Source: Candidatus Latescibacterota bacterium (GTDB lineage Bacteria > Latescibacterota > UBA2968 > UBA8231). Taken from it: DNA of 64,000 nucleotides. Both the position numbers and the translations under genes were made by a program. The number at the start of each line of letters is the position of its first letter. Position 1 is the first letter of the stretch. The DNA lies in contig CBDCXV010000010.1 of NCBI GenBank assembly GCA_965223905.1, forward strand, positions 768,001-832,000, given 5' to 3'. The notes beneath the pieces are model-generated. The model saw only the letters and a program-made list of their open reading frames with translations. It was not told the origin of the DNA and made no database searches. Shown piece after piece: positions 1-64,000 of the stretch.

Positions 1-108
1 GGATTCGGAATGTGGCTCTTCGAGAAGAGGGCGGAAGCCTGAACGGACCCCGCTCGAGGCAGATCCGCTTATGAGGGGCGAGAGCGAACGACCCCCCGAG
101 ACAGCGGT

Positions 109-1887
109 TCAAGGGACGAAGAAGACGAAGAAGAGCCCGCCGACGATCAGGCCCGAGAGCCCGATCTCAACCGCCTTGTTCCCTGGATCCACGGAGACCC
201 GGTCCACGGTTTCCGAACCGCCCAGCCACTGGTTTCCCACCGAGGGAACCGTTTCGACCCCGTATCCCCGTATTCTACTGATCCAGGACAGCTCGCGGTC
301 GGCATTCTCGAAAGAGAGAAACAGGTCGCCGATCGCCTCCCGGCGGCGCTTTGCCGCCATCGGATTCCAGCCCTTCTGCGGCGAGTACACGACGCGGGCA
401 TCGACGACCCGGTAGCTGAGGGCGGCCCCCGAATCCCCCCCGGAATCCGGAGATTTCACGGCCACGCGGTATCCTCTCCTGATAAGCTCTGCGGTCAGGA
501 TGTCCTCTGCTATCCAGTTCCTGTCGTCTTCTTCCGCGGCCCCGAGCTCGATCCGGGAACCAGCGGCCAGCGGAAGGTCGACGAGCTCTCTACGCACCCG
601 TGCCTGAAGCGCCGCCTGGACGGCTTCGAGGTCGGTCCTGGTTTCGACCCCCGCACCCCAGGCTTCCTCCCCGATCTGCGGCGGCTCCTCGACCACTCTC
701 ACCACGACGTCTCCGGACAGGGGAACCGGATCCCCTCCGGCTTCGGGGTAGAATGCGCTCTCGCATGCGAACAGACCGGAGCGAATCGGCCGCAGCCCCA
801 GGGAGACCTCGACCTGCCCCCCGGGGGCCAGCTCTTCGGATTCGGGGCGGACGACCAGGTGCGGCCAAGCGGATGGCCAGCCCGGGAAGGTGACTTGATC
901 GGAAGGGGTGGATTCGACTTCCGCTCGCGCGGCCGGAGAGCCGTCCACGATGGCGATTTCACGAAAGCTGTCGGGAACCGGGGCGCGCAACTCCCGCACC
1001 GGGATCGAGGTCGGCGAGTCATTGCGCCAGGTGAACTTCAGCTCGGTACTGCTCCCCTTCACGGCATGGTCCCCTGAAAAAGCTGCCGACGCCTCGGGCA
1101 CGGGGAGAAGGTCGAGGTGGACGGCGGGCAGCGGCGACCCGTAGACAGAAGCCGAACCCGCCATGCCTTTCAGAGCAACGGTTTCCACCGCTCCGGTGCG
1201 CACCTGCAGATCGCAGGTGACGGCAACGCTGTCCCCCGCCTCCACGGGGGTGGCGAGCTCTGCTTCCGGCGCACCGTCGAGCACCTGCACCACCTCCGGC
1301 CACTCCCAGACCAGCGACTCGAGGGGACGCCCTTCCGTATCGAGGTTGCGAATGCTGATGGCCAGCTCGAACGGTATTCCGGGGTACACCGCGGTCGGCC
1401 GGGCGGAGACAGCGACGAGAACGGGGGATCGCACCTCGAGAGGGAATACGATTGCGTGCGCCGGGACAGCTTCCCCGTCCAGCGACGAGTAGGTGCGCAT
1501 ATCAAGAACCAGCGACGCCTCGGGAGTGGCGGTGATCCGGAGGGTATCCTCTGCAACTGCCGCAAGCGGGGCACTGCCGTAGTCTATCTCGATCCGGCCC
1601 GAATGCAGCGCGGCGGCCCCGGCCGTCGAGGTTGCCCCCGCCACCGCCAGCAGCTGCGGATCGAAGTCGATTTCGGTGAGCAGGACAGCCTCGCCGTCGC
1701 CGGGAAAGTAGCTGAGAACAAGCGTGAGGGAATGTTCCAGGCGGGGCCCCGCAACCGCGGAGTGGTCCGCCCGGACCGAGAAGGTGGTTCGCGCCTCAAC
1801 CGCCCCCAGCCAACAGATCAGGAGGGCGACCTGCAGTCCCCCTCTCCCTTTGGAAAATGCTATAAGCGTTTTCGGGAAATTGCTCAA
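109..1887 (-). CDS. Hypothetical exported protein, beta-rich (Ig-like) domains with a C-terminal membrane anchor
   Basis: 592-aa ORF; N-terminal hydrophobic signal-like segment (LQVALLICWLGAVEA); hydrophobic C-terminus (GLSGLIVGGLFFVFFVP). Confidence 0.6.
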   Translation of the reverse strand: MSNFPKTLIAFSKGRGGLQVALLICWLGAVEARTTFSVRADHSAVAGPRLEHSLTLVLSYFPGDGEAVLLTEIDFDPQLLAVAGATSTAGAAALHSGRIEIDYGSAPLAAVAEDTLRITATPEASLVLDMRTYSSLDGEAVPAHAIVFPLEVRSPVLVAVSARPTAVYPGIPFELAISIRNLDTEGRPLESLVWEWPEVVQVLDGAPEAELATPVEAGDSVAVTCDLQVRTGAVETVALKGMAGSASVYGSPLPAVHLDLLPVPEASAAFSGDHAVKGSSTELKFTWRNDSPTSIPVRELRAPVPDSFREIAIVDGSPAARAEVESTPSDQVTFPGWPSAWPHLVVRPESEELAPGGQVEVSLGLRPIRSGLFACESAFYPEAGGDPVPLSGDVVVRVVEEPPQIGEEAWGAGVETRTDLEAVQAALQARVRRELVDLPLAAGSRIELGAAEEDDRNWIAEDILTAELIRRGYRVAVKSPDSGGDSGAALSYRVVDARVVYSPQKGWNPMAAKRRREAIGDLFLSFENADRELSWISRIRGYGVETVPSVGNQWLGGSETVDRVSVDPGNKAVEIGLSGLIVGGLFFVFFVP

Positions 1888-2066
1888 GTCGTTTTCTTCA
1901 CTGCACTTGCGTCAACTCAACCTAACGAACGCGGGAATGCCCTAGCTGTCAAGCTGTCCGCCGGCCCCCCCTGCCTGGCGAAGCTGACGTTTCTTGACGC
2001 TCCCGGACCTGGGTTTCATTTTTCCCGGAATCGACTGCCTCGAGCGAGGGTCGATCTGATTCGGTT

Positions 2067-2798
2067 ATGTCGGAAATTGTCTTGGTCGTGTTAGGCGCCG
2101 CGCTGGCGCTGGTTTCCCTACCGGTCGCCTTGCGCATGCGAATCGACCGGCCCCTACCCGGGGTGGCGGTGGCGATGCGTGCCGACGCCTCGCTACTCCT
2201 CGGACTCGTCGGGGTCGCCGTCACAGGTCCGGGCTCCTGGAGATTGGGTCCGACCATTGGTAAGCGCTCCCTGCCAGGCATCTCCTTTCGCCTGAGGACC
2301 CGAAGCGAAACCGGGCCCCGGGGAGAACCGGTTCGCGGGCATCAGGGACGGGGGGGCGCCCAAAAGGCAGTCGATCCGGCACCGGAGCGGACAGCCCGGG
2401 AAAGGGGACGGGCCCAATCCAAGCGCCTGCGACGGGTCCCCATGCAGCCGGCATTGGGACTGCTGCGAGCGCTGCCGCGCTCCATCAACCTGCGCAGGCT
2501 CCGCGTCGACGCCCGCGTCGGCCTGGGTGATCCCGCGAAGACCGGATACCTGTTCGGTGTCGTCCAAGGCCTGGAAGCGGGCCTGCTGCAGCGGCGAAAA
2601 CAACTGCAGGTCCGGCTCGAACCCGATTTCCGGGAGCAGGTATTGTGCGGCCGCCTCGAGATCTGCATGCATCTGTCAGTGACGCGCCTTGCCGCCTACC
2701 TTCTGCGGTTTGGCCTCGAGGTGGGAGGCAGACGGCTCTCCGAGCGCATGCGGTCCGCTCGATGGCTTCCGTTCCGGCCGGGCCGGAGACCTTCATGA
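2067..2798 (+). CDS. DUF2953 (YtfI-like) membrane protein
   Basis: N-terminal TM helix, motif GLGDPAKTGYLFG...EPDF; lies directly upstream of a YtfJ/GerW gene as is typical. Confidence 0.7.
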   Translation: MSEIVLVVLGAALALVSLPVALRMRIDRPLPGVAVAMRADASLLLGLVGVAVTGPGSWRLGPTIGKRSLPGISFRLRTRSETGPRGEPVRGHQGRGGAQKAVDPAPERTARERGRAQSKRLRRVPMQPALGLLRALPRSINLRRLRVDARVGLGDPAKTGYLFGVVQGLEAGLLQRRKQLQVRLEPDFREQVLCGRLEICMHLSVTRLAAYLLRFGLEVGGRRLSERMRSARWLPFRPGRRPS

Positions 2799-2826
2799 CC
2801 GTCAACGATAACCGGGAAATACGCCA

Positions 2827-3213
2827 GTGACCTCCGTAGAAGGACTGATCGAGCGGGTGATGGGGGAGCTGCATCGAATAGTGCAGACCAAGACCGTCGT
2901 CGGGGAGCCGGTAGAGGCCGGAGACCTGACGCTCATTCCCGTGAGCAAGATAACCTTCGGCTTCGGAGCCGGGGGCGGGCAGGAAGGCAAGGGCCAGAGC
3001 GGCACCGGCGGCGGCGCCACCGTCGAGCCGATTGCCTTCGTCGTCATCGACCAGGACGGCAAAGCCCAGATTCTCACCCTTTCCGACAAGGATGTCTCCT
3101 GGAGTCAGATCCTCGGTCTGATGCCGGAGGCGGTGTCGAAGATCAAGTCGTTCGTCGACCGCAAAGCTCGGAAAGAGGACGCGGAGAGGGAGGGGGAAGT
3201 TCCCCCGGAATGA
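2827..3213 (+). CDS. YtfJ/GerW family protein
   Basis: TKTVVGEPV...LIPVSKITFGFGAGGG...GTGGGATVEPIAFVVI signature. Confidence 0.9.
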   Translation: MTSVEGLIERVMGELHRIVQTKTVVGEPVEAGDLTLIPVSKITFGFGAGGGQEGKGQSGTGGGATVEPIAFVVIDQDGKAQILTLSDKDVSWSQILGLMPEAVSKIKSFVDRKARKEDAEREGEVPPE

Positions 3214-3310
3214 CCGCGGTCTGCCTCGCCTGCGAAAGCTGAATCGCCGCGGCTGTTGGCTGGAACCGCTCCCTTCGCCTTGGAAGGCGACGTCGCGATT
3301 CCGCAGGAAG

Positions 3311-3817
3311 TCAGGAATTCTTCTCCTGGGGAAACACCCGGAACAGTCCGTCGAGAAACAGGTGGGTGTACCAGCCGGCGAGGGCGGCCCCGGCGAATCG
3401 CATCTCCAACCCCTGCGGCAGCCCCCGGATAACCGCAATCCACCCCCCGAGGCCTGAGCCGTCCAGCTTCCACCAGGCGTAGGCCGCAGCGGCGACCGCG
3501 GCCGCCGCGATCGGACTCAGACGATGGTGGGTCCAGCCGCGGTGGTGATCCAGCACCGGCAGGAGCGCGAGCGCCGCCACCGCGGTCGCAGTTCGATACT
3601 CCCCGGCCCAGGCGAGGTACAGCAAAGCGGCAAAAACGACCTTGAAGAACCAGCGCTGCGGGCGGGACGAGGTGTCGAGATCGGGAAACAGCGAAAAGAA
3701 CAAGGCGGTGGCGAAGAGGCCCAAGGTGGTTCCGGGACGCCCGCCGCTTACTTCCGCAGCTGCCGCCACCGCGGTAGCCACCAGAACTCCTCCGACCAGG
3801 TGGCCTTTGTAACTCAC
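3311..3817 (-). CDS. YdjM-like membrane-bound metal-dependent hydrolase
   Basis: GH near the N-terminus, LFPDLD, HHRGWTH and GWYTHLFLD motifs; several TM segments. Confidence 0.8.
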   Translation of the reverse strand: MSYKGHLVGGVLVATAVAAAAEVSGGRPGTTLGLFATALFFSLFPDLDTSSRPQRWFFKVVFAALLYLAWAGEYRTATAVAALALLPVLDHHRGWTHHRLSPIAAAAVAAAAYAWWKLDGSGLGGWIAVIRGLPQGLEMRFAGAALAGWYTHLFLDGLFRVFPQEKNS

Positions 3818-3848
3818 TTCCCTTCGACCCGGCAGGCGCCGGACCTTC

Positions 3849-5024
3849 TCACCGGGACCGGGGGGAGGCAGGGCGCTTTTCGAGGCGCCGGTAGAGCTGC
3901 CCGCAGGCGGCGTCGATATCCCCGCCGCGGCTATCGCGGACGGTGACCGCGGTTTCGGTGTTGGCTCTGACCAGCCCGGTGAAGCGCCTGACTCGCTGCC
4001 GGGAAGGACGTTTGAAGACCTCCTCCCCGGCGGGCAGTCCGCTCAGCTCGTTGTAGGGAATGAGGTTGATCTTGCACGGCAGCTGCCGCGACAGCGAGGC
4101 CAGGCGCACGGCATCGCCGTCGCTGTCGGTGACCCCGGCCATCAGCACGTACTCGAAAGTCACCCGGCGCCCGCGGCGCTGGTAGAAGAGACGCGCCGCC
4201 TCGAGCAACTCGGCGATCGGGAACTTGCGGTTGATCGGCATCAGACGGGTTCGGGTTTCGTCGCTGGTGGCGTTCAGGGAGATCGCCAGGCCGACGTTGA
4301 GAGCCTCGCCCGCCAGCCGTCGAATCCCGGGAACGTACCCCGCCGTAGAGACCGTGATGCGGCGACCGCCGATCCCCCCTTCCTGGGAGCGGATGATGTG
4401 CAGCGCCCGCACCACCTCGTCGTAGTTCAGCAGCGGTTCCCCCATCCCCATCATCACGATGTGGGTCACCCTTTCCCCGAGGGACCTGGAGAAATCCTGG
4501 AGTTGAAGGAGTTGATCCACGATCTGGGCGGCGCCGAGGTTGCGCAGGAAACCCATCTTCGCGGTGGCGCAGAAACGGCAGTCCAGCGGGCACCCGACCT
4601 GGGAGGACAGGCAGGCGGTCCGCCGTGCGCCGTCGGTGATATAGACCGCTTCCACCTGTCCCCCGCCCGGCACCTCGAAGAGGAATTTCACCGCCTTTCC
4701 AGCCGGCGACCGCAGGCGCTCTCGCTGGGGCATTCCGGCGACGCTCGAGCGCTCCGCCAACCGTTCCCTGAAGTTTCGGGGCAGATCGGTCATGGCGTCG
4801 AAGTCCGCGGCTCCGCGGTCGTGGATCCAGGACCAGAGTTGGCGGCCCCGGTACGGTCTCTCCCCCAACTCGACGACCAGGGCGGCCAGCTCCTGCGGCG
4901 TCAGCCCCTTGAGGTCGAGGCAGGGATCGGTTCCGGCCTCCGCCGGGAGGGTCGAGGCAGCGGTTGTCGCGGGTTCCGCGGAACTTCGCTGCGCCTGTGA
5001 ATGGTATGGAATTTCTTGACGCAT
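3849..5024 (-). CDS. rlmN: 23S rRNA (A2503)/tRNA C2-methyltransferase RlmN (radical SAM); true start may be downstream
   Basis: CLSSQVGCPLDCRFCAT, MGMGEPL, DIDAACGQL. Confidence 0.95.
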   Translation of the reverse strand: MRQEIPYHSQAQRSSAEPATTAASTLPAEAGTDPCLDLKGLTPQELAALVVELGERPYRGRQLWSWIHDRGAADFDAMTDLPRNFRERLAERSSVAGMPQRERLRSPAGKAVKFLFEVPGGGQVEAVYITDGARRTACLSSQVGCPLDCRFCATAKMGFLRNLGAAQIVDQLLQLQDFSRSLGERVTHIVMMGMGEPLLNYDEVVRALHIIRSQEGGIGGRRITVSTAGYVPGIRRLAGEALNVGLAISLNATSDETRTRLMPINRKFPIAELLEAARLFYQRRGRRVTFEYVLMAGVTDSDGDAVRLASLSRQLPCKINLIPYNELSGLPAGEEVFKRPSRQRVRRFTGLVRANTETAVTVRDSRGGDIDAACGQLYRRLEKRPASPRSR

Positions 5025-5044
5025 TTTTTACGTAGGTGTATAAT
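5016..5044 (+). promoter_or_regulatory. Near-consensus sigma70 promoter for the M23 operon
   Basis: TTGACG (5016-5021), 17-bp spacer, TATAAT (5039-5044) in an AT-rich divergent region. Confidence 0.75.
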
Positions 5045-5141
5045 AACAAACATGTTACGGCAATTGCAAAGCTCCCCGAAGGGCTGCACTTCCCCCCGGC
5101 GTCGGCGGCGTAACCGTTCCACCCCCGACCGCCGCCCGTAC

Positions 5142-6428
5142 ATGACCCGTTCCCCCTATTCCCTCTGGCTCTGGCCGGTGATTTCGGTACTGATGGCCCT
5201 GACCGCGGCAGCCGCCGTGATCCGCCTCGAGCGCTCGCCTGACGAACCGCAGGCAGCCGCCACGGGTACGGCCGTCCAACCTGTCCCGGCCCCGGCAACA
5301 GCCGATCCATCCGAAGCTGCGGCCCTGCTCGATACCATCGGCCGGAACGACACCATATACCTGTCCCTGAAGCGGCACGGAGTCTCCGATCTCGAGCTGG
5401 CGCACCTGAACGAGGCCATGCGGGACCTGTTCGATGCATCGGGCCTGAAACCGGGCGACAGCTACCGGCTCGTCGTCGGCCAGGAGGGTGAGGTAACCAG
5501 CTTTTCCTACGTGCAGCGCAACCAACCGGAACAGGTCCTGCACGTAGAGCGCACCGGCGGCGGCGGTTTTTCCGCGCGACGGATCACCGAACCTCTCGAC
5601 ACTTCGATTGTCGCGCTGCAGGTAACGATCGAGGACAACCTGTCCAACGCCATAGACGCCGCCGGCGAGAACGTGTTGCTTACCGACCTGCTCGCCGACC
5701 AGATCTTCGGGTCGGTGATCGACTTCCACAAGGACCCCAGGCAGGGGGACCGTCTCGGCCTCGTCCTTCGCAAGCTGTTCAAGGACGGGGTTTTCCTGCG
5801 CGACGACCGCGTCCTGCTGGCCCGCTACGACGGTGAGATCGTGTCGCAACTTGCGGTGTTCTACGAGACGGAGGAAGGCTCGGGCTACTACGACGAGAAC
5901 GGCACGTCCGTCGAGCGCATGTTTCTTCTCAGTCCCCTCTCCTACCGCCGCATCAGCTCCGGTTTCAGCCACAGGCGCTTCCACCCTGTCCTCAAGCGCC
6001 GCATGCCCCACCTCGGCATGGACTTCGCAGCCGACACGGGAACGAAAGTGTGGGCCACGGCGCGGGGAACGGTCAGCTACGCCGGCCGCAAGGGGGGGTA
6101 TGGAAAGCTGGTGGAGATCGAGCATCCAAACGGCTACAAGACCCGCTACGCCCATCTCAGCCGCATCTCGGTGCGCAAGGGCCAGCGGGTCGACAAGTTC
6201 AAAACCGTCGGGCGCGTCGGGGCCACCGGGCGCGCGACCGGCCCTCACCTGCACTACGAACTGCTGCGCAACGGCCGCCATCGCAACCCGGCCAGCGTCA
6301 ACAGGCAGGCCAAGGTCGCACCCCTTCCGGAGGATCAGATGGCCCTCTTCTTCGCTTACCGCGACCGGCTCGTCGCCCGGGCAGCCGCCGCCGGCACGGC
6401 AGTTGCCCTTCAGAACCCTGGGCGATGA
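5142..6428 (+). CDS. M23 family peptidoglycan DD-endopeptidase (MepM-like)
   Basis: N-terminal TM, HLGMDFAA (HxxxD), YAHLS, TGPHLHYE (HxH). Confidence 0.9.
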   Translation: MTRSPYSLWLWPVISVLMALTAAAAVIRLERSPDEPQAAATGTAVQPVPAPATADPSEAAALLDTIGRNDTIYLSLKRHGVSDLELAHLNEAMRDLFDASGLKPGDSYRLVVGQEGEVTSFSYVQRNQPEQVLHVERTGGGGFSARRITEPLDTSIVALQVTIEDNLSNAIDAAGENVLLTDLLADQIFGSVIDFHKDPRQGDRLGLVLRKLFKDGVFLRDDRVLLARYDGEIVSQLAVFYETEEGSGYYDENGTSVERMFLLSPLSYRRISSGFSHRRFHPVLKRRMPHLGMDFAADTGTKVWATARGTVSYAGRKGGYGKLVEIEHPNGYKTRYAHLSRISVRKGQRVDKFKTVGRVGATGRATGPHLHYELLRNGRHRNPASVNRQAKVAPLPEDQMALFFAYRDRLVARAAAAGTAVALQNPGR

Positions 6429-6429
6429 A

Positions 6430-6837
6430 ATGGGCGACCATTTAACCCGCGAGAATGACCGCAAGGTCAACCGTCTGGTCGACCAGGACGGCCGCTACGC
6501 CAAGGATGCGTACTTGTTCGTGTTCGAGGCCCTGAACTACACGGTGAAGAGTCTCGGCAAGGCTGGTCTGCCCGACGATCAGCGGCACGTCTGCGGCGCC
6601 GATCTGCTCCGGGGAATCAGCGAGTTCGGGCTCAGCCGGTTCGGGCCGCTGACGCGTACCGTTTTCGAGCACTGGGGCGTCTACAAGACCGAGGACTTCG
6701 GCCACATCATCTTCAACCTGGTGTCGGCGAAGTTGATGAGGAAGACGGAAAAGGACTGCATCGAGGACTTCATCGAGGTCTACGATTTCGCCTCGGAGTT
6801 CGACTGGACCAAACGCAGGGCCGATTTCCGAAAATAG
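6430..6837 (+). CDS. Minf_1886 family protein
   Basis: DGRYAKDAYLFVFEAL...HVCGADLL...FGPL..VFEHWGV..TEDFGHIIFNLV; ATG right after the M23 stop. Confidence 0.8.
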   Translation: MGDHLTRENDRKVNRLVDQDGRYAKDAYLFVFEALNYTVKSLGKAGLPDDQRHVCGADLLRGISEFGLSRFGPLTRTVFEHWGVYKTEDFGHIIFNLVSAKLMRKTEKDCIEDFIEVYDFASEFDWTKRRADFRK

Positions 6838-6861
6838 AAGCCTCCGCGAAACCGAACACTC

Positions 6862-8106
6862 ATGCGTCTAGCCCATTTCGACTGTTTTTCGGGGATCAGC
6901 GGGGACATGGTCCTCGGGGCCCTGGTCGACGCCGGCCTCGACGTCGATCTCCTGCGCGCCGAGATCGCCAAACTCCGGCTGCCCGCAGACCTTCGGGTCG
7001 AAAGGGTCGAGCGCTGCGGACTGGGGGCCTTGCGCGTGCAGGTCCGCCTCGGCGAAAAAGCGATCGCACAAACCGATGAGCACCACATCCACTCGCATGC
7101 GGACGGGGGCGGCCACCGCCACCTGGCCGAACTCGAGGAACTGCTGGCCTCGAGCGACCTCGACGAGGAGGTCAGGAGCAGTTCCCTCCGGGTCTTTCGA
7201 AGGCTCGCCGAGGCGGAGGCGCAGGTTCACGGGGTCGGCGTCGAGGAGGTTCGGCTGCACGAAGCGGGAGCGTTGGACGCGGTGGTAGACGTGGTCGGAG
7301 CGGTGGCCGGTCTGCGGCTGCTGGGAGTCGCCGCCGTGCACTCCTCGCCGCTACGCTGCGGCACCGGGCTCGTCCAGTGCGCCCACGGCAGCTACCCGGT
7401 GCCGGTCCCCGGGGTCCTGGCGCTGTGCGAGGGCGTGCCCGGCCTGCGGCTGGTCCAGACCGGTGTCGAAGCGGAGCTGATCACCCCTACGGGAGCGGCC
7501 ATCATCACCACTCTTGCGGACTTCGGCGCTCCCCCGGAGTACCGCTTGCTCGAAGTCGGCTACGGCGCCGGAGCGCGGGATCTGCCCTCGGTCCCCAACG
7601 CCCTGCGGGTGCGCATCGGCGAGCTCGCGAAAGCGCCGCCCGATGGCCGTACAGGACTCGAGCGAGACGACGCACTGCTCATCGAAGCCAACATCGACGA
7701 CATGAACCCCGAGGTGTACGGCTACCTGTTCGACCTGCTGCTGGAGCGCGGAGCCAAGGACGTGTACATCACCCCGGTCTACATGAAGAAGGGGAGGCCC
7801 GGAAGCCTGCTGAGCGTGCTCGTCGACCCCGCCCGCGTCGAGGCGGCCGTCGAGACGATTCTCGGGGAAACGACCACAACGGGGGTGCGGTTTCACCCCG
7901 TGGAACGGCGCAAGCTGCAGCGCAGCTCCACCACCGTGTCGACTGCGCACGGGGATGTTCGCGTCAAGGTCTGCCACTTCGACGGCGGCCGGCGTCTCGC
8001 CCCCGAATACGAGGACTGCGCCGCGCGCGCCCGCGAGCGCAAGGTACCGATCCTCGCCGTGTACGAAGCGGCGAGGGCGGCCATCGGCGAGGAGAGCCAG
8101 GAATGA
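6862..8106 (+). CDS. larC: Nickel pincer cofactor biosynthesis protein LarC
   Basis: HFDCFSGISGDM, His-rich insert, HEAGALD, ELITPTGAA, EANIDDMNPE, MKKGRP, PEYED. Confidence 0.93.
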   Translation: MRLAHFDCFSGISGDMVLGALVDAGLDVDLLRAEIAKLRLPADLRVERVERCGLGALRVQVRLGEKAIAQTDEHHIHSHADGGGHRHLAELEELLASSDLDEEVRSSSLRVFRRLAEAEAQVHGVGVEEVRLHEAGALDAVVDVVGAVAGLRLLGVAAVHSSPLRCGTGLVQCAHGSYPVPVPGVLALCEGVPGLRLVQTGVEAELITPTGAAIITTLADFGAPPEYRLLEVGYGAGARDLPSVPNALRVRIGELAKAPPDGRTGLERDDALLIEANIDDMNPEVYGYLFDLLLERGAKDVYITPVYMKKGRPGSLLSVLVDPARVEAAVETILGETTTTGVRFHPVERRKLQRSSTTVSTAHGDVRVKVCHFDGGRRLAPEYEDCAARARERKVPILAVYEAARAAIGEESQE

Positions 8107-8912
8107 AACTGTCTGCACTCGGGATTGCGGCTGTGGCCGCTCTTTTCGGAGCGACCCTCGGAGCGGCCTGCGGAGCGGCCTCGCCGGCCGCGGCAGGGGA
8201 CTCCCTGTCGGTCCGGCTCGAAGAGAGCTGGTCGCTCGATGAATTCGACAACCTCAGTTGGCTGCCGCGTGCGCAGCCGGAAGACCCGGCGCGGCTCGTC
8301 CTCGGAGAGGCCCGGGGGTTCCTCCATGTATTCGAGGATCGGGGGGAGGCGTTCGAAGAGGTCTGGATCAGCGAGCATCTCGAAGGGCCGGTCGGCGGCC
8401 TCTTCGTCTCCGACGTCGACGCCGACGGCCTCTCCGAGCTCCTCGTCTACACCGAGACCGGGCGCATCCACGTGCTCGACGCCGCGGACTACCGCACCCT
8501 GTGGAGCAACCCTCCCAACGAGTACGAGGCGATCACCGCGATGATTCTCCACAACGTCGACGATGACGTGCAGCTCGAGATGGTGTTCTGCGGCGACGGC
8601 ATGCTCATCATCTACGACGGCCTCGACCGCTTCGAGGAATGGCGCTCGGACCAGACGAACATCGAAGCCGTGGAGATCGTCGCCGCCGATGTCGACGGGG
8701 ACGACGCCGAGGAGATCGTGCTCAACGACGGGTTCGTCTTCGACGCGCGCTTCCGCGACCTGGAGTGGCAGTCCCCCGAGCCGTTCGGGGAGCGCCTGGG
8801 AACCCTCGATCTCGACAACGACGGCATCGTCGAGCTGATCGGGGAGTTCCCCGGAGGCCAGCTGCGCATATTCGACGTCGACCTGCGGCGCCAGAAAGCG
8901 ATCCGTCGTTGA
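8103..8912 (+). CDS. Secreted FG-GAP/VCBS-repeat (Ca-binding beta-propeller) protein
   Basis: Signal peptide; repeats DVDADGLSELLV, NVDDDVQLEMVF, DVDGDDAEEIVL, DLDNDGIVELIG; ATGA overlap with larC. Confidence 0.75.
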   Translation: MKLSALGIAAVAALFGATLGAACGAASPAAAGDSLSVRLEESWSLDEFDNLSWLPRAQPEDPARLVLGEARGFLHVFEDRGEAFEEVWISEHLEGPVGGLFVSDVDADGLSELLVYTETGRIHVLDAADYRTLWSNPPNEYEAITAMILHNVDDDVQLEMVFCGDGMLIIYDGLDRFEEWRSDQTNIEAVEIVAADVDGDDAEEIVLNDGFVFDARFRDLEWQSPEPFGERLGTLDLDNDGIVELIGEFPGGQLRIFDVDLRRQKAIRR

Positions 8913-9142
8913 CAGTCGGGGACATCCTGTGTCCACCCGGTGACTTTCCCCCACCGCGCCATCCTGCCCTCGCCTTTCAGGACTGAAGGGATTTCCCCGC
9001 TGGCTTCCGCTCACCCCGGCGGCGCTATTGACAGTCGCCGGAGCCCCCATCTACTTAGGGCCCGCCGGCCTTACCACTGCAAGTACCTGCCCCTCCTTCA
9101 CCTGGAGGGAGAATAAGCTTCCCCCCGATCAGGGAGTTCCCC

Positions 9143-10315
9143 ATGCCGAAACAGATCAACGTCGGACTCGTCGGCTACCAGTTCATGGGCAAGGCCCACA
9201 GTCACGCCTACAAGGACATGGGCTTCTTCTTCCCCGATGCCGGGGCGATGCCGGTGATGAAGGCCCTTTGCGGCCGCAACCGGGAGGCCGTGCAGGCCGC
9301 GGCCGATCAGTTCGGCTGGGAAGAGGTCGAGACGAGCTGGAAGCGCCTCGTGCAACGGGAGGACATCGACCTCGTCGACGTGTCGACGCCCGGGAACACC
9401 CACGCCGACATCGCCATCGCCGCCGCCGAAAACGGCAAGCACCTGTTCTGCGAGAAACCGCTGGCCAACAACCTCTCCCAAGCCCGGTCCATGCTCGCAG
9501 CGGTGCGCAAAGCCAAGGTCAAGCACATGGTGGCCTACAACTACCGGCGCGTCCCCGCGGTGGCCCTGGCGAGGCGGATCATCGACGAGGGGCGTCTGGG
9601 CGAGATCTACCACTGGCGCGCCGTCTACCTTCAGGACTGGATCATCGATCCGGAATTTCCGCTCGTCTGGCGGCTGCAGAAGAGCAAGGCAGGCTCCGGG
9701 CCGCACGGAGACCTGAACGCCCACATCATCGACCTCGCCCATTACCTGGTAGGAGACATCACCGAGGTCGTCGGGGCGGACGCGACCTTCATCAGGGAGC
9801 GGCCCCTGGCCGAAGAGATAGACGCCGCCCTCGGCGCCTCGCGCGGCAAGACCAGGAAAAAAGGCAGAGTCACCGTCGACGACGCGACCCTCTTTCTCGC
9901 CCGCTTCAGGAACGGCGCCCTGGGGTCTTTCGAGGCGACCCGGTTTGCCGCCGGCAGGCGCAACCACAACCGTTTCGAGATCAACGGCAGCAAGGGCTCG
10001 CTCAGCTTCAACCTCGAGAAGATGAACGAGCTGCAGTTCTACGACCGCGAGGATCCGGACCACATGCAGGGGTTTCGCGAGATCATCGTCAACGAAGGGG
10101 GGGCGCACCCGTACATGGATGCCTGGTGGCCCCCCGGACACATAATCGGTTGGGAGCACACCTTCATCCACGAGGTCTACGACCTGATGCAGGGGATAGC
10201 GTCGGACGGAAAGGTGCATCCGGATTTCGCCGACGGAGTCAAGACGCAGGCGGTGCTTGAAGCGGTATCGTTGTCGGCGAGGGAACGCGGCTGGATCCGC
10301 ATCCGGGACCTTTAA
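9143..10315 (+). CDS. Gfo/Idh/MocA family NAD-dependent oxidoreductase
   Basis: VGLVGYQFMGKAHS, FCEKPLA, GDLNAHIID. Confidence 0.92.
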   Translation: MPKQINVGLVGYQFMGKAHSHAYKDMGFFFPDAGAMPVMKALCGRNREAVQAAADQFGWEEVETSWKRLVQREDIDLVDVSTPGNTHADIAIAAAENGKHLFCEKPLANNLSQARSMLAAVRKAKVKHMVAYNYRRVPAVALARRIIDEGRLGEIYHWRAVYLQDWIIDPEFPLVWRLQKSKAGSGPHGDLNAHIIDLAHYLVGDITEVVGADATFIRERPLAEEIDAALGASRGKTRKKGRVTVDDATLFLARFRNGALGSFEATRFAAGRRNHNRFEINGSKGSLSFNLEKMNELQFYDREDPDHMQGFREIIVNEGGAHPYMDAWWPPGHIIGWEHTFIHEVYDLMQGIASDGKVHPDFADGVKTQAVLEAVSLSARERGWIRIRDL

Positions 10316-10339
10316 AAGCAAACACGAGCGGAGAACATC

Positions 10340-11332
10340 ATGGCGCGACCTGTCACATTGTTCACCGGCCAATGGGCCGATCTCGACATCCGGACCATGT
10401 GCGAGAAAGCGGTTTCCTTCGGATACGACGGGGTCGAGCTCGCCTGCTGGGGAGACCACTTCGAGGTCGACAAGGCCGACGAAGAGTACTGCAAGGCGAG
10501 GCGTGCGCTGCTCGAAAAGCACGGCCTGCAGCTCTTCTCGATTTCCGCCCATCTCGTCGGGCAGGCGGTGTGCGACAACATCGACGGCCGCCACGAGGCG
10601 ATCCTGCCGCCCCACGTCTGGGGGGACGGGGACCCCGGTGGGGTGCGCGAGCGCGCCGCCGCGGAGCTGATCGCCACGGCCCATGCTGCCAAGCGCCTCG
10701 GCGTCGACGTCGTCAACGGGTTCACCGGCAGTCCGATCTGGCACCTGCTGTACTCCTTTCCGCCCACTCCGCCCGAAATGATCGATGACGGGTTCGCCGA
10801 ATTCGGATCCCGGTTCAAACCCATCATGGACGAGTTCGAGAAGGTGGGGGTCAGGTTCGCACTCGAGGTCCACCCCACGGAGATCGCCTTCGACATCGCT
10901 TCGGCGGAGCGCGCCGTCGCCGCCCTGGACGGCCACCCCGCGTTCGGCTTCAACTACGACCCGAGCCACCTCGGGTACCAGGGCGTCGACTACGTCGAGT
11001 TCATCTACCGGTTCGCGGAGCGGATCTTCCACGTACACATGAAGGACGTCGCCTGGTCGGCCACTCCGACCGAAGCCGGGGTGTTCGGCGGCCACGTCGA
11101 TTTCGGCGACCGCCGGCGCTACTGGGACTTCCGCTCGCTCGGCAGGGGCAACATCGACTTCGAGGAGATCATCCGCGCCCTCAACCGCATCGACTACCAG
11201 GGTCCGCTCTCGGTCGAGTGGGAGGACGGCGGCATGGACCGCGAGCACGGCGCCGCCGAGGCCTGCGCCTTCGTGAAGGAAGTCGACTTCGAGCCGTCCG
11301 CGGCGGCGTTCGACGCCGCCTTCTCCGAGTGA
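10340..11332 (+). CDS. Sugar phosphate isomerase/epimerase (AP_endonuc_2 TIM barrel)
   Basis: [37 protein letters not shown]. Confidence 0.9.
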
Positions 11333-12999
11333 GACGGCGAGCCGTTTCCGTCGCGACACCCCGGCGGCGACCGACTCCGCTCCCGAAGGCCGCGGCCCCC
11401 GTCCCCATTTCCCCACGCGGCGCACCCTTCACCAGACCGGCGCTGCCTCTCCTCCGATACTTGCTGTCAGCTGCCCTGCTGCTGGCCGCTTGCGCGCGCG
11501 AGGCGGATCAGGTGCTGGTTTTCGGCCGCGGCTCCGACTCCGTCGGACTCGACCCGGCGCTGGAGGGGGACGGCGAATCCTTCAAGGTCTGCGACAACGT
11601 CTACGAAAATCTGGTCACCTACGAGGCGGGCTCGACCACGGTGGTTCCTCAGCTGGCCAAAAGCTGGGATGTGTCCGAGGATCGCCTGACCTGGACCTTC
11701 CACCTGCGCACCGGGGTCCGCTTCCACGACGGCACTCCCTTCGACGCCGAGGCGATGCTGTTCTCCCTGGCGCGCCAGTTCGATGAGGACCACCCCTACC
11801 ACAAGGTGCAGGGCGCCTACAACTACTGGAACTCCATGGGCATGAGCGACGTCGTCGCGACGATGGAGGCCGCCGACGACTCGACCTTCGTCGTGCGCCT
11901 CGCCGAGCCTAACGCCACCTTCCTCGCGACCCTGGGAATGAACTTCTGCGCCGCGGTCAGCCCGACCGCGGTCGCCACGCACGGCCCCGAGTTCTTCAAG
12001 AACCCCGTCGGCACGGGACCGTTCAAGTTCGTCGAGTGGCGCAAGGACGAGCGCATCGTACTCGACCGCAACGACAGCTACTGGGGGGAGCCCCCGCTCC
12101 TGAAGCGCCTGATCTTCCGGCCGATACAGGACGCTTCGGTCCGTTTCCTCGAGCTCAGGACGGGAGCCATCCAGGGGATCGACAACGTCAGCCCGGAGTT
12201 CATCCAGGCCATCCGCGAAAACCCCGACCTGCAGCTGCTGACCCAGCCCGGCATGAACGTCGGCTACCTGGCGATGAACATGGACCGGCCCCCGTTCGGC
12301 AACCGCCTCGTCCGCGTCGCCATCAACTGCGCCGTCGACAAGCAGGCCCTGGTCGACAACTTCTACTCCGGGCTGGCCGTTCCTGCGAAGAACCCGCTGC
12401 CCCCCCTGATGTGGGGGTACGACGACAGCGTCGAGCCGTATCCCTACGACCCCGACCGTGCCCGCAGGCTGCTCGCCGAGGCGGGGTTTCCCGACGGCTT
12501 CGAGACCGAACTGTGGGCGATGCCGGCGCCGCGGCCCTACATGCCTCAGCCGGAGAAGATCGCCGTCGCCGTCAAGGCCAACCTCGACGCCGTCGGCGTC
12601 AGGGCCAAAATCGTGCGCTGGGAGTGGGGCACCTACCTCGACAAGGTGTTCGCCGGGGAGCACCCGATGTGCCTGCTGGGATGGACCGGGGACAACGGGG
12701 ACCCAGACAACTTCCTCTACGTTCTGCTCGACAAGACCGCGGCGGTCAAGCCGGCCAACAACGTCTCCTTCTACCGCAGCGACCCACTGCACGAGCTGCT
12801 CGTCGTCGCCCGCCGCAGCGGCGACATGGCCGAGCGCGCCTCCCTCTACAGGAAGGCGCAGCAGATCATCCACACGGATGCCCCGTGGGTTCCGCTGGTG
12901 CACGCCACCCAGACCGCGGCCTTCCGGTCGAACGTGCGCGGCTTCGCGCTGCATCCGACCGGCAGCAAGTGGTTCCACCGCGTAGTCCTCTCGAACTGA
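11329..12999 (+). CDS. dppA: Dipeptide/oligopeptide ABC transporter substrate-binding lipoprotein (start uncertain: 11329 GTG or 11461 TTG)
   Basis: Lipobox LLLAAC; [23 protein letters not shown]; PVGTGPFKF; RPYMPQP; [11 protein letters not shown]. Confidence 0.88.
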
Positions 13000-13000
13000 G

Positions 13001-13019
13001 CGGCCCTCGGGGGCCGTTT
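13001..13019 (+). terminator. Intra-operon stem-loop between dppA and dppB
   Basis: CGGCCC-TCGG-GGGCCG followed by TTT. Confidence 0.45.
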
Positions 13020-13033
13020 GCCGAAGCACCCCG

Positions 13034-14041
13034 TTGACCGGTTTCGTCCTGCGGCGGCTGGCGCTGCTGGTGCCGACGCTGATCGGGATTTCCCTCCTGG
13101 TTTTCCTGATGATCCACCTGGTTCCCGGGGATCCGGCGCAGATCATGCTAGGGGAGCGCGCCGACGCCGCCAGCATCGCGGCGCTGCGCCTCGAGATGGG
13201 GCTGGACCAGCCCTTCCACGTGCAGTTCGCCCGGTTCTTCGGCGACCTCCTGCGCGGTGATCTCGGCCGCTCCTTCCGCACCCACGAGCTGATCAGCACC
13301 GAGATCCTGCAGCGCTTCCCCGCCACCTGCGAGCTGACCCTGGCGGCGATGATTATCGCCATCGCCGGCGGCATCGGCCTCGGGGTCCTCGCCGCCCTGT
13401 CACAGGGCAAGGTCGCCGACTACGTCAGCATGGTGGCGGCCACGGCAGGAATTTCGATTCCCGTCTTCTGGCTCGGATTGATGCTGATGCTGCTGCTCGC
13501 GGTGCAGTTTCCCCTGTTCCCGGTATCGGGGCGCCTCGGCGCCGCGGTCCAGGTCGAGGCGATCACCGGTTTCTACCTCTTCGACGCGGTCCTGAGAGCC
13601 AACTGGGACGGCTTCGTCGACGCGCTCTGGCACCTCGCCCTGCCGGCCCTCACCCTGGCTACGATCCCCCTCGCCTTCATAGCGCGTATGACCCGCGCCA
13701 GTCTGCTCGAGGTTCTCGGAGAGGAGTACGTGCGCACCGCCCGTGCAAAGGGCCTGCCGCCGCGGCTCGTCGTTCTTCGCCACGCCTTGAGGAACGCCTT
13801 CGTGCCGACTCTGACCGTGATCGCTCTCGAATTCGGCTACCTGCTGGGAGGCGCCGTCATCACCGAGACGATCTTCGCCTGGCCGGGCATGGGTCGCTGG
13901 GTCTTCCTGGCGGTGCAGGCGCGCGACTTCCGCGCCGTTCAGGGAGGGGTGCTGCTGCTGGCGACGGTGTTCATGGTCGTCAACCTGATCGCCGACATCC
14001 TCTACGCCTGCCTCGACCCGCGCATCCGCTACCGCCGCTGA
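13034..14041 (+). CDS. dppB: Dipeptide ABC transporter permease
   Basis: PGDPA, RFPATCEL, EAA loop YVRTARAKGL, ETIFAWPGMG, LDPRIRY. Confidence 0.92.
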   Translation: MTGFVLRRLALLVPTLIGISLLVFLMIHLVPGDPAQIMLGERADAASIAALRLEMGLDQPFHVQFARFFGDLLRGDLGRSFRTHELISTEILQRFPATCELTLAAMIIAIAGGIGLGVLAALSQGKVADYVSMVAATAGISIPVFWLGLMLMLLLAVQFPLFPVSGRLGAAVQVEAITGFYLFDAVLRANWDGFVDALWHLALPALTLATIPLAFIARMTRASLLEVLGEEYVRTARAKGLPPRLVVLRHALRNAFVPTLTVIALEFGYLLGGAVITETIFAWPGMGRWVFLAVQARDFRAVQGGVLLLATVFMVVNLIADILYACLDPRIRYRR

Positions 14042-14059
14042 GAACGGCGCCCCGGCGGT

Positions 14060-14797
14060 TCAGGGCTCCGGGGCGGAAATGGCGACCCGGTAGCTGCGCA
14101 CGTCGATCTCCAGGGTCGTTTCCGGCTGCACGATACGCACCAGTCCCGGCAGGTACAGGGGGACGGCCGCGTCCCCGGGAATGGGAATCTTGCGGTAGCG
14201 CTCCAGGTCGCGGCGCCACGAACCGCCATCGGCGGCGACCGATTCCTCGCGGAACACGAAGCCGCGGTGGAGATCCGCCCATATCGACCGACTTCCCCGG
14301 TCCCCGCCAACCGTCGCGACGACGCGGTCCCCCCTCGGGTGCGACAGGGACGGCACCTCGTACGGCTGCCAGGGAGCGACGATGCCGAACAAGAGGTAGC
14401 GCAGATCGTACCCCCCTAGGTCGAGAACCGGCAGGTAGCGGTGCAGCCCCCGCGAGGTCGATCCGCGCCAGGTTTCCCCGCCGGCGAGGACCTCCATCGA
14501 ATCCCCGCGGACGACCGCGGAAAGCACCTGTCTGAACAGCGGATCCTTGACCTCGAGCCGCAGCTCGCGCGGTCTGCGGTAGAGGATGGCCGCGGTCGCC
14601 CTGCCGCTCCCCTCGGGGCTGCGAAACCTTATCTCCGCCTCCGCGGTCAGGCCTTCGAGCTGCTCGAAGCTCCGCTGCGACAACGCCAGCAGCTCGCCGA
14701 TGTCCGCCCCGGACTGCCAGCCCTGGCGCGGAGCGCGGGGGGCGCATCCGAGCAGGCCGGCGACGCAGAGGAGAAGGAGGGCTCGGATTGCCGGCAA
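14060..14797 (-). CDS. LolB-like/DUF4292 lipoprotein
   Basis: Lipobox LLGC; beta-rich with RPRELRLEVKDPLF; downstream of a TPR lipoprotein. Confidence 0.55.
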   Translation of the reverse strand: MPAIRALLLLCVAGLLGCAPRAPRQGWQSGADIGELLALSQRSFEQLEGLTAEAEIRFRSPEGSGRATAAILYRRPRELRLEVKDPLFRQVLSAVVRGDSMEVLAGGETWRGSTSRGLHRYLPVLDLGGYDLRYLLFGIVAPWQPYEVPSLSHPRGDRVVATVGGDRGSRSIWADLHRGFVFREESVAADGGSWRRDLERYRKIPIPGDAAVPLYLPGLVRIVQPETTLEIDVRSYRVAISAPEP

Positions 14798-14855
14798 GGG
14801 GCTGCGCCTGCAGGTGAACGGGGAAATCGAGTGGCGAAGGTTCAGTGGCCGGCGT

Positions 14856-16787
14856 TCAGGGGATCCCGGCGCCGAGCTTGCGCCGGAGTTCCTCGTCGTC
14901 CGGCGTCAGCTCGAGAGCGCGCCGCCAGTGGGATGCCGCCTCCCCTTGTTTGCCGAGGGCCCTGGCGATGTCGCCGGCGTGATCGTAGATGATCGCCTGA
15001 TCCTCGTCGTCCTGATCGACGAGTCGTTCCATCGCCTTGGCGAGGAAGCGCTCGGCTTTCTCGAACTCGCCGAGGCGATAGTATGCCCATCCCAGGCTGT
15101 CGAGGAACGCCCCGTTTTGCGGATCGAGCGCCACCGCGCGGATCAACAGGCCCACAGCTTCCTCGAGGTGGATGCCTCGCTCCGCGTACATGTACCCGAG
15201 GTAGTTGAGGGCGTAGGCATCGCCGGGGTCGAGCTTGATCAGACGTTCGAAGGCGGCGATGGCGGCATCGAAGTGAGCGGCGGAGTCGGGCAGGCTGCGC
15301 GACGCCTGCTCCAGGCAGCTGCCGAGGTAGAACAGCGGGATCGTGTCTGAGCTGTCCAGCTCGGTCGCCTGCCTCAGCTTCTCTATTGCTTCCTGCCAGC
15401 GCCCCAGGTTCTCCAGGGCGATCCCGGAGTGCAGGTAGGCTTCGCCGAGGCTGAAATCGTCGGACGCCTCCCCGGCAGCCTTGCTGAAGCTTCCGAGCGC
15501 CTCGAGCCAGCGTTCCTGGCGTCCGAGGACGATTCCCCAGCGTATGTACATCGGTACCGGCGGGGCGCCGGCCGCGAGACCGTGGCGGTAGACATCGATC
15601 GCCTTCTCGTACTGCTCCTGCTGCTCGTAGGTGTAGCCCCAACGCTCGAGCAGATCGACGTTGCGGGGCTGCCGCTCCAGTCCGCCGCGGAAGGTGGCGA
15701 TCGCCTCTTCGTAGCGCTCCTGCCGGGCCAGGGCCTGTCCCCAGAAAAGGTAGAGATCGACGCTGTCCGGCATCGCCTCGATGGCTTCGCTCAAAAGCTC
15801 GTCGACGCGGTCGTGCTCCTCCAGGTGCAGGTAGTAGCGCGCCGGGTCGAGCCTGGCCTCGACCCGGTCGGGCTGCAGCCGGACGATGCGCTCGAAAACA
15901 GTCGCCGCGAGCTCATACCTCTCAACGGCTGCCAGGGCCTCGCCGAGCCGGTACAGGAACGCGGGATCCGCCCCGTCGAATCGGGACAGGTCCTCCGGAC
16001 CGTCGAGCAGGCGCGCGAGCTCCGACATGATCGCCGCGTTTTCCGGAAGATGATGCGCAGCGGCGACGAAATGCTCGATGGCGCGCTCGCGGTCCCCCCG
16101 CGACAGGTAAATCTCAGCGAGACCGATCCAGGCTTCCCCCGAGTCGGGGTTTTCCTTGAGGATTTCCCGAAAGATCCCCTCCGCCCGATCCGGTTGGCCG
16201 CTGCGGGAAAGGGTGTACGAAATGTTTATGCGAATATCCTCCGGCGTGTCCTCTCGCGACAGGAGATCGTCGAAGAGCCGATCTATGCGGCCGGTCTCCC
16301 CCGTCTCCTGGTAGAGGCGCGCCAAGTGGGAGTAGAACGGCCACCTGGCCGGCTGGTGCGCGATCAGCTGTTCGAGATGGACCGCCGCGGCCGCGGGGTT
16401 GTCCGCGGATTCGTACCAGCGGATCAGTTGCAACCGCAGCTCGTCGAGACCGGGATCGAGATCTAGCGCCTTGGCCCCGAAGACGATTGCCTGCTCGTAA
16501 TCCTCGATTTTTTCGTAGTGGTCGGCGAGGCGCGCGTAGATGGTCGGCGAGGTCGGATCGAGATCCGCAGCGCTGCGCAGTGCGACAATGGCTCCGAACG
16601 GGTTCTCCTGTTTCTCGAACACCTTCGCCTGCATGAAATACTGCATAGCCCGCTGGCGCTGCCGCGATTGCTCCTCTTCCGCGGCGCTGTCCTGATTGCC
16701 GGGCCACAGGGGGGCCCCACAGCCGCCGAGGGAGTGCCCCGCGGCCACCGCCGCGGTCCAGAAGAGAGCCAGGCCGCGCTTTCTCAC
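14856..16787 (-). CDS. TPR-repeat lipoprotein
   Basis: Lipobox-like LGGC; many TPRs; C-terminal ALNYLGYMYA...AFLDSLGWAYY...HAGD; GTGA overlap with dppC. Confidence 0.85.
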   Translation of the reverse strand: MRKRGLALFWTAAVAAGHSLGGCGAPLWPGNQDSAAEEEQSRQRQRAMQYFMQAKVFEKQENPFGAIVALRSAADLDPTSPTIYARLADHYEKIEDYEQAIVFGAKALDLDPGLDELRLQLIRWYESADNPAAAAVHLEQLIAHQPARWPFYSHLARLYQETGETGRIDRLFDDLLSREDTPEDIRINISYTLSRSGQPDRAEGIFREILKENPDSGEAWIGLAEIYLSRGDRERAIEHFVAAAHHLPENAAIMSELARLLDGPEDLSRFDGADPAFLYRLGEALAAVERYELAATVFERIVRLQPDRVEARLDPARYYLHLEEHDRVDELLSEAIEAMPDSVDLYLFWGQALARQERYEEAIATFRGGLERQPRNVDLLERWGYTYEQQEQYEKAIDVYRHGLAAGAPPVPMYIRWGIVLGRQERWLEALGSFSKAAGEASDDFSLGEAYLHSGIALENLGRWQEAIEKLRQATELDSSDTIPLFYLGSCLEQASRSLPDSAAHFDAAIAAFERLIKLDPGDAYALNYLGYMYAERGIHLEEAVGLLIRAVALDPQNGAFLDSLGWAYYRLGEFEKAERFLAKAMERLVDQDDEDQAIIYDHAGDIARALGKQGEAASHWRRALELTPDDEELRRKLGAGIP

Positions 16788-17644
16788 GCCCTGGCCTCCG
16801 CGGCGATGCGGTCGCCGGCGCGCGGATCGAGGAGGTCGCGAAGGCCGTCGCCGAAGAGGTTGAACCCGAGAGCGACGACGAAGATCGCCAGTCCGGGGAA
16901 TACCATCACCCACGGCGCCACGATCAGGAGCTCGCGCCCGCTGTTCAGCATCGCCCCCCATTCGGGGGCCGGGGGCTGGGCGCCGAGTCCGAGAAAGCTG
17001 AGCCCCGCGGCGTCGAGGATGGCGGTGGCGAGGCTCAGGCTGCCCTGGACGATCAGGGGGGCCAGGCAGTTCGGCAGGATGGCGCGCAATACGATGCGCC
17101 GGTCCCCGGCTCCCAGGGCCCTGGCCGCCTCGACGTAGGGCATCTGCGCCACCGCGAGCACGGTCGCCCGCATCAGGCGCGCGAACTGCGGAACAAGAAC
17201 GATGCCGACGGCAACGATCGCGTTGTCGATGCCGGGGCCGATGACGGAGACCACCGCGATGGCGAGCAGAATGCTGGGAAAGGCGAGCATCAGGTCGACC
17301 ACCCTCATCAGGGCGGTGTCGACGGCGCCGCCGAAGTAGCCGGCGGTTACCCCGATCAGCGTGCCCGAGGTGAGGGCGATGGCGATGCAGACGATCCCGA
17401 TGCGCAGGGAAATGCGCGCTCCGTAGAGGATGCGGCTGAAGATGTCGCGCCCGAACTCGTCGGTGCCGAGCGGATTCGAAAGCGAGGGAGGGGCGAGCCG
17501 CTGGTAGAGGTTCTGCTCGAACGGATCGCTGGGAGCGAGAACCGGTGCGAACAGGGCCGCAACGACCAGCCCGGCGACGATCGCAGCCCCGCAGACGGCC
17601 AGCGGATGGCGGCGCAGAGACCGCTGCAGCGAACGGCCCCTCAC
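16784..17644 (-). CDS. dppC: Dipeptide ABC transporter permease DppC (start approximate)
   Basis: PLGTDEFGRDIFSRILYGARISL, YVEAARALGA, LSFLGLGAQPPAPEWG, NLFGDGLRDLLDP. Confidence 0.92.
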   Translation of the reverse strand: MRGRSLQRSLRRHPLAVCGAAIVAGLVVAALFAPVLAPSDPFEQNLYQRLAPPSLSNPLGTDEFGRDIFSRILYGARISLRIGIVCIAIALTSGTLIGVTAGYFGGAVDTALMRVVDLMLAFPSILLAIAVVSVIGPGIDNAIVAVGIVLVPQFARLMRATVLAVAQMPYVEAARALGAGDRRIVLRAILPNCLAPLIVQGSLSLATAILDAAGLSFLGLGAQPPAPEWGAMLNSGRELLIVAPWVMVFPGLAIFVVALGFNLFGDGLRDLLDPRAGDRIAAEARA

Positions 17645-17834
17645 CTGCACCGGCGCCCAGGCGCCGGCCGGGACCATGACCGCGGCCCGGGGAGAATCTG
17701 TATCATGTCCGGCATGTCGAGGAACTCTTCTTTCCCTGTCGGCGCCCGTCCTCTCTTTGGGCACAGTCGCGCTGGCATGACAATCAATATACGGGTTGCC
17801 GCCCCGGCCTGGTTGGCGCAGGCCCCCGGGTGCG

Positions 17835-20065
17835 CTAGGCCTGGCTTCGCCTCAGTATCACCGCAGCCAGCGGCGGCAGGGTCACCGGCGCCGAGCAGTC
17901 CAGGCCGTGCCAGGGGTTCGGGGAAGCTTCCATCCCGGCGCCATTCCCGCCGCCGCCGCCGTAGACCTCTGCGTCCGTGTTGAGGAGCTCCTCGTACCGA
18001 CCCGGCATCGGCACCCCGAGCCGGTAACCCCGGCGCGTAACCGAAGAGAAGTTGCACGCAAACACGAGCTCTCCGTCCGCGGCCTCCTCCGACATGCGCC
18101 GGAACGACAGAGTGCTGCCGTCCGCGTCGTGGCAGTCGATCCACTCGAAGCCGGCAGGATCGGCGTCGAGGCGGTGGAGGCACGGGTACTCGCGGTAGAG
18201 GACATTGAGGTCCCTGGCCAGGCGCTGGATTCCCCGGTGGGGGGCGTGCTCGAGCAGATGCCAGTCGAGCGCCCGGTTGCAGTCCCACTCCGACCACTGC
18301 CCGAACTCGCCTCCCATGAACAGGAGCTTCTTCCCCGGGTGCCCGTACATGAAGGCGAGCAGCAGCCGCAGGTTGGCAAACCGCTCCCGATCGCTGCCCG
18401 GCATGCGCCCCAGCAGGGATCCCTTGCCGTGAACGACCTCGTCGTGCGACAGCGGCAGCACGAAGTTCCGCCATAGGCGTAGAGCATGCCGAAGGTGAGG
18501 TCGGACTGGTGGTGCCTGCGGTGCACCGGATCGCGCGACATGTAGCGCAGGACGTCGTTCATCCAGCCCATGTTCCACTTGTACCCGAACCCGAGCCCCC
18601 CATCCGCGGCAGGCCGCGAAACCCCCGGCCAGGAGGTCGACTCCTCGGCAATGGTCAGCGCTCCGGGAAATCGCTTCCCGATTTCAGTATTCATCCGTCT
18701 CATGAAATCGACCGCCTCGAGGTTTTCCCTCCCTCCCTGCGCGTTGGGAACCCACTCCCCCTCCCGGCGCGAGTAGTCGAGGTAGAGCATCGAGGCGACG
18801 GCGTCGACGCGCAGGCCGTCGACGTGATAGCGGTCGAACCAGAAGCGGGCGTTGGAGAGCAGGAAGCTCGCCACTTCCCGGCGTCCGGAATTGAAGATCG
18901 AGGTGCCCCAGTCCGGGTGCCGCCCCTGGCGTGGGTCGGCGTGCTCGTACAGGTGGGTTCCGTCGAAGCGGGCCAGCCCGTGGGCGTCGTCCGGAAAATG
19001 GCCCGGCACCCAGTCGATCAGCACGCCGATGCCGCGGCGGTGGCACAGATCGACGAACCAGGCGAAATCGGCCGGCTCCCCGAAACGGGCCGTCGGCGCG
19101 AAGTACCCGGAGACCTGGTATCCCCAGGAGCCTCCGAAGGGGTGCTCGGCCACCGGCATAAGCTCGACGTGGGTGTAGCCGAGCTCGGCGACGTAGTCGA
19201 CCAGCGGCTGCGCCAGCTCGCGGTATCCGAGGGTGCGGCCCCCCTCCCCGCGGCGCCACGATCCGAGGTGGACCTCGTAAATCGCGAGCGGCTCCCGCAG
19301 CCATTCGCGCTCGCCGCGGGTGCGCATCCAGTCTGCATCGCTCCACTGGAAGGCGGTGAGATCGCATGCGACCGAGGCGGTGCGCGGCGGCGCTTCGCTG
19401 CGGAAGGCATAGGGGTCGGCCTTGAGCAGGAGCTCTCCGCCCGCGGTCCTGATCTCGTACTTGTAGACAGCGCCGGCGCCCAGGTGGGGGACGAACAGTT
19501 CCCATAAGCCCGAGCCGCGGCGACGGCGCATGGGGTGGCGCCTTCCGTCCCAGCCGTTGTAGTCCCCGACGACGCTGACCCTCGAGGCGGCAGGTGCCCA
19601 GAGAGCGAACGCCACCCCGTCACAACCCTCCTTTGTGCACAGGTGGGCCTCCAGGAAGCGGTCGGCTTCGCAGTGGGTTCCTTCGTTGAACAGGTACTGG
19701 TCGTAGTCGCCGACGAACGGCGGGAAGGAATAGGGATCCCGCTCTACCGCCACCTCCCCGCGGCGGTCAGTGGTCTCCAGCTCGTAGGGAAACGGGTCGC
19801 GGCTGGCGATGACCGCCTCGAACAGACCCTCGGGATGGATGCGTCTGCCTTCGAAGCGGGCGCCGTCGGGGGCGCGCACGGTCACCGCGCGGGCATCCGG
19901 CCTGAAGACACGCACTCCGAGGGTGCCGTCCGGCCGCGGATGCATTCCGAGAAAGGAGAAAGGGTCGTCGTGCTCGGCAGCGAGGAGAAGCCGGATGTCC
20001 CGGGCATGCTCCCGCGCACCTGCTTCGCTCTGTCCGCCGGGGCGTTGGGAACCGCGCGAGGCCAT
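17835..20065 (-). pseudogene. glgB: 1,4-alpha-glucan branching enzyme with a single frameshift near 18470 (pseudogene or sequencing error)
   Basis: YEVHLGSW, SWGYQ, DWVPGHF, RVDAVASMLY, AEESTSW in one frame; [28 protein letters not shown] continue in another frame. Confidence 0.9.
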
Positions 20066-20087
20066 CGGGAGGCCATCGGATGGACTG

Positions 20088-22076
20088 TCAGTCGCGGAAC
20101 GGTGCCGGTTCGTGTCGCCCTTCCGCTGCCGGGGCGGCGCGGTTGCTGGCGCAGCAGTCATTCACCTCGGCGGCAGGCGGGGAGGAAACGACGTTCTCGT
20201 GGGAGCAACAGACCTGTTCCTCGACGGGAGGCGGGGTGTGGCCTGCATCCGCGTGGGCACAGCAGTCGCTGCCCTCCGCGGCAGGCGCCGCGTCCTCGTG
20301 GGCGCAACAGTCGCTTCCGTCGGGGGAAGCGGCGTCCCCGGCGCTTTCGGGATGGACGTACCCTCCCCCGGTAGCGAACAGCTGACCGACGAACCCGCGC
20401 GGACCCCGGCGCAGCAGTGAAGTGGCCACCATCAGGGCCAGCGCCGCCAGGGAGATCTCCTGCAGTCCGGTGGAAGAGGAGTGGGCGTGATGCAGGGGGG
20501 TTCCCGGGAGAGCCGGTCCCCAGGCGTTGACGACATGCCCTGCGAGCACGGCCAGGCAGGCGATCCCGGCCCCGAACGCCAGGGCGATCCGGCGGCCGTG
20601 CAGCTGCGTGAGAATTCCGAAGGTGGTGACGTTCGTCGCCGGGCCGGTGAGCAGGAAGGCGAGCGCCGCCCCGGGGGATACGCCCTTGTAGATCAGGATC
20701 GCAACCAGAGGGGTGGCCCCGGAGGCGCACACGTACACCGGCATGCCGAGCAGGGCGAACAGCTCCACCTGGCCGAATCCGGCCGGCAGCAAGTCGACCC
20801 AGGCGGAATGGCTGGGCTCGACGACCGCGGCCAGTGCGAGACCGACCAGGATCCAGGGGGCGGTGGTGTCGACGACGTCGCGGAAACTCTCCCGGAACCT
20901 CGACAGACGCTCGCCGGCGCCGGGTGCCGCCGGGGCCGGGGCCGCAGCAGGGACGGCTCTCGGGGCGACGAAACGGCCGAGCAGCCAGCCGATCGCCAGC
21001 GCCACGAAGCCGGCCGCGGCCACTCTCGCAACGGTCATCTCTCCCCCGAGAAGGGGCAGTGATATCAGCAGGGCGTCGAGGCTGAGCTCGGGAGTCGCAA
21101 CGAGAAAGGCCATCCCCGCGGTGGCCGGGACCCCCTGCATGACGAGGCTGCGATACACCGGCACCACCCCGCAGGAACAGATCGGCAACGGCAGGCCGAA
21201 CCCCATCCCGCGAGCCGACTGCGACAGCGGCGAGCCGCGCCGCATCCAGTTGACGGAGGCCGGCGGCAGCAGGGCGTACACCAGGGCCGCGGCGACGTAG
21301 GCGAGCACCAGGGCAGGCGCACTCTGCAACCCCAAAGTGACGAAGACCTCCAATCCCCGGGACACCGCCGCGTCGAAATCATGGTATCCGCCGATGAGGG
21401 CCAGCAGGGCGATACCGGCGAGGCCTCCGAGACCGGCCCCCAGGCGAGCCTTCCGCGACGACTCGCCGCGGTTCGCAGGATGCGACCGCCGGAACAGGAG
21501 GTACAGCAGCGAGCCTGCTGCCGCGGCCTGGAAGATCCCCCACCCCCGGTTCTGCAGGAGCGCGGCGGCATCGCCGAAAGCAAGACCCCCCGCTGCCGCC
21601 GAGGCCGTGATCGCGAGCGCACCGAGGGCCCATCCCATGCCGTACCTCGGCCGCAGCAGAAACCAGATCGCCAAACCGACCGGCAGGCGGTGGAGAATCA
21701 CGGCCACCACCTGCGTCTGCGGGGAATTCGAGGAAACCGGCGCCGTCCCGCCGGCGAAGGCGTGCAGGATCAGCGCCGCCAGTCCGAGAAACAGGGCCGC
21801 GGCACGAGCCGGGCGGGCGAAACCGCTCAGCCTGCGCCCAATCAGCGGCGCTACGACGAGACCGGCGAGGATCGCGGCCGCGGCGGTCCAGCCGGCCAGG
21901 GAGATGCTGCCTGGAATGACGTGGAGAAGCACCAGACCGCCGACGGCGACGACGGCGAACCCGTCGAGGGCGGCCAGCAGCGAACGAGCCCCGCGAGCGA
22001 GCTGGTACAGCAGCGGGCCCGCGGCGACGGCGATCAGACCGGTAAACAGGAGCACGTGGATGGATTGGTTCTGCAA
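20088..22076 (-). CDS. Metal permease: ZIP-like N-terminal region fused to an ArsP/DUF318 permease, with a Cys/His-rich tail
   Basis: VILHRLPVGL; PLPICSCGVVP, YVCASGATP, FLLTGPATN; four CC-containing repeats at the C-terminus. Confidence 0.8.
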   Translation of the reverse strand: MQNQSIHVLLFTGLIAVAAGPLLYQLARGARSLLAALDGFAVVAVGGLVLLHVIPGSISLAGWTAAAAILAGLVVAPLIGRRLSGFARPARAAALFLGLAALILHAFAGGTAPVSSNSPQTQVVAVILHRLPVGLAIWFLLRPRYGMGWALGALAITASAAAGGLAFGDAAALLQNRGWGIFQAAAAGSLLYLLFRRSHPANRGESSRKARLGAGLGGLAGIALLALIGGYHDFDAAVSRGLEVFVTLGLQSAPALVLAYVAAALVYALLPPASVNWMRRGSPLSQSARGMGFGLPLPICSCGVVPVYRSLVMQGVPATAGMAFLVATPELSLDALLISLPLLGGEMTVARVAAAGFVALAIGWLLGRFVAPRAVPAAAPAPAAPGAGERLSRFRESFRDVVDTTAPWILVGLALAAVVEPSHSAWVDLLPAGFGQVELFALLGMPVYVCASGATPLVAILIYKGVSPGAALAFLLTGPATNVTTFGILTQLHGRRIALAFGAGIACLAVLAGHVVNAWGPALPGTPLHHAHSSSTGLQEISLAALALMVATSLLRRGPRGFVGQLFATGGGYVHPESAGDAASPDGSDCCAHEDAAPAAEGSDCCAHADAGHTPPPVEEQVCCSHENVVSSPPAAEVNDCCASNRAAPAAEGRHEPAPFRD

Positions 22077-22370
22077 CTCGAAAACCTTGGACGGGATTGG
22101 TCAGATGCGTGGAATATGGCGCTCGGCCGCGCCGGCCCGCCACCGCGGTGCCCCCGGTTCCGGCAGGCAACCCCAGGAAAGCACGGAATCGGATCCGCCC
22201 GAAATGCCGGAGACCCGTGCTCCACACCGACGGTTGACGTGGTTAATGTACTTGTCCACCCACTGGCCTGCCATTGGGGGATTTGCCGGGCCGGAAAAGG
22301 GAGTGTTATCATCATTGCCTCCCCGGTACTCCCCCACCTCGGCCATTTTCCAACCTTCCCAGGACCTGTC

Positions 22371-23696
22371 GTGAAAACGGAACGCCTCGCCGGCTGGGGC
22401 AATCACCCCGTCATCGCGGGAAAGAGAAGGAAGGCGCGCGCCCTGCGGGACCTGGTGCGTTTCGCACGCGGTGCCGAACCGGTGCTGCCGCAGGGAAACT
22501 GCCGCAGCTACGGCGATGCCTGCCTGTTCCCCTCCGTGGTATCGACGCTGGGCCTGGACCGCCTGCTGTCGTTCGACCCGGAGACGGGGGTGTTGCGCGC
22601 CGAGGCCGGGGCCACTCTTGAAAAGATCATCCGCTTCTCCCTGCCCCTCGGCTGGTTTCTCCCGGTGACACCCGGGACCAAGTTCCCCACCCTCGGCGGC
22701 TGCATCGCCGCGGACATCCACGGCAAGAACCACCATCGCGACGGCTGCCTGAGCAACTTCGTCGACGAGCTCGACATGGTTATCCCCGACGGCTCCGTCA
22801 TTCGCTGCTCCCGCCACGACCACCCCGGGCTCTTCCGGGCCACCTTCGGCGGCATGGGCCTCACTGGGTTCGTGTACTCCGCGGCCCTGCGCCTGCGCAA
22901 GGTCTCCAACTCCTTCCTGCGCACGCGCACGGTCAGGACCGGCAATCTCGCCGAGTCCTGCCGGGTTCTGGTCGACACCCAGGAGGAGTTCCTCTACTCG
23001 GTCGCCTGGATCGACTGCCTCTCCCGGAACCCGGGGCGCGGTCTCGTCTCCCTCGGCAGGCACGCGGCCGCGGACGAGGTGAGGGGAAATCCGCATGCTC
23101 TCCACCGGCCGCAGCGTTTCGACCTGCCGCTGCCGCTGCCCGGTCCCTTCGTCAACCGGCTGACCGCGCGGCTGTTCAACGCCGCGTACTACCGCCGGCA
23201 ATGGCGCCGTCAGGCCGACTCCCTGACCCATTACGACCCCTTCTTCTACCCGCTCGACGCCGTCGGCAACTGGAACCGGGCTTATGGCCGCCGCGGGTTT
23301 CTGCAGTACCAGTTCGCCGTCCCGTTCGCTGACGGCGAGGGGGTGATCGAAGAGTTCATCGCGCGCCTCGGAAGCGGCGGGCACCTCACCACACTGGCCG
23401 TGCTCAAGACCTTCGGCCCCGAGGGGATGGGGCCGCTCTCCTTTCCCCTGCCCGGGTTCACTCTCGCCCTCGACCTGCCGGTCGGAGACGGCGGCGCAAT
23501 CGCGGCACTGAGGGAGCTCACAGCCCTGGTGACAGAGGCCGGGGGAAGGGTCTACCTCGCCAAGGACGCCGTCCTCGAACCGGAGCAGTTCCGCCGCATG
23601 TACCCGCGGCTCGACGAGTTCCGGGGCATCAAGCAGCAGTACGATCCGCAATGCCGGCTGCGCTCGCTGCAGTCGGACCGCCTGGGACTGACGTGA
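22371..23696 (+). CDS. DprE1-like FAD-binding oxidoreductase
   Basis: LAGWG, RSYGD, PVTPGTKFPTLGGCIAADIHGKNHH, GGMGLTG, GGRVYLAKD, SLQSDRLGL. Confidence 0.88.
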   Translation: MKTERLAGWGNHPVIAGKRRKARALRDLVRFARGAEPVLPQGNCRSYGDACLFPSVVSTLGLDRLLSFDPETGVLRAEAGATLEKIIRFSLPLGWFLPVTPGTKFPTLGGCIAADIHGKNHHRDGCLSNFVDELDMVIPDGSVIRCSRHDHPGLFRATFGGMGLTGFVYSAALRLRKVSNSFLRTRTVRTGNLAESCRVLVDTQEEFLYSVAWIDCLSRNPGRGLVSLGRHAAADEVRGNPHALHRPQRFDLPLPLPGPFVNRLTARLFNAAYYRRQWRRQADSLTHYDPFFYPLDAVGNWNRAYGRRGFLQYQFAVPFADGEGVIEEFIARLGSGGHLTTLAVLKTFGPEGMGPLSFPLPGFTLALDLPVGDGGAIAALRELTALVTEAGGRVYLAKDAVLEPEQFRRMYPRLDEFRGIKQQYDPQCRLRSLQSDRLGLT

Positions 23697-24430
23697 AGCG
23701 GGCCCTCGTACTCGGCGCGCGCTCCGAGATCGCCCAGGCCCTCGCCCGGCGCCTGGCCGCGCAAGGCTGGGGGCTCGTGCTGGCGGCGCGGCGCGTCGAG
23801 GAGCTCAGGCCCCTGGCCAGCGATCTCGAGCTGACCCTGAACTGCGAGGCGACCCTGCTCGAGTTCGACGCCCTCCAGTTCACGCAGCTTCCCCGTCTCG
23901 CCGCGCGGGTTCAGAAAGCGGCCGGGGAATTCGAGCTCGTCCTGCTCGTGTTCGGCTACATGGGAGACCAGGAGCAGGTGCGCCGCGACCCCGGGGAGAT
24001 GGTGCGCACCCTGGAGACCAACTTCACCGGGGCCGCCCTTACGCTCAGCCACCTCGCCAACTACCTCGAGGACCGGGGAAGCGGCGGGATCATCGCCGTC
24101 ACCTCGGTCGCCGGTGACCGCGGGCGCCAGTCGAACTACATGTACGGCGCCGCCAAGGGAGGCCTCGGCCTGTTCCTCCAGGGCCTGCGCAACCGCCTGC
24201 ATCGCGCCGGGGTTCACGTGCTCACCGTAAAACCGGGGTTCGTCGATACACCGATGACTGAAGGGCTGGAGGGGCTGTTTCTCGTGGCCTCTCCCGACCG
24301 CGTCGCCGGCGACATCCTGCGGGCCTGGGAGAAACGCCGCAACGTCGTCTACACCCCCTGGTTCTGGCGCTGGATCATGCTGGTGGTGCGGGTGCTGCCG
24401 GAGCGGATCTTCAAGAAGCTGTCGCTGTAG
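23693..24430 (+). CDS. DprE2-like short-chain dehydrogenase
   Basis: VLGARSEIA, SVAGDRGRQSNYMYGAAK (YxxxK), KPGFVDTPMT; GTGA overlap with the preceding gene. Confidence 0.88.
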   Translation: MKRALVLGARSEIAQALARRLAAQGWGLVLAARRVEELRPLASDLELTLNCEATLLEFDALQFTQLPRLAARVQKAAGEFELVLLVFGYMGDQEQVRRDPGEMVRTLETNFTGAALTLSHLANYLEDRGSGGIIAVTSVAGDRGRQSNYMYGAAKGGLGLFLQGLRNRLHRAGVHVLTVKPGFVDTPMTEGLEGLFLVASPDRVAGDILRAWEKRRNVVYTPWFWRWIMLVVRVLPERIFKKLSL

Positions 24431-24601
24431 GCGCTGTCCCCCTCAAATCCGGCCGCTGCCCGAGCTCTCCCGTCGCAGATGAGCAGGGGCTTCCGACAGG
24501 TCCGCCGGGGGCGGATCGGAAGCGCTCCTAGAACGGATTGGATGCTGGCCGCAGCCCGACCGGGCACCGCAGCAGCCCGAGCGGCTACGTCCTGCAGGCT
24601 C

Positions 24602-26737
24602 TCAGTCCGTGGCCCGGAGCCGCTCGCCGAGGGCAGTGTAGCGCCTGGCGACCTCGTCGTTGGAAATCGCCCTGCCCAGGGCCCTCCTGCCGCCGACGAC
24701 CACCAGCAGGGAGCGGGCGCGCGTGACCGCCGTGTACAGCAGGTTGCGCTGCAGCATCGGGTAATGCTGGGTGGTCAGGGGCAGCACGACGACAGGGAAC
24801 TCCGAACCCTGGGCGCGGTGGACGCTGACGGCGTAGGCCAGCACGATCTCGTCGAGAGAGTTGGCCCCGTACTCGCATGAAACCCCGCTGTCGAAACGCA
24901 CCCGGATCGAGCCTTCCTCGGCGTCGAAAGCGAGTATGCGCCCGAGGTCGCCGTTGAAGACGGCGCGCTCGTAGTTGTTGCGGACCTGCAGAACCTTGTC
25001 GCCGACGCGCAGCTCCCGTTCCCCTTTCCGGCAGACCCTGCCGTCCGGGTTGAGCCGCTGCTGCAGCAGGCGGTTGAGGTTGATGGCCCCGGTCTCCCCC
25101 CGGTACATCGGGGTCAGCACCTGGATGTCGCCGACCGGGTCGTAGTCGCCGTGGGCAGGCAGGCGGCGTCCCACGAGATCGGAGATCGTGGCCGCGGCCT
25201 CCGGGGGATCCTCCTCCTCGACGAAGAAGAAGTCGCCGTCGCGGCTGTTGCTCAGCTCCGGCCAGTCGCCGGCGTTGATGCGGTGGGCGTTGACGACGAT
25301 GCGGCTGCGGCGCTCCTGCCGGTGAATCTCGGTCAGCCGCGCAACCGGTAAGCGCCGGGAGGAGATGACGTCCCCCATGACGTTGCCCGGGCCCACGGAC
25401 GGCAGCTGGTCCGCGTCGCCGACCAGCAGCAGGCGGACATGCGGCGACAGGGCGCGCAGCAGGGCGTGCATCAGCGGGATGTCGATCATCGAGGCTTCGT
25501 CGACGATAACGGCATCGGCTTCGACCGGGTCGTGCCGGCCGCGGCGGAACCTGCCTTCCGCGGGCATGAACTCCAGCAGCCGGTGGATGGTCTTCGCCTC
25601 GCGGCCGGTCGCCTCGGCGAGCCGCTTGGCCGCCCGCCCCGTGGGGGAACAGAGGGCGACCCGCAGGCCCGCTTGCTCGAAGTGGCGGAGGATCACCTGC
25701 GTAACCGTCGTCTTCCCGGTCCCGGGGCCGCCGGTCAGGACCATCACCTTTTCCCGCAGTGCCGTTTCGACCGCCCTGCGCTGACTGGCGCTGAGATCCA
25801 GCTCGGTCGCAGGGTCTTCGCCGAACTCCGCCTCGGCACCTTGGGTTCGCAGCAGCCGTTCCAGGGCCGCGGCGACCTTCACCTCCGCGTGGTAGAGATA
25901 TGGCAGGAAGCAGCGCTCCTGGTCGCGGACGATCTGGCGGTCGTCGTCCAGGGCCTCCAGGGCCGCGGGAAACAGCTCGGCGCCGACCTGCAGAAGCTCG
26001 CTCCCCTTCTCGACGACCTCGGCCTGCGGCAGGAACACGTGCCCCTCCCCGGCCGCGGATTCCAGGAGGTAGCGGATTCCCGCCTGTATCCTCTGCGGTG
26101 CGTCGCCCGCGATCCCCAGCTGCGAGGCGACGGCGTCTGCGGTCACGAAACCGATCCCGTCGATGTCACGCTGCAGCCTGTAGGGGTTCTCGCTCACCTT
26201 CGCGATCGCCTCCTGCTCGTACTTCTGGAAAATCTTCACCGCGGCCGCGGACCCGACACCGTGCGACTGCAGAAAGACCATGGTGTCCCTCATCCGGCGC
26301 TGCCCCGCCCAGGCCCGCGCCAGCATCCCCGCCCGCTTGCGGCCCAGCCCCGGTACCTCGAGCAGGCGCCGGGGATTCTCCTCGAGCACCTTGAGGGTGT
26401 CCCCGCCAAATTGGGCGACGATGCGCTCGGCGAACTTCTTCCCCACCCCCTTTACCAGTCCCGACCCGAGAAACCGCCGGATCCCCTCCTCGGTGGTGGG
26501 AAAGACCGCCCGGCAGGACTCGAGCTTGAGCTGCCTGCCGTACTTGGGATGGTCTTCCCAGGTGCCCGTGACCTCGACGGTCTGTCCCTCAGCAACAGTA
26601 GTCATGACCCCGACCACCGTAATCCCCTCGGATGGCCGTTCCCCTTTTTCTGGCTCCGGCTCGATCTGGGCGATCGTGTAGCCGTTGTCGGGATTGTGGA
26701 AGGTCAGGCGGCGGACCAGGCCGGTCACGGTGTGCAT
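24602..26737 (-). CDS. recD2: ATP-dependent RecD2-like DNA helicase
   Basis: HhH region (GVGKK, PGLG), TGGPGTGKT, DEASM, VGDADQLPSVG, YAVSVHRAQGSE, LYTAVTRA. Confidence 0.93.
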   Translation of the reverse strand: MHTVTGLVRRLTFHNPDNGYTIAQIEPEPEKGERPSEGITVVGVMTTVAEGQTVEVTGTWEDHPKYGRQLKLESCRAVFPTTEEGIRRFLGSGLVKGVGKKFAERIVAQFGGDTLKVLEENPRRLLEVPGLGRKRAGMLARAWAGQRRMRDTMVFLQSHGVGSAAAVKIFQKYEQEAIAKVSENPYRLQRDIDGIGFVTADAVASQLGIAGDAPQRIQAGIRYLLESAAGEGHVFLPQAEVVEKGSELLQVGAELFPAALEALDDDRQIVRDQERCFLPYLYHAEVKVAAALERLLRTQGAEAEFGEDPATELDLSASQRRAVETALREKVMVLTGGPGTGKTTVTQVILRHFEQAGLRVALCSPTGRAAKRLAEATGREAKTIHRLLEFMPAEGRFRRGRHDPVEADAVIVDEASMIDIPLMHALLRALSPHVRLLLVGDADQLPSVGPGNVMGDVISSRRLPVARLTEIHRQERRSRIVVNAHRINAGDWPELSNSRDGDFFFVEEEDPPEAAATISDLVGRRLPAHGDYDPVGDIQVLTPMYRGETGAINLNRLLQQRLNPDGRVCRKGERELRVGDKVLQVRNNYERAVFNGDLGRILAFDAEEGSIRVRFDSGVSCEYGANSLDEIVLAYAVSVHRAQGSEFPVVVLPLTTQHYPMLQRNLLYTAVTRARSLLVVVGGRRALGRAISNDEVARRYTALGERLRATD

Positions 26738-27330
26738 GGCGATCCGCGGAAATGGGGCAGGAGAAGGGCGGGCACCAGGGCTCCGAGCAGGATCCCCGCA
26801 AACAGCTGCGGGACCGTGTGCGCCCCGAGCCGCAGCCGCGCCCAGGCGACGAGGGGAGGGACGGCCAGCAGGGCCCACTGTCCGGCGCCGCCCACCGTCA
26901 CGAGTACGAACACCCCCGCGGCGACCCCGACCGAGTGAATGCTGATCTTCCAGAAGCGGTCGATCACCCGGACAGCGGCCGCGGCCAGGGTTATGGAGGC
27001 GGCGCTCCAGGTCATGGTCCAGGCCGCATCCACGGCCGAGAGAACCAGGAAACCAGTCAGGTAGCAGACTGTTCCCATCAGGAGGATGCGCTGCCTGAGG
27101 ACCGGCTCCGGGTCGTACGCGTCCTCGAGGCCGCGCCGGCGCAGCAGCACCATGACGGCGCAGGGAAGCAGGGTGAACAGGGCGAGGGCGATCCCCAGGG
27201 CCTTCCAGTCGGTCTCGCCTGGACGCAGGATCCCCAGTCCGGCGAACACCCAGACGGCCATGGCCGCCGGACTGAACAGGTGCGACAGAACCCTGGCGAA
27301 CCTGTGCTGCCAGTCGGGGGCTCCGGTCAT
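26725..27330 (-). CDS. PAP2-superfamily membrane protein
   Basis: KISIH and WARLRLGAHT motifs; ~6 TM segments. Confidence 0.7.
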   Translation of the reverse strand: MTGAPDWQHRFARVLSHLFSPAAMAVWVFAGLGILRPGETDWKALGIALALFTLLPCAVMVLLRRRGLEDAYDPEPVLRQRILLMGTVCYLTGFLVLSAVDAAWTMTWSAASITLAAAAVRVIDRFWKISIHSVGVAAGVFVLVTVGGAGQWALLAVPPLVAWARLRLGAHTVPQLFAGILLGALVPALLLPHFRGSPCTP

Positions 27331-27572
27331 GTCTTCCGGACCGGGCACCGGTTTCCTATCCAGAGGGGAAATGGTGGCAAGGGAGTGTCAGGGCCCGCCG
27401 TCGATGAGCGGGAGAACCGGGGACCGCGGGCAGCGGTCGGCGCCGCAAGCGATGCATCGGCGAAGAGACGCGGTTCCTCCCCCTCGTTTTTTAACTTGCC
27501 GCTCGCGGCCGGCGCTCTGAAGTATTCCAGACAATCAGCAGTTCGCAGGCGCCTCGGAATTACAGATCCGCC

Positions 27573-27595
27573 TTTGGCGGATCTGCCGGTATCTC
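27573..27595. terminator. 10-bp perfect hairpin downstream of the PqqD gene (possible terminator)
   Basis: CAGATCCGCC-TTT-GGCGGATCTG; U-tract weak. Confidence 0.45.
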
Positions 27596-27618
27596 CGACA
27601 GGTTCTCCTGCTCGCTTC

Positions 27619-28056
27619 TCACTTATCCCACTTCTTGCCGCTCGAATTTGCCTTGGAATACTTCGGCTTCCGCTCGGAGCTCTCCGCCCCATCGAGGACG
27701 AAGCCGACGAAACGCTTCTGCCCCAGCGTCTTCAGGTACTGCAGCAGCGACACCTCCGCCTCCTTGCGGTCGAGCTTGTACTTGACGCGCAGCTCCTCGA
27801 TCATCTGCCCGACCGAGGTGCGGCCGTTGCACATCTGCCAGATCTCGGTGCCGACTTCGTCGAGAGTGATGGTGCGCTTCCTGGGGACGTAGAACAGCTT
27901 GGAAAGCAGCCGCACCTTCCAGGAGTCGATGCGGGTGACGGTTATGCGGGCCTCGCCGCTTTCCGTCTTATCCCACTGGAGCAGGTCGTTACGCGCCGGA
28001 CGCGAGTTGAGCATCGCCTCGCGCGTCAGCTTCGGTTTCTTGCGGGTGGCAAACAT
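27619..28056 (-). CDS. PqqD family (RiPP recognition element-like) protein
   Basis: ITLDEVGTEIWQMCNGRTSVGQMIEEL...EAEVSLLQYLKTLGQKRFV. Confidence 0.85.
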   Translation of the reverse strand: MFATRKKPKLTREAMLNSRPARNDLLQWDKTESGEARITVTRIDSWKVRLLSKLFYVPRKRTITLDEVGTEIWQMCNGRTSVGQMIEELRVKYKLDRKEAEVSLLQYLKTLGQKRFVGFVLDGAESSERKPKYSKANSSGKKWDK

Positions 28057-28993
28057 AGACGGCGCTCAGGCGGTCGGTGAGGTCGTCGCGCTCCTTTACC
28101 CTCTTGTAAAGGTGTTCGACGACGCAGATGCGGTTCCCCTCCTCGCAGTGCCAGACGAGGGCGTCGAGGTGCTGGCGGGGGCGCGGGTTGAGCAGCGGCA
28201 GGGGCCGCAGCAGTTGGCGCCAACGGCTGCGCGGCCGCCCGGTCACCCGCAGTCCCTGGTGATCCCCCACCCCGGCCTCGGCGACGTCGTAGTTGAAATC
28301 GCGCAGCTGCTTGCGGAAGAAGTTGGGGTACCACTCCTCGAGGGTCGTCGCCTTGAGCAGCATCTGCGCCATGCTGAGGCGCTGAACCCGGCAGCTTTGG
28401 TTCTTCCTCTCGAAGGTCATCTGGATGTTGCCGGACTTGAGCTCGTGCTTGGAGAGGGCGAACTCCTCGGGCACGCAGAAGGACATGCCGTAGACGCTCC
28501 AGTAGCGCATCCTGTCGTCCCTGTGGCAGACGACGGAGCGGAAGACCCGGTCGGCGAGCTCTTCGAGGTTCTCCGTGAGCCGGGCGAGGACGCGCAGCAG
28601 CAGGATGCGCCCGCAGTCGGGACAGGCGCGCGCCAGGTTGTAGGCGAGGTAGTCGGCGCGCCAGGTAAAGGCCTCGTACTCCGCCCCCTCGAGCCAGCGC
28701 TTGTCGCGCAGGAACTTTGCCTGCCTCGTCACCGAGAAGGGAGTGTCCGCCTTCTCCGCTTTCTTCGCCAGCTTGTCGAGGTAGCGCTCTACGAGGTCGG
28801 GGACCGGCATTCTTCGCCCCCGGTCCGGCGTCTCCCGCCATTCGACTTCGGCGCGGACGATCTCGGCGTCGTCGAGACGGGCGTAGCCGCTCTTCGCGTC
28901 GCCGTCGACCTTGCCCAGGTTCCAGTCATCCGGCACGCGCAGACAGATCCCCTGCCATCCGAAGTCCGCCCAATCGACTCCACGGTCAGCCAT
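27989..28993 (-). CDS. Hypothetical soluble protein of the M28-FtsX/OPT/PqqD operon
   Basis: 334-aa ORF with typical codon use; FGWQGICLRVPDDW and WSVYGMSFCVPEEF suggest a two-fold internal repeat; CPDCGR motif. Confidence 0.7.
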   Translation of the reverse strand: MADRGVDWADFGWQGICLRVPDDWNLGKVDGDAKSGYARLDDAEIVRAEVEWRETPDRGRRMPVPDLVERYLDKLAKKAEKADTPFSVTRQAKFLRDKRWLEGAEYEAFTWRADYLAYNLARACPDCGRILLLRVLARLTENLEELADRVFRSVVCHRDDRMRYWSVYGMSFCVPEEFALSKHELKSGNIQMTFERKNQSCRVQRLSMAQMLLKATTLEEWYPNFFRKQLRDFNYDVAEAGVGDHQGLRVTGRPRSRWRQLLRPLPLLNPRPRQHLDALVWHCEEGNRICVVEHLYKRVKERDDLTDRLSAVYVCHPQETEADARGDAQLASGA

Positions 28994-29014
28994 TTGCAAC
29001 GCACCTGTGGCGAA

Positions 29015-31435
29015 TCAGAAGATGAGAACGGAAACCGACTTCTGGATCAGGGCGATGGAGATCGAGGCCATCCCCATGAGCGCCATGCCGCAGGCGAACC
29101 CGACCGCAAGCACCGGCGCGTACAGCCGCCACTCCTTCTTGCCGTACTTGCCCCAGAAATAGTAGCGGGCCAGCATGGCGCCGATGACCTCGGTAATCAT
29201 CCAGTGCGGGATCGTGGTCAGAGCCCGGACGTACCCGAAGACCAGCAGGATCGGCAGGCCGAAAATCGACAGCAGGATGTAGCTCCCCAGGCCGACGATG
29301 GCGCCGGCGGCGATGATGTTCGGCTTGATGGCGCGGAACAGCCACGGCTCGTCGGTAGTGCGCTGGATCCACGGACTGGAGAAGTTGGGGTCGGTGTCGA
29401 GGGCGAAGTAGTACTCCCAGCCCTCGGGAAGCGGTTCGTCGGAACGCACCACCATCTCCGGTCTCGGGGTGCGGACAATGCCGACTTCGGCTGCCGGGGA
29501 GACCGCGGTCACCCCCGGTCCGGTCAGGGCCACCGCCGCTGCGCCCGCATCCGGCACACCCTTCATGGCGCCGGGAGGATGCTCGGGAATCAGCTCCGGC
29601 TCCCCCTCGTCGAAATGGGTGAAGAAGGCCCGCTTCTCCGACCACCGCCCGGCCTGCCCCTGCTTGCCCTTCGACTCGAGCCAGGCGGGGTCGACGGCCC
29701 GCACCCGCCAGTACCACCACTCCCCCTCGACCAGGTTCGCCGGCATCCAGGCCGCTTCGGAGCGGTCGGGCAGGTACTCCATTTCGCTGCGCAGGGTCCC
29801 GGTGAACCAGAGACAGGTCTGCAGAGCCTGAAGCCTCCACATCACCTGGGCGTACGGGTACGACGCCGACGGAATCGGCGCCAGCTTCCAGACGTAGGAC
29901 GAGTACAGGAAGGTGGTGAACAGCACGATCGGCACCATGAAGACCTCGGCCTTGATGATGCTGGTGAAGCGGGTTCCGGTCAGCTCGATTTCGCGAAATT
30001 TCTGGCACTGGTTGCCGTAGTTCCCCAGGGGGAACGGTATGAACCAGATGTCGACCCCCTGGTACCCGGACAGAATGATGGTCGCTTCGCGTACGAACGG
30101 GATGTCGACGCTCTGCCCCACCATGCCGTACAGGCGGGCGTTGACGAACGACTGGAACGGGGTGAAGACGAAGCCGAAGAACAGGAAGAACCAGATGAAG
30201 CTCTTGAACGCCGGCAACAGGAAAGCGGCGATCAGGATCAGGCCGCTCGTGGCCACCGCGTACAGCCCCAGCGCCGTCCACAGCGAAAAATCTCCCCGGC
30301 CCTTCGGGACCTCCCAGCTGCGCCTTACTTCCCCGACCCTGCCTCCGGCATCGCGGGCGCGTATCAGGGCCTGGGCGACCTGGTAGAAACCGATGATGGC
30401 GATCGCCATGGTCGTCCCGATGCCGAAGCTCATCCAGAAATCGACGCTGTTGACGAAGAAGGTCTCGATCGCCCCCATCCCCGGCTGCCAGATCTCCAGA
30501 AGACCGTACTTGTAGAGGAAGGGGTTGGCGATAGAGTGCGCGACGACCCCGAGAAAGGTCCCGATCACCCCCCAGAAGGGGACCACCAGACCGGCGAAGA
30601 TCGGCCCGAGATGGGCGGTGAATCCCAGCGGCGTCGCCGGGATGAAGTTGCCGGTGACCTGGGTGAAGTCTACGAAGGGGATCGGTATCAGCTGGATCGG
30701 CTCGGTGAGCAGGGCGCCGGTGATCGCCGGGATGGCGACGTAGAGGGCGCCGAAGACGAGCCCGATCATCGCTCCTGCGGAAAACACCCGCCAGCGCCAG
30801 GACTCGACCCCCTGGGTGGTCTCGGCCAGCGCCGTGGCCCCCTGGGCCGCTACCGGGGCGAAGGGAAAGGGCAGGCGCTCGTAGTCGGAGCTGACGCGGA
30901 AGAGGGCGTACGCCGCGGTGAACCAGGAGACGCGCGCAATCAGCACGCCGGCGACCAGCAGGGCGATCGGCAGCAGCCAGTCGGAGTGCAGGAAGGTCCG
31001 CTGCAGCAGCGCGGCCGATTCGAGGGGTGGCGCGAACCAGTCGGGAATCAGGTTGGCGATACCGAACTGCTTGGCCGCCGGGGACTGGCGCAGGTACTGG
31101 TTCCACAGCAGGCCCTGGAAGGAGCCGGTCTCGGCGGCGATCAGCCCGGCCGCGACGTAGTAGAGGACGTAGACTTCCTGCTTTCTCAGCGACGAGAAAG
31201 AGCGCTTGGTGATCTCGGCGAACAGGATGATCGTCACCCACTCCGCGGCGGCGCCGAGATTGCCGCCGACCATCAGCCCCAGGTAGATGTTCCCGGGAAT
31301 CATGATGAAGGCGACGAAGAGGACGCCGAGGATCGTCTTGGTCGTAAACCCCTCTTCGAACTCGGTAGGGGTATCGAGAAGATCCCGGTACTCTTCTATT
31401 TCCGCGTTCGGGTTCCTGTCTTTGCGAAACAGCAC
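29015..31435 (-). CDS. OPT-superfamily-like peptide transporter with an inserted soluble domain
   Basis: FEEGFTTKTILG, AAEWVTIILFAE, ERLPFPFAPV, PIPSASYPYAQ; many TM helices. Confidence 0.75.
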   Translation of the reverse strand: MLFRKDRNPNAEIEEYRDLLDTPTEFEEGFTTKTILGVLFVAFIMIPGNIYLGLMVGGNLGAAAEWVTIILFAEITKRSFSSLRKQEVYVLYYVAAGLIAAETGSFQGLLWNQYLRQSPAAKQFGIANLIPDWFAPPLESAALLQRTFLHSDWLLPIALLVAGVLIARVSWFTAAYALFRVSSDYERLPFPFAPVAAQGATALAETTQGVESWRWRVFSAGAMIGLVFGALYVAIPAITGALLTEPIQLIPIPFVDFTQVTGNFIPATPLGFTAHLGPIFAGLVVPFWGVIGTFLGVVAHSIANPFLYKYGLLEIWQPGMGAIETFFVNSVDFWMSFGIGTTMAIAIIGFYQVAQALIRARDAGGRVGEVRRSWEVPKGRGDFSLWTALGLYAVATSGLILIAAFLLPAFKSFIWFFLFFGFVFTPFQSFVNARLYGMVGQSVDIPFVREATIILSGYQGVDIWFIPFPLGNYGNQCQKFREIELTGTRFTSIIKAEVFMVPIVLFTTFLYSSYVWKLAPIPSASYPYAQVMWRLQALQTCLWFTGTLRSEMEYLPDRSEAAWMPANLVEGEWWYWRVRAVDPAWLESKGKQGQAGRWSEKRAFFTHFDEGEPELIPEHPPGAMKGVPDAGAAAVALTGPGVTAVSPAAEVGIVRTPRPEMVVRSDEPLPEGWEYYFALDTDPNFSSPWIQRTTDEPWLFRAIKPNIIAAGAIVGLGSYILLSIFGLPILLVFGYVRALTTIPHWMITEVIGAMLARYYFWGKYGKKEWRLYAPVLAVGFACGMALMGMASISIALIQKSVSVLIF

Positions 31436-31476
31436 TTAGATCCCCTTCGCTCGCTTCCTTCGCCGCGCCTTCCCTG

Positions 31477-34400
31477 TCAGGCCGTTACCTCGGTGCGCTC
31501 ACCAGCGAGGATCTCGACGCCCTGTTGGCGGTACGAGTCCTTGGCCTCGGAGTCGACGGTCCGCCAGATCAGAAACTGCTTGCGGATGACGTTCATGAAG
31601 CGCTGGTTGACCCGCCGCCAGGAGGCATCCTCGCCGCTGAGGCGGCGGATGTCCAGCGATATCGAGTAGATGTTGTGCTCGGATTCCGGGTTGGCCCGGA
31701 TGACGACGTGCTGACTCACCCCGAGGTCGAAGGGCGCCAGCCAGATGTTCATGTCGATCGAGTAACCTTCGCCGTGCTCAGAGTCGAAACGGCTCAGGCT
31801 CGCCCCGTCGGTGTAGAAGGTGCCGATCGACTCTTCGCTGTACGAGTCGAAGTAGCCGATAAGGAATACGCTGAGGCCGACGACTTCGTGCCCGCTGACC
31901 GTGAACGGGAACTCGAAATGCCACTCGTCCCCCGACGGCGGCGGCAGTCGCCACTTGCGGGTGACGTCGGGAACCGCCATCTGCGAGGCCTTGCGGGCCG
32001 GATACGCCGTCGACAGCATGACCACGGCCATCACCAGGATGCAGGACATCACCGCGGACAGCGACGAGTAGTTGAGGGTGAAGCCGGCGACCAGGTCGAA
32101 TTTTATCAGCGTCGTCGCCGTGATCTGCCCGGCGAGGTACCCGGCGACCACGCCGAGGACGGCGTACACGCAGGACTCGGCCATGAACAGCCAGGAAATG
32201 TGGCCCGGGGCCAGTCCGACCGACGAGTAGACGCCGATCTCGCGGAAGCGCTCGTACACGCTCCCCATCATCGTATTCAATACGATCAGGGCGGCGATCA
32301 GGATCGGGATGAACAGGTTGGCCATGCCCGAAAGGGAGGTCATGCCGAGCGAGCTGTAGATGGAGACGCGGATGTACTCGTCCCCCTCTTCCTGAACCCC
32401 GGCGAACAGGGTTACCGCCAGGCGCGACAGGAACTCCTCGATCTCGCTGCGCACCTGCGCGTCCTCGTCCTCGAAGCGGACCGCCACCGACTGCAAGGGG
32501 TTGCCGCTGCCGATGTTGCGCAAAGTGTGGTAGGGAACGATCAGGGTGTTGGCCGGCTCGAGGTGGACGAACGGCTTGATCACGACCTTGGCGTCCTCGA
32601 GACCCTCCTTCTCCCGCTTCTCCTCCTCCGCCATCTCCTGCACCGCCTGGCCCCCGGTGACGGCGAAGTCGGCCGGCGTCATCATCTCGTCGTCGAGATC
32701 CTTCAGCTGCTTCATCTTCTTGGAGCTGATAACCCCGACGATCCTGAACTGCTCGCCGAACACCCGGATCTCGACCCCCTCGCCGGCGTTCACCGCGGCC
32801 AGGTCGACGTCGAGCTTGTCCTGCGTCGCACCGATCATGTCGTTGGGAATGATGCAGACCTTCTCCTCACCGGGCCGGAACCAGCGCCCCGCCACCAGGG
32901 CGCGGTCGAGGCCGGTGATCTCGCTCTCCAGCGGCGTCAGGCCGAGCACCCCGAGGGCGTTATGCTCGCCGACGCCGCGCTTCATCTTGATGTGGGCCTT
33001 GGTCCTGTTGTCGTACCAGTTGCGCGGCGCCACCAGGGCGCGGTCGCCGAAGTGACTGAGGGCGTACTCGTACACCGACTCCTCGAGAGGGGTCCAGGCC
33101 TTGCTGCGGATCATGATCCCCTCGTATAGGCCCTCGTTGTCGCGCTCGATCTGGTTGAAGCGCAGCGAAGTCTGGATCGACGTGAAGGAGAGCACCGTGA
33201 AGGTCAGCAGCAACAGGGTCGTGAAGGTGAGAACGGTGCGCAGCTTGCGCCGCTTCATGTTGGAAATGCCGAGCAGAAAGGCGGTCAGGGAGGCACTGGA
33301 GCGGGATACGTCGGTGTCGTGGATCACCGCCACCTCGGTGCGCAACTTCTTCATCTGCTCGTTGAAGCGGCCCGATATGAGCCAGATGACGAGCACCGCC
33401 AGCGCCAGGATCACGAAGGCGAGCAGGATCACGAAGGGATTGGAGAGCTGGAACGCCGGGTGCACCAGCGACAGGACGATCCAGATGACGATGAAGATGC
33501 ACCCGAATCCCAGAATCTGATTCTTGATCGTCGCCGCGGTGATCAGCAGGCGCTCGGCGAAGTAGGCGCAGGGCAGGACCAGAGCCATGAAGAAGATGAT
33601 GCCCCGGATGACGTCGTTCTGCGTCGCCTTGACGTCGGGATAGGCGCGCGATTCCAGGCCGATGGCGGCGCGGGTGTACTTGACGAAGTCCCCCCACTCC
33701 TTCGATGCCAGCGCCCGCTCCGCCTTTTCGAGCTCCGCCCCGGCGCGATCGTGCAGGGCGTTGAGGCGCTGGTTCTCGATGGCGAAGCTCTTCAGCTCCC
33801 GCATGCGGGCTTCGTCGAGATTCCACATGTCCCTGGCGGAGCGGTACGAGGTGCGCGAGAACGAGGTCCCGGGCTGGATCGCGAACCCGGCGCCGAGGGC
33901 GCGGTCCTTGTCGTCGGCCGACTCGGAGTTGAGCAGCAGGGAACGGAACCCGAGGATGCTGGCGCCGAAGCCGAGCTTGACGATGGTCCCGGGGCGGGCG
34001 AAGAGCACCCCCACCGGCTCGTTCCTGGCGGAGGGGCCCTCGCCGATGGTGTAGCCGTACTCGACCGGGGTCGTGTTGGTTTCGTCGAAGATCGTCACCT
34101 GCGATAGCTTGGTGAGGTAACGCGGGTCGACGATGTCGAAGAAGTTGAACGACTCGCACGGAAACAGCACAACCATCCACTGCTTGTCGCGCCAGTCCAT
34201 GGAGATCTTCATCGGGTAGGACCCGTCCCCCTGCTCGCCGCGGTCCGGCGCGTAGGTGACCTCGCCGGTGGCCGGGTCCATGAAGTACCCCTCGATCTGC
34301 ACGGAGTTGACGCGGATGCGGTTGTCGTAGAAGGCGCCGTCGGAGTCGACCACCTCGAAGTGTTCTCCCCGCACCCCCTTGTAGGACTTTTTCTTGCCGT

Positions 34401-36261
34401 TGCGGACAGAGGCTACCGCCCCGGGCCGCGCCAGGTCGGGAACGATGCTGCGCCTCGGGAAGACCATCGTCCTGCCCTTCAGGGTGCGCATGGTGTCCTT
34501 CAGGCGCATCTTGAAATCGGGAAACAGCTCCGGGTCCTCGAAGGCCATGTGGAACATCCCGGCCAGCGCCCTGATCTGGCGCGCCAGGTTCTCGTGGTTG
34601 ACCTCGAAGGCGCGGTCGAGCGGGGTGTCGGCGAGGAAGCGGGCGTCGTTCACGGTGACGAAGGCCAGGGCCGGCGTGCCGGTGTCGAGCACGAGCTCGC
34701 TGTTAACGGAGATCTCGCCGGGAACGAAGGTTTCCCAGCTCTTGCCGCCCTCCGGGCTGATGCCGTTGACGAGGATGTCGCGGTCGTCGTACCCCAGCTC
34801 GCGGCTCAGAACACGGGCGTACGACATGAAGTTCTTGCCGAAGGGAGCGAAGTAGCGCTTGTAGTAGAAGCTCGTGTTGCTGTTCCAGACGCCGAGCTCG
34901 TCGGTCTGCGTCGACAGGTCCAGGCTGACGAACAGTTTCACGCCGAGGGAATCGACCTTGGGATCGACCCATTCCTTGTAAAAGGCGAGCCTGAGGTCCT
35001 CGTCGTCGGCTAGCTCCGCTTCGAGCTTCTCGAGGCTGGAGAAGGATTCATCGGCGACGACGAAACGGTCCCCTTCGCGCCGCACCGTGTCCTCCTCCTC
35101 GAGGGCGGCCTTCAGGACGGAACGGACCAGGATCGTGTCGTTGTCGGCGATCTCACGGATCAGTCCCTCCTTGCCGTGGAACTCGAGACTGCCCAGCCGG
35201 TAGGTGACCCCCTCCGACTCTATCAGGCCTCTCGCCAGCGCCGCCTCGACGACCCTGCGAACGACCATGCGATCGATGAACGGGTCTTCCTTGCGCAGGT
35301 AGCGCTGGATGAAATCGTCTACGCCGCGAAGGGCGAGATGGTGCGCCGACGTCGCCAGAAAGACCACGGTCCGCGAGGGCGGATTGTCGCGGAAGTACCT
35401 TGCGAGCTCGAGCAGGGCGGCGATGCCGGCCGCCTGCTCGGCGCCCGGAGCCAGCGCCGGCACCACCGACATGGCGTCGTAGTACGACTCGAGGACGATG
35501 GTGTCCTCTTTGAGGAGCGGGTCGTACCCCGGAATGGCGCCGAGGATGTTCCAGGCCGGCCGGCGTTCCCAGTCCATGCGGTATTCGAGGTGCACCGGCA
35601 GGGACCCGCCCTCCTCCAGCGGCCCGCGCAGGTGCTCGGCGTCCTCCTTGGCGATCCAGAAGCGCGGCATGTCGAGCGGCATGGTGAGGAATTTCTTCTC
35701 CCCCTCGAGATAGACCGTCGAGTCCGGCTCGGCGAAAAGAATCGCCTCGGCGCCGAGGTAGGCACAGTTGAGCCAGTTGTCGCCGGAGTTGAACTCGAGG
35801 AGGACTACCGAACCCTCGATGTCGGTGCCGGAGAGTTCGGGGAATTCCCCGGTGCCGCCGTACACGAGCTTCGCGTCGATGCCGCCGTCCGGAAGCGTGG
35901 AGGTGCGCACGAGGTTGGGCCACAGGCCGTGAATCGCGAAACGCCCGGCATCTTCTCCGGCGACCTCGAGGAATCCACCTTTCTCTACCGGGATCGAGAT
36001 GTCGTACTTCTGAAAGGAGATCCCGTCCAGCCCGATGTCGCGGAACTGCTGCTGGATGTAGAGTGCGGCGGCTTCGGCGCCGGGGTACCCGGCGACGCGC
36101 GAGCCGAGACCGGAGAGATACTGCACGGTTCCTTCGAGACGATGCTTCGGGGCCAGCCGCTCGAGCGCCCTGAAATCGACTTCCGCGTACAGGGGCGGGC
36201 TCGACCCCAGGATGGCGCTGCCTAGTAAAGCCGTGAGCGCGCTGACGGGTCGTATTCTCAT
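31477..36261 (-). CDS. Fusion of a degenerate M28-peptidase-like domain and an FtsX/MacB-like permease (1594 aa)
   Basis: Signal peptide; SRVAGYPGAEAAA, NILGAIPG, ALLELAR (M28 fold); GISNMKRRKLRT and VLNTMMGSVYERFREIGVYSSVGL (FtsX/MacB). Confidence 0.8.
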   Translation of the reverse strand: MRIRPVSALTALLGSAILGSSPPLYAEVDFRALERLAPKHRLEGTVQYLSGLGSRVAGYPGAEAAALYIQQQFRDIGLDGISFQKYDISIPVEKGGFLEVAGEDAGRFAIHGLWPNLVRTSTLPDGGIDAKLVYGGTGEFPELSGTDIEGSVVLLEFNSGDNWLNCAYLGAEAILFAEPDSTVYLEGEKKFLTMPLDMPRFWIAKEDAEHLRGPLEEGGSLPVHLEYRMDWERRPAWNILGAIPGYDPLLKEDTIVLESYYDAMSVVPALAPGAEQAAGIAALLELARYFRDNPPSRTVVFLATSAHHLALRGVDDFIQRYLRKEDPFIDRMVVRRVVEAALARGLIESEGVTYRLGSLEFHGKEGLIREIADNDTILVRSVLKAALEEEDTVRREGDRFVVADESFSSLEKLEAELADDEDLRLAFYKEWVDPKVDSLGVKLFVSLDLSTQTDELGVWNSNTSFYYKRYFAPFGKNFMSYARVLSRELGYDDRDILVNGISPEGGKSWETFVPGEISVNSELVLDTGTPALAFVTVNDARFLADTPLDRAFEVNHENLARQIRALAGMFHMAFEDPELFPDFKMRLKDTMRTLKGRTMVFPRRSIVPDLARPGAVASVRNGKKKSYKGVRGEHFEVVDSDGAFYDNRIRVNSVQIEGYFMDPATGEVTYAPDRGEQGDGSYPMKISMDWRDKQWMVVLFPCESFNFFDIVDPRYLTKLSQVTIFDETNTTPVEYGYTIGEGPSARNEPVGVLFARPGTIVKLGFGASILGFRSLLLNSESADDKDRALGAGFAIQPGTSFSRTSYRSARDMWNLDEARMRELKSFAIENQRLNALHDRAGAELEKAERALASKEWGDFVKYTRAAIGLESRAYPDVKATQNDVIRGIIFFMALVLPCAYFAERLLITAATIKNQILGFGCIFIVIWIVLSLVHPAFQLSNPFVILLAFVILALAVLVIWLISGRFNEQMKKLRTEVAVIHDTDVSRSSASLTAFLLGISNMKRRKLRTVLTFTTLLLLTFTVLSFTSIQTSLRFNQIERDNEGLYEGIMIRSKAWTPLEESVYEYALSHFGDRALVAPRNWYDNRTKAHIKMKRGVGEHNALGVLGLTPLESEITGLDRALVAGRWFRPGEEKVCIIPNDMIGATQDKLDVDLAAVNAGEGVEIRVFGEQFRIVGVISSKKMKQLKDLDDEMMTPADFAVTGGQAVQEMAEEEKREKEGLEDAKVVIKPFVHLEPANTLIVPYHTLRNIGSGNPLQSVAVRFEDEDAQVRSEIEEFLSRLAVTLFAGVQEEGDEYIRVSIYSSLGMTSLSGMANLFIPILIAALIVLNTMMGSVYERFREIGVYSSVGLAPGHISWLFMAESCVYAVLGVVAGYLAGQITATTLIKFDLVAGFTLNYSSLSAVMSCILVMAVVMLSTAYPARKASQMAVPDVTRKWRLPPPSGDEWHFEFPFTVSGHEVVGLSVFLIGYFDSYSEESIGTFYTDGASLSRFDSEHGEGYSIDMNIWLAPFDLGVSQHVVIRANPESEHNIYSISLDIRRLSGEDASWRRVNQRFMNVIRKQFLIWRTVDSEAKDSYRQQGVEILAGERTEVTA

Positions 36262-36445
36262 GCGCTTGGGAAGATGGTTTGTCGGAGGCCTTGCGAACGA
36301 ACGCGGAGGTTGTGGAGCGTTGCCGATCTTTCGGTCAGATGCCGCTCGGGATTCGGATTTCTGTGCCGGCTCAACCGCACAAATAAAGGAGAATAATCCT
36401 TTCAGGCAATCGCAAACGAATCCGACGCCCGTGCCGCCGTCACCG

Positions 36446-36958
36446 TCAGCTCCATTCGAGGCGGCGCAGGCGGGCGGCGCACCAGTGGGCGATCAGGCCG
36501 ATGGCGAAGCCGGTGACCAGCCCCGTGAGCATGAACAGCGGCAGGAAGTCGAGCAGGCCGGCGTGATGGAGGTAGACCCGGGCGATCAGCAACTGTGTCA
36601 GCTGGTGGGTGACAGCTCCGAGAACGCTGACGCCCACCAGGCTGAAAAGTCCCGGAGTCATCCGGTGGGCCAGCGCCATGGCGGCGACGCTGGCGATTCC
36701 GGCCCCGCCGCCGATGGCGAAAGCCGGACTGGCGAAACCGCCGCTCACCAGGCCGCCGGCAACGATCTTCACCACGGCGACCGCGATGGCCGGACCCCCC
36801 CCGAAGAGCTCGAGGGCGACGACGACGGGAAGGTTCCCCAGCCCCAGCTTCATCCACGGGAGGGGCCGGGGGGCCACGGCCTCCAGCAGGAACAGGATCA
36901 GCCCGGCGCCTGCGAGCAGTCCGAGCCGCGTCAGCTCCCTGGCGGACATCGAGGGCAT
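36446..36958 (-). CDS. Gx transporter family membrane protein (heptaprenyl diphosphate synthase component I-like)
   Basis: LEAVAPRPLPWMKLGLGN, GVSVLGAVTHQLTQL. Confidence 0.85.
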   Translation of the reverse strand: MPSMSARELTRLGLLAGAGLILFLLEAVAPRPLPWMKLGLGNLPVVVALELFGGGPAIAVAVVKIVAGGLVSGGFASPAFAIGGGAGIASVAAMALAHRMTPGLFSLVGVSVLGAVTHQLTQLLIARVYLHHAGLLDFLPLFMLTGLVTGFAIGLIAHWCAARLRRLEWS

Positions 36959-36962
36959 CCGC

Positions 36963-37364
36963 TCAGCCGCTGAAGGCGTCGACGCCGCCAGGCCGCCTGG
37001 AGGGGGCCTCCCCCCGCAGCAGCAGCACCATCCCGTTCGGCACGCAGGCGGCGATCTCGCCGGTCCGCCCGATCCACCCGGTGAGGACGCAGATCCGGTT
37101 GCGGCACCCGGCTTCGGCGAAGCGGGCGGCGCCGTCGCGGATTTCGATCACCACCTCCCCGCTGCGGCCCTCCTGGACGTGCCTCCCGTCGCTGTCCAGT
37201 GGAAAGACCGCCACCTCCCTGCCCTCTACCTCGACAACGGCGAAAGCCGCCTGGACAGCCGGCGGCTGCCGCCATGCCGCCAGCAAGGCTCCGGCGGCGA
37301 CGGCCAGCATCAGGGCGACGTCCCCGGCGGTCAGTATCCTCCTCAGTTCGAACCAGTCTCGCAT
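36963..37364 (-). CDS. NusG domain II-containing protein
   Basis: N-terminal TM; IEIRDG..RF.EAGCRNRICVLTGWI...ACVPN. Confidence 0.85.
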   Translation of the reverse strand: MRDWFELRRILTAGDVALMLAVAAGALLAAWRQPPAVQAAFAVVEVEGREVAVFPLDSDGRHVQEGRSGEVVIEIRDGAARFAEAGCRNRICVLTGWIGRTGEIAACVPNGMVLLLRGEAPSRRPGGVDAFSG

Positions 37365-37550
37365 GCTCGGCAGGCTTACCGGAAATGGCTGTGATTCGCG
37401 CTCGGAATAATGTACGGGCGGAGCCTTGCGGTCCACCCGATCTCCTTTGCTCACGGGCGGCGTAACCTGTTGTTCCTGTTCATTATGCGGTACTTCCCCC
37501 TTTGTCGGGCGACCCCGGTTCGGTATATTGAGAGTCGACGGAAAGATTCC

Positions 37551-39794
37551 ATGAGCGAACTGAGCGAAATCGCAAAAGCCCCCGAGGCGGGCGCCGAGTC
37601 CGCCGGGAACGGGGCACCGGCGGCGGCGACTGACCGGCTTCGCAATCTCGACGAGGTCCTGGAAGAGACCAGCGAGCTCGAGCTTCAGATGCTGCTGATC
37701 GAAGTCGCCTCCATCAACGAGCAGGCGGACTTCGACCTGATCGCCCGCGCTTACCGCTACGCCAGCGACAAGCACGCCGGCCAGACCCGCATGTCGGGGA
37801 GGCCGTTCATGCAGCACTGCGTCGAGGTCGCCCGCATCCTCGCGCAGCTCCGGCTCGACTCGACGACGGTGGCCTCCGGGCTGCTGCACGACGTGCTCGA
37901 AGACACCTCGGTGACCCTGGAGGAGGTGGCCGGTGAGTTCAGCCCCAAGATCGCCTCCCTCACCGACGGGGTGACCAAGATCGAGCGCTTCCAGTACCAG
38001 AGCCGCGAAGCCCGCCAGGCGGAATCGTACCGCAAGATGCTGCTGTCGATGGTCGAGGACCTGCGGGTCATCCTCGTCAAGTTCGCCGACCGCCTGCACA
38101 ACATGCGCACCCTCGACCACGTCGACGCCGAGCAGCAGAAAAGGATCTCCGGAGAGACCGTCGATGTGTACGCCCCGCTGGCCTACCGGCTGGGGCTCGC
38201 CCGCATCAGCCGGGAGCTCGAGGACCTGAGCCTCAAGTACCTCGAGCCGGAGATGTACGTCGAAATCCGCCGGCAGGTGGCGATGAAGAGGGAGCAGCGC
38301 GAGGTATACATCGAGGAGTTCAAGGCGCCGATCGAGGCCGACCTCGCCAAGACAGGCATTCAGGCCGAGATCACGGGGAGGCCGAAGCACTTCTACAGCA
38401 TCTACAACAAGATGAAGACCCAGGAAACGACCTTCGAGGAGATCTACGACCTGAGCGCCGTGCGCATTCTCGTCGAATCGGTGCGCGACTGCTACACGAC
38501 CCTAGGCCTCGTGCACAGCCTCTACGTGCCGATCTCCGACCGTTTCAAGGACTACATCGCCACCCCGAAGACCAACATGTACCAATCGCTGCACACCTCG
38601 GTGGTGGGCCCGGACGGGCGCCCGGTGGAGGTCCAGATACGCACCCGGGAGATGCACCAGACCGCGGAGATCGGCATCGCCGCGCACTGGCGCTACAAGT
38701 CCGGACAGCCGCCGGAGGTCAAAAACGACCAGCGCATCGGCTGGCTGCGCCAGGTGCTCGACTGGCAGCGGGAGGCGGCCGACCCGATGGAATTCCTCGA
38801 GAACCTCAAGGTCGAGCTCTACAGGGACGAGATCTATGTGTTCACACCCGAGGGGGACCTGCTGCAGCTGCCCAGGGGGGCGACGACCATCGATTTCGCC
38901 TTCGCCGTGCACACCGACATCGGCCTCCACTGCCTGACGGCGAAGGTCAACGGGCAGATCGTACCGCTCGGCACCGAGCTAAGCAGCGGCGACTCGGTGC
39001 AGATCATCAGCTCGCAGCACCAGCACCCGACCAGCAGCTGGCTCGACATGGTCAAGACCGGCAAGGCGCGCCACTGGATCGGCCGCTGGCTGCGCGAGGA
39101 GCAGTTCTCCCACGGGGTGCGCCTCGGGCAGGAGATCCTCGAACGGGAGCTCAAGAAGTACCGCCACTCCGTGCGCAGCGAGTCCCTAGACGAACTCGCC
39201 GAAGAGCTCGGGCTGGCCGGCAGCGAGCATCTCTACGCCGCGGTCGGCAGCGGCGAGCTGTCGGTGAGCGGTGTCGTCAACCGCCTGGTGCCGAAGCGTC
39301 CGAAGCGGCGCATCCGCCCGCTGTTCCGCGACCTGAGCGGGATCCGCATCCAGGGCCTCGACAACATGATGATCCACTTCGGAAAATGCTGCTCCCCGAT
39401 TCCCGGGGACCGCATCGTCGGCATGATAACGAAGGGGCGGGGAATCACCGTCCACCGCACCGACTGCCCCAACATGGCCGACGTAGCGGAGGACCCGGAC
39501 CGCGTCGCGGTGATGGAGTGGGACGTCGACGAGGAGCAGTCGTTCTACGTGCAGCTGCGCATCACCGGAACCGACCGCACCTACCTGCTGACAGAGGTAA
39601 CCCGGGTGATCAGCGAGGCCGGCGCCAACATCCGCAGCGCCGAAAGCCACACACGGCTGCACCGGGTCGAGGGCAAGTTCGAGCTCGACGTCACCGACGC
39701 GCGCCAGCTGCAGGCGATGATCAAGGGTCTCTCCAAGCTCGAGGGAATCAACGAGGTCACGCGCGCCGACGACCCGGACCTGCCCCCGGCCTGA
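37551..39794 (+). CDS. spoT: Bifunctional (p)ppGpp synthetase/hydrolase (Rel/SpoT)
   Basis: Intact HD hydrolase (HAGQTRMSG, LLHDVLEDT, ADRLHNMRTL), synthetase (GRPKH, YQSLHT, EVQIRT), TGS, CC and ACT domains. Confidence 0.93.
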   Translation: MSELSEIAKAPEAGAESAGNGAPAAATDRLRNLDEVLEETSELELQMLLIEVASINEQADFDLIARAYRYASDKHAGQTRMSGRPFMQHCVEVARILAQLRLDSTTVASGLLHDVLEDTSVTLEEVAGEFSPKIASLTDGVTKIERFQYQSREARQAESYRKMLLSMVEDLRVILVKFADRLHNMRTLDHVDAEQQKRISGETVDVYAPLAYRLGLARISRELEDLSLKYLEPEMYVEIRRQVAMKREQREVYIEEFKAPIEADLAKTGIQAEITGRPKHFYSIYNKMKTQETTFEEIYDLSAVRILVESVRDCYTTLGLVHSLYVPISDRFKDYIATPKTNMYQSLHTSVVGPDGRPVEVQIRTREMHQTAEIGIAAHWRYKSGQPPEVKNDQRIGWLRQVLDWQREAADPMEFLENLKVELYRDEIYVFTPEGDLLQLPRGATTIDFAFAVHTDIGLHCLTAKVNGQIVPLGTELSSGDSVQIISSQHQHPTSSWLDMVKTGKARHWIGRWLREEQFSHGVRLGQEILERELKKYRHSVRSESLDELAEELGLAGSEHLYAAVGSGELSVSGVVNRLVPKRPKRRIRPLFRDLSGIRIQGLDNMMIHFGKCCSPIPGDRIVGMITKGRGITVHRTDCPNMADVAEDPDRVAVMEWDVDEEQSFYVQLRITGTDRTYLLTEVTRVISEAGANIRSAESHTRLHRVEGKFELDVTDARQLQAMIKGLSKLEGINEVTRADDPDLPPA

Positions 39795-39876
39795 GGCCGG
39801 CCTGACCGCTCCCCTGCGTCCGGGCCCGCCTGTCCTGTCCGCCTTATCTCCAGAAATCAGACGAAATGCTTCTGCA

Positions 39877-40250
39877 CAGCAGTGTCCCGTTGTCGACGGA
39901 TGGCTTTTCTGTAAGACCTCGATTTGGTTGACGTTACGCAACTTAATCGGTGGAATCGACTTGAAATGGTCTCGTTATTCGGGCCCTCCCTCCTCGGCTA
40001 TTCACAAGGAAAGGCCCATGTACAAAGGACGCTTCGTCTTTTCCCACCTCATGGAATTTTTCCCGTTCCCCGCCTTTCGACAATGTGTTCAGCGGGACCG
40101 GGGCCATTACAAGGTGCATCGGTTCTCCTGTCAGGATCAGTTTCTCTGCATGGCGTTTCCCCAACTGACCGGTCGCCAAAGCCTGCGGGACACCGAAACA
40201 TGCCTCCGGGCGCTACAGCCCAGACTTTACCATGTCGGCATTCGCCCAAC
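39877..40250 (+). mobile_element. Truncated IS4-family element (left end + DUF4372 N-terminal transposase fragment)
   Basis: From ATG 40018: MYKGRFVFSHLMEF...FSCQDQFLCMAF.QLTGRQSLRD.ETCL...LYHVGIR, then similarity ends; IR-like CAGCAGTGTCCCGTT at 39877. Confidence 0.75.
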
Positions 40251-40433
40251 GTTCCGCTATTATGTAACACCATCCGCATCACCGTCCCAACTTTACTCAA
40301 TCCTGCATCGTTGAGGACGTCTGCCCTCTTTCCTCCTTTCCGGGGGCCATCGCGACAGCACACTCCCTAATCGCCGCATACGGAAGGGGCGCCCCTTAGG
40401 CAATCCGACCCCCCGTCTCGGTCCCCTACCCAG

Positions 40434-40462
40434 TTGACACCCAGGCGATTGATTTCCACATT
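40434..40462 (+). promoter_or_regulatory. Putative sigma70 promoter upstream of the DUF3800 gene
   Basis: TTGACA (40434-40439), 17-bp spacer, CACATT. Confidence 0.5.
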
Positions 40463-40467
40463 ATTCG

Positions 40468-40540
40468 CAGCAATCGCAGATCGCCGACCCCGTCGTGGGC
40501 GGCAGACCCTATGGCCACCATTCGGTGGCCATAGCCATTT
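40468..40540 (+). ncRNA. Candidate structured RNA/leader upstream of DUF3800
   Basis: Hairpin GCCG-A-CCC/GGG-CGGC, then 11-bp perfect hairpin CTATGGCCACC-ATTC-GGTGGCCATAG followed by CCATTT. Confidence 0.4.
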
Positions 40541-40550
40541 CAGGGGGTAG

Positions 40551-41390
40551 ATGAAAGCCTGCTTTATCGACGAGGCAGGGGACCTCGGAGCACTCGCCAA
40601 TCCGCCGCAACCCAACGACCAACCGGTTCTGGTCATTGGCGGTCTTTTTGTAGATATCGCAAACCTCCACAACCTCACCGACAACCTCCTGAACCTGAAA
40701 AAGCGGTACTTCCCCGGCCTTCCCTATCCGTCCGCCAAACATCTGGATCGCATCTTGCCTGAGATCAAAGGGGCCGACGTTCGCAGCAACGCAACACGTG
40801 GAACCGCGCGGCAGCAGCGGCACGCCATCAGCTTCCTCGACCGAATCCTCGGACTACTGCAACAGTACGATGCAAAGCTGGTTGCACGCATTTGGGTGAA
40901 GGGCATTGGATTGCCTTTCGATGCCACGCCTGTCTACACATCCTCGATTCAAGGAATCTGCACCTATTTCAATCACCACCTGACCCAGACCAGTGAAAGC
41001 GGCATCTGTATCGCTGACAGCCGGAACAAATTCAAGAATGTCAACGTCTCCCACTCCATCTTTACGAAAAAGTTCAGCCCGGTAGCCCAGAGCTACCAAC
41101 GGATCGTTGAGCTGCCGACCTTTGGGCACAGTGATAACCACGCCGGCCTTCAAGTCTGTGACATCGTCTGCTCTGCGCTGCTCTACCCCATCGCCTGCTT
41201 TGCGTATTGCGCGGGTCACGTGAGCAACGTCCATGTACAACCCGGTGCCGCAAGGCTCCTGAAGCGTTACGGGCAGCAACTGAAGGACCTCCAATACCGC
41301 TACCAGGATACGGTGACCAACCGTTACCAGGGCGGACTCGTGGTCTCGGACGCCATCCTGCAACGGAATGGCTCGCTAATGTTTCGCTGA
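40551..41390 (+). CDS. DUF3800 domain protein (RNase H-like fold)
   Basis: N-terminal FIDEAGD, PEIKG, C-terminal SDNHAGLQVCDIVCS (QxxD). Confidence 0.85.
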   Translation: MKACFIDEAGDLGALANPPQPNDQPVLVIGGLFVDIANLHNLTDNLLNLKKRYFPGLPYPSAKHLDRILPEIKGADVRSNATRGTARQQRHAISFLDRILGLLQQYDAKLVARIWVKGIGLPFDATPVYTSSIQGICTYFNHHLTQTSESGICIADSRNKFKNVNVSHSIFTKKFSPVAQSYQRIVELPTFGHSDNHAGLQVCDIVCSALLYPIACFAYCAGHVSNVHVQPGAARLLKRYGQQLKDLQYRYQDTVTNRYQGGLVVSDAILQRNGSLMFR

Positions 41391-41423
41391 AACAGGATCG
41401 ACAAGCCTACACCACCCGGGCCA

Positions 41424-41738
41424 ATGCCGACCCGCCGAGATGAGTTTGCGGACGAATTAAGGACCCGAGTACCGACAATTGATGCTGTTTTCGACGCACC
41501 AAGTGTCATCGCGCCCTACCTTCTTTGCTCAGGACATCAACTCGTACCTTCAGCGATCCGGAGTCCTGAGTCGATGTGGACTACCACTGAGATACTGCGA
41601 CAACTGTATAACTTCAGTGTAATTGGAATGTTCGAAACACCGACTTCCAAATCACCTGTCTTCAAGTACAAAAACCCAAGGCTTGAGCTTCGGTCGAAGA
41701 CCAGACTTTCCATCCACTATGGGTGCGCCCAGCTTTAG
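41424..41738 (+). pseudogene. Probable 3' remnant of a larger accessory gene (winged-helix-like tail of a P-loop ATPase)
   Basis: AT-richer; EILRQLYNFSVIG...FKY...IH pattern; no convincing start. Confidence 0.3.
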
Positions 41739-41823
41739 AGATGGTAAGCCGCAGATGAAGCCACTGCCGAATAATAAATGGCAAAATTGGTTTTTCTGAT
41801 GACCCGTTAGGACGTTGCGAACC

Positions 41824-42870
41824 GTGCCAGCCGATCCGTTCCTTCCCCACATCCGCAGCATGGAGGGGTACGTCCCCGGCGAGCAGCCCGGAGACGGGGA
41901 GTTCCTCAAGCTCAACACGAACGAAAACCCCTATCCGCCGTCAGACCGGGTAATCGCCGCGCTGCGGGCCGCCTGCGACGGCAACCTGAAGCGCTATCCC
42001 GACCCGGACGCCGTCGCCGTGCTCGCCAAGCTGTCGGAGAGGTTCGGTCTGCCCGCCGAACAGATCGCCATGGGGAACGGCTCCGACGAGCTGCTCAACG
42101 CCGCCCTGCGCTGCTTCGCCGGCCCGGGGCAGCCGGTGGCCATCCCCTTCCCGACCTACCCCTACTACCAGAAGCTGATCGACCTGCAGAACGCCGACGC
42201 GATCCGCTGCGACCTCGACGACGACTTCGGGATCCCCGCCGGCTTTCCCCCCGCCGACGCCCGCCTGACCCTGCTGGCCAACCCCAACTCTCCCACGGGG
42301 ACCGCGGTCGCCCCCGGCGCGGTCGAGGAGATGGCGAGCCGCACCCGGGGCGTGCTCCTGGTCGACGAGGCGTACGTCGATTTCTCCGACGGCGGCTGCA
42401 TCGACCTGGTGGAGCGCTACCCCAACCTGCTGGTGACGCGCACGATGTCGAAGTCGTTCTCGCTGGCCGCCCTGCGCATCGGGTTCTGCTTCGGCCCGCC
42501 CGACCTTATCGCCGGGATGCGCAAGGTGCTCGACCACTACAACATGAACGCCCTGTCGCAGGCCGCGGCGGCCGCGGCTCTCGACGGCATCGAGGAGATG
42601 CGGGCCAACGCCGCCCGCATCAGGAGGACGCGGCAGCGGCTGACCGAAGCGCTGCGCGGTCTCGGCTTCCGGGTATGGGACTCGGAGGCGAACTTCGTGC
42701 TCGCGCGCATCGAGTCCCCCCCGGCCGAGGAGCTGTACCTGGGGCTCAAGGAGCGCCGCATCCTGGTGCGCTGGTTCAGCGAGCCGCGCCTGCGCGACTG
42801 CCTGAGGATATCGGTCGGCACCGACGCGGAAAACGAACGGCTGCTGCGCGAACTGGCGGAGCAGCTGTAG
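41824..42870 (+). CDS. hisC: Histidinol-phosphate aminotransferase
   Basis: YVPGEQP, KLNTNENPYPPS, GNGSDE, NPNSPTG, DEAYVDF, RTMSKSFSLAALRIG. Confidence 0.95.
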   Translation: MPADPFLPHIRSMEGYVPGEQPGDGEFLKLNTNENPYPPSDRVIAALRAACDGNLKRYPDPDAVAVLAKLSERFGLPAEQIAMGNGSDELLNAALRCFAGPGQPVAIPFPTYPYYQKLIDLQNADAIRCDLDDDFGIPAGFPPADARLTLLANPNSPTGTAVAPGAVEEMASRTRGVLLVDEAYVDFSDGGCIDLVERYPNLLVTRTMSKSFSLAALRIGFCFGPPDLIAGMRKVLDHYNMNALSQAAAAAALDGIEEMRANAARIRRTRQRLTEALRGLGFRVWDSEANFVLARIESPPAEELYLGLKERRILVRWFSEPRLRDCLRISVGTDAENERLLRELAEQL

Positions 42871-42950
42871 TCGGGCAGGGCTGTGGCCCCTCGCTTCGGC
42901 CACATGTGGCCGGTCGCTTTTCCTGATGGCGCAAAAAAAATTGGAGACAG

Positions 42951-43853
42951 GTGACGGATCGGCTAGGTAGACTGGTAGACTCGGACGGGTTCCAGCACGG
43001 GGTCCTCGCGGTAATCGTGGGCGCCGCCCTGCTGGTCGGGCTGGAAACCTCGCGGGACCTCGTCGAGGCCCACGGAGACCTGCTGCACCGGCTCAACTCG
43101 CTGGTCCTGTGGATCTTCGTCGTCGAGGCAGCCCTCAAGATCGCCCGCCACGGGAGTCGCTGGTACCGCTACTTCACCGATCCCTGGAACGTCTTCGACT
43201 TCCTGATCGTCGTCGTCTGCTTCCTGCCGGTCGGGGGCCCGTACGCCGCGGTGCTGAGGCTGGCGCGGGTGCTGCGGGCCCTGCGGCTGGTGACCGCGGT
43301 GCCGAAGTTGCAGCTGCTGGTCGGCTCGCTGCTCAAGTCGATCCCCTCCCTGGGCTACGTTGGTCTGCTGCTTGCGGTGCTGTTCTACGTCTACGCGGTG
43401 ATGGGGATCTTCCTGTTCCGCGGCAACGACCCCGTCCACTTCCAGGACCTGTCGACGGCCCTGCTCAGCCTGTTCCGCGTGGTGACCCTCGAGGACTGGA
43501 CCGACGTGATGTACATCCAGATGTACGGCAGCGACGCCTATCCGAACTACGGCGACTTCGCCCAGGCCCACCTGCGCGAGGCCTCGCTCGGCCGGCCGCT
43601 TCTCGGTGCCGCCTTCTTCGTCTCCTTCGTGTTGGTGGGGACGATGATCATGCTCAACCTGTTCATCGGCGTGATCATCAACTCGATGTCGGAGGCCGAG
43701 GCGGAAAAGGAGGCGGAGGAACGGCGCCGGCACCTCGAGCGCGACGGCGAGATCAGCGTCGGCGACGAGATCGGCCTGATCGAAGAAGAGATGGAGAAGC
43801 TGTCGCGGCGACTGGGAGAGCTGCGAAGGCGGGCAGGCGGCGACCGCGGGTGA
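42951..43853 (+). CDS. Prokaryotic voltage-gated cation channel (BacNav-like)
   Basis: DPWNVFDF, S4 LRLARVLRALRL, filter TLEDWTD, NLFIGVII, C-terminal coiled coil. Confidence 0.9.
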   Translation: MTDRLGRLVDSDGFQHGVLAVIVGAALLVGLETSRDLVEAHGDLLHRLNSLVLWIFVVEAALKIARHGSRWYRYFTDPWNVFDFLIVVVCFLPVGGPYAAVLRLARVLRALRLVTAVPKLQLLVGSLLKSIPSLGYVGLLLAVLFYVYAVMGIFLFRGNDPVHFQDLSTALLSLFRVVTLEDWTDVMYIQMYGSDAYPNYGDFAQAHLREASLGRPLLGAAFFVSFVLVGTMIMLNLFIGVIINSMSEAEAEKEAEERRRHLERDGEISVGDEIGLIEEEMEKLSRRLGELRRRAGGDRG

Positions 43854-43855
43854 GG

Positions 43856-44038
43856 TCAGATGTAGTAGATCGGGACCTGCGGGTCCTCCGCCGGCAGCTC
43901 CGGGGCCTTGAATTGCCGGCGGTTGCGGAACCGCCGGGTGGCCGTGAAGCCCCAGGCGACCAGGGCTCCCCAGACAGCAGGGGCGACGACCGCGGCCGCC
44001 ACCAGAACCGCGTCCGGAACCCCTGCCAGGGCGCTCAC
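43856..44038 (-). CDS. 60-aa single-TM membrane protein, copy 1
   Basis: GGAGG RBS + GTG; TM helix, basic stretch, ends PIYYI; differences from copy 2 are mostly synonymous. Confidence 0.65.
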   Translation of the reverse strand: MSALAGVPDAVLVAAAVVAPAVWGALVAWGFTATRRFRNRRQFKAPELPAEDPQVPIYYI

Positions 44039-44054
44039 TCCGCATCCTCCCCGG
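43860..44054. repeat. 195-bp direct repeat, left flank of the defence island
   Basis: Matches 62990-63184 with 6 mismatches (manual comparison). Confidence 0.95.
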
Positions 44055-44128
44055 GGGGCGAGCTGGCGGAACTGCTGGAGGCCGCGCACCACGAGACTGG
44101 CACAGGCAGGCATTGCCTCGAAACCATA

Positions 44129-46903
44129 CTACGACCGCTCGACCCGGACCCGGTCGCCCAGCTCGAGATCGTCGAGAATCTGCCGCAGCTCCGTCTCCAT
44201 GTTCTGGGCAAACTGCGAGCCGACGCTGACCGAAAAGTCTATACCTACACTGAGGTCGTCCCCGGACCGCAGCTTGGGCAGGAGTCTGCGTCCCAGGAGG
44301 TTCCAGACTTCCGAGGGCACGGTCCCGGCCAGCCTGAGCGACGTTTTCCGATTTTCCGGACCCGGCGCGGGACCAGTTTCCGGTTCAGGCTGTTCCTGAG
44401 GAGGTTCCGTTCCCGGGACTGAAGTCGGTTCCGCCTGTTGTGCCAGGTCCCCGGGTGACGTTTTGAGTTGCCTGGCTTTTTCCCTGGTCAGCAGAAAAAC
44501 ACTTGGTTCAAACGCCGCTTCTTCCGGGCCTACCTCCTCGGCGTACCACAGCCGTTCGAAACCGCCGTTCTCCTTGCTACCTGAAGCCAGACCGAAATCC
44601 CCCTTCGACACGAACTCGACGATCTGTCGCCGAAGGGTCGCGTCCGGGTCTACCAACCTCGTCAACGAGCTGTCGAGAAAGCTTTGTCGCAAGCTTGTGA
44701 GGGGCCAAGCCCCGGTCTCTTTGAAAGCCGGCGGCCAGTTTCGGTCGATATAACCGGCCCCCACATTCTCGTTGAGCAGGGCTTCGGCCTTCAAGGCGCT
44801 GATGATCCGCCCGCAGAGCGTCTCCCCGGCGCTGGCATGGCCGGCTCCCAGGTCGACGATCTTGAGCCCGTGTCTCTCCTGGGCATCCGCGAGGGCGACG
44901 AAGCGGTACCCGGCCCATACCTCTTCCCTGGCCGCTTCCTCCGCGTCACGGACCCGGGCATGGACCTCCGAGCGATCGGCGCGGTCGTATTCGGTGCCGA
45001 GGACTCCTTCGGCCACCTCCCGTTCAACCCGCTGCCAGGCGAGCCACAGCTCGACCTTCTCTCGGAGCTCCCGCCCGGGTTTTCTGGCGCACCAGACCAG
45101 CGAGCCCGGGTAGAGCCGTGGAGAGTTGCCCCGCTCCTTCGTCCAATCGCCAATCCGCTCGGCCACCTGGTCGCCATCCCTCCACTCCGCCTCGGGGTCG
45201 AGGACGATCACCGCAAGGCGTGGAGAATCCTGGACCGCGGCGCTGTCCTCCGGGAAGAAAGCCACGGGTATGGCTGCGCCGCGTTTGAACTCCCCTTCGA
45301 TGAGCTTGCGAATGCCGGGCTTGATCTCCGTCTCTTCATCGAGGGAGGCCCGCCGATCGCTGACGACCTTCTTCAACGTCGCCTGATGGTGGATGCGGTA
45401 GCCGTCTGTCCCGACCCTGCGAATGAAGAACCCCGATTTCTCCAGGGCTGCGGCGGCGTTGTCGATGGTGGTTGTATCGACCTCGGGCTCGCCGAGGGCA
45501 AAGCGCAGTTCCGGCAGATGAGCCTCCTTGTCCACCTGCCCCCCGGAGGACTCGAACAGAATGGTCGTGCCCACCCGGCGATGGATGTCGCGAAGAGCCC
45601 CGGTTGCGTCCGCATCCAGGGCCTTTGCGTGCGCCATCGGTCCTGCAAGATCGGCTTCTACGGCCACGTCGAGCCGCGTCTCCCCCAGTTGTCCAAGGAC
45701 CACCGCACGGAATTCAGCCACGTCCAGGGGAGCCGATCCCAGGGTGATCAGCGGCTCGGTTCGCGCCTTTCCGAATTGCTCGCGGGCGGCCCATGAGATC
45801 CATTGCGCCAGCATGGCCAGCGCTCCACGGGTCTGCTGAAACTGGGGAAGGGCGCGCCACTTGCGCTGGAACACCGACAGGGTCGCCGGATGCAAGGGAT
45901 AGCTGGCCTCGAACCGGCCCCTGAGGAATTCCCTTGCCTTGGCCTCCGTCGCCGCGGTGTCGACGGCAAGCCATTCGGCCGGGAGTTGTGGCGTACGCTC
46001 AAAGCACCAGTCCGCGTAGGCCTTGCCGACCTTCCTGCGAACGCGCGGGTTGCCGAGATCCTCGAAGAGCCGGCGGCGGACCACCTCGCTGATCTCGGAC
46101 TCGTCATTGGCGATCAGGTCGCGGGCGACGCGTCGGACCACCTTGGTAATCCGTTCCTGCCACTGCTGGTCCCAGTCGGTCATTTCGACCTGACTGCGAG
46201 GAAGGCTGATGACCGCGGCGGCCCGGGTGGTACCGGTGACGGCGACGGTCAGGTTCTGCAGAAAAGCGTGGAAGCTCTCGGCCATGCCTCGGTGGCGGTT
46301 GACGAAGTTGAGCACCTCGTCGAACAGCAGCAGCACCGGGGCCTGCGCAGCAGCGCACACCTTGACCAGAGCCTCGGTCCCCGGCGGTGTGGTCTCCGCC
46401 GCCGATCCCAGAGCGGCGACCCCCTCATCTCCTGCCAGCTGCCGCGCCAGATCGATCCAGGGCGTTTCGCGGCCCTCGGACGGGTCCCAGGCATTGCCGA
46501 CGAATACCCCGACCCTGGCGGCAGGAGCTTCCGCCATCCCGGCCTCCTTCAGGAGATCGGCCACCCCGGAGTACCTGGAAGCGTCTGCGCCGGCCTGTGC
46601 AAGGTGGTAGAGCGCGGTAAGGGTATGCGTCTTGCCGCCGCCGAACTGGGTGATCAGCGTCAGGACCGGTGCCGTGTTCCCGGTCTCCCCGGCGAGGCGC
46701 CGGAGAACCATGCCGGCGTGCTCCTTCAAAGCCCGGGTGAAACAGGTGCGCGAAAAGAACTGGGCCGGGTCGCTGTAGTCTTCCGGCGCGGTTCTGGAGA
46801 GCACCTGTTCGAGGGCGATGGCGAACTCGTCCGGGCTGAACGAGCGGCCCTCGCGCACTTCCTTGCGAAGGGTCACAACCTTGTACCAGGGATCGAGGGC
46901 CAT
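44129..46903 (-). CDS. DUF499 family AAA+ ATPase
   Basis: PWYKVVTLR...EFAIAL, Walker A TQFGGGKTH, Walker B LLLFDEV, YPLHP, FQQTRG. Confidence 0.88.
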   Translation of the reverse strand: MALDPWYKVVTLRKEVREGRSFSPDEFAIALEQVLSRTAPEDYSDPAQFFSRTCFTRALKEHAGMVLRRLAGETGNTAPVLTLITQFGGGKTHTLTALYHLAQAGADASRYSGVADLLKEAGMAEAPAARVGVFVGNAWDPSEGRETPWIDLARQLAGDEGVAALGSAAETTPPGTEALVKVCAAAQAPVLLLFDEVLNFVNRHRGMAESFHAFLQNLTVAVTGTTRAAAVISLPRSQVEMTDWDQQWQERITKVVRRVARDLIANDESEISEVVRRRLFEDLGNPRVRRKVGKAYADWCFERTPQLPAEWLAVDTAATEAKAREFLRGRFEASYPLHPATLSVFQRKWRALPQFQQTRGALAMLAQWISWAAREQFGKARTEPLITLGSAPLDVAEFRAVVLGQLGETRLDVAVEADLAGPMAHAKALDADATGALRDIHRRVGTTILFESSGGQVDKEAHLPELRFALGEPEVDTTTIDNAAAALEKSGFFIRRVGTDGYRIHHQATLKKVVSDRRASLDEETEIKPGIRKLIEGEFKRGAAIPVAFFPEDSAAVQDSPRLAVIVLDPEAEWRDGDQVAERIGDWTKERGNSPRLYPGSLVWCARKPGRELREKVELWLAWQRVEREVAEGVLGTEYDRADRSEVHARVRDAEEAAREEVWAGYRFVALADAQERHGLKIVDLGAGHASAGETLCGRIISALKAEALLNENVGAGYIDRNWPPAFKETGAWPLTSLRQSFLDSSLTRLVDPDATLRRQIVEFVSKGDFGLASGSKENGGFERLWYAEEVGPEEAAFEPSVFLLTREKARQLKTSPGDLAQQAEPTSVPGTEPPQEQPEPETGPAPGPENRKTSLRLAGTVPSEVWNLLGRRLLPKLRSGDDLSVGIDFSVSVGSQFAQNMETELRQILDDLELGDRVRVERS

Positions 46904-46940
46904 TCCGACTATCTCCTTGATCGTCCTCTGCGCGGTGGGT

Positions 46941-47561
46941 TCAATTCTGGTTCCCCAGGGATTCCAACCGAGTCATCCAGTCGCTGAAGCGGGGGCACTC
47001 AGCGCGAATCACCGGCAAGCCTGTCTCCTTTGCCAGAAGAGGGCCGTCAACGCGCTTGTTATACCTCGGGATGATTGCCTTGATACGCTTGCTCGGTGCG
47101 GTGTCAATGTTGTCGTTGATGTCCTCGGGAGTCGGAAAATTGGAGCGTATTGTCCGTAGCGCCTGTATGGACTCATGCGATACACCGATCAACTTTTCAA
47201 AGTTATTCACATCAGCAAACAGCAAGCCCTCGAATTCGTACTGTTGGACGTAGGGAATGACATGCAATTCATTCCAAGAACGGTTCACCTTTTTGTTAAC
47301 CGTTTTGCGTATGAGCTGCTCCAACTGTTCAGGAGTTGCAGTGTTCTTGTCACAAAAGCCGTAAAAGTCCACCAACGAAGTCACGCGGTCGAAGTTCCAA
47401 ATCAATTTCGCCAAGTCCGAGGCCAGCCGCTCTATCGTTACGTTGCCATTGAGTAAGATGGGTTGTGGCTCCACGCCTCTTGCCCGCAGATGGTCGGCAA
47501 GAAGGTTGTTGACAAATTCCTCTTCGGTTCGGCCCTCCACCGATATGGCCAGTCGGATCAC
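46941..47561 (-). CDS. DUF4276 family (TOPRIM-like) protein
   Basis: VEGRTEEEFV, LVDFYG, YEFEGLLF, PEDIND...PSKRI, ECPRF..W; GTGA overlap with the AAA gene. Confidence 0.85.
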   Translation of the reverse strand: MIRLAISVEGRTEEEFVNNLLADHLRARGVEPQPILLNGNVTIERLASDLAKLIWNFDRVTSLVDFYGFCDKNTATPEQLEQLIRKTVNKKVNRSWNELHVIPYVQQYEFEGLLFADVNNFEKLIGVSHESIQALRTIRSNFPTPEDINDNIDTAPSKRIKAIIPRYNKRVDGPLLAKETGLPVIRAECPRFSDWMTRLESLGNQN

Positions 47562-48688
47562 GGGCGTCCTCCGAGCAGATTCTTTTGCCAAAGTTCTCCA
47601 GGTTTGAAGTTGTCGTCGAGCCATGCTTGATAGTCCACCGGATTCAGTTTTCGGAATTCCGTACAACCCTCCAGCAGATCTAGCACGAATATTTCATCGA
47701 GGCCAAAGGCATCAACCAACAAGGGCGACTGAGTTGCTATAATTATCTGCCTTTCCTCGGCGAGGGCCTTTACCATGCCCCCAATCAAGGCGATGGCTGC
47801 CGGATGCAAGCCCAGTTCCGGTTCGTCTAACAAGATTACGTCGGGCAACATCTCCGAGGGCAAATTGAGCAGTGTCACCAAGGCGAAAAAGCGGAGGGAG
47901 CCATCGGACGTGAGGTGGGCGCCAATGGTCTTGTCCGTTCCCTTTGCCTTCCACCTTAGCAAAACTTTTTCGTATCTCTCCTCGATTTGAAAGCAGTCGA
48001 AGACTGGCAAGACTCGACCGATATGCTCGCAGATCAACTCAAACCGCTTGATGTCTTCCTGCTCCAACCGGTACAGCACGGCCGCTAGATTGCCGCCTTG
48101 AGCGCGCAGGTAGCCGTTATCGTCTGCTTCCCATCCCTTTTTTAAATCCGATGTATCCGAGGTGTCGTGGAATTGATAGGCGGCACAATTTCGGAGCAAA
48201 TTCACAATCACCTTGGCGGTTCTAGCATTGACATCCTGAGATACCCCGGATTGAGCTGCCTGAACAATCTCGGCTTCCTGATGCCCACTTCCCAGGTATT
48301 GCCACCGTGCTTTCGTCGGAAAATCGCTGCGGTTGAATCGAAAGCTTTCCTCGCTGAAGAAGAAGCGGTCTGGATGAGCGTGGGAAAGTATGAACCGATA
48401 GTCGTTACTGCCCTCATCGGTACGTAATGTGATTTCCGCCTCTATTCGTGGAGTACGTCGGTTGCCGCCGAACAACTGATCGTCGGCTCCTCCTTGCCTC
48501 TCGACGAACTCGGCAAGTCGCCGGGCCCCGACCATCCAGCTCAGCATCTCGAAGAAGCGAATGAAATTGGACTTGCCCGAGCCGTTGGCGCCAATCAGTA
48601 CCGCCGCCCTGGGGATTTCCAGAAGCTCGACATTCGCCAACGACCGGAAGCCCCGAATACGGATATGGTCTAAGACTGTTTTACTCAT
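47558..48688 (-). CDS. AAA_21/ABC-type ATPase
   Basis: GANGSGKSN, SDGSLRF, LLDEPELGLHP, ATQSP, LWQKNLLGGRP. Confidence 0.88.
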   Translation of the reverse strand: MSKTVLDHIRIRGFRSLANVELLEIPRAAVLIGANGSGKSNFIRFFEMLSWMVGARRLAEFVERQGGADDQLFGGNRRTPRIEAEITLRTDEGSNDYRFILSHAHPDRFFFSEESFRFNRSDFPTKARWQYLGSGHQEAEIVQAAQSGVSQDVNARTAKVIVNLLRNCAAYQFHDTSDTSDLKKGWEADDNGYLRAQGGNLAAVLYRLEQEDIKRFELICEHIGRVLPVFDCFQIEERYEKVLLRWKAKGTDKTIGAHLTSDGSLRFFALVTLLNLPSEMLPDVILLDEPELGLHPAAIALIGGMVKALAEERQIIIATQSPLLVDAFGLDEIFVLDLLEGCTEFRKLNPVDYQAWLDDNFKPGELWQKNLLGGRP

Positions 48689-48731
48689 CGAAATGGTCTC
48701 CCATCTTTACTCATCGAAATGGTCTCCCATC
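48680..48731. repeat. Perfect 2 x 26-bp tandem duplication covering the RBS and start codon of the AAA gene
   Basis: TTTACTCATCGAAATGGTCTCCCATC at 48680-48705 and 48706-48731. Confidence 0.95.
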
Positions 48732-48812
48732 GCGGTGACCGGCACATCAGGCCGGTGGGTATGCAACACAGCTCGTCCGGGCGGAAGGAGATTCCATGCC
48801 AAAGCCCCAGCG

Positions 48813-50495
48813 CTACGCCTCCTCCTCCGTTGGATTGAGCGACTCCGCGATGCGGTCGAGTTTTTCGAGAATCTCCGGGTGGATCTCCTCCGCCATCATC
48901 TCCGCGGCCAACAGGTACAGATCCTTCTTCGGTGTGCCCCTTTCGAGATCCTCCAGCAGCGGAACGAGAAACTCCGTGCTTGCCTTGACGCGTACGAGCG
49001 ATACGTGATCCCCGAAGAGATCGGTCCCCCGGGGCACCTGCGCCCAGAAAGCCTCCTCGATTTGAGATTCGCTCAAGGGAAAATCGACGAATCGCTTGAT
49101 CGCCTCCGGCTGCAGGAGGTAGTTCTCGATCTCGTATCGGCGCCAGCGCAGCACAGCGAGCCCAGCTCCGGTGGTCTCCTCATCCGGCTCGTCTCGATTG
49201 TCTCCATCGAGAAGGCAAAGGCCGCGCAACCCCGGAAATGCCGAACGCATGGCAAAAAAATGTGCCTTCGCTTCCTGCAGGCTCCTGCCGCCGAGCCAGT
49301 GGACAAAGGGACGATCAAAAAAATGTCGCGCAGGATGCTCGAGGATTCCGACCCACTCTTTCAGTATACGCTCGTCCGTCTCGCTCTCGACGTAGAGCAC
49401 CGACCCGGCCTCCCGAGCAAGCAGCAGATCAGTGGTAGTTACTCGCTTGAGCGCTTCGCGTAGCTGGTCGCGCTCGGTCTCGCTCACCAAGGCGCGGAGG
49501 ACTTCCCCGAAAAGGCCGATCACCCGCGCCGGCTCGGTCGCATCGAGAACGACCTCGGAGTGCGTCGCTGCAATCACCTGCCCCCCACGCTCCCGGCCGA
49601 CCTTTCGGACCAAGTCGTACACCTGCTTTTGCAGAATGACGTGTTGGTGCGCGTCCGGCTCGTCGAGGAGGATTACCGTGGCGGGCCTTGCGTACAGGAA
49701 GCCGAAAAGGAGGAGCACCTGGAGGGTCCCGCTCCCTGCATTGGAAAGGTCGAGCGGCCGGGAGCGGCCCGGTTCCCGGTACTCGCATACGATATACGGC
49801 TGGGCCGGCGAGTACGAAGGCTTGAGCAACTCTATCCGAAAGAGGTCCCGGATGTGCCGCGCCAGCGACTGCCAACCCTCTTCACTCTCGCTCTCGGCAA
49901 TCTCCAGCAGGAGATTGCGCAGAATCTCGCCGGGCCGTCCCTGGCCGACGAGCAGATCTTGCATCCCCCGGTCGCGTCGCGGCTCGTCGCGCTCGATTCC
50001 CGAAAGCGGTGGGACATGGACGATGTTCAGCTGCCGAGCTTCTTGGGGCGGGAAATTCCGCAAGGACTCGCGGTCCAGGCTCTTTGCGTCGAAGGGCCGC
50101 GCGTACGCCAGCTCGGGATTGGCATACTGAAGCTCGATTCCGCACGTCCAGGTCTCCTCGTCCGCTTGTCCTTCTACGACGATCTCGATCAGCCGCCGCG
50201 TCCCGGACATGCCGCGGGGACCTGTGACCTTCCGGTCCTCCCAAAGGAGATTCATCTCCCTTAGCGGGACCGCGGTGATGTCGGGGCGCGGGATGGCGAC
50301 ACCTGAACGCTCTACCGCCCTTCCGCCTTCGCGTTGGGCAACCCATCGATCGAGCACGAACTTCCAGAGTACAATCGCCTGGAGCAACGTGGATTTCCCG
50401 GCGTTGTTCGGCCCGGCGAGGACGACCGAGTCCGCCAACTCGAACGCCTGGTCGCGGAACCGCTTGAAGTTCCTGATTTCTACGCGTCTGATCAC
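48813..50495 (-). CDS. ABC/AAA ATPase fused to a TOPRIM-like domain (OLD/PARIS-like architecture)
   Basis: GPNNAGKST, GSG signature, LLDEPDAH, ATHS; C-terminal YVESETD, LLDGD, RYEIENYLL. Confidence 0.8.
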   Translation of the reverse strand: MIRRVEIRNFKRFRDQAFELADSVVLAGPNNAGKSTLLQAIVLWKFVLDRWVAQREGGRAVERSGVAIPRPDITAVPLREMNLLWEDRKVTGPRGMSGTRRLIEIVVEGQADEETWTCGIELQYANPELAYARPFDAKSLDRESLRNFPPQEARQLNIVHVPPLSGIERDEPRRDRGMQDLLVGQGRPGEILRNLLLEIAESESEEGWQSLARHIRDLFRIELLKPSYSPAQPYIVCEYREPGRSRPLDLSNAGSGTLQVLLLFGFLYARPATVILLDEPDAHQHVILQKQVYDLVRKVGRERGGQVIAATHSEVVLDATEPARVIGLFGEVLRALVSETERDQLREALKRVTTTDLLLAREAGSVLYVESETDERILKEWVGILEHPARHFFDRPFVHWLGGRSLQEAKAHFFAMRSAFPGLRGLCLLDGDNRDEPDEETTGAGLAVLRWRRYEIENYLLQPEAIKRFVDFPLSESQIEEAFWAQVPRGTDLFGDHVSLVRVKASTEFLVPLLEDLERGTPKKDLYLLAAEMMAEEIHPEILEKLDRIAESLNPTEEEA

Positions 50496-50497
50496 GG

Positions 50498-53461
50498 TTA
50501 CCGCGGCACCGCCAGCAGCATGGCGTCGAGGAGCCGCTTCTCTTCGCAGCCGCGCGGGTAGAGGGCGGAAAGCGCGTTGGCGAGCCGCAGGAAGCCGGGG
50601 CCGCGCTCCTGCTCGCCGCCGATCAGCGACCGCAGGGCGTTTGCGTGGCCGCTGGACTGGAGCAGCATGGCCTGGTGAATGCGGTCGAGGGTGGTGTCGC
50701 CGGACCCTTCCTCCCCGGCTCCGTATTCGGGCCTCCTCTCCCTCACCAAAAGAGCCGCGTCTTCCGCCCGGTCGGAGAATAGCTCCTGCTGTAGCGGCTC
50801 CCTGCGACCAGCGGACTCCTCCAGCCTCGTGGCGCCGGACGCAGCCCCCTCTTCACCGAAGAGCTTCCTGGCACGTTCCGAAACCGGCAGCAGGCGCACG
50901 ACGCCCTTTTCCTGGCCGATAATGCGGTCGGTCCAGGAGTCGAGGTCGATGCCCATGGGCTGGGCGAAGCGGCGCACCACGTCGAAGGGGAGAGAAAACC
51001 CGGCTGATGCTACCTTGGCGACGGCTTCTTCGTCTGCCTCCTCGTCTTGTTCCTGATTATCTGCAACAGGGGTTGTGCTCTGGAGCGTCCACAGGAAGAG
51101 CGCAGTCAGGCGGGCGTCCTCTTCCAGGGCGCCGGACAGGCCGTTGCGCGCTTGTGCCTCCGCGGTTCCGAGCACCTGTTGCAGCGCCGCACGGCCGACC
51201 ACTTCCCAGACCTTCTCCAGGTACTCGGGGAGGCCGACCGTATGGCCCTCGGCAGTTTCGACGGCGCGGTAGCGGCTGAAGATTTCGAGTGCGGGGCCGA
51301 TGCAGGCGAAGACCAGATCGGCGCCTCGGATGCCTTCGGTCTGCAAGCGCTCGATCCAGTCAGCGACGCGGATCGGCAGTTCGCGCAGGACATCGGCCCA
51401 GTCGCCGATGGGGGCGTCTTCGGGACGTGGGCGGCAGATGAGGTGGACGCTGGTGGTGAGTGCAGCGGAATCGCGGGCGCGCAGGCGCGACGCCATTTCG
51501 GTAGCGATTGGCCAGGAGCCGGTGATGGTCCAGCCGCCGCGAATCATGCCCGAAAGCAGTGCCTCCCAGCCCTCGGTGGTTTTGTGAGCGAAGACCACTG
51601 AGCCGACGCCGTCTTCGCTTAGAATGCGGCGGCCCTCGGTGAAGGCTTTCGCCATGCCATCCTCGAAGAACTGCTTGTCTTTGTGACCGTAGCGATCACG
51701 ATCCCAATGCGCCATCTCGCATAGCTCTGGTCCTTTGGGTGTCAGCGAGTTCTCTGGAAAGCGAGAATTGAGCAGCAGCAAATGTTTAGGAAGGGTTCGT
51801 TTCAGCCAGACATAGAAGAAGTCAGAGAGGTCGGCGTAGGGTACCGCAAAGTAGTAGGGCGGATCGGTGAACCAGACCCCGGCGGTCTGGTCGGGGAGCG
51901 GATGGTCGGTAGCGTCGGCTGATTGGGTCTGACCGGTTGTAGCAAGAGCGCCTTGCAGTTGTAGACACTCGACTGTCTTTGCGCCCCACTCGACGGCGGC
52001 TACGTAATTGCCGGAAGAATCACACCACGGATTCACCTCCGTGTAATCCCAGATCATGGGCAGTGCTTGCCTGCCGTAGGTGTGATTTACTTTCTCGCCT
52101 GTCAAATGCCAAGAGCACAGAGCTGACCAGTAGTCGGTGGATCGGTCCAAAGCTATTGCGAGAAGGTCCCGAAGTGGCACGTTGGTACTTCCCTTGCTTC
52201 GTGTCAGCGCGCCTAGCTCCAATAGTGCCACCTTCTGCCGTGCTGTGAACAAGTCGCCCCATGTGTTCATACCGTACAGCGGTACATTGAAAGTGCCGCT
52301 CATCAGGGGCAACGGCTCATCCGGCACCGGGCAAAGCCCCTGTTTCCCGCCCCGCTCCCATTCATCCAAGACCAGCGCCACTCGCTCCTGAGCCTTTCGC
52401 ACCGCCTCGTAGTCCGCGTCCCTCGGCAGCCGATAGTGCCGCCCCGCCCTCCCAGGCTTGAGCGTCACCACCGCGGTCATCCGCGCCCCGCCCGTCCGCC
52501 GCCCCTCCGCATCGAAAATCACATCCGCGCCGCCGCGCTCGGCCGCAAGCTGCGCCCGCACCCGCTCCGGCGGCAGCACCGCGCCGCAGCACAGACAGGT
52601 CGCCCGCGCTCGCGTCACCGTGCCGCCGTACACCTCTTTTTCCACCTGCGGCTCGAATACCTCAAACTCGACGCCCGGTGGCTCTACCTCGCTGCGCTCG
52701 ACTCGATGCCGCAACGCCCGCTTGCGCTTGGCCTTCTTGCACAGCCAGAACGAACGCATCAGCGGAATCTCCGCGCCGCAGTTGGGCGCTTCGCAGCGCA
52801 CCGTGCGCGCCCACAAATAGGCAATCGGCGTCGCCCCGTCCGGGTCCTTGGGATACAGATCCGCCAACTCCTGCTCCGCCTGCCGCTTGATCTCGTCGCC
52901 GACCCGGCGCAACTCCTCAGCCAGCCCCGACCCGTGCCGCGGAATGTCCTCCAGCATCACTTTGAGAATCAGGCACGCCACCGGATTCAGGTCGCTGGCG
53001 AACGCCTCGCAGCCCAGCCGCAACGCCTCCAGCGGAATCGAGCCCCCGCCCGCAAACGGGTCCACCACGAGGGGCGGTTCTTCGCCATGGGCCGCCTTCA
53101 CCAGGTTGCGCCCCACCCGCAGATAGACCGGATGCGCCGACATGTCCCAGTTAGCGAAGTTGGCGATGAACCAGAGCAACGCCTTGCGCAGGTCTGCGTC
53201 ATCAACCGGCGGCTGGCGCACTTCCCGCAGGATCTCCCGTGCCTGCCGCTTGAATCCCTCCGGGCATTCCGGATCGCAAGGATCCGGCAGCAACAGCGCC
53301 ATCAACACCGCCCGCGACGAAGCCAACGGCCGCCGCGCCCACCACAGGTGCAGCGTGCTCGGATGCCCGTGCCGAATCGACTTCTCCCTCGCCGCGTGCT
53401 TGGAAACCTCGGCAATTGGAAAATCAACTTCGGCGAGACGCTTGCATTCTCTGGGGATCAT
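50498..53461 (-). CDS. DUF1156 family amino-DNA methyltransferase with Zn ribbon
   Basis: LHLWWARRPL, motif I DPFAGGGSIP, CEAPNC/CLCC, motif IV TDPPY. Confidence 0.9.
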   Translation of the reverse strand: MIPRECKRLAEVDFPIAEVSKHAAREKSIRHGHPSTLHLWWARRPLASSRAVLMALLLPDPCDPECPEGFKRQAREILREVRQPPVDDADLRKALLWFIANFANWDMSAHPVYLRVGRNLVKAAHGEEPPLVVDPFAGGGSIPLEALRLGCEAFASDLNPVACLILKVMLEDIPRHGSGLAEELRRVGDEIKRQAEQELADLYPKDPDGATPIAYLWARTVRCEAPNCGAEIPLMRSFWLCKKAKRKRALRHRVERSEVEPPGVEFEVFEPQVEKEVYGGTVTRARATCLCCGAVLPPERVRAQLAAERGGADVIFDAEGRRTGGARMTAVVTLKPGRAGRHYRLPRDADYEAVRKAQERVALVLDEWERGGKQGLCPVPDEPLPLMSGTFNVPLYGMNTWGDLFTARQKVALLELGALTRSKGSTNVPLRDLLAIALDRSTDYWSALCSWHLTGEKVNHTYGRQALPMIWDYTEVNPWCDSSGNYVAAVEWGAKTVECLQLQGALATTGQTQSADATDHPLPDQTAGVWFTDPPYYFAVPYADLSDFFYVWLKRTLPKHLLLLNSRFPENSLTPKGPELCEMAHWDRDRYGHKDKQFFEDGMAKAFTEGRRILSEDGVGSVVFAHKTTEGWEALLSGMIRGGWTITGSWPIATEMASRLRARDSAALTTSVHLICRPRPEDAPIGDWADVLRELPIRVADWIERLQTEGIRGADLVFACIGPALEIFSRYRAVETAEGHTVGLPEYLEKVWEVVGRAALQQVLGTAEAQARNGLSGALEEDARLTALFLWTLQSTTPVADNQEQDEEADEEAVAKVASAGFSLPFDVVRRFAQPMGIDLDSWTDRIIGQEKGVVRLLPVSERARKLFGEEGAASGATRLEESAGRREPLQQELFSDRAEDAALLVRERRPEYGAGEEGSGDTTLDRIHQAMLLQSSGHANALRSLIGGEQERGPGFLRLANALSALYPRGCEEKRLLDAMLLAVPR

Positions 53462-53600
53462 AGTATGCGTTCCTCGGCCCATTGGACGAGCGCTTTGAGA
53501 ATCTCGATGGGTTCCCGGTATCCCCGCTCGTATTCCGAAGTGTAGTCCTTGGAACTCCAAGGGATCCAGTTCCTCAATGCGACTGATTTTTCTTTCTCGT
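53458..53600 (-). pseudogene. 3' remnant of a former gene coupled to the methylase start
   Basis: Protein-like tail (...GYREPIEILKALVQWAEERIL*) whose TGA overlaps the methylase ATG (ATGA); no start of its own. Confidence 0.4.
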
Positions 53601-53611
53601 GCCGTGCATAT

Positions 53612-55918
53612 CTACGAGGCGACATGGTCATGTTCTCCCAAGTAGAGGATGTCGCACCGGATCTCCAACCGCTTCCGCTCGCTGGCTTCCGGCTGGAAGT
53701 CGTTCGCGATTTCATTCGGGACCGGAATGAAGGTTCGATCTTTCGCGAGAATAGTCGAGGTGATCCTAGGCCCACCTCCGGACGCAGAACCAACAAGTCC
53801 AGGACAAAGGATGTCGTAGTAAAGGCCGAAGCGTCTTGAGTGATGCTGGAATATGAAAATGACTTTTCGGCCACCCCAGACCACTTCCGTTGAATGCGGC
53901 TGAAGAAAGAAGTCACCCTTTTCGCGTTGAACTCGGTCACTTAACGAGAGAAAGCAGGTATATCCGTTGACCGGTTTCTCGCCCGTTAGAATACGCGCGC
54001 TCGTCTCCTTCTCCCGACGGTCAATTCCGGGTCTAGCATCAAAGAGGTCTTGAAGGTCTTCTTCAGTAGTCTCTTCTCTAATCTCACTGACAACCGAAGA
54101 AAGTGGTTCCGTGCTCGCACCGCTCACATCAAGGACTGAACGATCCCTATCGATCAGCCGTCGTGCCGCTTCGACATTCGTTAGTCGTCCGGCACGCAAT
54201 TCCTCGAAAATCTCGTCGAGATCGGCTTTGTCATCGAGCTCATATTCAAACAGTTCTCTGTTAGAACGAAGATGCATCAAGAATGCCTCGGCCCCTTCTC
54301 GTGTCCTGCTAGGTACGAGCTTCGCAATTCTTGGAAAGACCACAGATCGAACGAAGTCCTTTACGAAGGGGGCAAACGCGTTGTAGTCATCGCGATAAAG
54401 AACGAGCAATGGAGCGACGCTTGAAGAATCGGGGTCGAGGTAGATTATCACTGGCACTTTGGTATCAGTTATGAGAAGCGGTAGCCCGCCAGAGATGGTC
54501 CCGAAACGGATGTCGACTCCAAGGAAGTAGTCCTCTTCAAGGATCAGGGCCACACGAGTCGCGAGAGCCGAGTGAGCGAAACTCTGACTCGACATCGGGA
54601 GCTCCTGCTTCACCCGAGGGGTAATATCGACCTCTTTGACTCCTTGCGTAGTTAGGTAGCCAAACTCGCAGTTGCGCCGAGGTCCCCGTCGGGAAAGCAC
54701 AATAAGAGGTTCATCCTCGCTAGCGTATGTCTGGATTACCGATTCATCATGCCCACTGTAGTACCGAACACCACTGCGTTTTACTAGCGAAGAGAGTACT
54801 TCGAGTTTTCCGGAAGGTCTGGGTACTACCTCCAGCTTGCCGCAGAGTGCGAACTGTCCTGTTGCGGTAATCCATTGGAGAAAACCATCGTTTGCGAAGG
54901 ATTCGTCATGCTTGGCAGCAAGTGGAGAAATCAGGTTGTCTAGTGCCCAAATAATTTGCTGTAGAAGTTGATTTGAAGAAGCGTCCAGGGCTTCACGGCC
55001 TGCTGTGGGCTTCAGGATCGAGAGATCAACCACCCCGCCCCACTGGTACCCAGACTGCATTGCGACTGTCGAAAGACCGAATCCAGAACGAAGTGTGCGG
55101 ATAGCATTGCGGGCTTGCAGCAAGACGATTGTACCGGGCTTTCCGTGCCCAGTCGCCGACCGGACCTTCTTTAGAACGATGCGGAGTTCGCCCGAAGCCA
55201 TCCCAAGAAGCTCCAGGTCACCGGAAACGATTCCTGCAAGCGATATTCCTTGGCGGTGTTCAGCCCAGGCGTGCCGTCCGGAAGGAAGCGCGGTCCTATG
55301 GCTAGCACCACTGATCATATCGCCGTTGAAAAAGACCGGAATGTCAACGAACTCGACGAACTCGTGCAAATACGCACGCGCTTCCTGAACGGATACCCCA
55401 CTTGTGCGGGAAAAGTGAGCTCGCACTATGGTACCTGGTTCGCCCTTTTGGGGGATTGGTTTGACCGAGATACTCTGTGTTTCCGTTGAAAGTTCTGACT
55501 TCAGCACCGACGACAACGTACGTTCGCCTGTTACCGCCGACTCACTCTCAACCAAAAGTTCATCGGCGACGCCGAAGTTTGCCATCGCCCCGATCCCGAA
55601 CGTGCCCACCACCCCAGCCGCCCGAGCAGCGTCGGTGTTCTTGCCGCTCTTCCCCGCATACCAAAAGTTAGTTTCGATTTCTTTTGGGGTCATCCCGATG
55701 CCGTTATCAGACACGATGATCTGTTCATCATCGACGGTTACTCCGATCCTAGATTCAAACTCATCGCCATGCGCCTCTCTCATGCGGATTGCATCGAATG
55801 CGTTCTGCGTGTTCTCTCGAAGGAGAGCCAGTGGCGACTGGTAAATCTGATCGGCAAGCAATTCAAGAATCCGGGAGAATTCGACCTTGAAGGCGATTCT
55901 CTTCTCAGTTGAATTCAT
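53612..55918 (-). CDS. Hsp90-like (GHKL) ATPase with a long uncharacterised C-terminal region
   Basis: FKVEFSRILELLADQIY, LRENTQNAFDA, DNGIGMT, GKSGK, GTFGIG; lower GC. Confidence 0.85.
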   Translation of the reverse strand: MNSTEKRIAFKVEFSRILELLADQIYQSPLALLRENTQNAFDAIRMREAHGDEFESRIGVTVDDEQIIVSDNGIGMTPKEIETNFWYAGKSGKNTDAARAAGVVGTFGIGAMANFGVADELLVESESAVTGERTLSSVLKSELSTETQSISVKPIPQKGEPGTIVRAHFSRTSGVSVQEARAYLHEFVEFVDIPVFFNGDMISGASHRTALPSGRHAWAEHRQGISLAGIVSGDLELLGMASGELRIVLKKVRSATGHGKPGTIVLLQARNAIRTLRSGFGLSTVAMQSGYQWGGVVDLSILKPTAGREALDASSNQLLQQIIWALDNLISPLAAKHDESFANDGFLQWITATGQFALCGKLEVVPRPSGKLEVLSSLVKRSGVRYYSGHDESVIQTYASEDEPLIVLSRRGPRRNCEFGYLTTQGVKEVDITPRVKQELPMSSQSFAHSALATRVALILEEDYFLGVDIRFGTISGGLPLLITDTKVPVIIYLDPDSSSVAPLLVLYRDDYNAFAPFVKDFVRSVVFPRIAKLVPSRTREGAEAFLMHLRSNRELFEYELDDKADLDEIFEELRAGRLTNVEAARRLIDRDRSVLDVSGASTEPLSSVVSEIREETTEEDLQDLFDARPGIDRREKETSARILTGEKPVNGYTCFLSLSDRVQREKGDFFLQPHSTEVVWGGRKVIFIFQHHSRRFGLYYDILCPGLVGSASGGGPRITSTILAKDRTFIPVPNEIANDFQPEASERKRLEIRCDILYLGEHDHVAS

Positions 55919-57339
55919 GAGATCATCTTTCTAGCGGTAATTGTGGCAGTCAACTCTTCAAACAGAGCACGGTCAACGATTGCCGACGCAGCATTAAGGC
56001 GTACCGCAGCTTGGTCGAATCGACGAGCGTCCAAGAGCAGCGAGGTGACCTTAACAACCTCGTCGACGCTTTGGGGTGGGTCGAGAAGTTTGATCAATTC
56101 CTCCTGCCGTCCCAAACCCTCCAAGGCCCTGATCTTGATCTGGCGTTTTTCATGTGAATGGGACGTGTTAATCTCAGCGAGAAGTTCCAATGCTCTCTCG
56201 TATTGTTCGGTGGCTACCGCCGTCATCGCGTCATCGAGTCGTTGAGTGGGGGTAGGTGGTTTAGGACGTGAAGGCGAAAGTGGGAGGTTTAGCTTGATGA
56301 AGGTCTTACCGCCGAAGTCGTCCCGATGGGCGCCGGTGAAGACGCCCCCTGATGACATCGCTCGTACATGAACGGTGACTGAGTCGCTGTTTGGATCGAT
56401 GACGACGATGTTGAATTGGCGTCGCTCTCCCGTGGGGAGTTCACGGTCGCCCACTGCAATGGATCCCGCACCTACGACTGCCATCGAGGTCAGGTTCGGC
56501 AGACGGAGTTCAAAGGGTGCTGCACCAGGATAATGCTGATGTCCGTGCAGTCCGACGCTGAATCCGAAATCGATAAGTTTGTGGATGACACGTTGGTCCA
56601 TATAATCGTTTACTCGTGGTCCGCCGACAACGCTGTGGTGCCAAACGGCAACGGCAATCGGGGCATTCGAGCCCACAAGTAGTTCCCGCGATGAGGATAG
56701 TGATGCTGAGTCGATCTCCCCCACGTGGCAAAAGCAGTCATTCCCGTGCCAAGAGGCGAATCCCACAATAACGAGACCGAGAGACGGATACTCGAAAAAA
56801 ACGAGGTCACTACCACTATGCGACAATGGACTTGGATCTAACCCTGCATAGAAGTCTGCTCGAAATCGTCGGAAGTGTTTGAGGCGAGATTCATACAGAT
56901 CGCTGTCGCGGATCTCGTAGGCTTTCTGCTCCTTCCAGTTCCAGCGCACCCTTGAATTGGCCTCAAAGGCCTTCCTTGCGATCCCGTCTGGACCCGTTGC
57001 GAGAGGTTTCATCGCGTTTCGGGCGCGGCCCCAGTGAACATCGTGGTTTCCAGGGATGATTACGACGCGCGACAGATCGGCATCGACAAACTCGGCTGCC
57101 AGCCGCTGTAAGAAATCGGAGGTCTCAGAGTATTGGGCTGCGATCTCGGAGTCGGCATTGGGAGTGTCGATACATGCGCCTTGAACTAGGTCACCGCTCA
57201 CCACGACTAGGTCTGGACTCGGGATCCCTTCTCTGTTCCACCGCCATGCGTCGCTCGCGATTGCCGCGAGAAGCTCATTGTTGCTTAAACGAGGCCCCGA
57301 CGTTCGGTGTAGGTCAGAGACGTGAAGGAGAGTAGGCAT
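55915..57339 (-). CDS. Calcineurin-like metallophosphoesterase with a helical (TPR-like) C-terminus
   Basis: HVSDLH, SGDL, PGNHD, WHH, LHGHQH; ATGA overlap with the Hsp90-like gene. Confidence 0.88.
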   Translation of the reverse strand: MPTLLHVSDLHRTSGPRLSNNELLAAIASDAWRWNREGIPSPDLVVVSGDLVQGACIDTPNADSEIAAQYSETSDFLQRLAAEFVDADLSRVVIIPGNHDVHWGRARNAMKPLATGPDGIARKAFEANSRVRWNWKEQKAYEIRDSDLYESRLKHFRRFRADFYAGLDPSPLSHSGSDLVFFEYPSLGLVIVGFASWHGNDCFCHVGEIDSASLSSSRELLVGSNAPIAVAVWHHSVVGGPRVNDYMDQRVIHKLIDFGFSVGLHGHQHYPGAAPFELRLPNLTSMAVVGAGSIAVGDRELPTGERRQFNIVVIDPNSDSVTVHVRAMSSGGVFTGAHRDDFGGKTFIKLNLPLSPSRPKPPTPTQRLDDAMTAVATEQYERALELLAEINTSHSHEKRQIKIRALEGLGRQEELIKLLDPPQSVDEVVKVTSLLLDARRFDQAAVRLNAASAIVDRALFEELTATITARKMIS

Positions 57340-57452
57340 TAATTACGCCTCGCAGGGATTCCGCGTGTAAGCAGATGCTGCATCAGTCCGATCTTTGATA
57401 TGCTGTTGGTTGACGATCAAAGTTTCCGTCTCCTACCGCTAGGTCTCCAGTA

Positions 57453-57479
57453 GCGATGACCTCACCCATAGGTCATCGC
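57453..57479. terminator. 10-bp perfect hairpin between cargo modules
   Basis: GCGATGACCT-CACCCAT-AGGTCATCGC; no clear U-tract. Confidence 0.35.
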
Positions 57480-57490
57480 GCAGAAAGCGC

Positions 57491-58327
57491 TCAGGCGATT
57501 TCCTCAACCCAGTCCCCCTCCTTCCACAGTCGAACCGTGAATCCGTTCTCCTCCTCGATCAGATCGGGCTCGGTCCCGTTGTGGGCGAGCATTCCGGGAA
57601 TAATCTTTTTCCGCACGCCCATGCCGCTGGGATCGACGTATCCATAATCGCGCATCACGTTTACCAGCGTCTGGTTGCGCGCGTAGCGCGCGCCGGAGGC
57701 AATTTTCTCAGGGGTCAGCATATGGGGCAGGTTCCCGGGACTTACGATTTCCAGGCGATTCGTGAAGATGGCCAACATAACCTCCGCACCTGCGATGCCG
57801 TAGTCGCGGTGGACGAGGGCGTTCCCCACGGCTTCCCTGATCACGCTCTCGGGATATTCCAGGACATCGGTTTTCCCGGCGCCTTCCAAGCCCGCCGTCG
57901 TCGTATTTCGCCGCACGAAATCCCAAGCCTGATCGACCAGCCCTGACTCAATCAGGGAACCGTCTCGAGCGCGCAGTGGAACCAGAGGTCCTCTCAAGTC
58001 CTCATCGGCAAGGATAGTATTCGGGTTCTCGCCGGAATAGCAGATGGCCCGGATGCCTGATTGAGGAAGGAACCGCTTGGGATTCTTCCCGAACAGCAGC
58101 ATCCCGTCCATGGTTACGGCCGTCCACTCCGGGGAGATCGCGGCCAGTCTCAGGTTCAAGACCCACTCCTCGACCTGGTTATCTCCTGGAACATCGCCAC
58201 CCAAGACGCTAACGAAGTAGTCCCGCAGGCGGCCCAGGTCGAGGGTGTCGATGCCGGCGCCCGGCACCGGATTCAGGGGGTATTGTAACTGTCGCGACGC
58301 TTGGTACATCTCCGCCGCCTTAGTCAC
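57491..58327 (-). pseudogene. RecG-C/HATPase_c_4-type ATP-binding protein lacking its usual N-terminal AlbA_2 (Schlafen) domain
   Basis: YPESVIREAVGNALVHRDY, RLEIVSPG, ARNQTLVNVMRDYGYV..SGMG; begins in what looks like the interdomain linker. Confidence 0.65.
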
Positions 58328-59447
58328 CGCGGTATTCCGGGCGGGTTTTCGGCATTACGGCATCGGCAAGCGGGAGACCGCCCTCCAGCAGATCGCGGAG
58401 TTCCTGGAAGGATGCAGCCGGCAATACATCGGCGCCTTCTGTTTTGGGAATGATCAGCAGCGTCTCGTCGAGCCCGATTCCCTCGTCCTTCAACAAGTCG
58501 GGTGAGTGGGTGCTCAGGAAGATCTGTCTCCCGGTTTTCCTCTGAACCCGGGCCAGCATCTGCGGCAACGCCCGGACGATTTCCGGATGGAGCGAGAGTT
58601 CAGGCTCTTCGAGGAGCAGGGGCCCATCCTTTTCCATGGTCGACCAGAGGAGCCCCATGAGCCGCAACGTCCCGTCGGAGAATTGCTCTTCCGTCTGCCA
58701 GGCCCCCTGTGGGCGCCAGTGTTGGTATTTACCCCGCAGGTGAGGTGTGCCGCGTGCATCGCGCCACAGATCGATTTCTTCGAGCTGCGGAACGGCGATC
58801 CTGAGGGCTTTCTGTATGCGCCTCAGCCGGGCATTGCGGGTCCGCTCCTGGGTTTTTGTTACCTGTTCGAGGAAATCCCCCCCGAAAGGATCGTTGGTTC
58901 GCCCGACAGAACGATCCGGTTCGCGCACAAGCTGTGGGACAAGGTGCAGGTAGCGGATGGATGTGAAGAACTCTGCCAGGGAGCGAAATGGCTTGTTGAC
59001 GTTTACCTGCTCGAGGTGGGTTTGCCTCAACCGCACCCGATCATCCTCGTCGTCACTGTCGGGGCGGTCGACCAGCTTTTTTTCATCCTGCAGCACACGC
59101 TCCATGTGGAGCAACGGCCGGCGCTGATTGTCCTGGGAAAAGGCGAGCTCATACCTCCACCGAGCCCCTTCGGTTCCTTCCTGCAATTCGACATGGACTT
59201 CGATGTCCGGATTCCGGCGGGCGGCCAGGCACCGGATGGCACTGACCCCACCGCGCCGTCGGACCGCCTCCTGAAAGCCGCCACCTGTAGATGCGAGATC
59301 ACCCAGAAACCGGAAGACGTCGAGGAAGTTGGATTTACCCGATGCGTTGGGCCCTACGAGAAACACGCGGTCCTCTAGGGCGACCTCGATGTCGGCGAAG
59401 TTTTTCCAATTGCGCAGGCGCAGTCTCCGGATCTTCAGGTCACTCAT
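58320..59447 (-). CDS. AAA_21/RecF-like ATPase (C-terminus possibly clipped)
   Basis: LRNWKNF, GPNASGKSN, FSDGTLRL, LLEEPELSLHP, STHS. Confidence 0.85.
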   Translation of the reverse strand: MSDLKIRRLRLRNWKNFADIEVALEDRVFLVGPNASGKSNFLDVFRFLGDLASTGGGFQEAVRRRGGVSAIRCLAARRNPDIEVHVELQEGTEGARWRYELAFSQDNQRRPLLHMERVLQDEKKLVDRPDSDDEDDRVRLRQTHLEQVNVNKPFRSLAEFFTSIRYLHLVPQLVREPDRSVGRTNDPFGGDFLEQVTKTQERTRNARLRRIQKALRIAVPQLEEIDLWRDARGTPHLRGKYQHWRPQGAWQTEEQFSDGTLRLMGLLWSTMEKDGPLLLEEPELSLHPEIVRALPQMLARVQRKTGRQIFLSTHSPDLLKDEGIGLDETLLIIPKTEGADVLPAASFQELRDLLEGGLPLADAVMPKTRPEYRGD

Positions 59448-59451
59448 CGCT

Positions 59452-62400
59452 TCATCTCACTTTGGATTTGTCCCGAACCTCCATCGGCTGCTTCAGGGCA
59501 TTCACGCTCAGGTAGTAGTGTTCCACCTTGGTAAACTCCCGCCAAGGGAAGCGCGCTGGATCACCTATCGGCTTCTGAAGCTCAGGTGCGCTGGCGCAGT
59601 TGGTCACCACGTAGAGCCAGTAACAGTCGCGCCGGTCCTCCGCGACGCGGCGCTCGTTCGGCGTCAGCAGGATACTTCCGGCGGCGCCGGCGAGACCCTT
59701 CACCTCGATGAGGCGCAGCTCCCCGGACTGTAGATCGAGGCTGGTCAGGTCGTACCCGAGGTCCTTCTCATGGACGTCCACTACCTGGCGTCCCTTCGCG
59801 GTCTCGTGTTCCATGACCACCTGCATCGCCGTCATTTCGGTTTCGGGATGCGGACGCAGGCCCCGGACGTCCAGGGTGTCGCTTTCGGGATGGGGAAGAA
59901 CGAGGGCGCTGGCGAGCCGCTCTACTCCCTGAAGGGTCACGGCTCGCTGCCGCTTGAGCTCCTCGCGCCGTCGCTCGCGACGCTCCCGCACCTCCGCATG
60001 GCGGTTCTCGGCCTGCGCCAGACGCCCTTCGGCCCCGGTTACTCCCTCGTCCACCTCTTCATCAGCCCGGCCGATCTCGTCGTCCGCCCGTTGCAGCACC
60101 TCCTTCAGCGACATTTCGACGTGCTCGGCAATGCGGTCGACCTCGGCAAACCGCTCGTTGCGCACCTCGTCGATGAACGGGATCAGGGCTTGTTCGTTCA
60201 GCCAGGCGGTAGCTTCCGGAAGCGAGGACGCAGCCGGCAGGAAATCCGGCGCCGCGGTGGGAGTCAGGTTGCCGAGGATATCCGGCTCGCGAAGACAGGG
60301 TGAGGCCCCATCCGTCAGCTCCACGGTGAACAGCCGTTCGTGGATGATCTGTCCGAGACCGTCGACGACCTTCGCTCTGTAGAAGTCGAGGCGGGCGGGA
60401 GTTTCGTGGGCTAGTGAACGGAAGCATGCCCCACGGGCACAGGCGTCTCGGCCGAGATCGAGGCTGTGGCGGCGCAGGGCTTCGAACAGCGGATGTCCGG
60501 GGGTCACCCATTCGAGGTGGTGCTCCTCCGCGGTGTCCCGGTCCGTCGAAAGGCGCGGATAGCGAACCGCAAGCTCCGGGAGCTTCCAGTCCGGCATGCG
60601 CTCGTATTTTTTCAACCCGGGCGGCACGCGAGCCGGGTCGAACGTATGCGCCAGGTTTCTCACCGGTTTCAGGACCAAGCCCGAAAACTGCGCGCATTCC
60701 TTGATGAACCGCGCGATGGTCTCGGGAACCAGGCGCCTTTCCTGGGCCCGGGCGCGGCGCTCGATGAGCATGTCGAGATTGAGCTTCTTGGCGGCCAATC
60801 CCTCCAGCGCCGTCTGGCAGATATTCCGGAAATGACCCTCGTCCACGTCCCTCAGGAGCCGGTCTTCGAAGTCTTCCTCCCCAAGCCTGCCGGCGTAGAA
60901 GTCGCGCAGCACGCGCTCCACGTGCGCGGACGGCAGGATCTCGCCCACGACGTTGAATACCGCGTCGTCATCGAGGGCGTCGCGGATCTCCTGGAGCTTG
61001 TCCAACAGCCGCTGCAGGACCCGTCCCTCGATGGTGTTGGTGGCGACGAAATTGAAGATCAGGCAGTCTAGCCGCTGTCCGTACCGGTGGATGCGCCCCA
61101 TCCGCTGTTCGAGGCGGTTCGGGTTCCAGGGGATGTCGTAGTTGAAGAGAATGTGGCAGCACTGGAGGTTGATTCCTTCTCCGGCCGCCTCGGTAGCGAC
61201 CAGGACCTGTATCTCCCCTTCGCGGAACTGCTGCTCGGTGTAGAGCCGGGTTCCCGGTTCGTCGCGGGAGCCGGGTTTCATGGCCCCGTGGATGCAGCCG
61301 ACGCGGAAGCCCCAGGCTTTCAGCTGTTCCATCAGGTGGTCGAGGGTGTCCTTGAACTCGGTGAACAGCAGCAGCCGCTGGTCGGGCCGGTCGAAGAACC
61401 CCTCCTCCTGCATGATCCGCCGAAGATGTCGGAGCTTCGCCTGGCTGCCCGGGCCTTCGACTGCTTTCGCCTCCCCGGCAAGCTCCAGCAGCTCGGCGAT
61501 CTCTTCCCGCACCTGCCCGGCGTTGCCGGCCAGGGTGATCGCTTCCAGCATCCTTTCCAGGCGCTCGCGCTCCGCGTCCTCGAACTCCTCGAGCTCTTCC
61601 AGACCGGGAAGATCAGGGGGCGCGGTTCGAACCACTTCCTGGGCCCGGCTTAGGCCCTCCTCCAGGCGCTTTGCCCGGTTCTCCAGCGAACGACGCATGG
61701 CGTAGGTGCTGGAGGCGAGACGCCTCTGGTACAGGGACATCAGGAAACCGACGGCTCGCGCCCGCGGGTCGTCATCTTGGGCCGCGGCTCGGGTGCATTG
61801 CCGCTTTACGAAGCGGGTGACTGCCTGGTACAGGTCGAACTCGGGGCCATCGATGGCGAAGTCGGCGGTACGTGGGATGCGCTTGGTGAAGACCGGCTTG
61901 GCAATCCAGGTTCCGTCCTCATGGCGCTCCGGGAAATAGACCATCGCCTCCTTGGTGCGCCGCAGGTAGAAGGGGGCGCGCCTCTTGTCCATGGCATCGC
62001 GGATCGAGCTTACGTCGGCGTAGGCGTCCCGGTCGAGAAGCTGCAGGAAGAGGCTGAAATTCTGTGGGTCCCCCTTGTGCGGAGTGGCGGTCAGCAGCAG
62101 CACGTTTTCGGCGCTGTCGCGCAGCAGTTCCCCCAGCCGGTACCGCTGGCTCTTGTGCGTCTCGTCGCGCGCCGACATGCGGTGCGCCTCGTCGACGATC
62201 ACCAGATCCCAACGCACCTGAGCCAGTCCGGGAAGGATCTCGGTGCGCTTGGCGAGGTCGAGGGAGGTGATGATCTGCTTCTGCTCCATCCACTGGTTGA
62301 CGCCGAACTGATCGCGGATGTCGCTGCCTTTCAGCACCAGGAACTTCTCCTCGAACTTCTCCTTGAGCTCGCGCTGCCATTGGAACGTCAGGTTCGCGGG

Positions 62401-62898
62401 GCAGACGACGAGAACCCGTTCGATAAGGCCACGAAGCTTGAGTTCGCGAATCAGGAGACCGGCCATGATGGTCTTGCCTGCTCCTGCGTCGTCGGCGAGC
62501 AGGAAGCGCACGCTTGGCAATTTGAGGAAGTGATCGTAGACGGCTTCGAGCTGGTGCGGCAGGGGGTCCACCCGCGAAATGGACAACCCGAAATAAGGGT
62601 CGAATTCGTAGGCGATGCCGAGCGCGTAGGCCTGAAGGCCGAGACGCAGAAGCCGTCCGTCGCCGTCGAAGGAAAGAGCGGAATCGGCGATGGTCAGGTC
62701 GGCAATGTCATCCGCCGTAAGGGTGACCTGACGAAACTGCTCCGACTGCTGGCCGACGAGTCCTGCGACCCAGATTCCGGGACCATTCGAGCCAACGGTA
62801 ACCACTCGCATAGGCTCGCTGAACAGCGAGCCGGACAGGATCTGTCCTTCCCGGATGGCGGTCTCAGCACTCAACGGGATACTCCTGTTTCCAGCCAT
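59452..62898 (-). CDS. SNF2-family helicase with a C-terminal DUF3883 (PD-(D/E)XK) nuclease domain
   Basis: PLPHQLEAV, LLADDAGAGKT, DEAH, TATP, EAAGEGINLQ, QRMGRIHRYGQ; C-terminal GYDLTS...IEVKG. Confidence 0.9.
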   Translation of the reverse strand: MAGNRSIPLSAETAIREGQILSGSLFSEPMRVVTVGSNGPGIWVAGLVGQQSEQFRQVTLTADDIADLTIADSALSFDGDGRLLRLGLQAYALGIAYEFDPYFGLSISRVDPLPHQLEAVYDHFLKLPSVRFLLADDAGAGKTIMAGLLIRELKLRGLIERVLVVCPANLTFQWQRELKEKFEEKFLVLKGSDIRDQFGVNQWMEQKQIITSLDLAKRTEILPGLAQVRWDLVIVDEAHRMSARDETHKSQRYRLGELLRDSAENVLLLTATPHKGDPQNFSLFLQLLDRDAYADVSSIRDAMDKRRAPFYLRRTKEAMVYFPERHEDGTWIAKPVFTKRIPRTADFAIDGPEFDLYQAVTRFVKRQCTRAAAQDDDPRARAVGFLMSLYQRRLASSTYAMRRSLENRAKRLEEGLSRAQEVVRTAPPDLPGLEELEEFEDAERERLERMLEAITLAGNAGQVREEIAELLELAGEAKAVEGPGSQAKLRHLRRIMQEEGFFDRPDQRLLLFTEFKDTLDHLMEQLKAWGFRVGCIHGAMKPGSRDEPGTRLYTEQQFREGEIQVLVATEAAGEGINLQCCHILFNYDIPWNPNRLEQRMGRIHRYGQRLDCLIFNFVATNTIEGRVLQRLLDKLQEIRDALDDDAVFNVVGEILPSAHVERVLRDFYAGRLGEEDFEDRLLRDVDEGHFRNICQTALEGLAAKKLNLDMLIERRARAQERRLVPETIARFIKECAQFSGLVLKPVRNLAHTFDPARVPPGLKKYERMPDWKLPELAVRYPRLSTDRDTAEEHHLEWVTPGHPLFEALRRHSLDLGRDACARGACFRSLAHETPARLDFYRAKVVDGLGQIIHERLFTVELTDGASPCLREPDILGNLTPTAAPDFLPAASSLPEATAWLNEQALIPFIDEVRNERFAEVDRIAEHVEMSLKEVLQRADDEIGRADEEVDEGVTGAEGRLAQAENRHAEVRERRERRREELKRQRAVTLQGVERLASALVLPHPESDTLDVRGLRPHPETEMTAMQVVMEHETAKGRQVVDVHEKDLGYDLTSLDLQSGELRLIEVKGLAGAAGSILLTPNERRVAEDRRDCYWLYVVTNCASAPELQKPIGDPARFPWREFTKVEHYYLSVNALKQPMEVRDKSKVR

Positions 62899-62985
62899 TA
62901 TCAATTTCTTTGCCCTTCTGGCATGGCTTGCTTGATCCCATTCAGGAGTGCCGAATCGCTCCCAGTACCTGCGGAGGAGGAGATC

Positions 62986-63168
62986 CTATATGTAGTAGAT
63001 CGGGACCTGCGGGTCCTCCGCCGGCAGCTCCGGGGCCTTGAATTGCCGGCGGTTGCGGAACCGCCGGGTGGCCGTGAAGCCCCAGGCGACCAGGGCTCCC
63101 CAGACAGCGGGGAGGACGACCGCGGCCGCCACCAGGACCGCGTCGGGAACGCCTGCCAGGGCGCTCAC
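62986..63168 (-). CDS. 60-aa single-TM membrane protein, copy 2
   Basis: GTGA overlap with the glycosyltransferase stop; MSALAGVPDAVLVAAAVVLPAVWGALVAWGF...PIYYI. Confidence 0.7.
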   Translation of the reverse strand: MSALAGVPDAVLVAAAVVLPAVWGALVAWGFTATRRFRNRRQFKAPELPAEDPQVPIYYI

Positions 63169-63184
63169 TCCGCATCCTCCCCGG
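62990..63184. repeat. 195-bp direct repeat, right flank of the defence island
   Basis: Matches 43860-44054. Confidence 0.95.
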
Positions 63185-64000
63185 CTGTGGTCGCGCCGCC
63201 ATTCAGCCGCCGGCTGATCCGCGGCGTGCGCCCTCCCCGCTGGTGCATGCTCGCCACCATGTCGCCGAGCAGCCCGGTCGAGAACAGCTGCACCCCGACG
63301 ATGATCAGCAGGACCCCGAAAAGCAGCAGCGGCAGCCGGTGCTGGATGGTGCCGGTCTCCGCCCACAGGTAGGTGATGTAGCAGCCGATCAGGGCGCCAG
63401 CTGCGGTGGCCGCGAGGCCGAGGCTTCCGAACACGTGCATCGGCGTGGTCATGAAGCGGACCACGAAGGTGATCGAGAGCAGATCGAGGAAGCCGTTGAG
63501 CAGCCGCCTGCTTCCGAACTTCGACTCCCCGTACATGCGGCGGTGATGGCGCACCGGGATTTCGCCGACCCGGTAGCCGCTCCAGTGGGCGATGGCGGGC
63601 AGGTAGCGGTAGAGCTCGCCGTACAGATAGGGGAGGGAATCCTCGGCCACCTCGCGGCGGTAGGCCTTCAGGCCGCAGTTGAAATCGTGCAGCCTGATGC
63701 CGGCGACCACCGAGGTCACGAGGTTGAACAGCCGCGATGGCAGGGTTTTGCTCAGGGGGTCGAGGCGCTTCTGCTTCCAGCCGGTGACGAGGTCCTTGTC
63801 GCCGTCGAGGGCGGCCAGAAGGTTCTCGATCTCCTCGGGGTCGTCCTGGAGATCTGCGTCCATGGTGACGATGACGTCCCCCCTGGCGGCCTTGAAGCCG
63901 GCCGCCAGGGCCGCGGCCTTGCGGTAGTTGCGCCGGAAGCCGAGGGCGCGGATGCGCGGGTAACGGCCGCTGAGCTCCCCGATGACGTCGAACGAGCCGT
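63165..64000 (-). CDS. GT2 polyprenyl-phosphate glycosyltransferase (ArnC/GtrB-like), 5' end outside the window
   Basis: RNYRKAAAL, MDADLQDDPEEI, HDFNCGLKAYR, two C-terminal TM helices. Confidence 0.9.
   Translation of the reverse strand, partial: GSFDVIGELSGRYPRIRALGFRRNYRKAAALAAGFKAARGDVIVTMDADLQDDPEEIENLLAALDGDKDLVTGWKQKRLDPLSKTLPSRLFNLVTSVVAGIRLHDFNCGLKAYRREVAEDSLPYLYGELYRYLPAIAHWSGYRVGEIPVRHHRRMYGESKFGSRRLLNGFLDLLSITFVVRFMTTPMHVFGSLGLAATAAGALIGCYITYLWAETGTIQHRLPLLLFGVLLIIVGVQLFSTGLLGDMVASMHQRGGRTPRISRRLNGGATTAGEDAE

Follow-up and report, generated by a model that had tools for sequence, protein, structure and literature searches.

A conserved four-gene membrane locus of Latescibacterota and its putative partners in a proposed ABC-type machine with an OPT-fold permease

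Type VII ABC systems release lipoproteins, expel periplasmic substrates or switch on cell-wall hydrolases. MacAB, for example, expels periplasmic substrates, and FtsEX acts through EnvC, which itself has a degenerate peptidase domain. PqqD-type domains are leader-peptide binders in maturation pathways. To our knowledge, bacterial OPT-superfamily proteins are almost uncharacterised, the Latescibacterota are a candidate phylum without a cultured model, and no type VII ABC system is known whose partners include an OPT-fold permease or an RRE-type protein. Type VII ABC systems are described as working on substrates in the periplasm and not in import (see PMC5985334), and the characterised OPT members as proton-coupled importers (see PMC9131082 and PMC12831333).

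Here we describe a locus of four genes, A to D, in a Candidatus Latescibacterota genome. The window, i.e., the whole stretch of DNA that was analysed, is 64,000 nt long, and the coordinates are given in Table 1. The genes are separated by 41 nt (A-B) and 15 nt (B-C), C and D overlap by 68 nt, and the third-position GC of the four ORFs is 0.87-0.89 compared with about 0.65 overall. The hairpin 3' of D has a folding energy of -28.8 kcal/mol (z -4.97), a value that none of 200 shuffled sequences reached; it contains no T tract and was not listed by the terminator scan. It likely marks the end of the transcription unit. At the other end of the locus, a second hairpin stands between the Gx-transporter gene and an AT-rich stretch ahead of A. 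Of the 30 bins of the locus, 26-28 are covered by metatranscriptome contigs, which also span the B/C and C/D junctions; this is consistent with expression of the locus and also with DNA carry-over.

The neighbouring genes encode RecD2, a 207-aa membrane protein, a Gx-transporter/NusG_II pair and RelA/SpoT. Near the locus we found neither a gene for an ABC ATPase or a radical SAM enzyme nor a conserved small ORF, and its neighbours and the relatives' loci scanned with Pfam contain no RiPP modifying enzyme or precursor gene. When the three intergenic stretches were searched with tblastx and blastn, syntenic matches came from the near-identical genome L001 only; otherwise, tblastx gave a few weak, non-syntenic matches (E 4e-4 to 9e-3). 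A preliminary description had seen four co-oriented, close genes ending at a hairpin, with no ATPase, radical SAM enzyme or precursor nearby, and had proposed one multi-component system with an extracytoplasmic, non-canonical M28-like domain in A, an OPT-like B and a cytoplasmic PqqD-type D, for which it knew of no experimental characterisation. These points are borne out by the results reported here, and our literature searches on the A-D system found no characterisation either. Its further ideas, a glycopeptide substrate or a sensing role, are speculative. Its third gene, taken for a featureless hypothetical, proved to encode a tandem Mog1/PsbP-fold protein.

Table 1. Positions of the genes, protein parts and hairpins in the window
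Feature	Position	Strand	Description
Gene A	31477-36261	minus	1594 aa; ORF, GC3 0.89
PA/M28-like extracytoplasmic head of A	35287-36153	minus	residues 37-325; YwaD alignment
Three extra TM helices of A	33376-33612	minus	residues ~884-962; Kyte-Doolittle scan
MacB/FtsX-type permease module of A	31978-33243	minus	residues ~1007-1428; TM1, putative periplasmic core domain, TM2-4
C-terminal domain of A	31480-31974	minus	residues 1430-1594; cytoplasmic location inferred from topology
Gene B	29015-31435	minus	806 aa; predicted divergent OPT-superfamily polytopic permease
Ig-like beta-sandwich insert of B	29354-29800	minus	residues 546-694; VIA-align Z 5-6
Gene C	27989-28999	minus	336 aa; cytoplasmic, tandem Mog1/PsbP-like
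Gene D	27619-28056	minus	145 aa; PqqD-like (RRE-type), cytoplasmic
Hairpin, 11 bp	27562-27586	minus	33 nt past the stop of D
Terminator-like hairpin	36423-36439	minus	3' of the upstream Gx-transporter gene; terminator scan and sequence reading

Among the 44 close loci, in which A and B are at least 67% identical to ours, C is present in 43 and D in 42, and the misses are contig ends. This co-occurrence shows that the arrangement of A to D is not due to chance, and it supports one conserved multi-component membrane system. In the more distant loci A and B stay together (32/32), always with a DUF6785 gene upstream, and the order A-B-C-D recurs in families f7, f9 and f12. The C-D pair is found apart from A-B in families f2, f3, f6 and f11 (9 of the 20 C-centred loci), and C lacks a detectable adjoining D in f5, f8 and f14 (5 of 20). 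C-D may therefore serve something wider than A-B. The pair is often found among housekeeping genes, e.g., LexA, DprA or NADH dehydrogenase subunits. Across the 121 genomes of the phylum, C is present in 102 and the B family in 107, and both are missing from all 13 genomes of family f10.

Protein A consists, in this order, of a signal peptide, the PA/M28-like head, about 450 aa of unassigned extracytoplasmic sequence, three extra transmembrane helices, the MacB/FtsX permease module and a 165-aa cytoplasmic tail. The permease module matches Pfam FtsX (PF02687; 55.2 bits, cut-off 25.5, residues 1317-1428) and, weakly, MacB_PCD (PF12704; 20.5 bits, under the cut-off of 27, residues 1021-1200), a family that is precomputed on many close homologues of A. 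Searches of PDB sequences returned MacB (5lil, E 3.3e-10, residues 1240-1428) and the aminopeptidase YwaD (6hc6, E 2.1e-8). We infer that the extra helices return the chain to the cytoplasm before the FtsX module. The C-terminal domain matched neither Pfam nor, at E up to 1, any PDB sequence. The head reaches 32.5 bits against Pfam M28 (cut-off 21.3), covering model positions 1-78 of 193 only. In the alignment with YwaD, over three of the canonical metal or catalytic positions, H is replaced by Y260, D by E275 and EE by H307-H308; the same residues occur in 113-121 of the 121 family members in the alignment, with the count varying by position. The head appears to have lost the canonical aminopeptidase site and to keep a conserved replacement set. 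The source genome holds seven paralogues of A, all of which adjoin a B-like, DUF6785 or UPF0182 polytopic protein, and some of which lie near genes for a TonB-dependent receptor, ExbD, GH-like proteins or sugar oxidoreductases. All of the paralogous loci (7/7) and of the related loci that hold A (76/76) also encode a permease with an OPT fold or a related one.

Protein B matches no Pfam family, even at E up to 10, and no NCBIfam model. Its structure model has a pLDDT of 66.7, and the most conserved stretch (residues 190-292) is poorly modelled. The top Foldseek match is barley Yellow Stripe 1 (7wsr_A, E 8.9e-5), to which VIA-align superposes 400 residues with Z 16.9 and an rmsd of 4.9; the next match has Z 6.3. 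Relatives found with a B profile (matches listed at E 1e-68 to 1e-248) provide a second line of evidence, since 13 of the 21 tested match Pfam OPT (PF03169) at or above the 25.8-bit cut-off, with a fourteenth below it at 23.9 bits. By its modelled fold and these transitive sequence links, and with no direct Pfam match, B is predicted to be a divergent OPT-superfamily permease. Its Ig-like insert is absent from the 615-660-aa relatives, whose two matching stretches flank the insert. B is also weakly linked to DUF6785 (hhalign probability 58.6%), a family with about fifty paralogues in the source genome; the 20 sampled paralogues stand in catabolic-looking loci.

No Pfam family covers protein C, a hydropathy scan found no transmembrane helix in it, and every name listed among its 144 homologues is 'hypothetical protein'. 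The C model (pLDDT 90, pTM 0.85) consists of two tandem alpha-beta-alpha sandwich domains (residues 8-159 and 161-320) with Foldseek matches to Tli4/TplEi, PsbP, Mog1 and SciW. VIA-align gives Z 11-13 per domain, and 22 chains reach at least Z 8, among them 2xb3 (Z 12.9, 139 aligned, rmsd 3.3) and 3hlz (Z 13.0, 133 aligned, rmsd 3.7). Protein D matches Pfam PqqD over 62 of 67 model positions (49.7 bits, cut-off 23.4, E 4.6e-13), stays below the NCBIfam equivalog cut-offs for PQQ (31.1 vs 46), lasso (32.2 vs 80) and GeoRSP (32.0 vs 100), and carries a basic N-terminal extension that is conserved in an alignment of 19 sequences. Both C and D are cytoplasmic, and they are inherited together except in the three families noted above in which C has no detectable D. 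As a family trait, the peptide-maturation background of PqqD-type domains fits export or maturation better than uptake.

In relatives of three other families, genes for a small FtsX protein and a LolD/MacB-class ATPase directly follow D. Five complete loci, which come from the distant families f7, f9 and f12, were found: L107, L110, L111 and L112 carry the full operon DUF6785-A-B-C-D-small FtsX-ATPase, and L099 carries A-B-C-D-small FtsX-ATPase. The small FtsX protein (229-237 aa) and the FtsX module of A are homologues with sequence identities of about 30-38% across 113-126 aa. For the ATPases, the highest scores come from the LolD, MacB, DevA and FtsE models; their best NCBIfam matches are LolD and MacB, all under the equivalog cut-offs. 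The A-D locus of the source genome lacks the DUF6785 gene, and this genome encodes an orthologous small-FtsX/ATPase pair on another contig (G000:C1:853469-854992), with identities of 58% for the small FtsX protein and 77% for the ATPase (C1:853469-854200) compared with 55% for the next-best ATPase. The small FtsX protein is present in 101 of the 121 genomes and absent from f10 (0/13), as are C and the B family, a shared absence that represents a single evolutionary event. Judged from sequence comparison, the full system comprises seven genes, encoding a DUF6785/DUF6784 polytopic protein, A, B, C, D, the small FtsX protein and a LolD/MacB/FtsE-class ATPase, and in the source lineage the last two appear to have moved to another contig. 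It is quite probable that the ATPase acts in trans in such a machine, a link drawn from the gene order of the five complete loci in three families and from the one shared absence in f10. The preliminary description had implied an FtsX machine without an ATPase, which these loci do not support. Comparison of neighbourhoods within the phylum confirmed the co-occurrence it had proposed to check and supplied a candidate ATPase partner, but the short peptide gene that it considered as a further partner was not found.

In our best reading of these data, the genes encode a type VII ABC mechanotransducer that is linked to a permease of the OPT fold, and C-D form a putative cytoplasmic peptide-binding module. 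The FtsX module of A would pair with the small FtsX protein, like LolC with LolE, and two copies of the ATPase would bind beneath this pair. ATP hydrolysis would be passed on by mechanotransmission across the membrane and move the large periplasmic head of A, which could capture a peptide-like substrate in the periplasm or pass it on. As a secondary permease, B would carry the substrate across the inner membrane, and C-D would bind the substrate, or else a cytoplasmic tail of A or B, as receivers or regulators. Uptake of peptide-like nutrients appears the most likely role. Uptake is favoured because the paralogues of A and DUF6785 stand in catabolic-looking contexts and because characterised OPT members import, and we place this direction slightly below an even chance. 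Similarly tentative, and just short of evenly balanced, is the whole reading with an uptake role, in which A-D would be the core of a Latescibacterota system that joins a MacB/Lol-type ABC motor with a remodelled peptidase-like head to an OPT-fold permease and two cytoplasmic binding proteins. A hybrid primary/secondary transporter, in which the ATP-driven mechanotransducer gates or feeds the OPT-fold channel and the PqqD-type protein and the Mog1/PsbP tandem form the cytoplasmic receptor, is doubtful. If true, it would mean that the RRE fold is used in transport instead of peptide maturation; we know of no description of such a machine in any organism.

Some of the same features would suit an export or maturation machine, in which D and a chaperone-like C hold a ribosomally made peptide or protein segment in the cytoplasm, B moves it out and the ATP-driven periplasmic head of A trims or expels it. 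PqqD-type domains bind leader peptides, D matches PqqD and has weak matches to the lasso and PQQ chaperone models, the fold of C is shared by chaperone and immunity proteins, SciW and Tli4 among them, and type VII ABC systems are described as working on substrates in the periplasm and not in import. However, the locus and its flanks contain neither a precursor gene nor a modifying enzyme nor a conserved small ORF, characterised OPT members import, and the contexts of the A and DUF6785 paralogues look catabolic, so we regard export as unlikely. Still less probable is an FtsEX-like envelope regulator, whose motor would transport nothing and would move the pseudo-peptidase head of A so that it activates or places an enzyme of the periplasm or an envelope process, with B, C and D as accessory or regulatory proteins. 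The constant company of A and a permease would be hard to explain without transport, and no hydrolase partner is conserved in the locus, even though the M28/PA scaffold without its canonical catalytic set, the single-copy, near-universal occurrence of the system, including in genomes of 1-2.6 Mb, and the housekeeping surroundings of C-D would fit such a regulator.

A loss of the ABC partner, after which the FtsX module would function with a proton-driven OPT-fold protein alone, is very improbable. No ATPase was found within 10 kb in the window or the 44 close loci, nor beside any of the seven A paralogues of the source genome, but ATPase and small FtsX genes lie within the operon in three other families, and their single-copy orthologues persist in the source genome and in 101 of the 121 genomes of the phylum, with the same absence in f10. 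We give next to no weight to the idea that the four genes are chance neighbours and no system: C-D do stand away from A-B in several families, but order, tiny gaps and a C/D overlap of 60-70 nt are kept in 42-43 of the 44 close loci, the same order recurs in f7, f9 and f12, and these synteny counts contradict chance.

The system is single-copy and nearly universal in the phylum, and with seven copies of A and about fifty DUF6785 paralogues in the source genome it probably bears on how Latescibacterota feed. One OPT branch with a fixed set of partners gives a handle on the function of bacterial OPT proteins, and the locus shows how a "missing partner" can be resolved by comparing distant relatives.

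The A system resembles the type VII ABC systems MacB, LolCDE and FtsEX in that A combines an FtsX-type module of four helices with a putative periplasmic domain, weakly matched by PF12704, between TM1 and TM2, and in that the ATPase is of the LolD/MacB/FtsE class; the second, unlike FtsX subunit suggests a LolC/LolE-style heterodimer, and mechanotransmission is likely. It differs from them in that the permease in A shares one chain with a PA/M28-like head of 850 aa, three additional helices and the 165-aa cytoplasmic tail. The partner small FtsX protein is nearly devoid of a periplasmic domain. An OPT-fold permease or relative is always encoded alongside the system, no MacA/TolC, EnvC or LolA analogue was seen with it, and the ATPase gene is unlinked in the source genome. 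Like the PA-domain M28 aminopeptidases of the YwaD type, A aligns over residues 37-325, including the PA insert, but it replaces the three aligned canonical positions with residues conserved in its family and matches 78 of 193 Pfam positions. The two domains of C (Z 11-13 each) share the Mog1/PsbP fold of PsbP, Mog1, DcrB, Tli4/TplEi and the Eag/SciW chaperones; C differs in having no detectable sequence similarity to them, in being cytoplasmic and tied to a PqqD-like gene, and in its lack of a T6SS or photosystem context. D resembles PqqD of the PQQ pathway and the lasso B1 proteins over 62 of 67 model positions, but no radical SAM enzyme, lasso protease, cyclase or precursor accompanies it at the locus, it stays under every NCBIfam equivalog cut-off, and it has a basic N-terminal extension and a fixed Mog1/PsbP tandem partner. 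Finally, B is related to the OPT/Yellow Stripe-like transporters (PF03169; 7wsr) by its modelled fold (Z 16.9 over 400 residues) and by the sequence link via its 615-660-aa relatives. B has no Pfam OPT match, contains a 150-aa Ig-like insert and is encoded with an ABC motor, whereas the characterised OPT proteins work alone as proton symporters.

Genes A to D are tightly packed, with 41 nt between A and B, 15 nt between B and C, and an overlap of 68 nt between C and D. Open reading frames, third-position GC and neighbour annotation agree with the preliminary description, which had placed four co-oriented genes here with no ATPase or radical SAM enzyme nearby: in the window the four genes have neither an ABC ATPase nor a radical SAM enzyme among their neighbours, and we found no small ORF there that is conserved. 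The hairpin on the 3' side of D has no T run. Upstream, an AT-rich stretch is readable in the sequence between A and the hairpin closing the preceding gene. The promoter scan found no sigma-70-like promoter, and terminator-like sites were no commoner than in shuffled sequences (7 vs 5.9). Downstream of the operon lie RecD2 and a 207-aa membrane protein that belongs to no family in Pfam (E up to 0.001) or NCBIfam (E up to 1e-5), and RelA/SpoT is a divergent neighbour of the locus. The Gx-transporter/NusG_II pair keeps its position in close relatives and is not in the system of distant families. The window DNA is high in GC; its GC content falls from about 0.65 to 0.56 at window positions 40000-42000.

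Features of the A-D locus in window coordinates
Feature	Position	Strand	Remarks
Gene A	31477-36261	minus	ORF of 1594 aa, third-position GC within 0.87-0.89
Gene B	29015-31435	minus	ORF of 806 aa, third-position GC within 0.87-0.89
Gene C	27989-28999	minus	ORF of 336 aa, third-position GC within 0.87-0.89
Gene D	27619-28056	minus	ORF of 145 aa, third-position GC within 0.87-0.89
11-bp hairpin 3' of D	27562-27586	minus	fold -28.8 kcal/mol, z -4.97
Terminator-like hairpin closing the gene upstream of A	36423-36439	minus	terminator scan
Six-helix membrane protein downstream of D	26725-27348	minus	207 aa, syntenic in most close loci
Gx-transporter (Hpre_diP_synt_I) and NusG_II gene pair upstream of A	36446-37400	minus	

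We scanned a single genome of each species for relatives of B and obtained 79 loci, all from Latescibacterota-like MAGs. Forty-four of these are close to the window (B 67-96% identical) and keep its gene order, with A present in 44/44, C in 43/44 and D in 42/44; the misses fall at contig ends. The A-B-C-D order, kept in 42-43 of the 44, bears out the expectation that the genes co-occur in other genomes. A DUF6785/DUF6784 gene lies directly upstream of A in 14 of the close loci, with none there in the window. All 32 distant loci (B 53-61% identical) have the arrangement DUF6785-A-B with no C-D within 10 kb, and three of the 79 loci have B-C-D without A. Individual loci vary in layout: A and B are 6-9 kb apart at L033 and L035, B and C about 2 kb apart at L027, and L014 carries a second copy of B in tandem.

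The four-gene machine had been described as lacking an ATPase, and this was the sole error of that description, whose other parts stood. With a profile of C we sampled 121 genomes across the phylum and retrieved 20 C-centred loci belonging to other families; complete operons were seen in families f7, f9 and f12. Four loci (L107, L110, L111, L112) show the gene order DUF6785-A-B-C-D-small FtsX-ABC ATPase, L099 has A-B-C-D-small FtsX-ABC ATPase, and the operon of L113 is cut by a contig end. The small FtsX protein (229 aa, Pfam FtsX 1.9e-18) has almost no periplasmic domain, and its homology to A's FtsX module extends over 113-126 aa at about 30-38% identity. The top-scoring models for the operon ATPases are LolD, MacB, DarD, DevA and FtsE, which by model score places these ATPases in the type VII class. 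The genome of the window, 7.9 Mb in 11 contigs, carries a clear orthologous pair on a different contig (G000:C1:853469-854992; ATPase at 853469-854200, small FtsX at 854282-854992), next to anthranilate-synthase and glycosyltransferase genes, with 58% identity for the small FtsX and 77% for the ATPase; the next best ATPase reaches 55%. Since the orthologous pair lies on another contig of the same genome, an FtsX module without a local ATPase reflects gene location and not mechanism. An ABC ATPase further upstream of DUF6785-A-B is present in only 14 of the 32 distant loci, and we do not regard it as the cognate one.

Gene A encodes a protein with an N-terminal signal peptide, followed by a head (residues 37-325) that aligns to YwaD-type PA-domain M28 aminopeptidases. 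The match to Pfam M28 reaches 32.5 bits over just 78 of 193 model positions. The alignable canonical M28 positions are replaced (H by Y260, D by E275, EE by H307-H308), and the replacements are retained in 113-121 of 121 family members, depending on the position. As the replaced positions are conserved across the family, the head is remodelled rather than decayed, and by the catalytic-residue test it does not qualify as a working M28 peptidase. About 450 more extracytoplasmic residues follow the head; three helices and a short linker in the cytoplasm then lead to a MacB/FtsX module. Pfam FtsX scores 55.2 bits, MacB_PCD scores 20.5 bits, which is below its cut-off, and MacB (5lil) matches at E 3.3e-10. 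Residues 437-880 gave no PDB sequence match at E up to 1 and no usable Protein atlas match, and the 165-aa cytoplasmic tail at the C-terminus (residues 1430-1594) gave no PDB sequence match at E up to 1.

B has no Pfam or NCBIfam match, even at E 10. Its predicted structure, built from 26 sequences (pLDDT 66.7), has one clear structural match, the OPT-family transporter Yellow Stripe 1 of barley (Foldseek E 8.9e-5; VIA-align Z 16.9, rmsd 4.9, 400 residues aligned; next chain Z 6.3), and VIA-align also delimits an Ig-like insert at residues 546-694. The N-terminus of B (residues 1-30) is conserved and cytoplasmic. A profile search with B collected 1145 representative clusters at E up to 1e-3, and Pfam OPT scored at or above its cut-off in 13 of 21 tested profile relatives, mostly of 615-660 aa. 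Fold match and intermediates thus uphold the earlier view of B as OPT-like; on this footing, and not by a direct Pfam match, B is a divergent member of the OPT superfamily. The Protein atlas search returned only B's own Latescibacterota cluster, automatically named "Peptide transporter family protein". Neither the B profile nor the DUF6785 profile matched PDB sequences at E up to 1. BLASTP found no pairwise similarity between B and DUF6785, and hhalign aligned their N-terminal 200 residues with a probability of 58.6% (E 9.5e-5), which weakly suggests that the two are kin.

The window's genome contains seven paralogues of A, each beside a large polytopic protein. B-like neighbours occur at three loci, DUF6785 neighbours at four and a UPF0182 neighbour at one, two of the loci having both B-like and DUF6785 proteins; the six further copies lie on three contigs (L088-L093 on C10, C11 and C1), UPF0182 being the neighbour at L088. 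No ATPase is adjacent to the A paralogues in this genome. An orphan ATPase of the LolD/MacB class, without a neighbouring permease, lies at G000:C11:833622-834374 (L095:6622-7374) between UvrB and a short-chain dehydrogenase; it may serve the A paralogues as a second motor. Some A paralogues are near genes for a TonB-dependent receptor, ExbD, an ECF sigma factor, or GH-like or sugar-oxidoreductase proteins. DUF6785/DUF6784 paralogues number about 50 in this genome (58 matches). Twenty sampled DUF6785 copies (e.g., L116-L135) adjoin glycoside-hydrolase-like, aldose epimerase and GFO/IDH/MocA oxidoreductase genes, as well as genes for CHU_C-tailed secreted galactose-binding-domain, FG-GAP/ASPIC and peptidase proteins, suggesting that DUF6785/DUF6784 form a large uncharacterised nutrient-permease family here. 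A group II intron reverse transcriptase/maturase adjoins a truncated DUF6785 gene at L133:4052-5014.

The 144 homologues of C carry no Pfam domain, and all displayed names are "hypothetical protein". Structural comparison of the confidently predicted model (pLDDT 90, pTM 0.85) resolves two Mog1/PsbP-like domains, with Z scores of 11-13 against PsbP, BT_1490, Apa, Mog1 and DcrB and 22 chains at Z of at least 8; Foldseek matches are Tli4/TplEi, PsbP, Mog1 and SciW. Proteins with the Mog1/PsbP fold are typically binding proteins or chaperones and not enzymes. Fused forms of C of at least 589 aa were not found, which is weak evidence. D matches PqqD at 49.7 bits, scores below the cut-off of every named chaperone equivalog, and has a basic and conserved N-terminal extension. 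Hydropathy reveals no hydrophobic helix in C or D, and we therefore take both as cytoplasmic. Prediction of a C-D complex scored 0.03 against a mark of 0.32, which says nothing either way on binding.

C (102/121 genomes), the B family (107/121) and the small FtsX (101/121) are all found in 0/13 genomes of family f10, whose completeness is 64-97%; only rarely does a genome have more than one copy of C or of the small FtsX. This joint absence is a single event, supportive rather than decisive. At nine of the 20 C-centred loci (f2, f3, f4, f6, f11) C-D lies apart from A-B among housekeeping genes, and at five (f5, f8, f14) D was not detected beside C; both patterns count against a tight seven-part unit.

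In four metatranscriptome runs of a single study, labelled "sponge metagenome", contigs cover 26-28 of the 30 bins across positions 27500-36500, mostly at 99% identity or more. They span the B/C (28835-29442) and C/D (27954-28460) junctions; no listed contig lies at the A/B junction and some other parts, which are uninformative. The contigs are consistent with transcription without proving it, as DNA carry-over in the libraries is possible. Near-identical contigs in sponge runs hint that the locus is expressed and that the habitat is sponge-associated.

In the mechanism we propose, the FtsX module of A would pair with the small FtsX, as LolC does with LolE, on two copies of the ATPase. ATP hydrolysis would move the periplasmic head of A by mechanotransmission, the head would hand a peptide-like substrate to B, and C-D would work on the cytoplasmic side. 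That the system serves uptake is our tentative reading, held at slightly under even chances. The surroundings of the paralogues, which resemble nutrient-acquisition loci, are circumstantial evidence in favour of uptake as the role of the OPT-like partners. That the system instead exports or matures a ribosomal peptide or protein, a reading built on D being of PqqD type and C resembling chaperones, seems unlikely, at about one chance in four. We consider an FtsEX-like regulator of an envelope process rather improbable, and a machine working independently of any ATPase highly improbable.

The A-B-C-D system is real, conserved and undescribed. No paper found names DUF6785, DUF6784, PF20581 or PF20580, and none links Latescibacteria with FtsX. 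Among the matches listed, in their titles and abstract openings, none joins PqqD with FtsX or MacB, and none among those listed joins Latescibacter* with the OPT family or an oligopeptide transporter. Known families are combined in an arrangement that we did not find described in the literature searched, as far as these matches extend. D differs from familiar PqqD-domain proteins in standing without any RiPP context. As a whole, the system would resemble type VII ABC transporters most closely in its working, and A fits that family by sequence through its FtsX domain.

Follow-up and report, generated by a model that had tools for sequence, protein, structure and literature searches.

Within the window, by which we mean the whole 64,000-nucleotide stretch of Candidatus Latescibacterota DNA under analysis, 2 ORFs on the minus strand encode a metallophosphoesterase (MPE), P0001 (55915..57339, 474 aa, ATG start), and an Hsp90-like GHKL ATPase, P0002 (53612..55918, 768 aa, ATG start), which are predicted to be an effector and a switch or sensor. 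The ORFs overlap by 4 nt at ATGA, so the stop of P0001 falls within the ATGA that opens P0002, and the 2 genes are intact and translationally coupled, as the first-pass annotation had it. The upstream intergenic region that it attributed to the pair is 151 nt long on reading the sequence (57340..57490, minus strand), with a perfect 9-bp inverted repeat at 57453-57479 and no sigma-70 consensus promoter found in it. The pair was also said to be lower in GC than its host, and it is foreign in composition by 2 measures: GC is 53.9% versus 64.5% for the window, and GC3 is 56-58% versus 76-80% for HmaA, HmaB, and HmaC. These are real genes and not chance ORFs: the homolog search returned full-length relatives with identity as low as 28%, and 160 cluster representatives at E ≤ 1e-30.

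The flanking genes previously read as a helicase and a methylase are HmaA and HmaB, and the pair is therefore cargo embedded in an Hma defense system. HmaA combines an SNF2 helicase and a NOV_C nuclease domain (59452..62904, minus strand; PADLOC HmaA 6e-168; Pfam SNF2-rel_dom, Helicase_C, NOV_C), HmaB is a DUF1156 DNA methylase (50498..53560, minus strand; PADLOC HmaB 7.7e-123; Pfam DUF1156), and the HmaC ATPase is at 44129..46903 on the same strand (PADLOC HmaC 2.3e-95). The pair does lie in the interval between helicase and methylase, but it is separated from HmaA by a HEC-01A-like ABC ATPase (58320..59447, minus strand; PADLOC HEC-01A 1.2e-160) and a HATPase_c_4 protein (57491..58327, minus strand; HATPase_c_4 1.1e-19; pAgo-associated models 5.5e-13). 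Further genes embedded between HmaB and HmaC (46941..50495, minus strand) encode a 560-aa AAA_21 ATPase, HEC-01A, and HEC-01B (DUF4276), identified by PADLOC (HEC-01A 2.5e-118; HEC-01B 1.6e-59) and by Pfam (AAA_21, DUF4276). In the orthologous Hma loci of 2 relatives, where HmaA is 97% and 84% identical, the hmaA-hmaB slot is filled instead by HEC-05-like, PDC-S02, NsnB-like, kinase, and CARF-like genes. The available text of the Payne et al. 2024 preprint reports embedded genes in 62.7% of 1,485 Hma systems and defense by 7 of 9 tested Hma-embedded candidates. Since 2 of the 9 HEC candidates in that text gave no protection, we take Hma embedding as a heuristic only.

P0001 matches Pfam Metallophos (4.1e-13), and its AF2 model has a pLDDT of 92.4. 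The catalytic domain covers roughly residues 1-350 (56290..57339, minus strand) and has a match to NCBIfam DS9_1 (2.8e-10). The metal ligands D9, H11, D50, N98, H99, H234, H235, H267, and H269 are invariant in an alignment of 53 MPE relatives, which bears out the earlier statement that all metal-binding motifs are present, and by this conservation the enzyme looks catalytically active. VIA-align of model residues 1-360 gives its best score, Z = 27.4 over 297 aligned residues at 12% identity, to Bacillus subtilis YydB (PDB 9a6c chain B), an entry that is an integrative YydD-YydB model and not a solved structure. No functional description of B. subtilis YydB was found in the literature available. 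To our knowledge YydD, its partner, is not an Hsp90-like protein. The catalytic domain then aligns with the Rv0805 cyclic-nucleotide phosphodiesterase (Z = 22.4, 26% identity), also with Lmo2642, and with GpdQ and SMPDL3A (Z 21-22), and Mre11 structures align with the model at Z 18. Judged from the model, the closest folds are those of nucleotide or phosphodiester hydrolases.

The helical tail described for this protein is likewise present in the AF2 model, as 7 helices at residues 364-474 (55918..56250, minus strand) with pLDDT mostly >90, following a Pro-rich linker (352-363). It is the least conserved part of the protein (25% identity versus 41% in the core), and a Pfam search with the tail by itself gave no match. 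The corresponding tail of an MPE paralog, from a second pair in the window's own genome, has weak TPR_19/TPR_14 matches. The modeled tail is a possible docking domain.

NCBIfam DS9_1_antiphage matches 53/53 of the aligned MPEs (best 2.3e-16) and DS8_antiphage matches 43/53 (best 1.8e-34). The nearest characterized families of these 53 relatives in NCBIfam, DS-9A and DS-8, are antiphage. The scores are far under the equivalog cut-offs (39.7 bits versus 420), hence the relationship is that of a related domain and not of the same function.

P0002 matches Pfam HATPase_c_3 (3.3e-7) and NCBIfam "HSP90 family protein" (2.6e-26), the latter covering residues 5-200 only. Its AF2 model (pLDDT 86.2) goes considerably further. 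Foldseek places TRAP1, HtpG, GRP94, and Hsp90 at the top with E ~1e-20, and VIA-align pairs model residues 11-540 with about residues 19-675 of Hsp90/TRAP1 chains at Z 22-24, so that the model matches the full-length Hsp90 architecture of N, middle, and C domains over 11-540; we mark residues 1-540 (54299..55918, minus strand) as Hsp90-type N-terminal ATPase, middle, and C-terminal-like domains. The C-terminus of about 500 aa that had been called unrecognized is thus mostly Hsp90 middle and C-terminal domains, and the description holds only for about 540-768. Residues E35, N39, D42, D71, G73, G75, and R308 do not vary among 48 aligned relatives, and with the GHKL motifs and R308 conserved in this way the ATPase looks active. 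A low-confidence linker (537-625) leads to an extra beta-rich C-terminal domain at 626-768 (53615..54043, minus strand), delimited by model secondary structure and pLDDT, with no match among PDB sequences or in Atlas. At 35% identity it ranks second in conservation among the regions, and its invariant residues include W681, Y700/Y701, and P732. As it is conserved and not diversifying, it would suit the sensing of a fixed small molecule or host state better than the direct recognition of variable phage proteins.

Among the structural matches of P0002 found by Foldseek and VIA-align is PDB ID: 8gae, an Hsp90-PP5 complex. PP5 is a calcineurin-fold protein Ser/Thr phosphatase that docks on Hsp90 by its N-terminal TPR domain and is activated there. 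By analogy only, this eukaryotic complex may illustrate a phosphatase with a helical domain sitting on an Hsp90, with the difference that the TPR of PP5 is N-terminal and the MPE tail is C-terminal.

The 2 genes had been read as one module, and their relatives travel together. MPE-homologous sequence is directly upstream of the ATPase in 14/14 genome loci (66-78% identity), and an MPE homolog has that position in all 58 metagenome loci whose upstream sequence reaches 1500 nt or more (33-50% identity). Only the MPE and ATPase families recur among the flanking ORFs of 80 loci, the next family being found in 4; no third conserved gene beside the pair was found in that set. Between the identity matrices of the MPE and the ATPase the correlation is r = 0.915, a value reached in 0 of 999 permutations, and 48 of 60 loci allow the 4-nt overlap. 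In a single database protein, P0199, the C-half and tail of the MPE run in frame with the ATPase, the sole in-frame form seen. The second pair in the window's own genome is 30% identical and lies outside any Hma system. These observations support the 2 genes being a co-inherited unit. Decayed or IS-interrupted copies also occur (L008, L013, L014); accessory genes commonly decay in this way, and it does not point to defense in particular.

Defense-type surroundings are seen for part of the loci: PADLOC finds matches among the neighbors in 9/14 genome loci and 17/41 metagenome loci, as raw counts without a background control, but nothing adjoining the pair in 5/14 and 24/41. Frequent neighbors of the relatives are RM, CBASS, pAgo, Shedu, PD-Lambda, or mobile-element genes, and integrases, recombinases, and transposases are found nearby. 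In 3 loci (L009, L010, L013) the flanks carry genes of housekeeping type, gltX, rluD, and aroA among them. In 60 relatives no homolog at E ≤ 1e-30 was found, and the closest relatives of the pair belong to other phyla. Near-identical copies are found in different phyla, and copies also occur beside IS elements and on conjugative P. aeruginosa megaplasmids.

We consider it reasonably probable that the pair is a self-contained, horizontally mobile two-gene conflict module, directed against phages or mobile elements and carried in the hmaA-hmaB slot, in which an ATPase switch leads to nucleotide hydrolysis by the MPE. The earlier idea that the ATPase is a switch activating the phosphoesterase is consistent with the pairing, the composition, the slot, the neighbors, and the missing models, and activation of nucleotide degradation is the likely mechanism. 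In outline, residues 1-540 of the Hsp90-like protein would be an NTP-driven switch, probably dimeric as Hsp90 is, and the infection cue would be perceived by the extra domain at 626-768 or by the Hsp90 client-binding surface. An ATP-dependent conformational change would be passed to the MPE, supposedly held on the ATPase by way of its tethered helical tail. The activated MPE, of the calcineurin-like "conflict effector" type, would hydrolyze dNTP/NTP, NAD+, or cyclic nucleotides, and this nucleotide or dinucleotide hydrolysis would stop phage replication, possibly at a cost to the cell. What the computation establishes is the joint inheritance and coupling of the genes, their intact active sites across the family, the folds, the foreign composition, and the cargo-slot and defense-rich surroundings; physical binding, ATP activation, substrate, trigger, and a defense phenotype are inferred.

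In agreement with the first-pass annotation, which recognized no named system here, PADLOC v2.0.0 and NCBIfam 20.0 hold no model fitting P0001 or P0002, and no experimental test of the pair was found in the literature. As related by citing papers, Nicastro et al. (NAR 2023) used computation to predict systems in which an Hsp90-like NTPase is coupled to a calcineurin-like "conflict effector," and in the literature available Hsp90-like NTPases are proposed as switches of "tripartite" effector-NTPase-sensor immune systems. The kind of system is therefore already a prediction in print. The proposal of a new antiphage system survives as to a co-inherited, foreign unit in a cargo slot with no PADLOC or NCBIfam model, but not as to its kind, predicted in 2023, and the pair is probably an anti-phage module of two genes that belongs, so far without a name, to that predicted kind.

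The same module might instead use the MPE as an Mre11/SbcD-like nuclease on phage or host DNA/RNA, loaded or licensed by the Hsp90-like ATPase, which we regard as unlikely. The MPE superfamily includes Mre11/SbcD nucleases with an ATPase partner, the Mre11 alignment at Z 18 is joined by weak matches to SbcD and DNA polymerase II small subunit and by a PADLOC "Effector/Endonuclease" match (0.0046), and GHKL control of nucleases is validated in defense by VcSduA (PMC12137116) and Tiamat (10.64898/2026.09.30.754977), according to the text available for each. Against it, Mre11 is outscored by YydB and by the small-molecule phosphodiesterases Rv0805, GpdQ, and SMPDL3A; DS-9A and DS-8 are the best family matches for all 53 MPEs; the SbcD score is 12.5 bits versus a cut-off of 77.65; and no DNA-binding domain was detected in P0001 by Pfam, with the tail also searched separately.

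A mobile stress, signaling, or addiction module with no role in defense, such as a specialized Hsp90 chaperone with a client phosphatase (compare eukaryotic Hsp90 and PP5), a chaperone-controlled cyclic-nucleotide phosphodiesterase, or a toxin-antitoxin-like pair stabilizing mobile DNA, seems to us rather improbable. Hsp90 paralogs can serve as housekeeping chaperones, Rv0805-like enzymes degrade cAMP, 3 loci have the housekeeping neighbors named above, and copies lie on plasmids and beside IS elements as addiction modules do. However, P0002 scores only 61 bits against the HtpG equivalog cut-off of 371, the distribution is patchy with near-identical copies across phyla, the other occupants of the cargo slot are defense-like genes, and the nearest characterized MPE families are antiphage. 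That the pair is no system of its own but depends on the Hma system around it, for example as an additional effector or regulator needing HmaA, HmaB, or HmaC, is very improbable: it is on the same strand inside the hma operon, and metagenome loci L020 and L023 adjoin a helicase with an HmaB-like fragment and DUF499 with DUF3780, respectively, but tblastn finds HmaA/HmaB/HmaC absent from the 14 genome loci save one weak SNF2 match in L003, no third gene is conserved among the 80 loci, the orthologous Hma loci of the 2 relatives are without the pair, its composition is unlike that of the Hma core genes, and the second copy in the genome is outside any Hma system.

Returning to the module reading, the candidates HEC-01 to HEC-09 and PDC (Payne et al. 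2024; PADLOC-DB v2.0.0) are, as far as that text is available, nested between hma genes like the pair, and HEC-01 cassettes are present in the very same Hma locus. P0001 and P0002 have only partial matches (~1e-5) to HEC/PDC models, and the terms "phosphoesterase," "Hsp90," "HATPase," and "GHKL" are absent from the main text of Payne et al. 2024. Two single-protein systems, as described in their available texts, share a GHKL ATPase that governs an effector. In Tiamat (Hsp90-like ATPase + DUF3684 + NOV_C; 10.64898/2026.09.30.754977), the N-terminal GHKL ATPase is needed for defense and controls the effector, a PD-(D/E)xK nuclease, unlike the two-gene pair; P0002 has no NOV_C domain by Pfam and no PADLOC Tiamat match at E ≤ 0.1. 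The same source, in the part available, sets "putative antiphage Hsp90-like proteins" apart as a clade intermixed with Hsp90. In VcSduA, of the paraMORC-type GHKL-Shedu (PMC12137116), the ATPase gates the effector and both sites are required for defense, but the ATPase is MORC-like and is fused to a DUF4263 nuclease in a single gene.

On the effector side, the DefensePredictor text available (PMC13092281) gives DS-9 and DS-8 as validated antiphage metallophosphatases. DS-8 couples a metallophosphatase effector to an NTPase switch, as we propose for the pair, and is described there, as we find for the P0001 model, as similar in fold to SMPDL3A; it is one polypeptide with a STAND/NACHT P-loop NTPase, versus the GHKL/Hsp90 ATPase of the pair. 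With DS9_1 matching 53/53 relatives, DS-9 / PUA-Cal-HAD is the closest characterized MPE domain to the P0001 family. The DS-9-type PUA-Cal-HAD module depletes dNTPs (10.64898/2026.01.15.699771), and in the text available the metal ligands that are invariant in the P0001 family are essential. Unlike the pair, it has a fused PUA-like sensor binding m6-dAMP, a HAD phosphatase partner, and no Hsp90-like protein. The nearest counterparts are the predicted Hsp90-like NTPase systems with Calcineurin-CE or HD-CE (Nicastro, Burroughs, Iyer & Aravind, NAR 2023), which, going by citing text, share with the pair a central Hsp90-type switch, a calcineurin-like phosphoesterase effector, an added C-terminal domain, and a conflict-system context. 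The citing text gives their effector as an N-terminal fusion, whereas in the pair the effector is encoded separately, in a coupled gene, and has a helical tail of its own; the citing text also calls their C-terminal domains "rapidly evolving, modular," whereas the P0002 domain is conserved within its family. Compared by the citing papers' descriptions only, the pair is filed under this predicted Hsp90-like NTPase plus calcineurin-type kind.

The gene of a calcineurin-like metallophosphoesterase (MPE) is located at 55915..57339 on the minus strand (474 aa, ATG start; Pfam Metallophos, 4.1e-13), and it overlaps by 4 nt the gene of an Hsp90-like GHKL ATPase at 53612..55918 on the same strand (768 aa, ATG start; HATPase_c_3, 3.3e-7). 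The ORF listing agrees with the first-pass annotation that both genes are intact and coupled in this way. The low GC content it had noted is also borne out, with 53.9% for the pair against 64.5% for the window, and a third-position GC of 56-58% where the neighbouring core genes have 76-80%. The separate upstream intergenic region is a spacer of 151 nt. This spacer contains a perfect inverted repeat (57453-57479), with arms of 9 bp and a loop of 9 nt, positioned just past the stop of a HATPase_c_4 gene and about 115 nt ahead of the phosphoesterase start. Because the repeat has no T-run, it could be either a terminator-like hairpin or an operator. A consensus scan of 53300-57700 gives no promoter and a single terminator-like site, which is within the MPE gene; shuffled sequences have more of both. 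No flanking direct or inverted repeats that would mark insertion of the pair were found.

The AF2 model of the MPE has a pLDDT of 92.4. The closest fold to its catalytic domain (residues 1-360) is the model of B. subtilis YydB with Z = 27.4, followed by the Rv0805 cyclic-nucleotide phosphodiesterase (Z = 22.4, 26% identity), Lmo2642, GpdQ, and SMPDL3A. The ligands of the dinuclear metal site, D9, H11, D50, N98, H99, H234/235, H267, and H269, do not vary among 53 relatives, which with the MPE fold agrees with what is expected of the Calcineurin-CE effector family, and the helical tail (residues 364-474) is modeled as seven helices after a Pro-rich linker, so the metal-binding motifs and tail first read from the sequence alone both stand; the tail is the least conserved part of the protein. 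In NCBIfam, where no model fits either protein of the pair, the best match for all 53 aligned MPEs is DS9_1, the model of the antiphage protein DS-9A, and DS8 matches 43 of the 53. None of these scores comes near its full-length equivalog cut-off (for the window's MPE and DS9_1, 39.7 bits against 420), and hence the matches point to a related domain rather than to orthology with DS-9A or DS-8.

From the fold neighbours, and by analogy with the DS-9 type of PUA-Cal-HAD module, the substrate would most likely be free nucleotides. The other reading, that the MPE is a nuclease effector, we consider unlikely: Mre11 is a lower fold match at Z = 18, against Z = 20-27 for MPE folds. The profile of the MPE alignment, searched against PDB sequences, matches only the DNA polymerase II small subunit, at 0.0015. 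An SbcD/Mre11-type nuclease with an SMC/ABC partner was also considered and rejected, with SbcD scoring 12.5 bits against a cut-off of 77.65 and the partner being a GHKL and not an ABC protein.

For the ATPase (AF2 model, pLDDT 86.2), Foldseek places TRAP1, HtpG, and Hsp90 at the top with E ~1e-20, and VIA-align superimposes residues 11-540 on roughly residues 19-675 of Hsp90 chains at Z = 22-24. Residues 5-200 match the NCBIfam 'HSP90 family protein' at 2.6e-26. By this match and by its fold, the protein belongs to the GHKL ATPases of Hsp90 type and has their middle-domain architecture. The 500-residue C-terminus described at first as unrecognised is a description that does not survive structural alignment, which assigns most of it to the Hsp90 middle and C domains. 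Residues E35, N39, D42, D71-G73-G75, and R308 are invariant, and we take E35, N39, D71xGxG, and R308 to be the Hsp90 catalytic Glu, the Mg-binding Asn, the DxGxG motif, and the middle-domain Arg. A housekeeping HtpG was rejected at 61.4 bits versus an NCBIfam equivalog cut-off of 371, with the match confined to residues 8-225. After a low-confidence linker, the model has an extra beta-rich C-terminal domain (626-768), well conserved within the family at 35% identity. The Pfam match to this domain is only DUF7527 at 0.046, an Atlas feature search with residues 600-768 peaks at a score of 0.76, too low to be useful, and a C-terminal profile finds nothing below E = 0.69 among PDB sequences. With the distant relatives P0233, P0235, P0246, P0251, and P0255, alignment to the ATPase is limited to its first ~330-540 residues, and judging from this they may have different C-termini.

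The pair is a unit. One scan of species-representative genomes gives 14 loci with ATPases 66-78% identical, spanning Chloroflexota, Acidobacteriota, Actinomycetota, and Gemmatimonadota, and all 14 have MPE-homologous sequence directly upstream of the ATPase. This includes damaged copies, one cut by a contig end (L007), one with a Mutator-family transposase between the two genes (L008), one with the ATPase split over two frames (L013), and one reduced to an MPE remnant and a broken ATPase (L014); at L009 the MPE is split by ORF calling. At L008, from Acidobacteriota, two Mutator-family transposase genes with identical Pfam statistics (8536-9858 and 12495-13817) bracket the Hsp90-like gene, one of them lying between the two genes of the pair; a serine recombinase nearby is truncated. 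Scanning metagenomes with 48 diverse, aligned relatives of the ATPase as query extends the family to 33-50% identity in 80 loci examined, out of at least 409 stretches confirmed by tblastn. An MPE homologue is upstream on the same strand in all 58 metagenome loci having at least 1500 nt upstream, and the end of one is visible in 13 of the 22 shorter loci. Unpaired homologues, which would have spoken against a module, were thus looked for and are absent from these 58 metagenome and 14 genome loci. When flanking ORFs of the 80 loci are clustered, only two families recur, the ATPase in 73 loci and the MPE in 60, and there is no third conserved gene, the next family occurring in 4 loci. The pairwise identities of MPE and ATPase correlate with r = 0.915 over 46 loci (0 of 999 permutations as high), which is a sign of co-inheritance, not of contact. 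In 48 of 60 loci the two genes could overlap by 4 nt, a generous count because the start nearest to the stop was chosen.

The window's own genome has a second pair on another contig (C9, locus L019, 5583-9606, minus strand), 30% identical, with an MPE of 593 aa whose tail has weak TPR matches, and an ATPase of 749 aa. About 2 kb from it is a gene of a NOV_C/Mrr-like nuclease (C9, 11820-13310, plus strand). One database protein, P0199, has the C-terminal half of the MPE and its tail in frame with the ATPase; no fused relative as long as 1345 aa or more turned up when these were searched for, which by the tool's own statement is weak evidence. At least 160 cluster representatives score E ≤ 1e-30, so that together with the metagenome stretches the family is widespread while carrying no name. 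Full-length copies are found on conjugative P. aeruginosa megaplasmids, where they are annotated merely as 'metallophosphoesterase' and 'ATP-binding protein' and are adjoined by ABC-three-component genes. On P. aeruginosa plasmid pPUV-9 (L100, 1-2359 and 5535-9304), the pair is ~3 kb from 'ABC-three component system' genes and from a DUF3732 protein, and an MvaT/MvaU silencer gene is near. A phage collection yielded only partial matches to the GHKL N-terminus, none covering 80% or more of the query. Resolution is poor in a maximum-likelihood tree of 14 ATPases, where the very long branch of the paralogue outgroup leaves 8 of the 11 inner branches open. The tree does join Acidobacteriota and Gemmatimonadota as a sister pair with 100/100 support, a hint that the ATPase may be shared across phyla.

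The pair occurs in the settings of defence islands and mobile elements. Within four ORFs of the pair, with PADLOC at E ≤ 1e-20 and 102 of 108 neighbours scanned, 9 of the 14 genome loci have matches, to type II, IIG, and III RM, a CBASS cyclase and effector, an NsnB-like ATPase, PDC-S01, and PDC-M26A. At E ≤ 1e-15, with 150 of 224 neighbours scanned, so do 17 of 41 metagenome loci, including short pAgo with SIR2-APAZ, Shedu, PD-Lambda-1, PD-Lambda-2, QatC, DRT, SoFic, and PDC candidates, and in two loci (L020 and L023) Hma-like genes; both figures are raw counts with no background control. The remaining loci have no PADLOC match among the neighbouring ORFs scanned. Pfam adds integrases, serine recombinases, and IS transposases to the neighbours, and the megaplasmids and the embedding in Hma belong to the same picture. 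Some neighbourhoods, at L009, L010, and L013, look like housekeeping. That the pair is a chaperone-phosphatase outside defence, or an addiction module, seems to us distinctly improbable, and a defence role is plausible.

In the window, PADLOC matches HmaA at 59452..62904 (6e-168), HmaB at 50498..53560 (7.7e-123), and HmaC at 44129..46903 (2.3e-95), and therefore the whole stretch is a defence system of the helicase-methylase-ATPase (Hma) type in which other genes are nested. The flanking 'helicase' and 'methylase' of the first-pass annotation are thus HmaA and HmaB, but the pair is not alone between them, the slot also holding a HEC-01A-like ABC ATPase (58320..59447, minus strand; 1.2e-160) and the HATPase_c_4 protein. 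The interval between HmaB and HmaC holds a 560-aa AAA_21/AAA_15 ATPase (48813..50495, minus strand) and a cassette of HEC-01A and HEC-01B (DUF4276) with a GC of 51-53% (region 46941-50495, minus strand). This one Hma system thus has at least three separate cargo units. The HEC-01A-like ATPase in the slot is followed by the HATPase_c_4 gene and not by its usual TOPRIM partner, HEC-01B. The HATPase_c_4 protein, whose gene with that of the HEC-01A-like ATPase takes up 57491-59447 on the minus strand, also matches pAgo-associated models at 5.5e-13. Since the Hma loci of two related genomes, G002 and G012, have its homologue directly after HmaA with no HEC-01A (L110, 9564-10384, and L112, 4442-4972), it may be part of this Hma lineage and not of the HEC-01A cassette. 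Downstream of HmaC are two minus-strand ORFs with no Pfam match (41941..42903 and 42963..44045), and further off a RelA/SpoT-family (p)ppGpp synthetase/hydrolase gene (37410..39794) followed by a stretch of lower GC (~56%) with a DUF3800 protein at 40551..41390.

According to Payne et al. (bioRxiv 10.1101/2024.01.29.577857), 931 of 1,485 Hma systems have embedded genes, and phage protection was seen with 7 of the 9 'Hma-embedded candidates' tested; the words phosphoesterase, Hsp90, HATPase, and GHKL are absent from their main text. The Hma genes of G002, from the same genus as the window's genome, and G012, from the same family, are orthologous to those of the window, at 97% and 84% identity for HmaA, 82% and 73% for HmaB, and 93-98% for HmaC of G002. 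The slot before HmaB has a HEC-05-like gene and a 424-aa gene with no assignment in G002, and PDC-S02, an NsnB/HEC-03B-like ATPase, a methylase, a PD-T4-6/mad6-like kinase, and a CARF-like protein in G012. These differing contents support the reading of the slot as cargo, and the three related genomes, with a common Hma scaffold and different cargo in the same slot, make a natural experiment for 'guilt-by-embedding'. The pair is missing from both loci, and no ATPase homologue at E ≤ 1e-30 is found in 60 relatives (2 of the same genus, 34 of the same family, and 24 of the same class). By tblastn, the 14 genome loci have no homologues of HmaA, HmaB, or HmaC apart from one weak SNF2 match, and therefore the pair does not depend on Hma. 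With neither protein matching an Hma model in PADLOC, and with the pair and Hma each occurring without the other, it is highly improbable that the pair is an Hma accessory, although it is embedded here.

With moderate confidence, the pair is probably a two-gene conflict module on the tripartite plan. The MPE would act as its effector, with the MPE tail as a tether, under an ATP-driven switch formed by the Hsp90-like N-M-C body; sensing would fall to the extra C-terminal domain or to a client surface. The computations show that the pair is a unit, and they show its intact active sites, its folds, its mobility, and its contexts, while binding, activation, substrate, trigger, and phenotype are inferred. 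A complex prediction of the full ATPase with MPE residues 345-474 scored 0.00 against a mark of 0.32, which, with no controls, is neither for nor against binding. A bolder version, which we offer tentatively and hold to be doubtful, is a bacterial immune counterpart of Hsp90-PP5. A dimeric Hsp90-like clamp would hold the MPE latent through its TPR-like tail and would sense a phage-made protein or metabolite by a genuine chaperone-type client cycle or by the conserved extra domain, and ATP-driven closure would release destruction of the nucleotide pool. If true, this would be the first immune system shown to sense by an Hsp90 mechanism, and a mobile cargo swapping in and out of Hma and other defence operons. 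Should the pair defend, the family would offer the first example open to experiment of a prokaryotic immune system switched by an Hsp90-type ATPase. To the PUA and NACHT sensors it would then add another way of regulating the newly validated calcineurin-like effectors that deplete nucleotides.

How novel the pair is can be judged against described systems. No full-length match to a HEC-01 to HEC-09 or PDC model is found in PADLOC-DB v2.0.0, the best matches being partial (PDC-S60, 5.8e-6, residues 4-110; REase_II, 9.1e-6, residues 56-120). In Tiamat, DUF3684 and a NOV_C/PD-(D/E)xK nuclease form one protein with an Hsp90-like ATPase, and our ATPase has no Pfam match to NOV_C or DUF3684 and no match to the Tiamat model at E ≤ 0.1 in PADLOC. 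DeWeirdt et al. (PMC13092281) validated DS-9A and DS-8 as antiphage systems of the metallophosphatase type, and dNTP depletion is described for the DS-9-type PUA-Cal-HAD module (10.64898/2026.01.15.699771). The prediction of Hsp90-like NTPases coupled to calcineurin-like effectors is credited in citing work to Nicastro et al. (NAR 2023), with the proteins called 'putative'. In a later preprint of the same school (10.64898/2026.10.19.760177), HSP90-like NTPases are described as replacing STAND NTPases in 'tripartite' effector-switch-sensor systems. The full-text literature searched gave no published experimental test of an MPE with an Hsp90-like partner. The claim of a defence module is strengthened and stays plausible, and PADLOC gives no more than partial matches near 1e-5, but the claim of a new system is weakened, the kind having already been predicted in print. 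The pair has in common with the predicted systems the Hsp90-type GHKL ATPase, its coupling to a phosphoesterase, and the settings of defence islands or mobile elements. Those are described, as far as the cited text goes, as fusions, whereas the pair is a two-gene operon with a 4-nt overlap and one in-frame form, P0199, and therefore it is the split form, an unnamed two-gene member of a computationally predicted kind.
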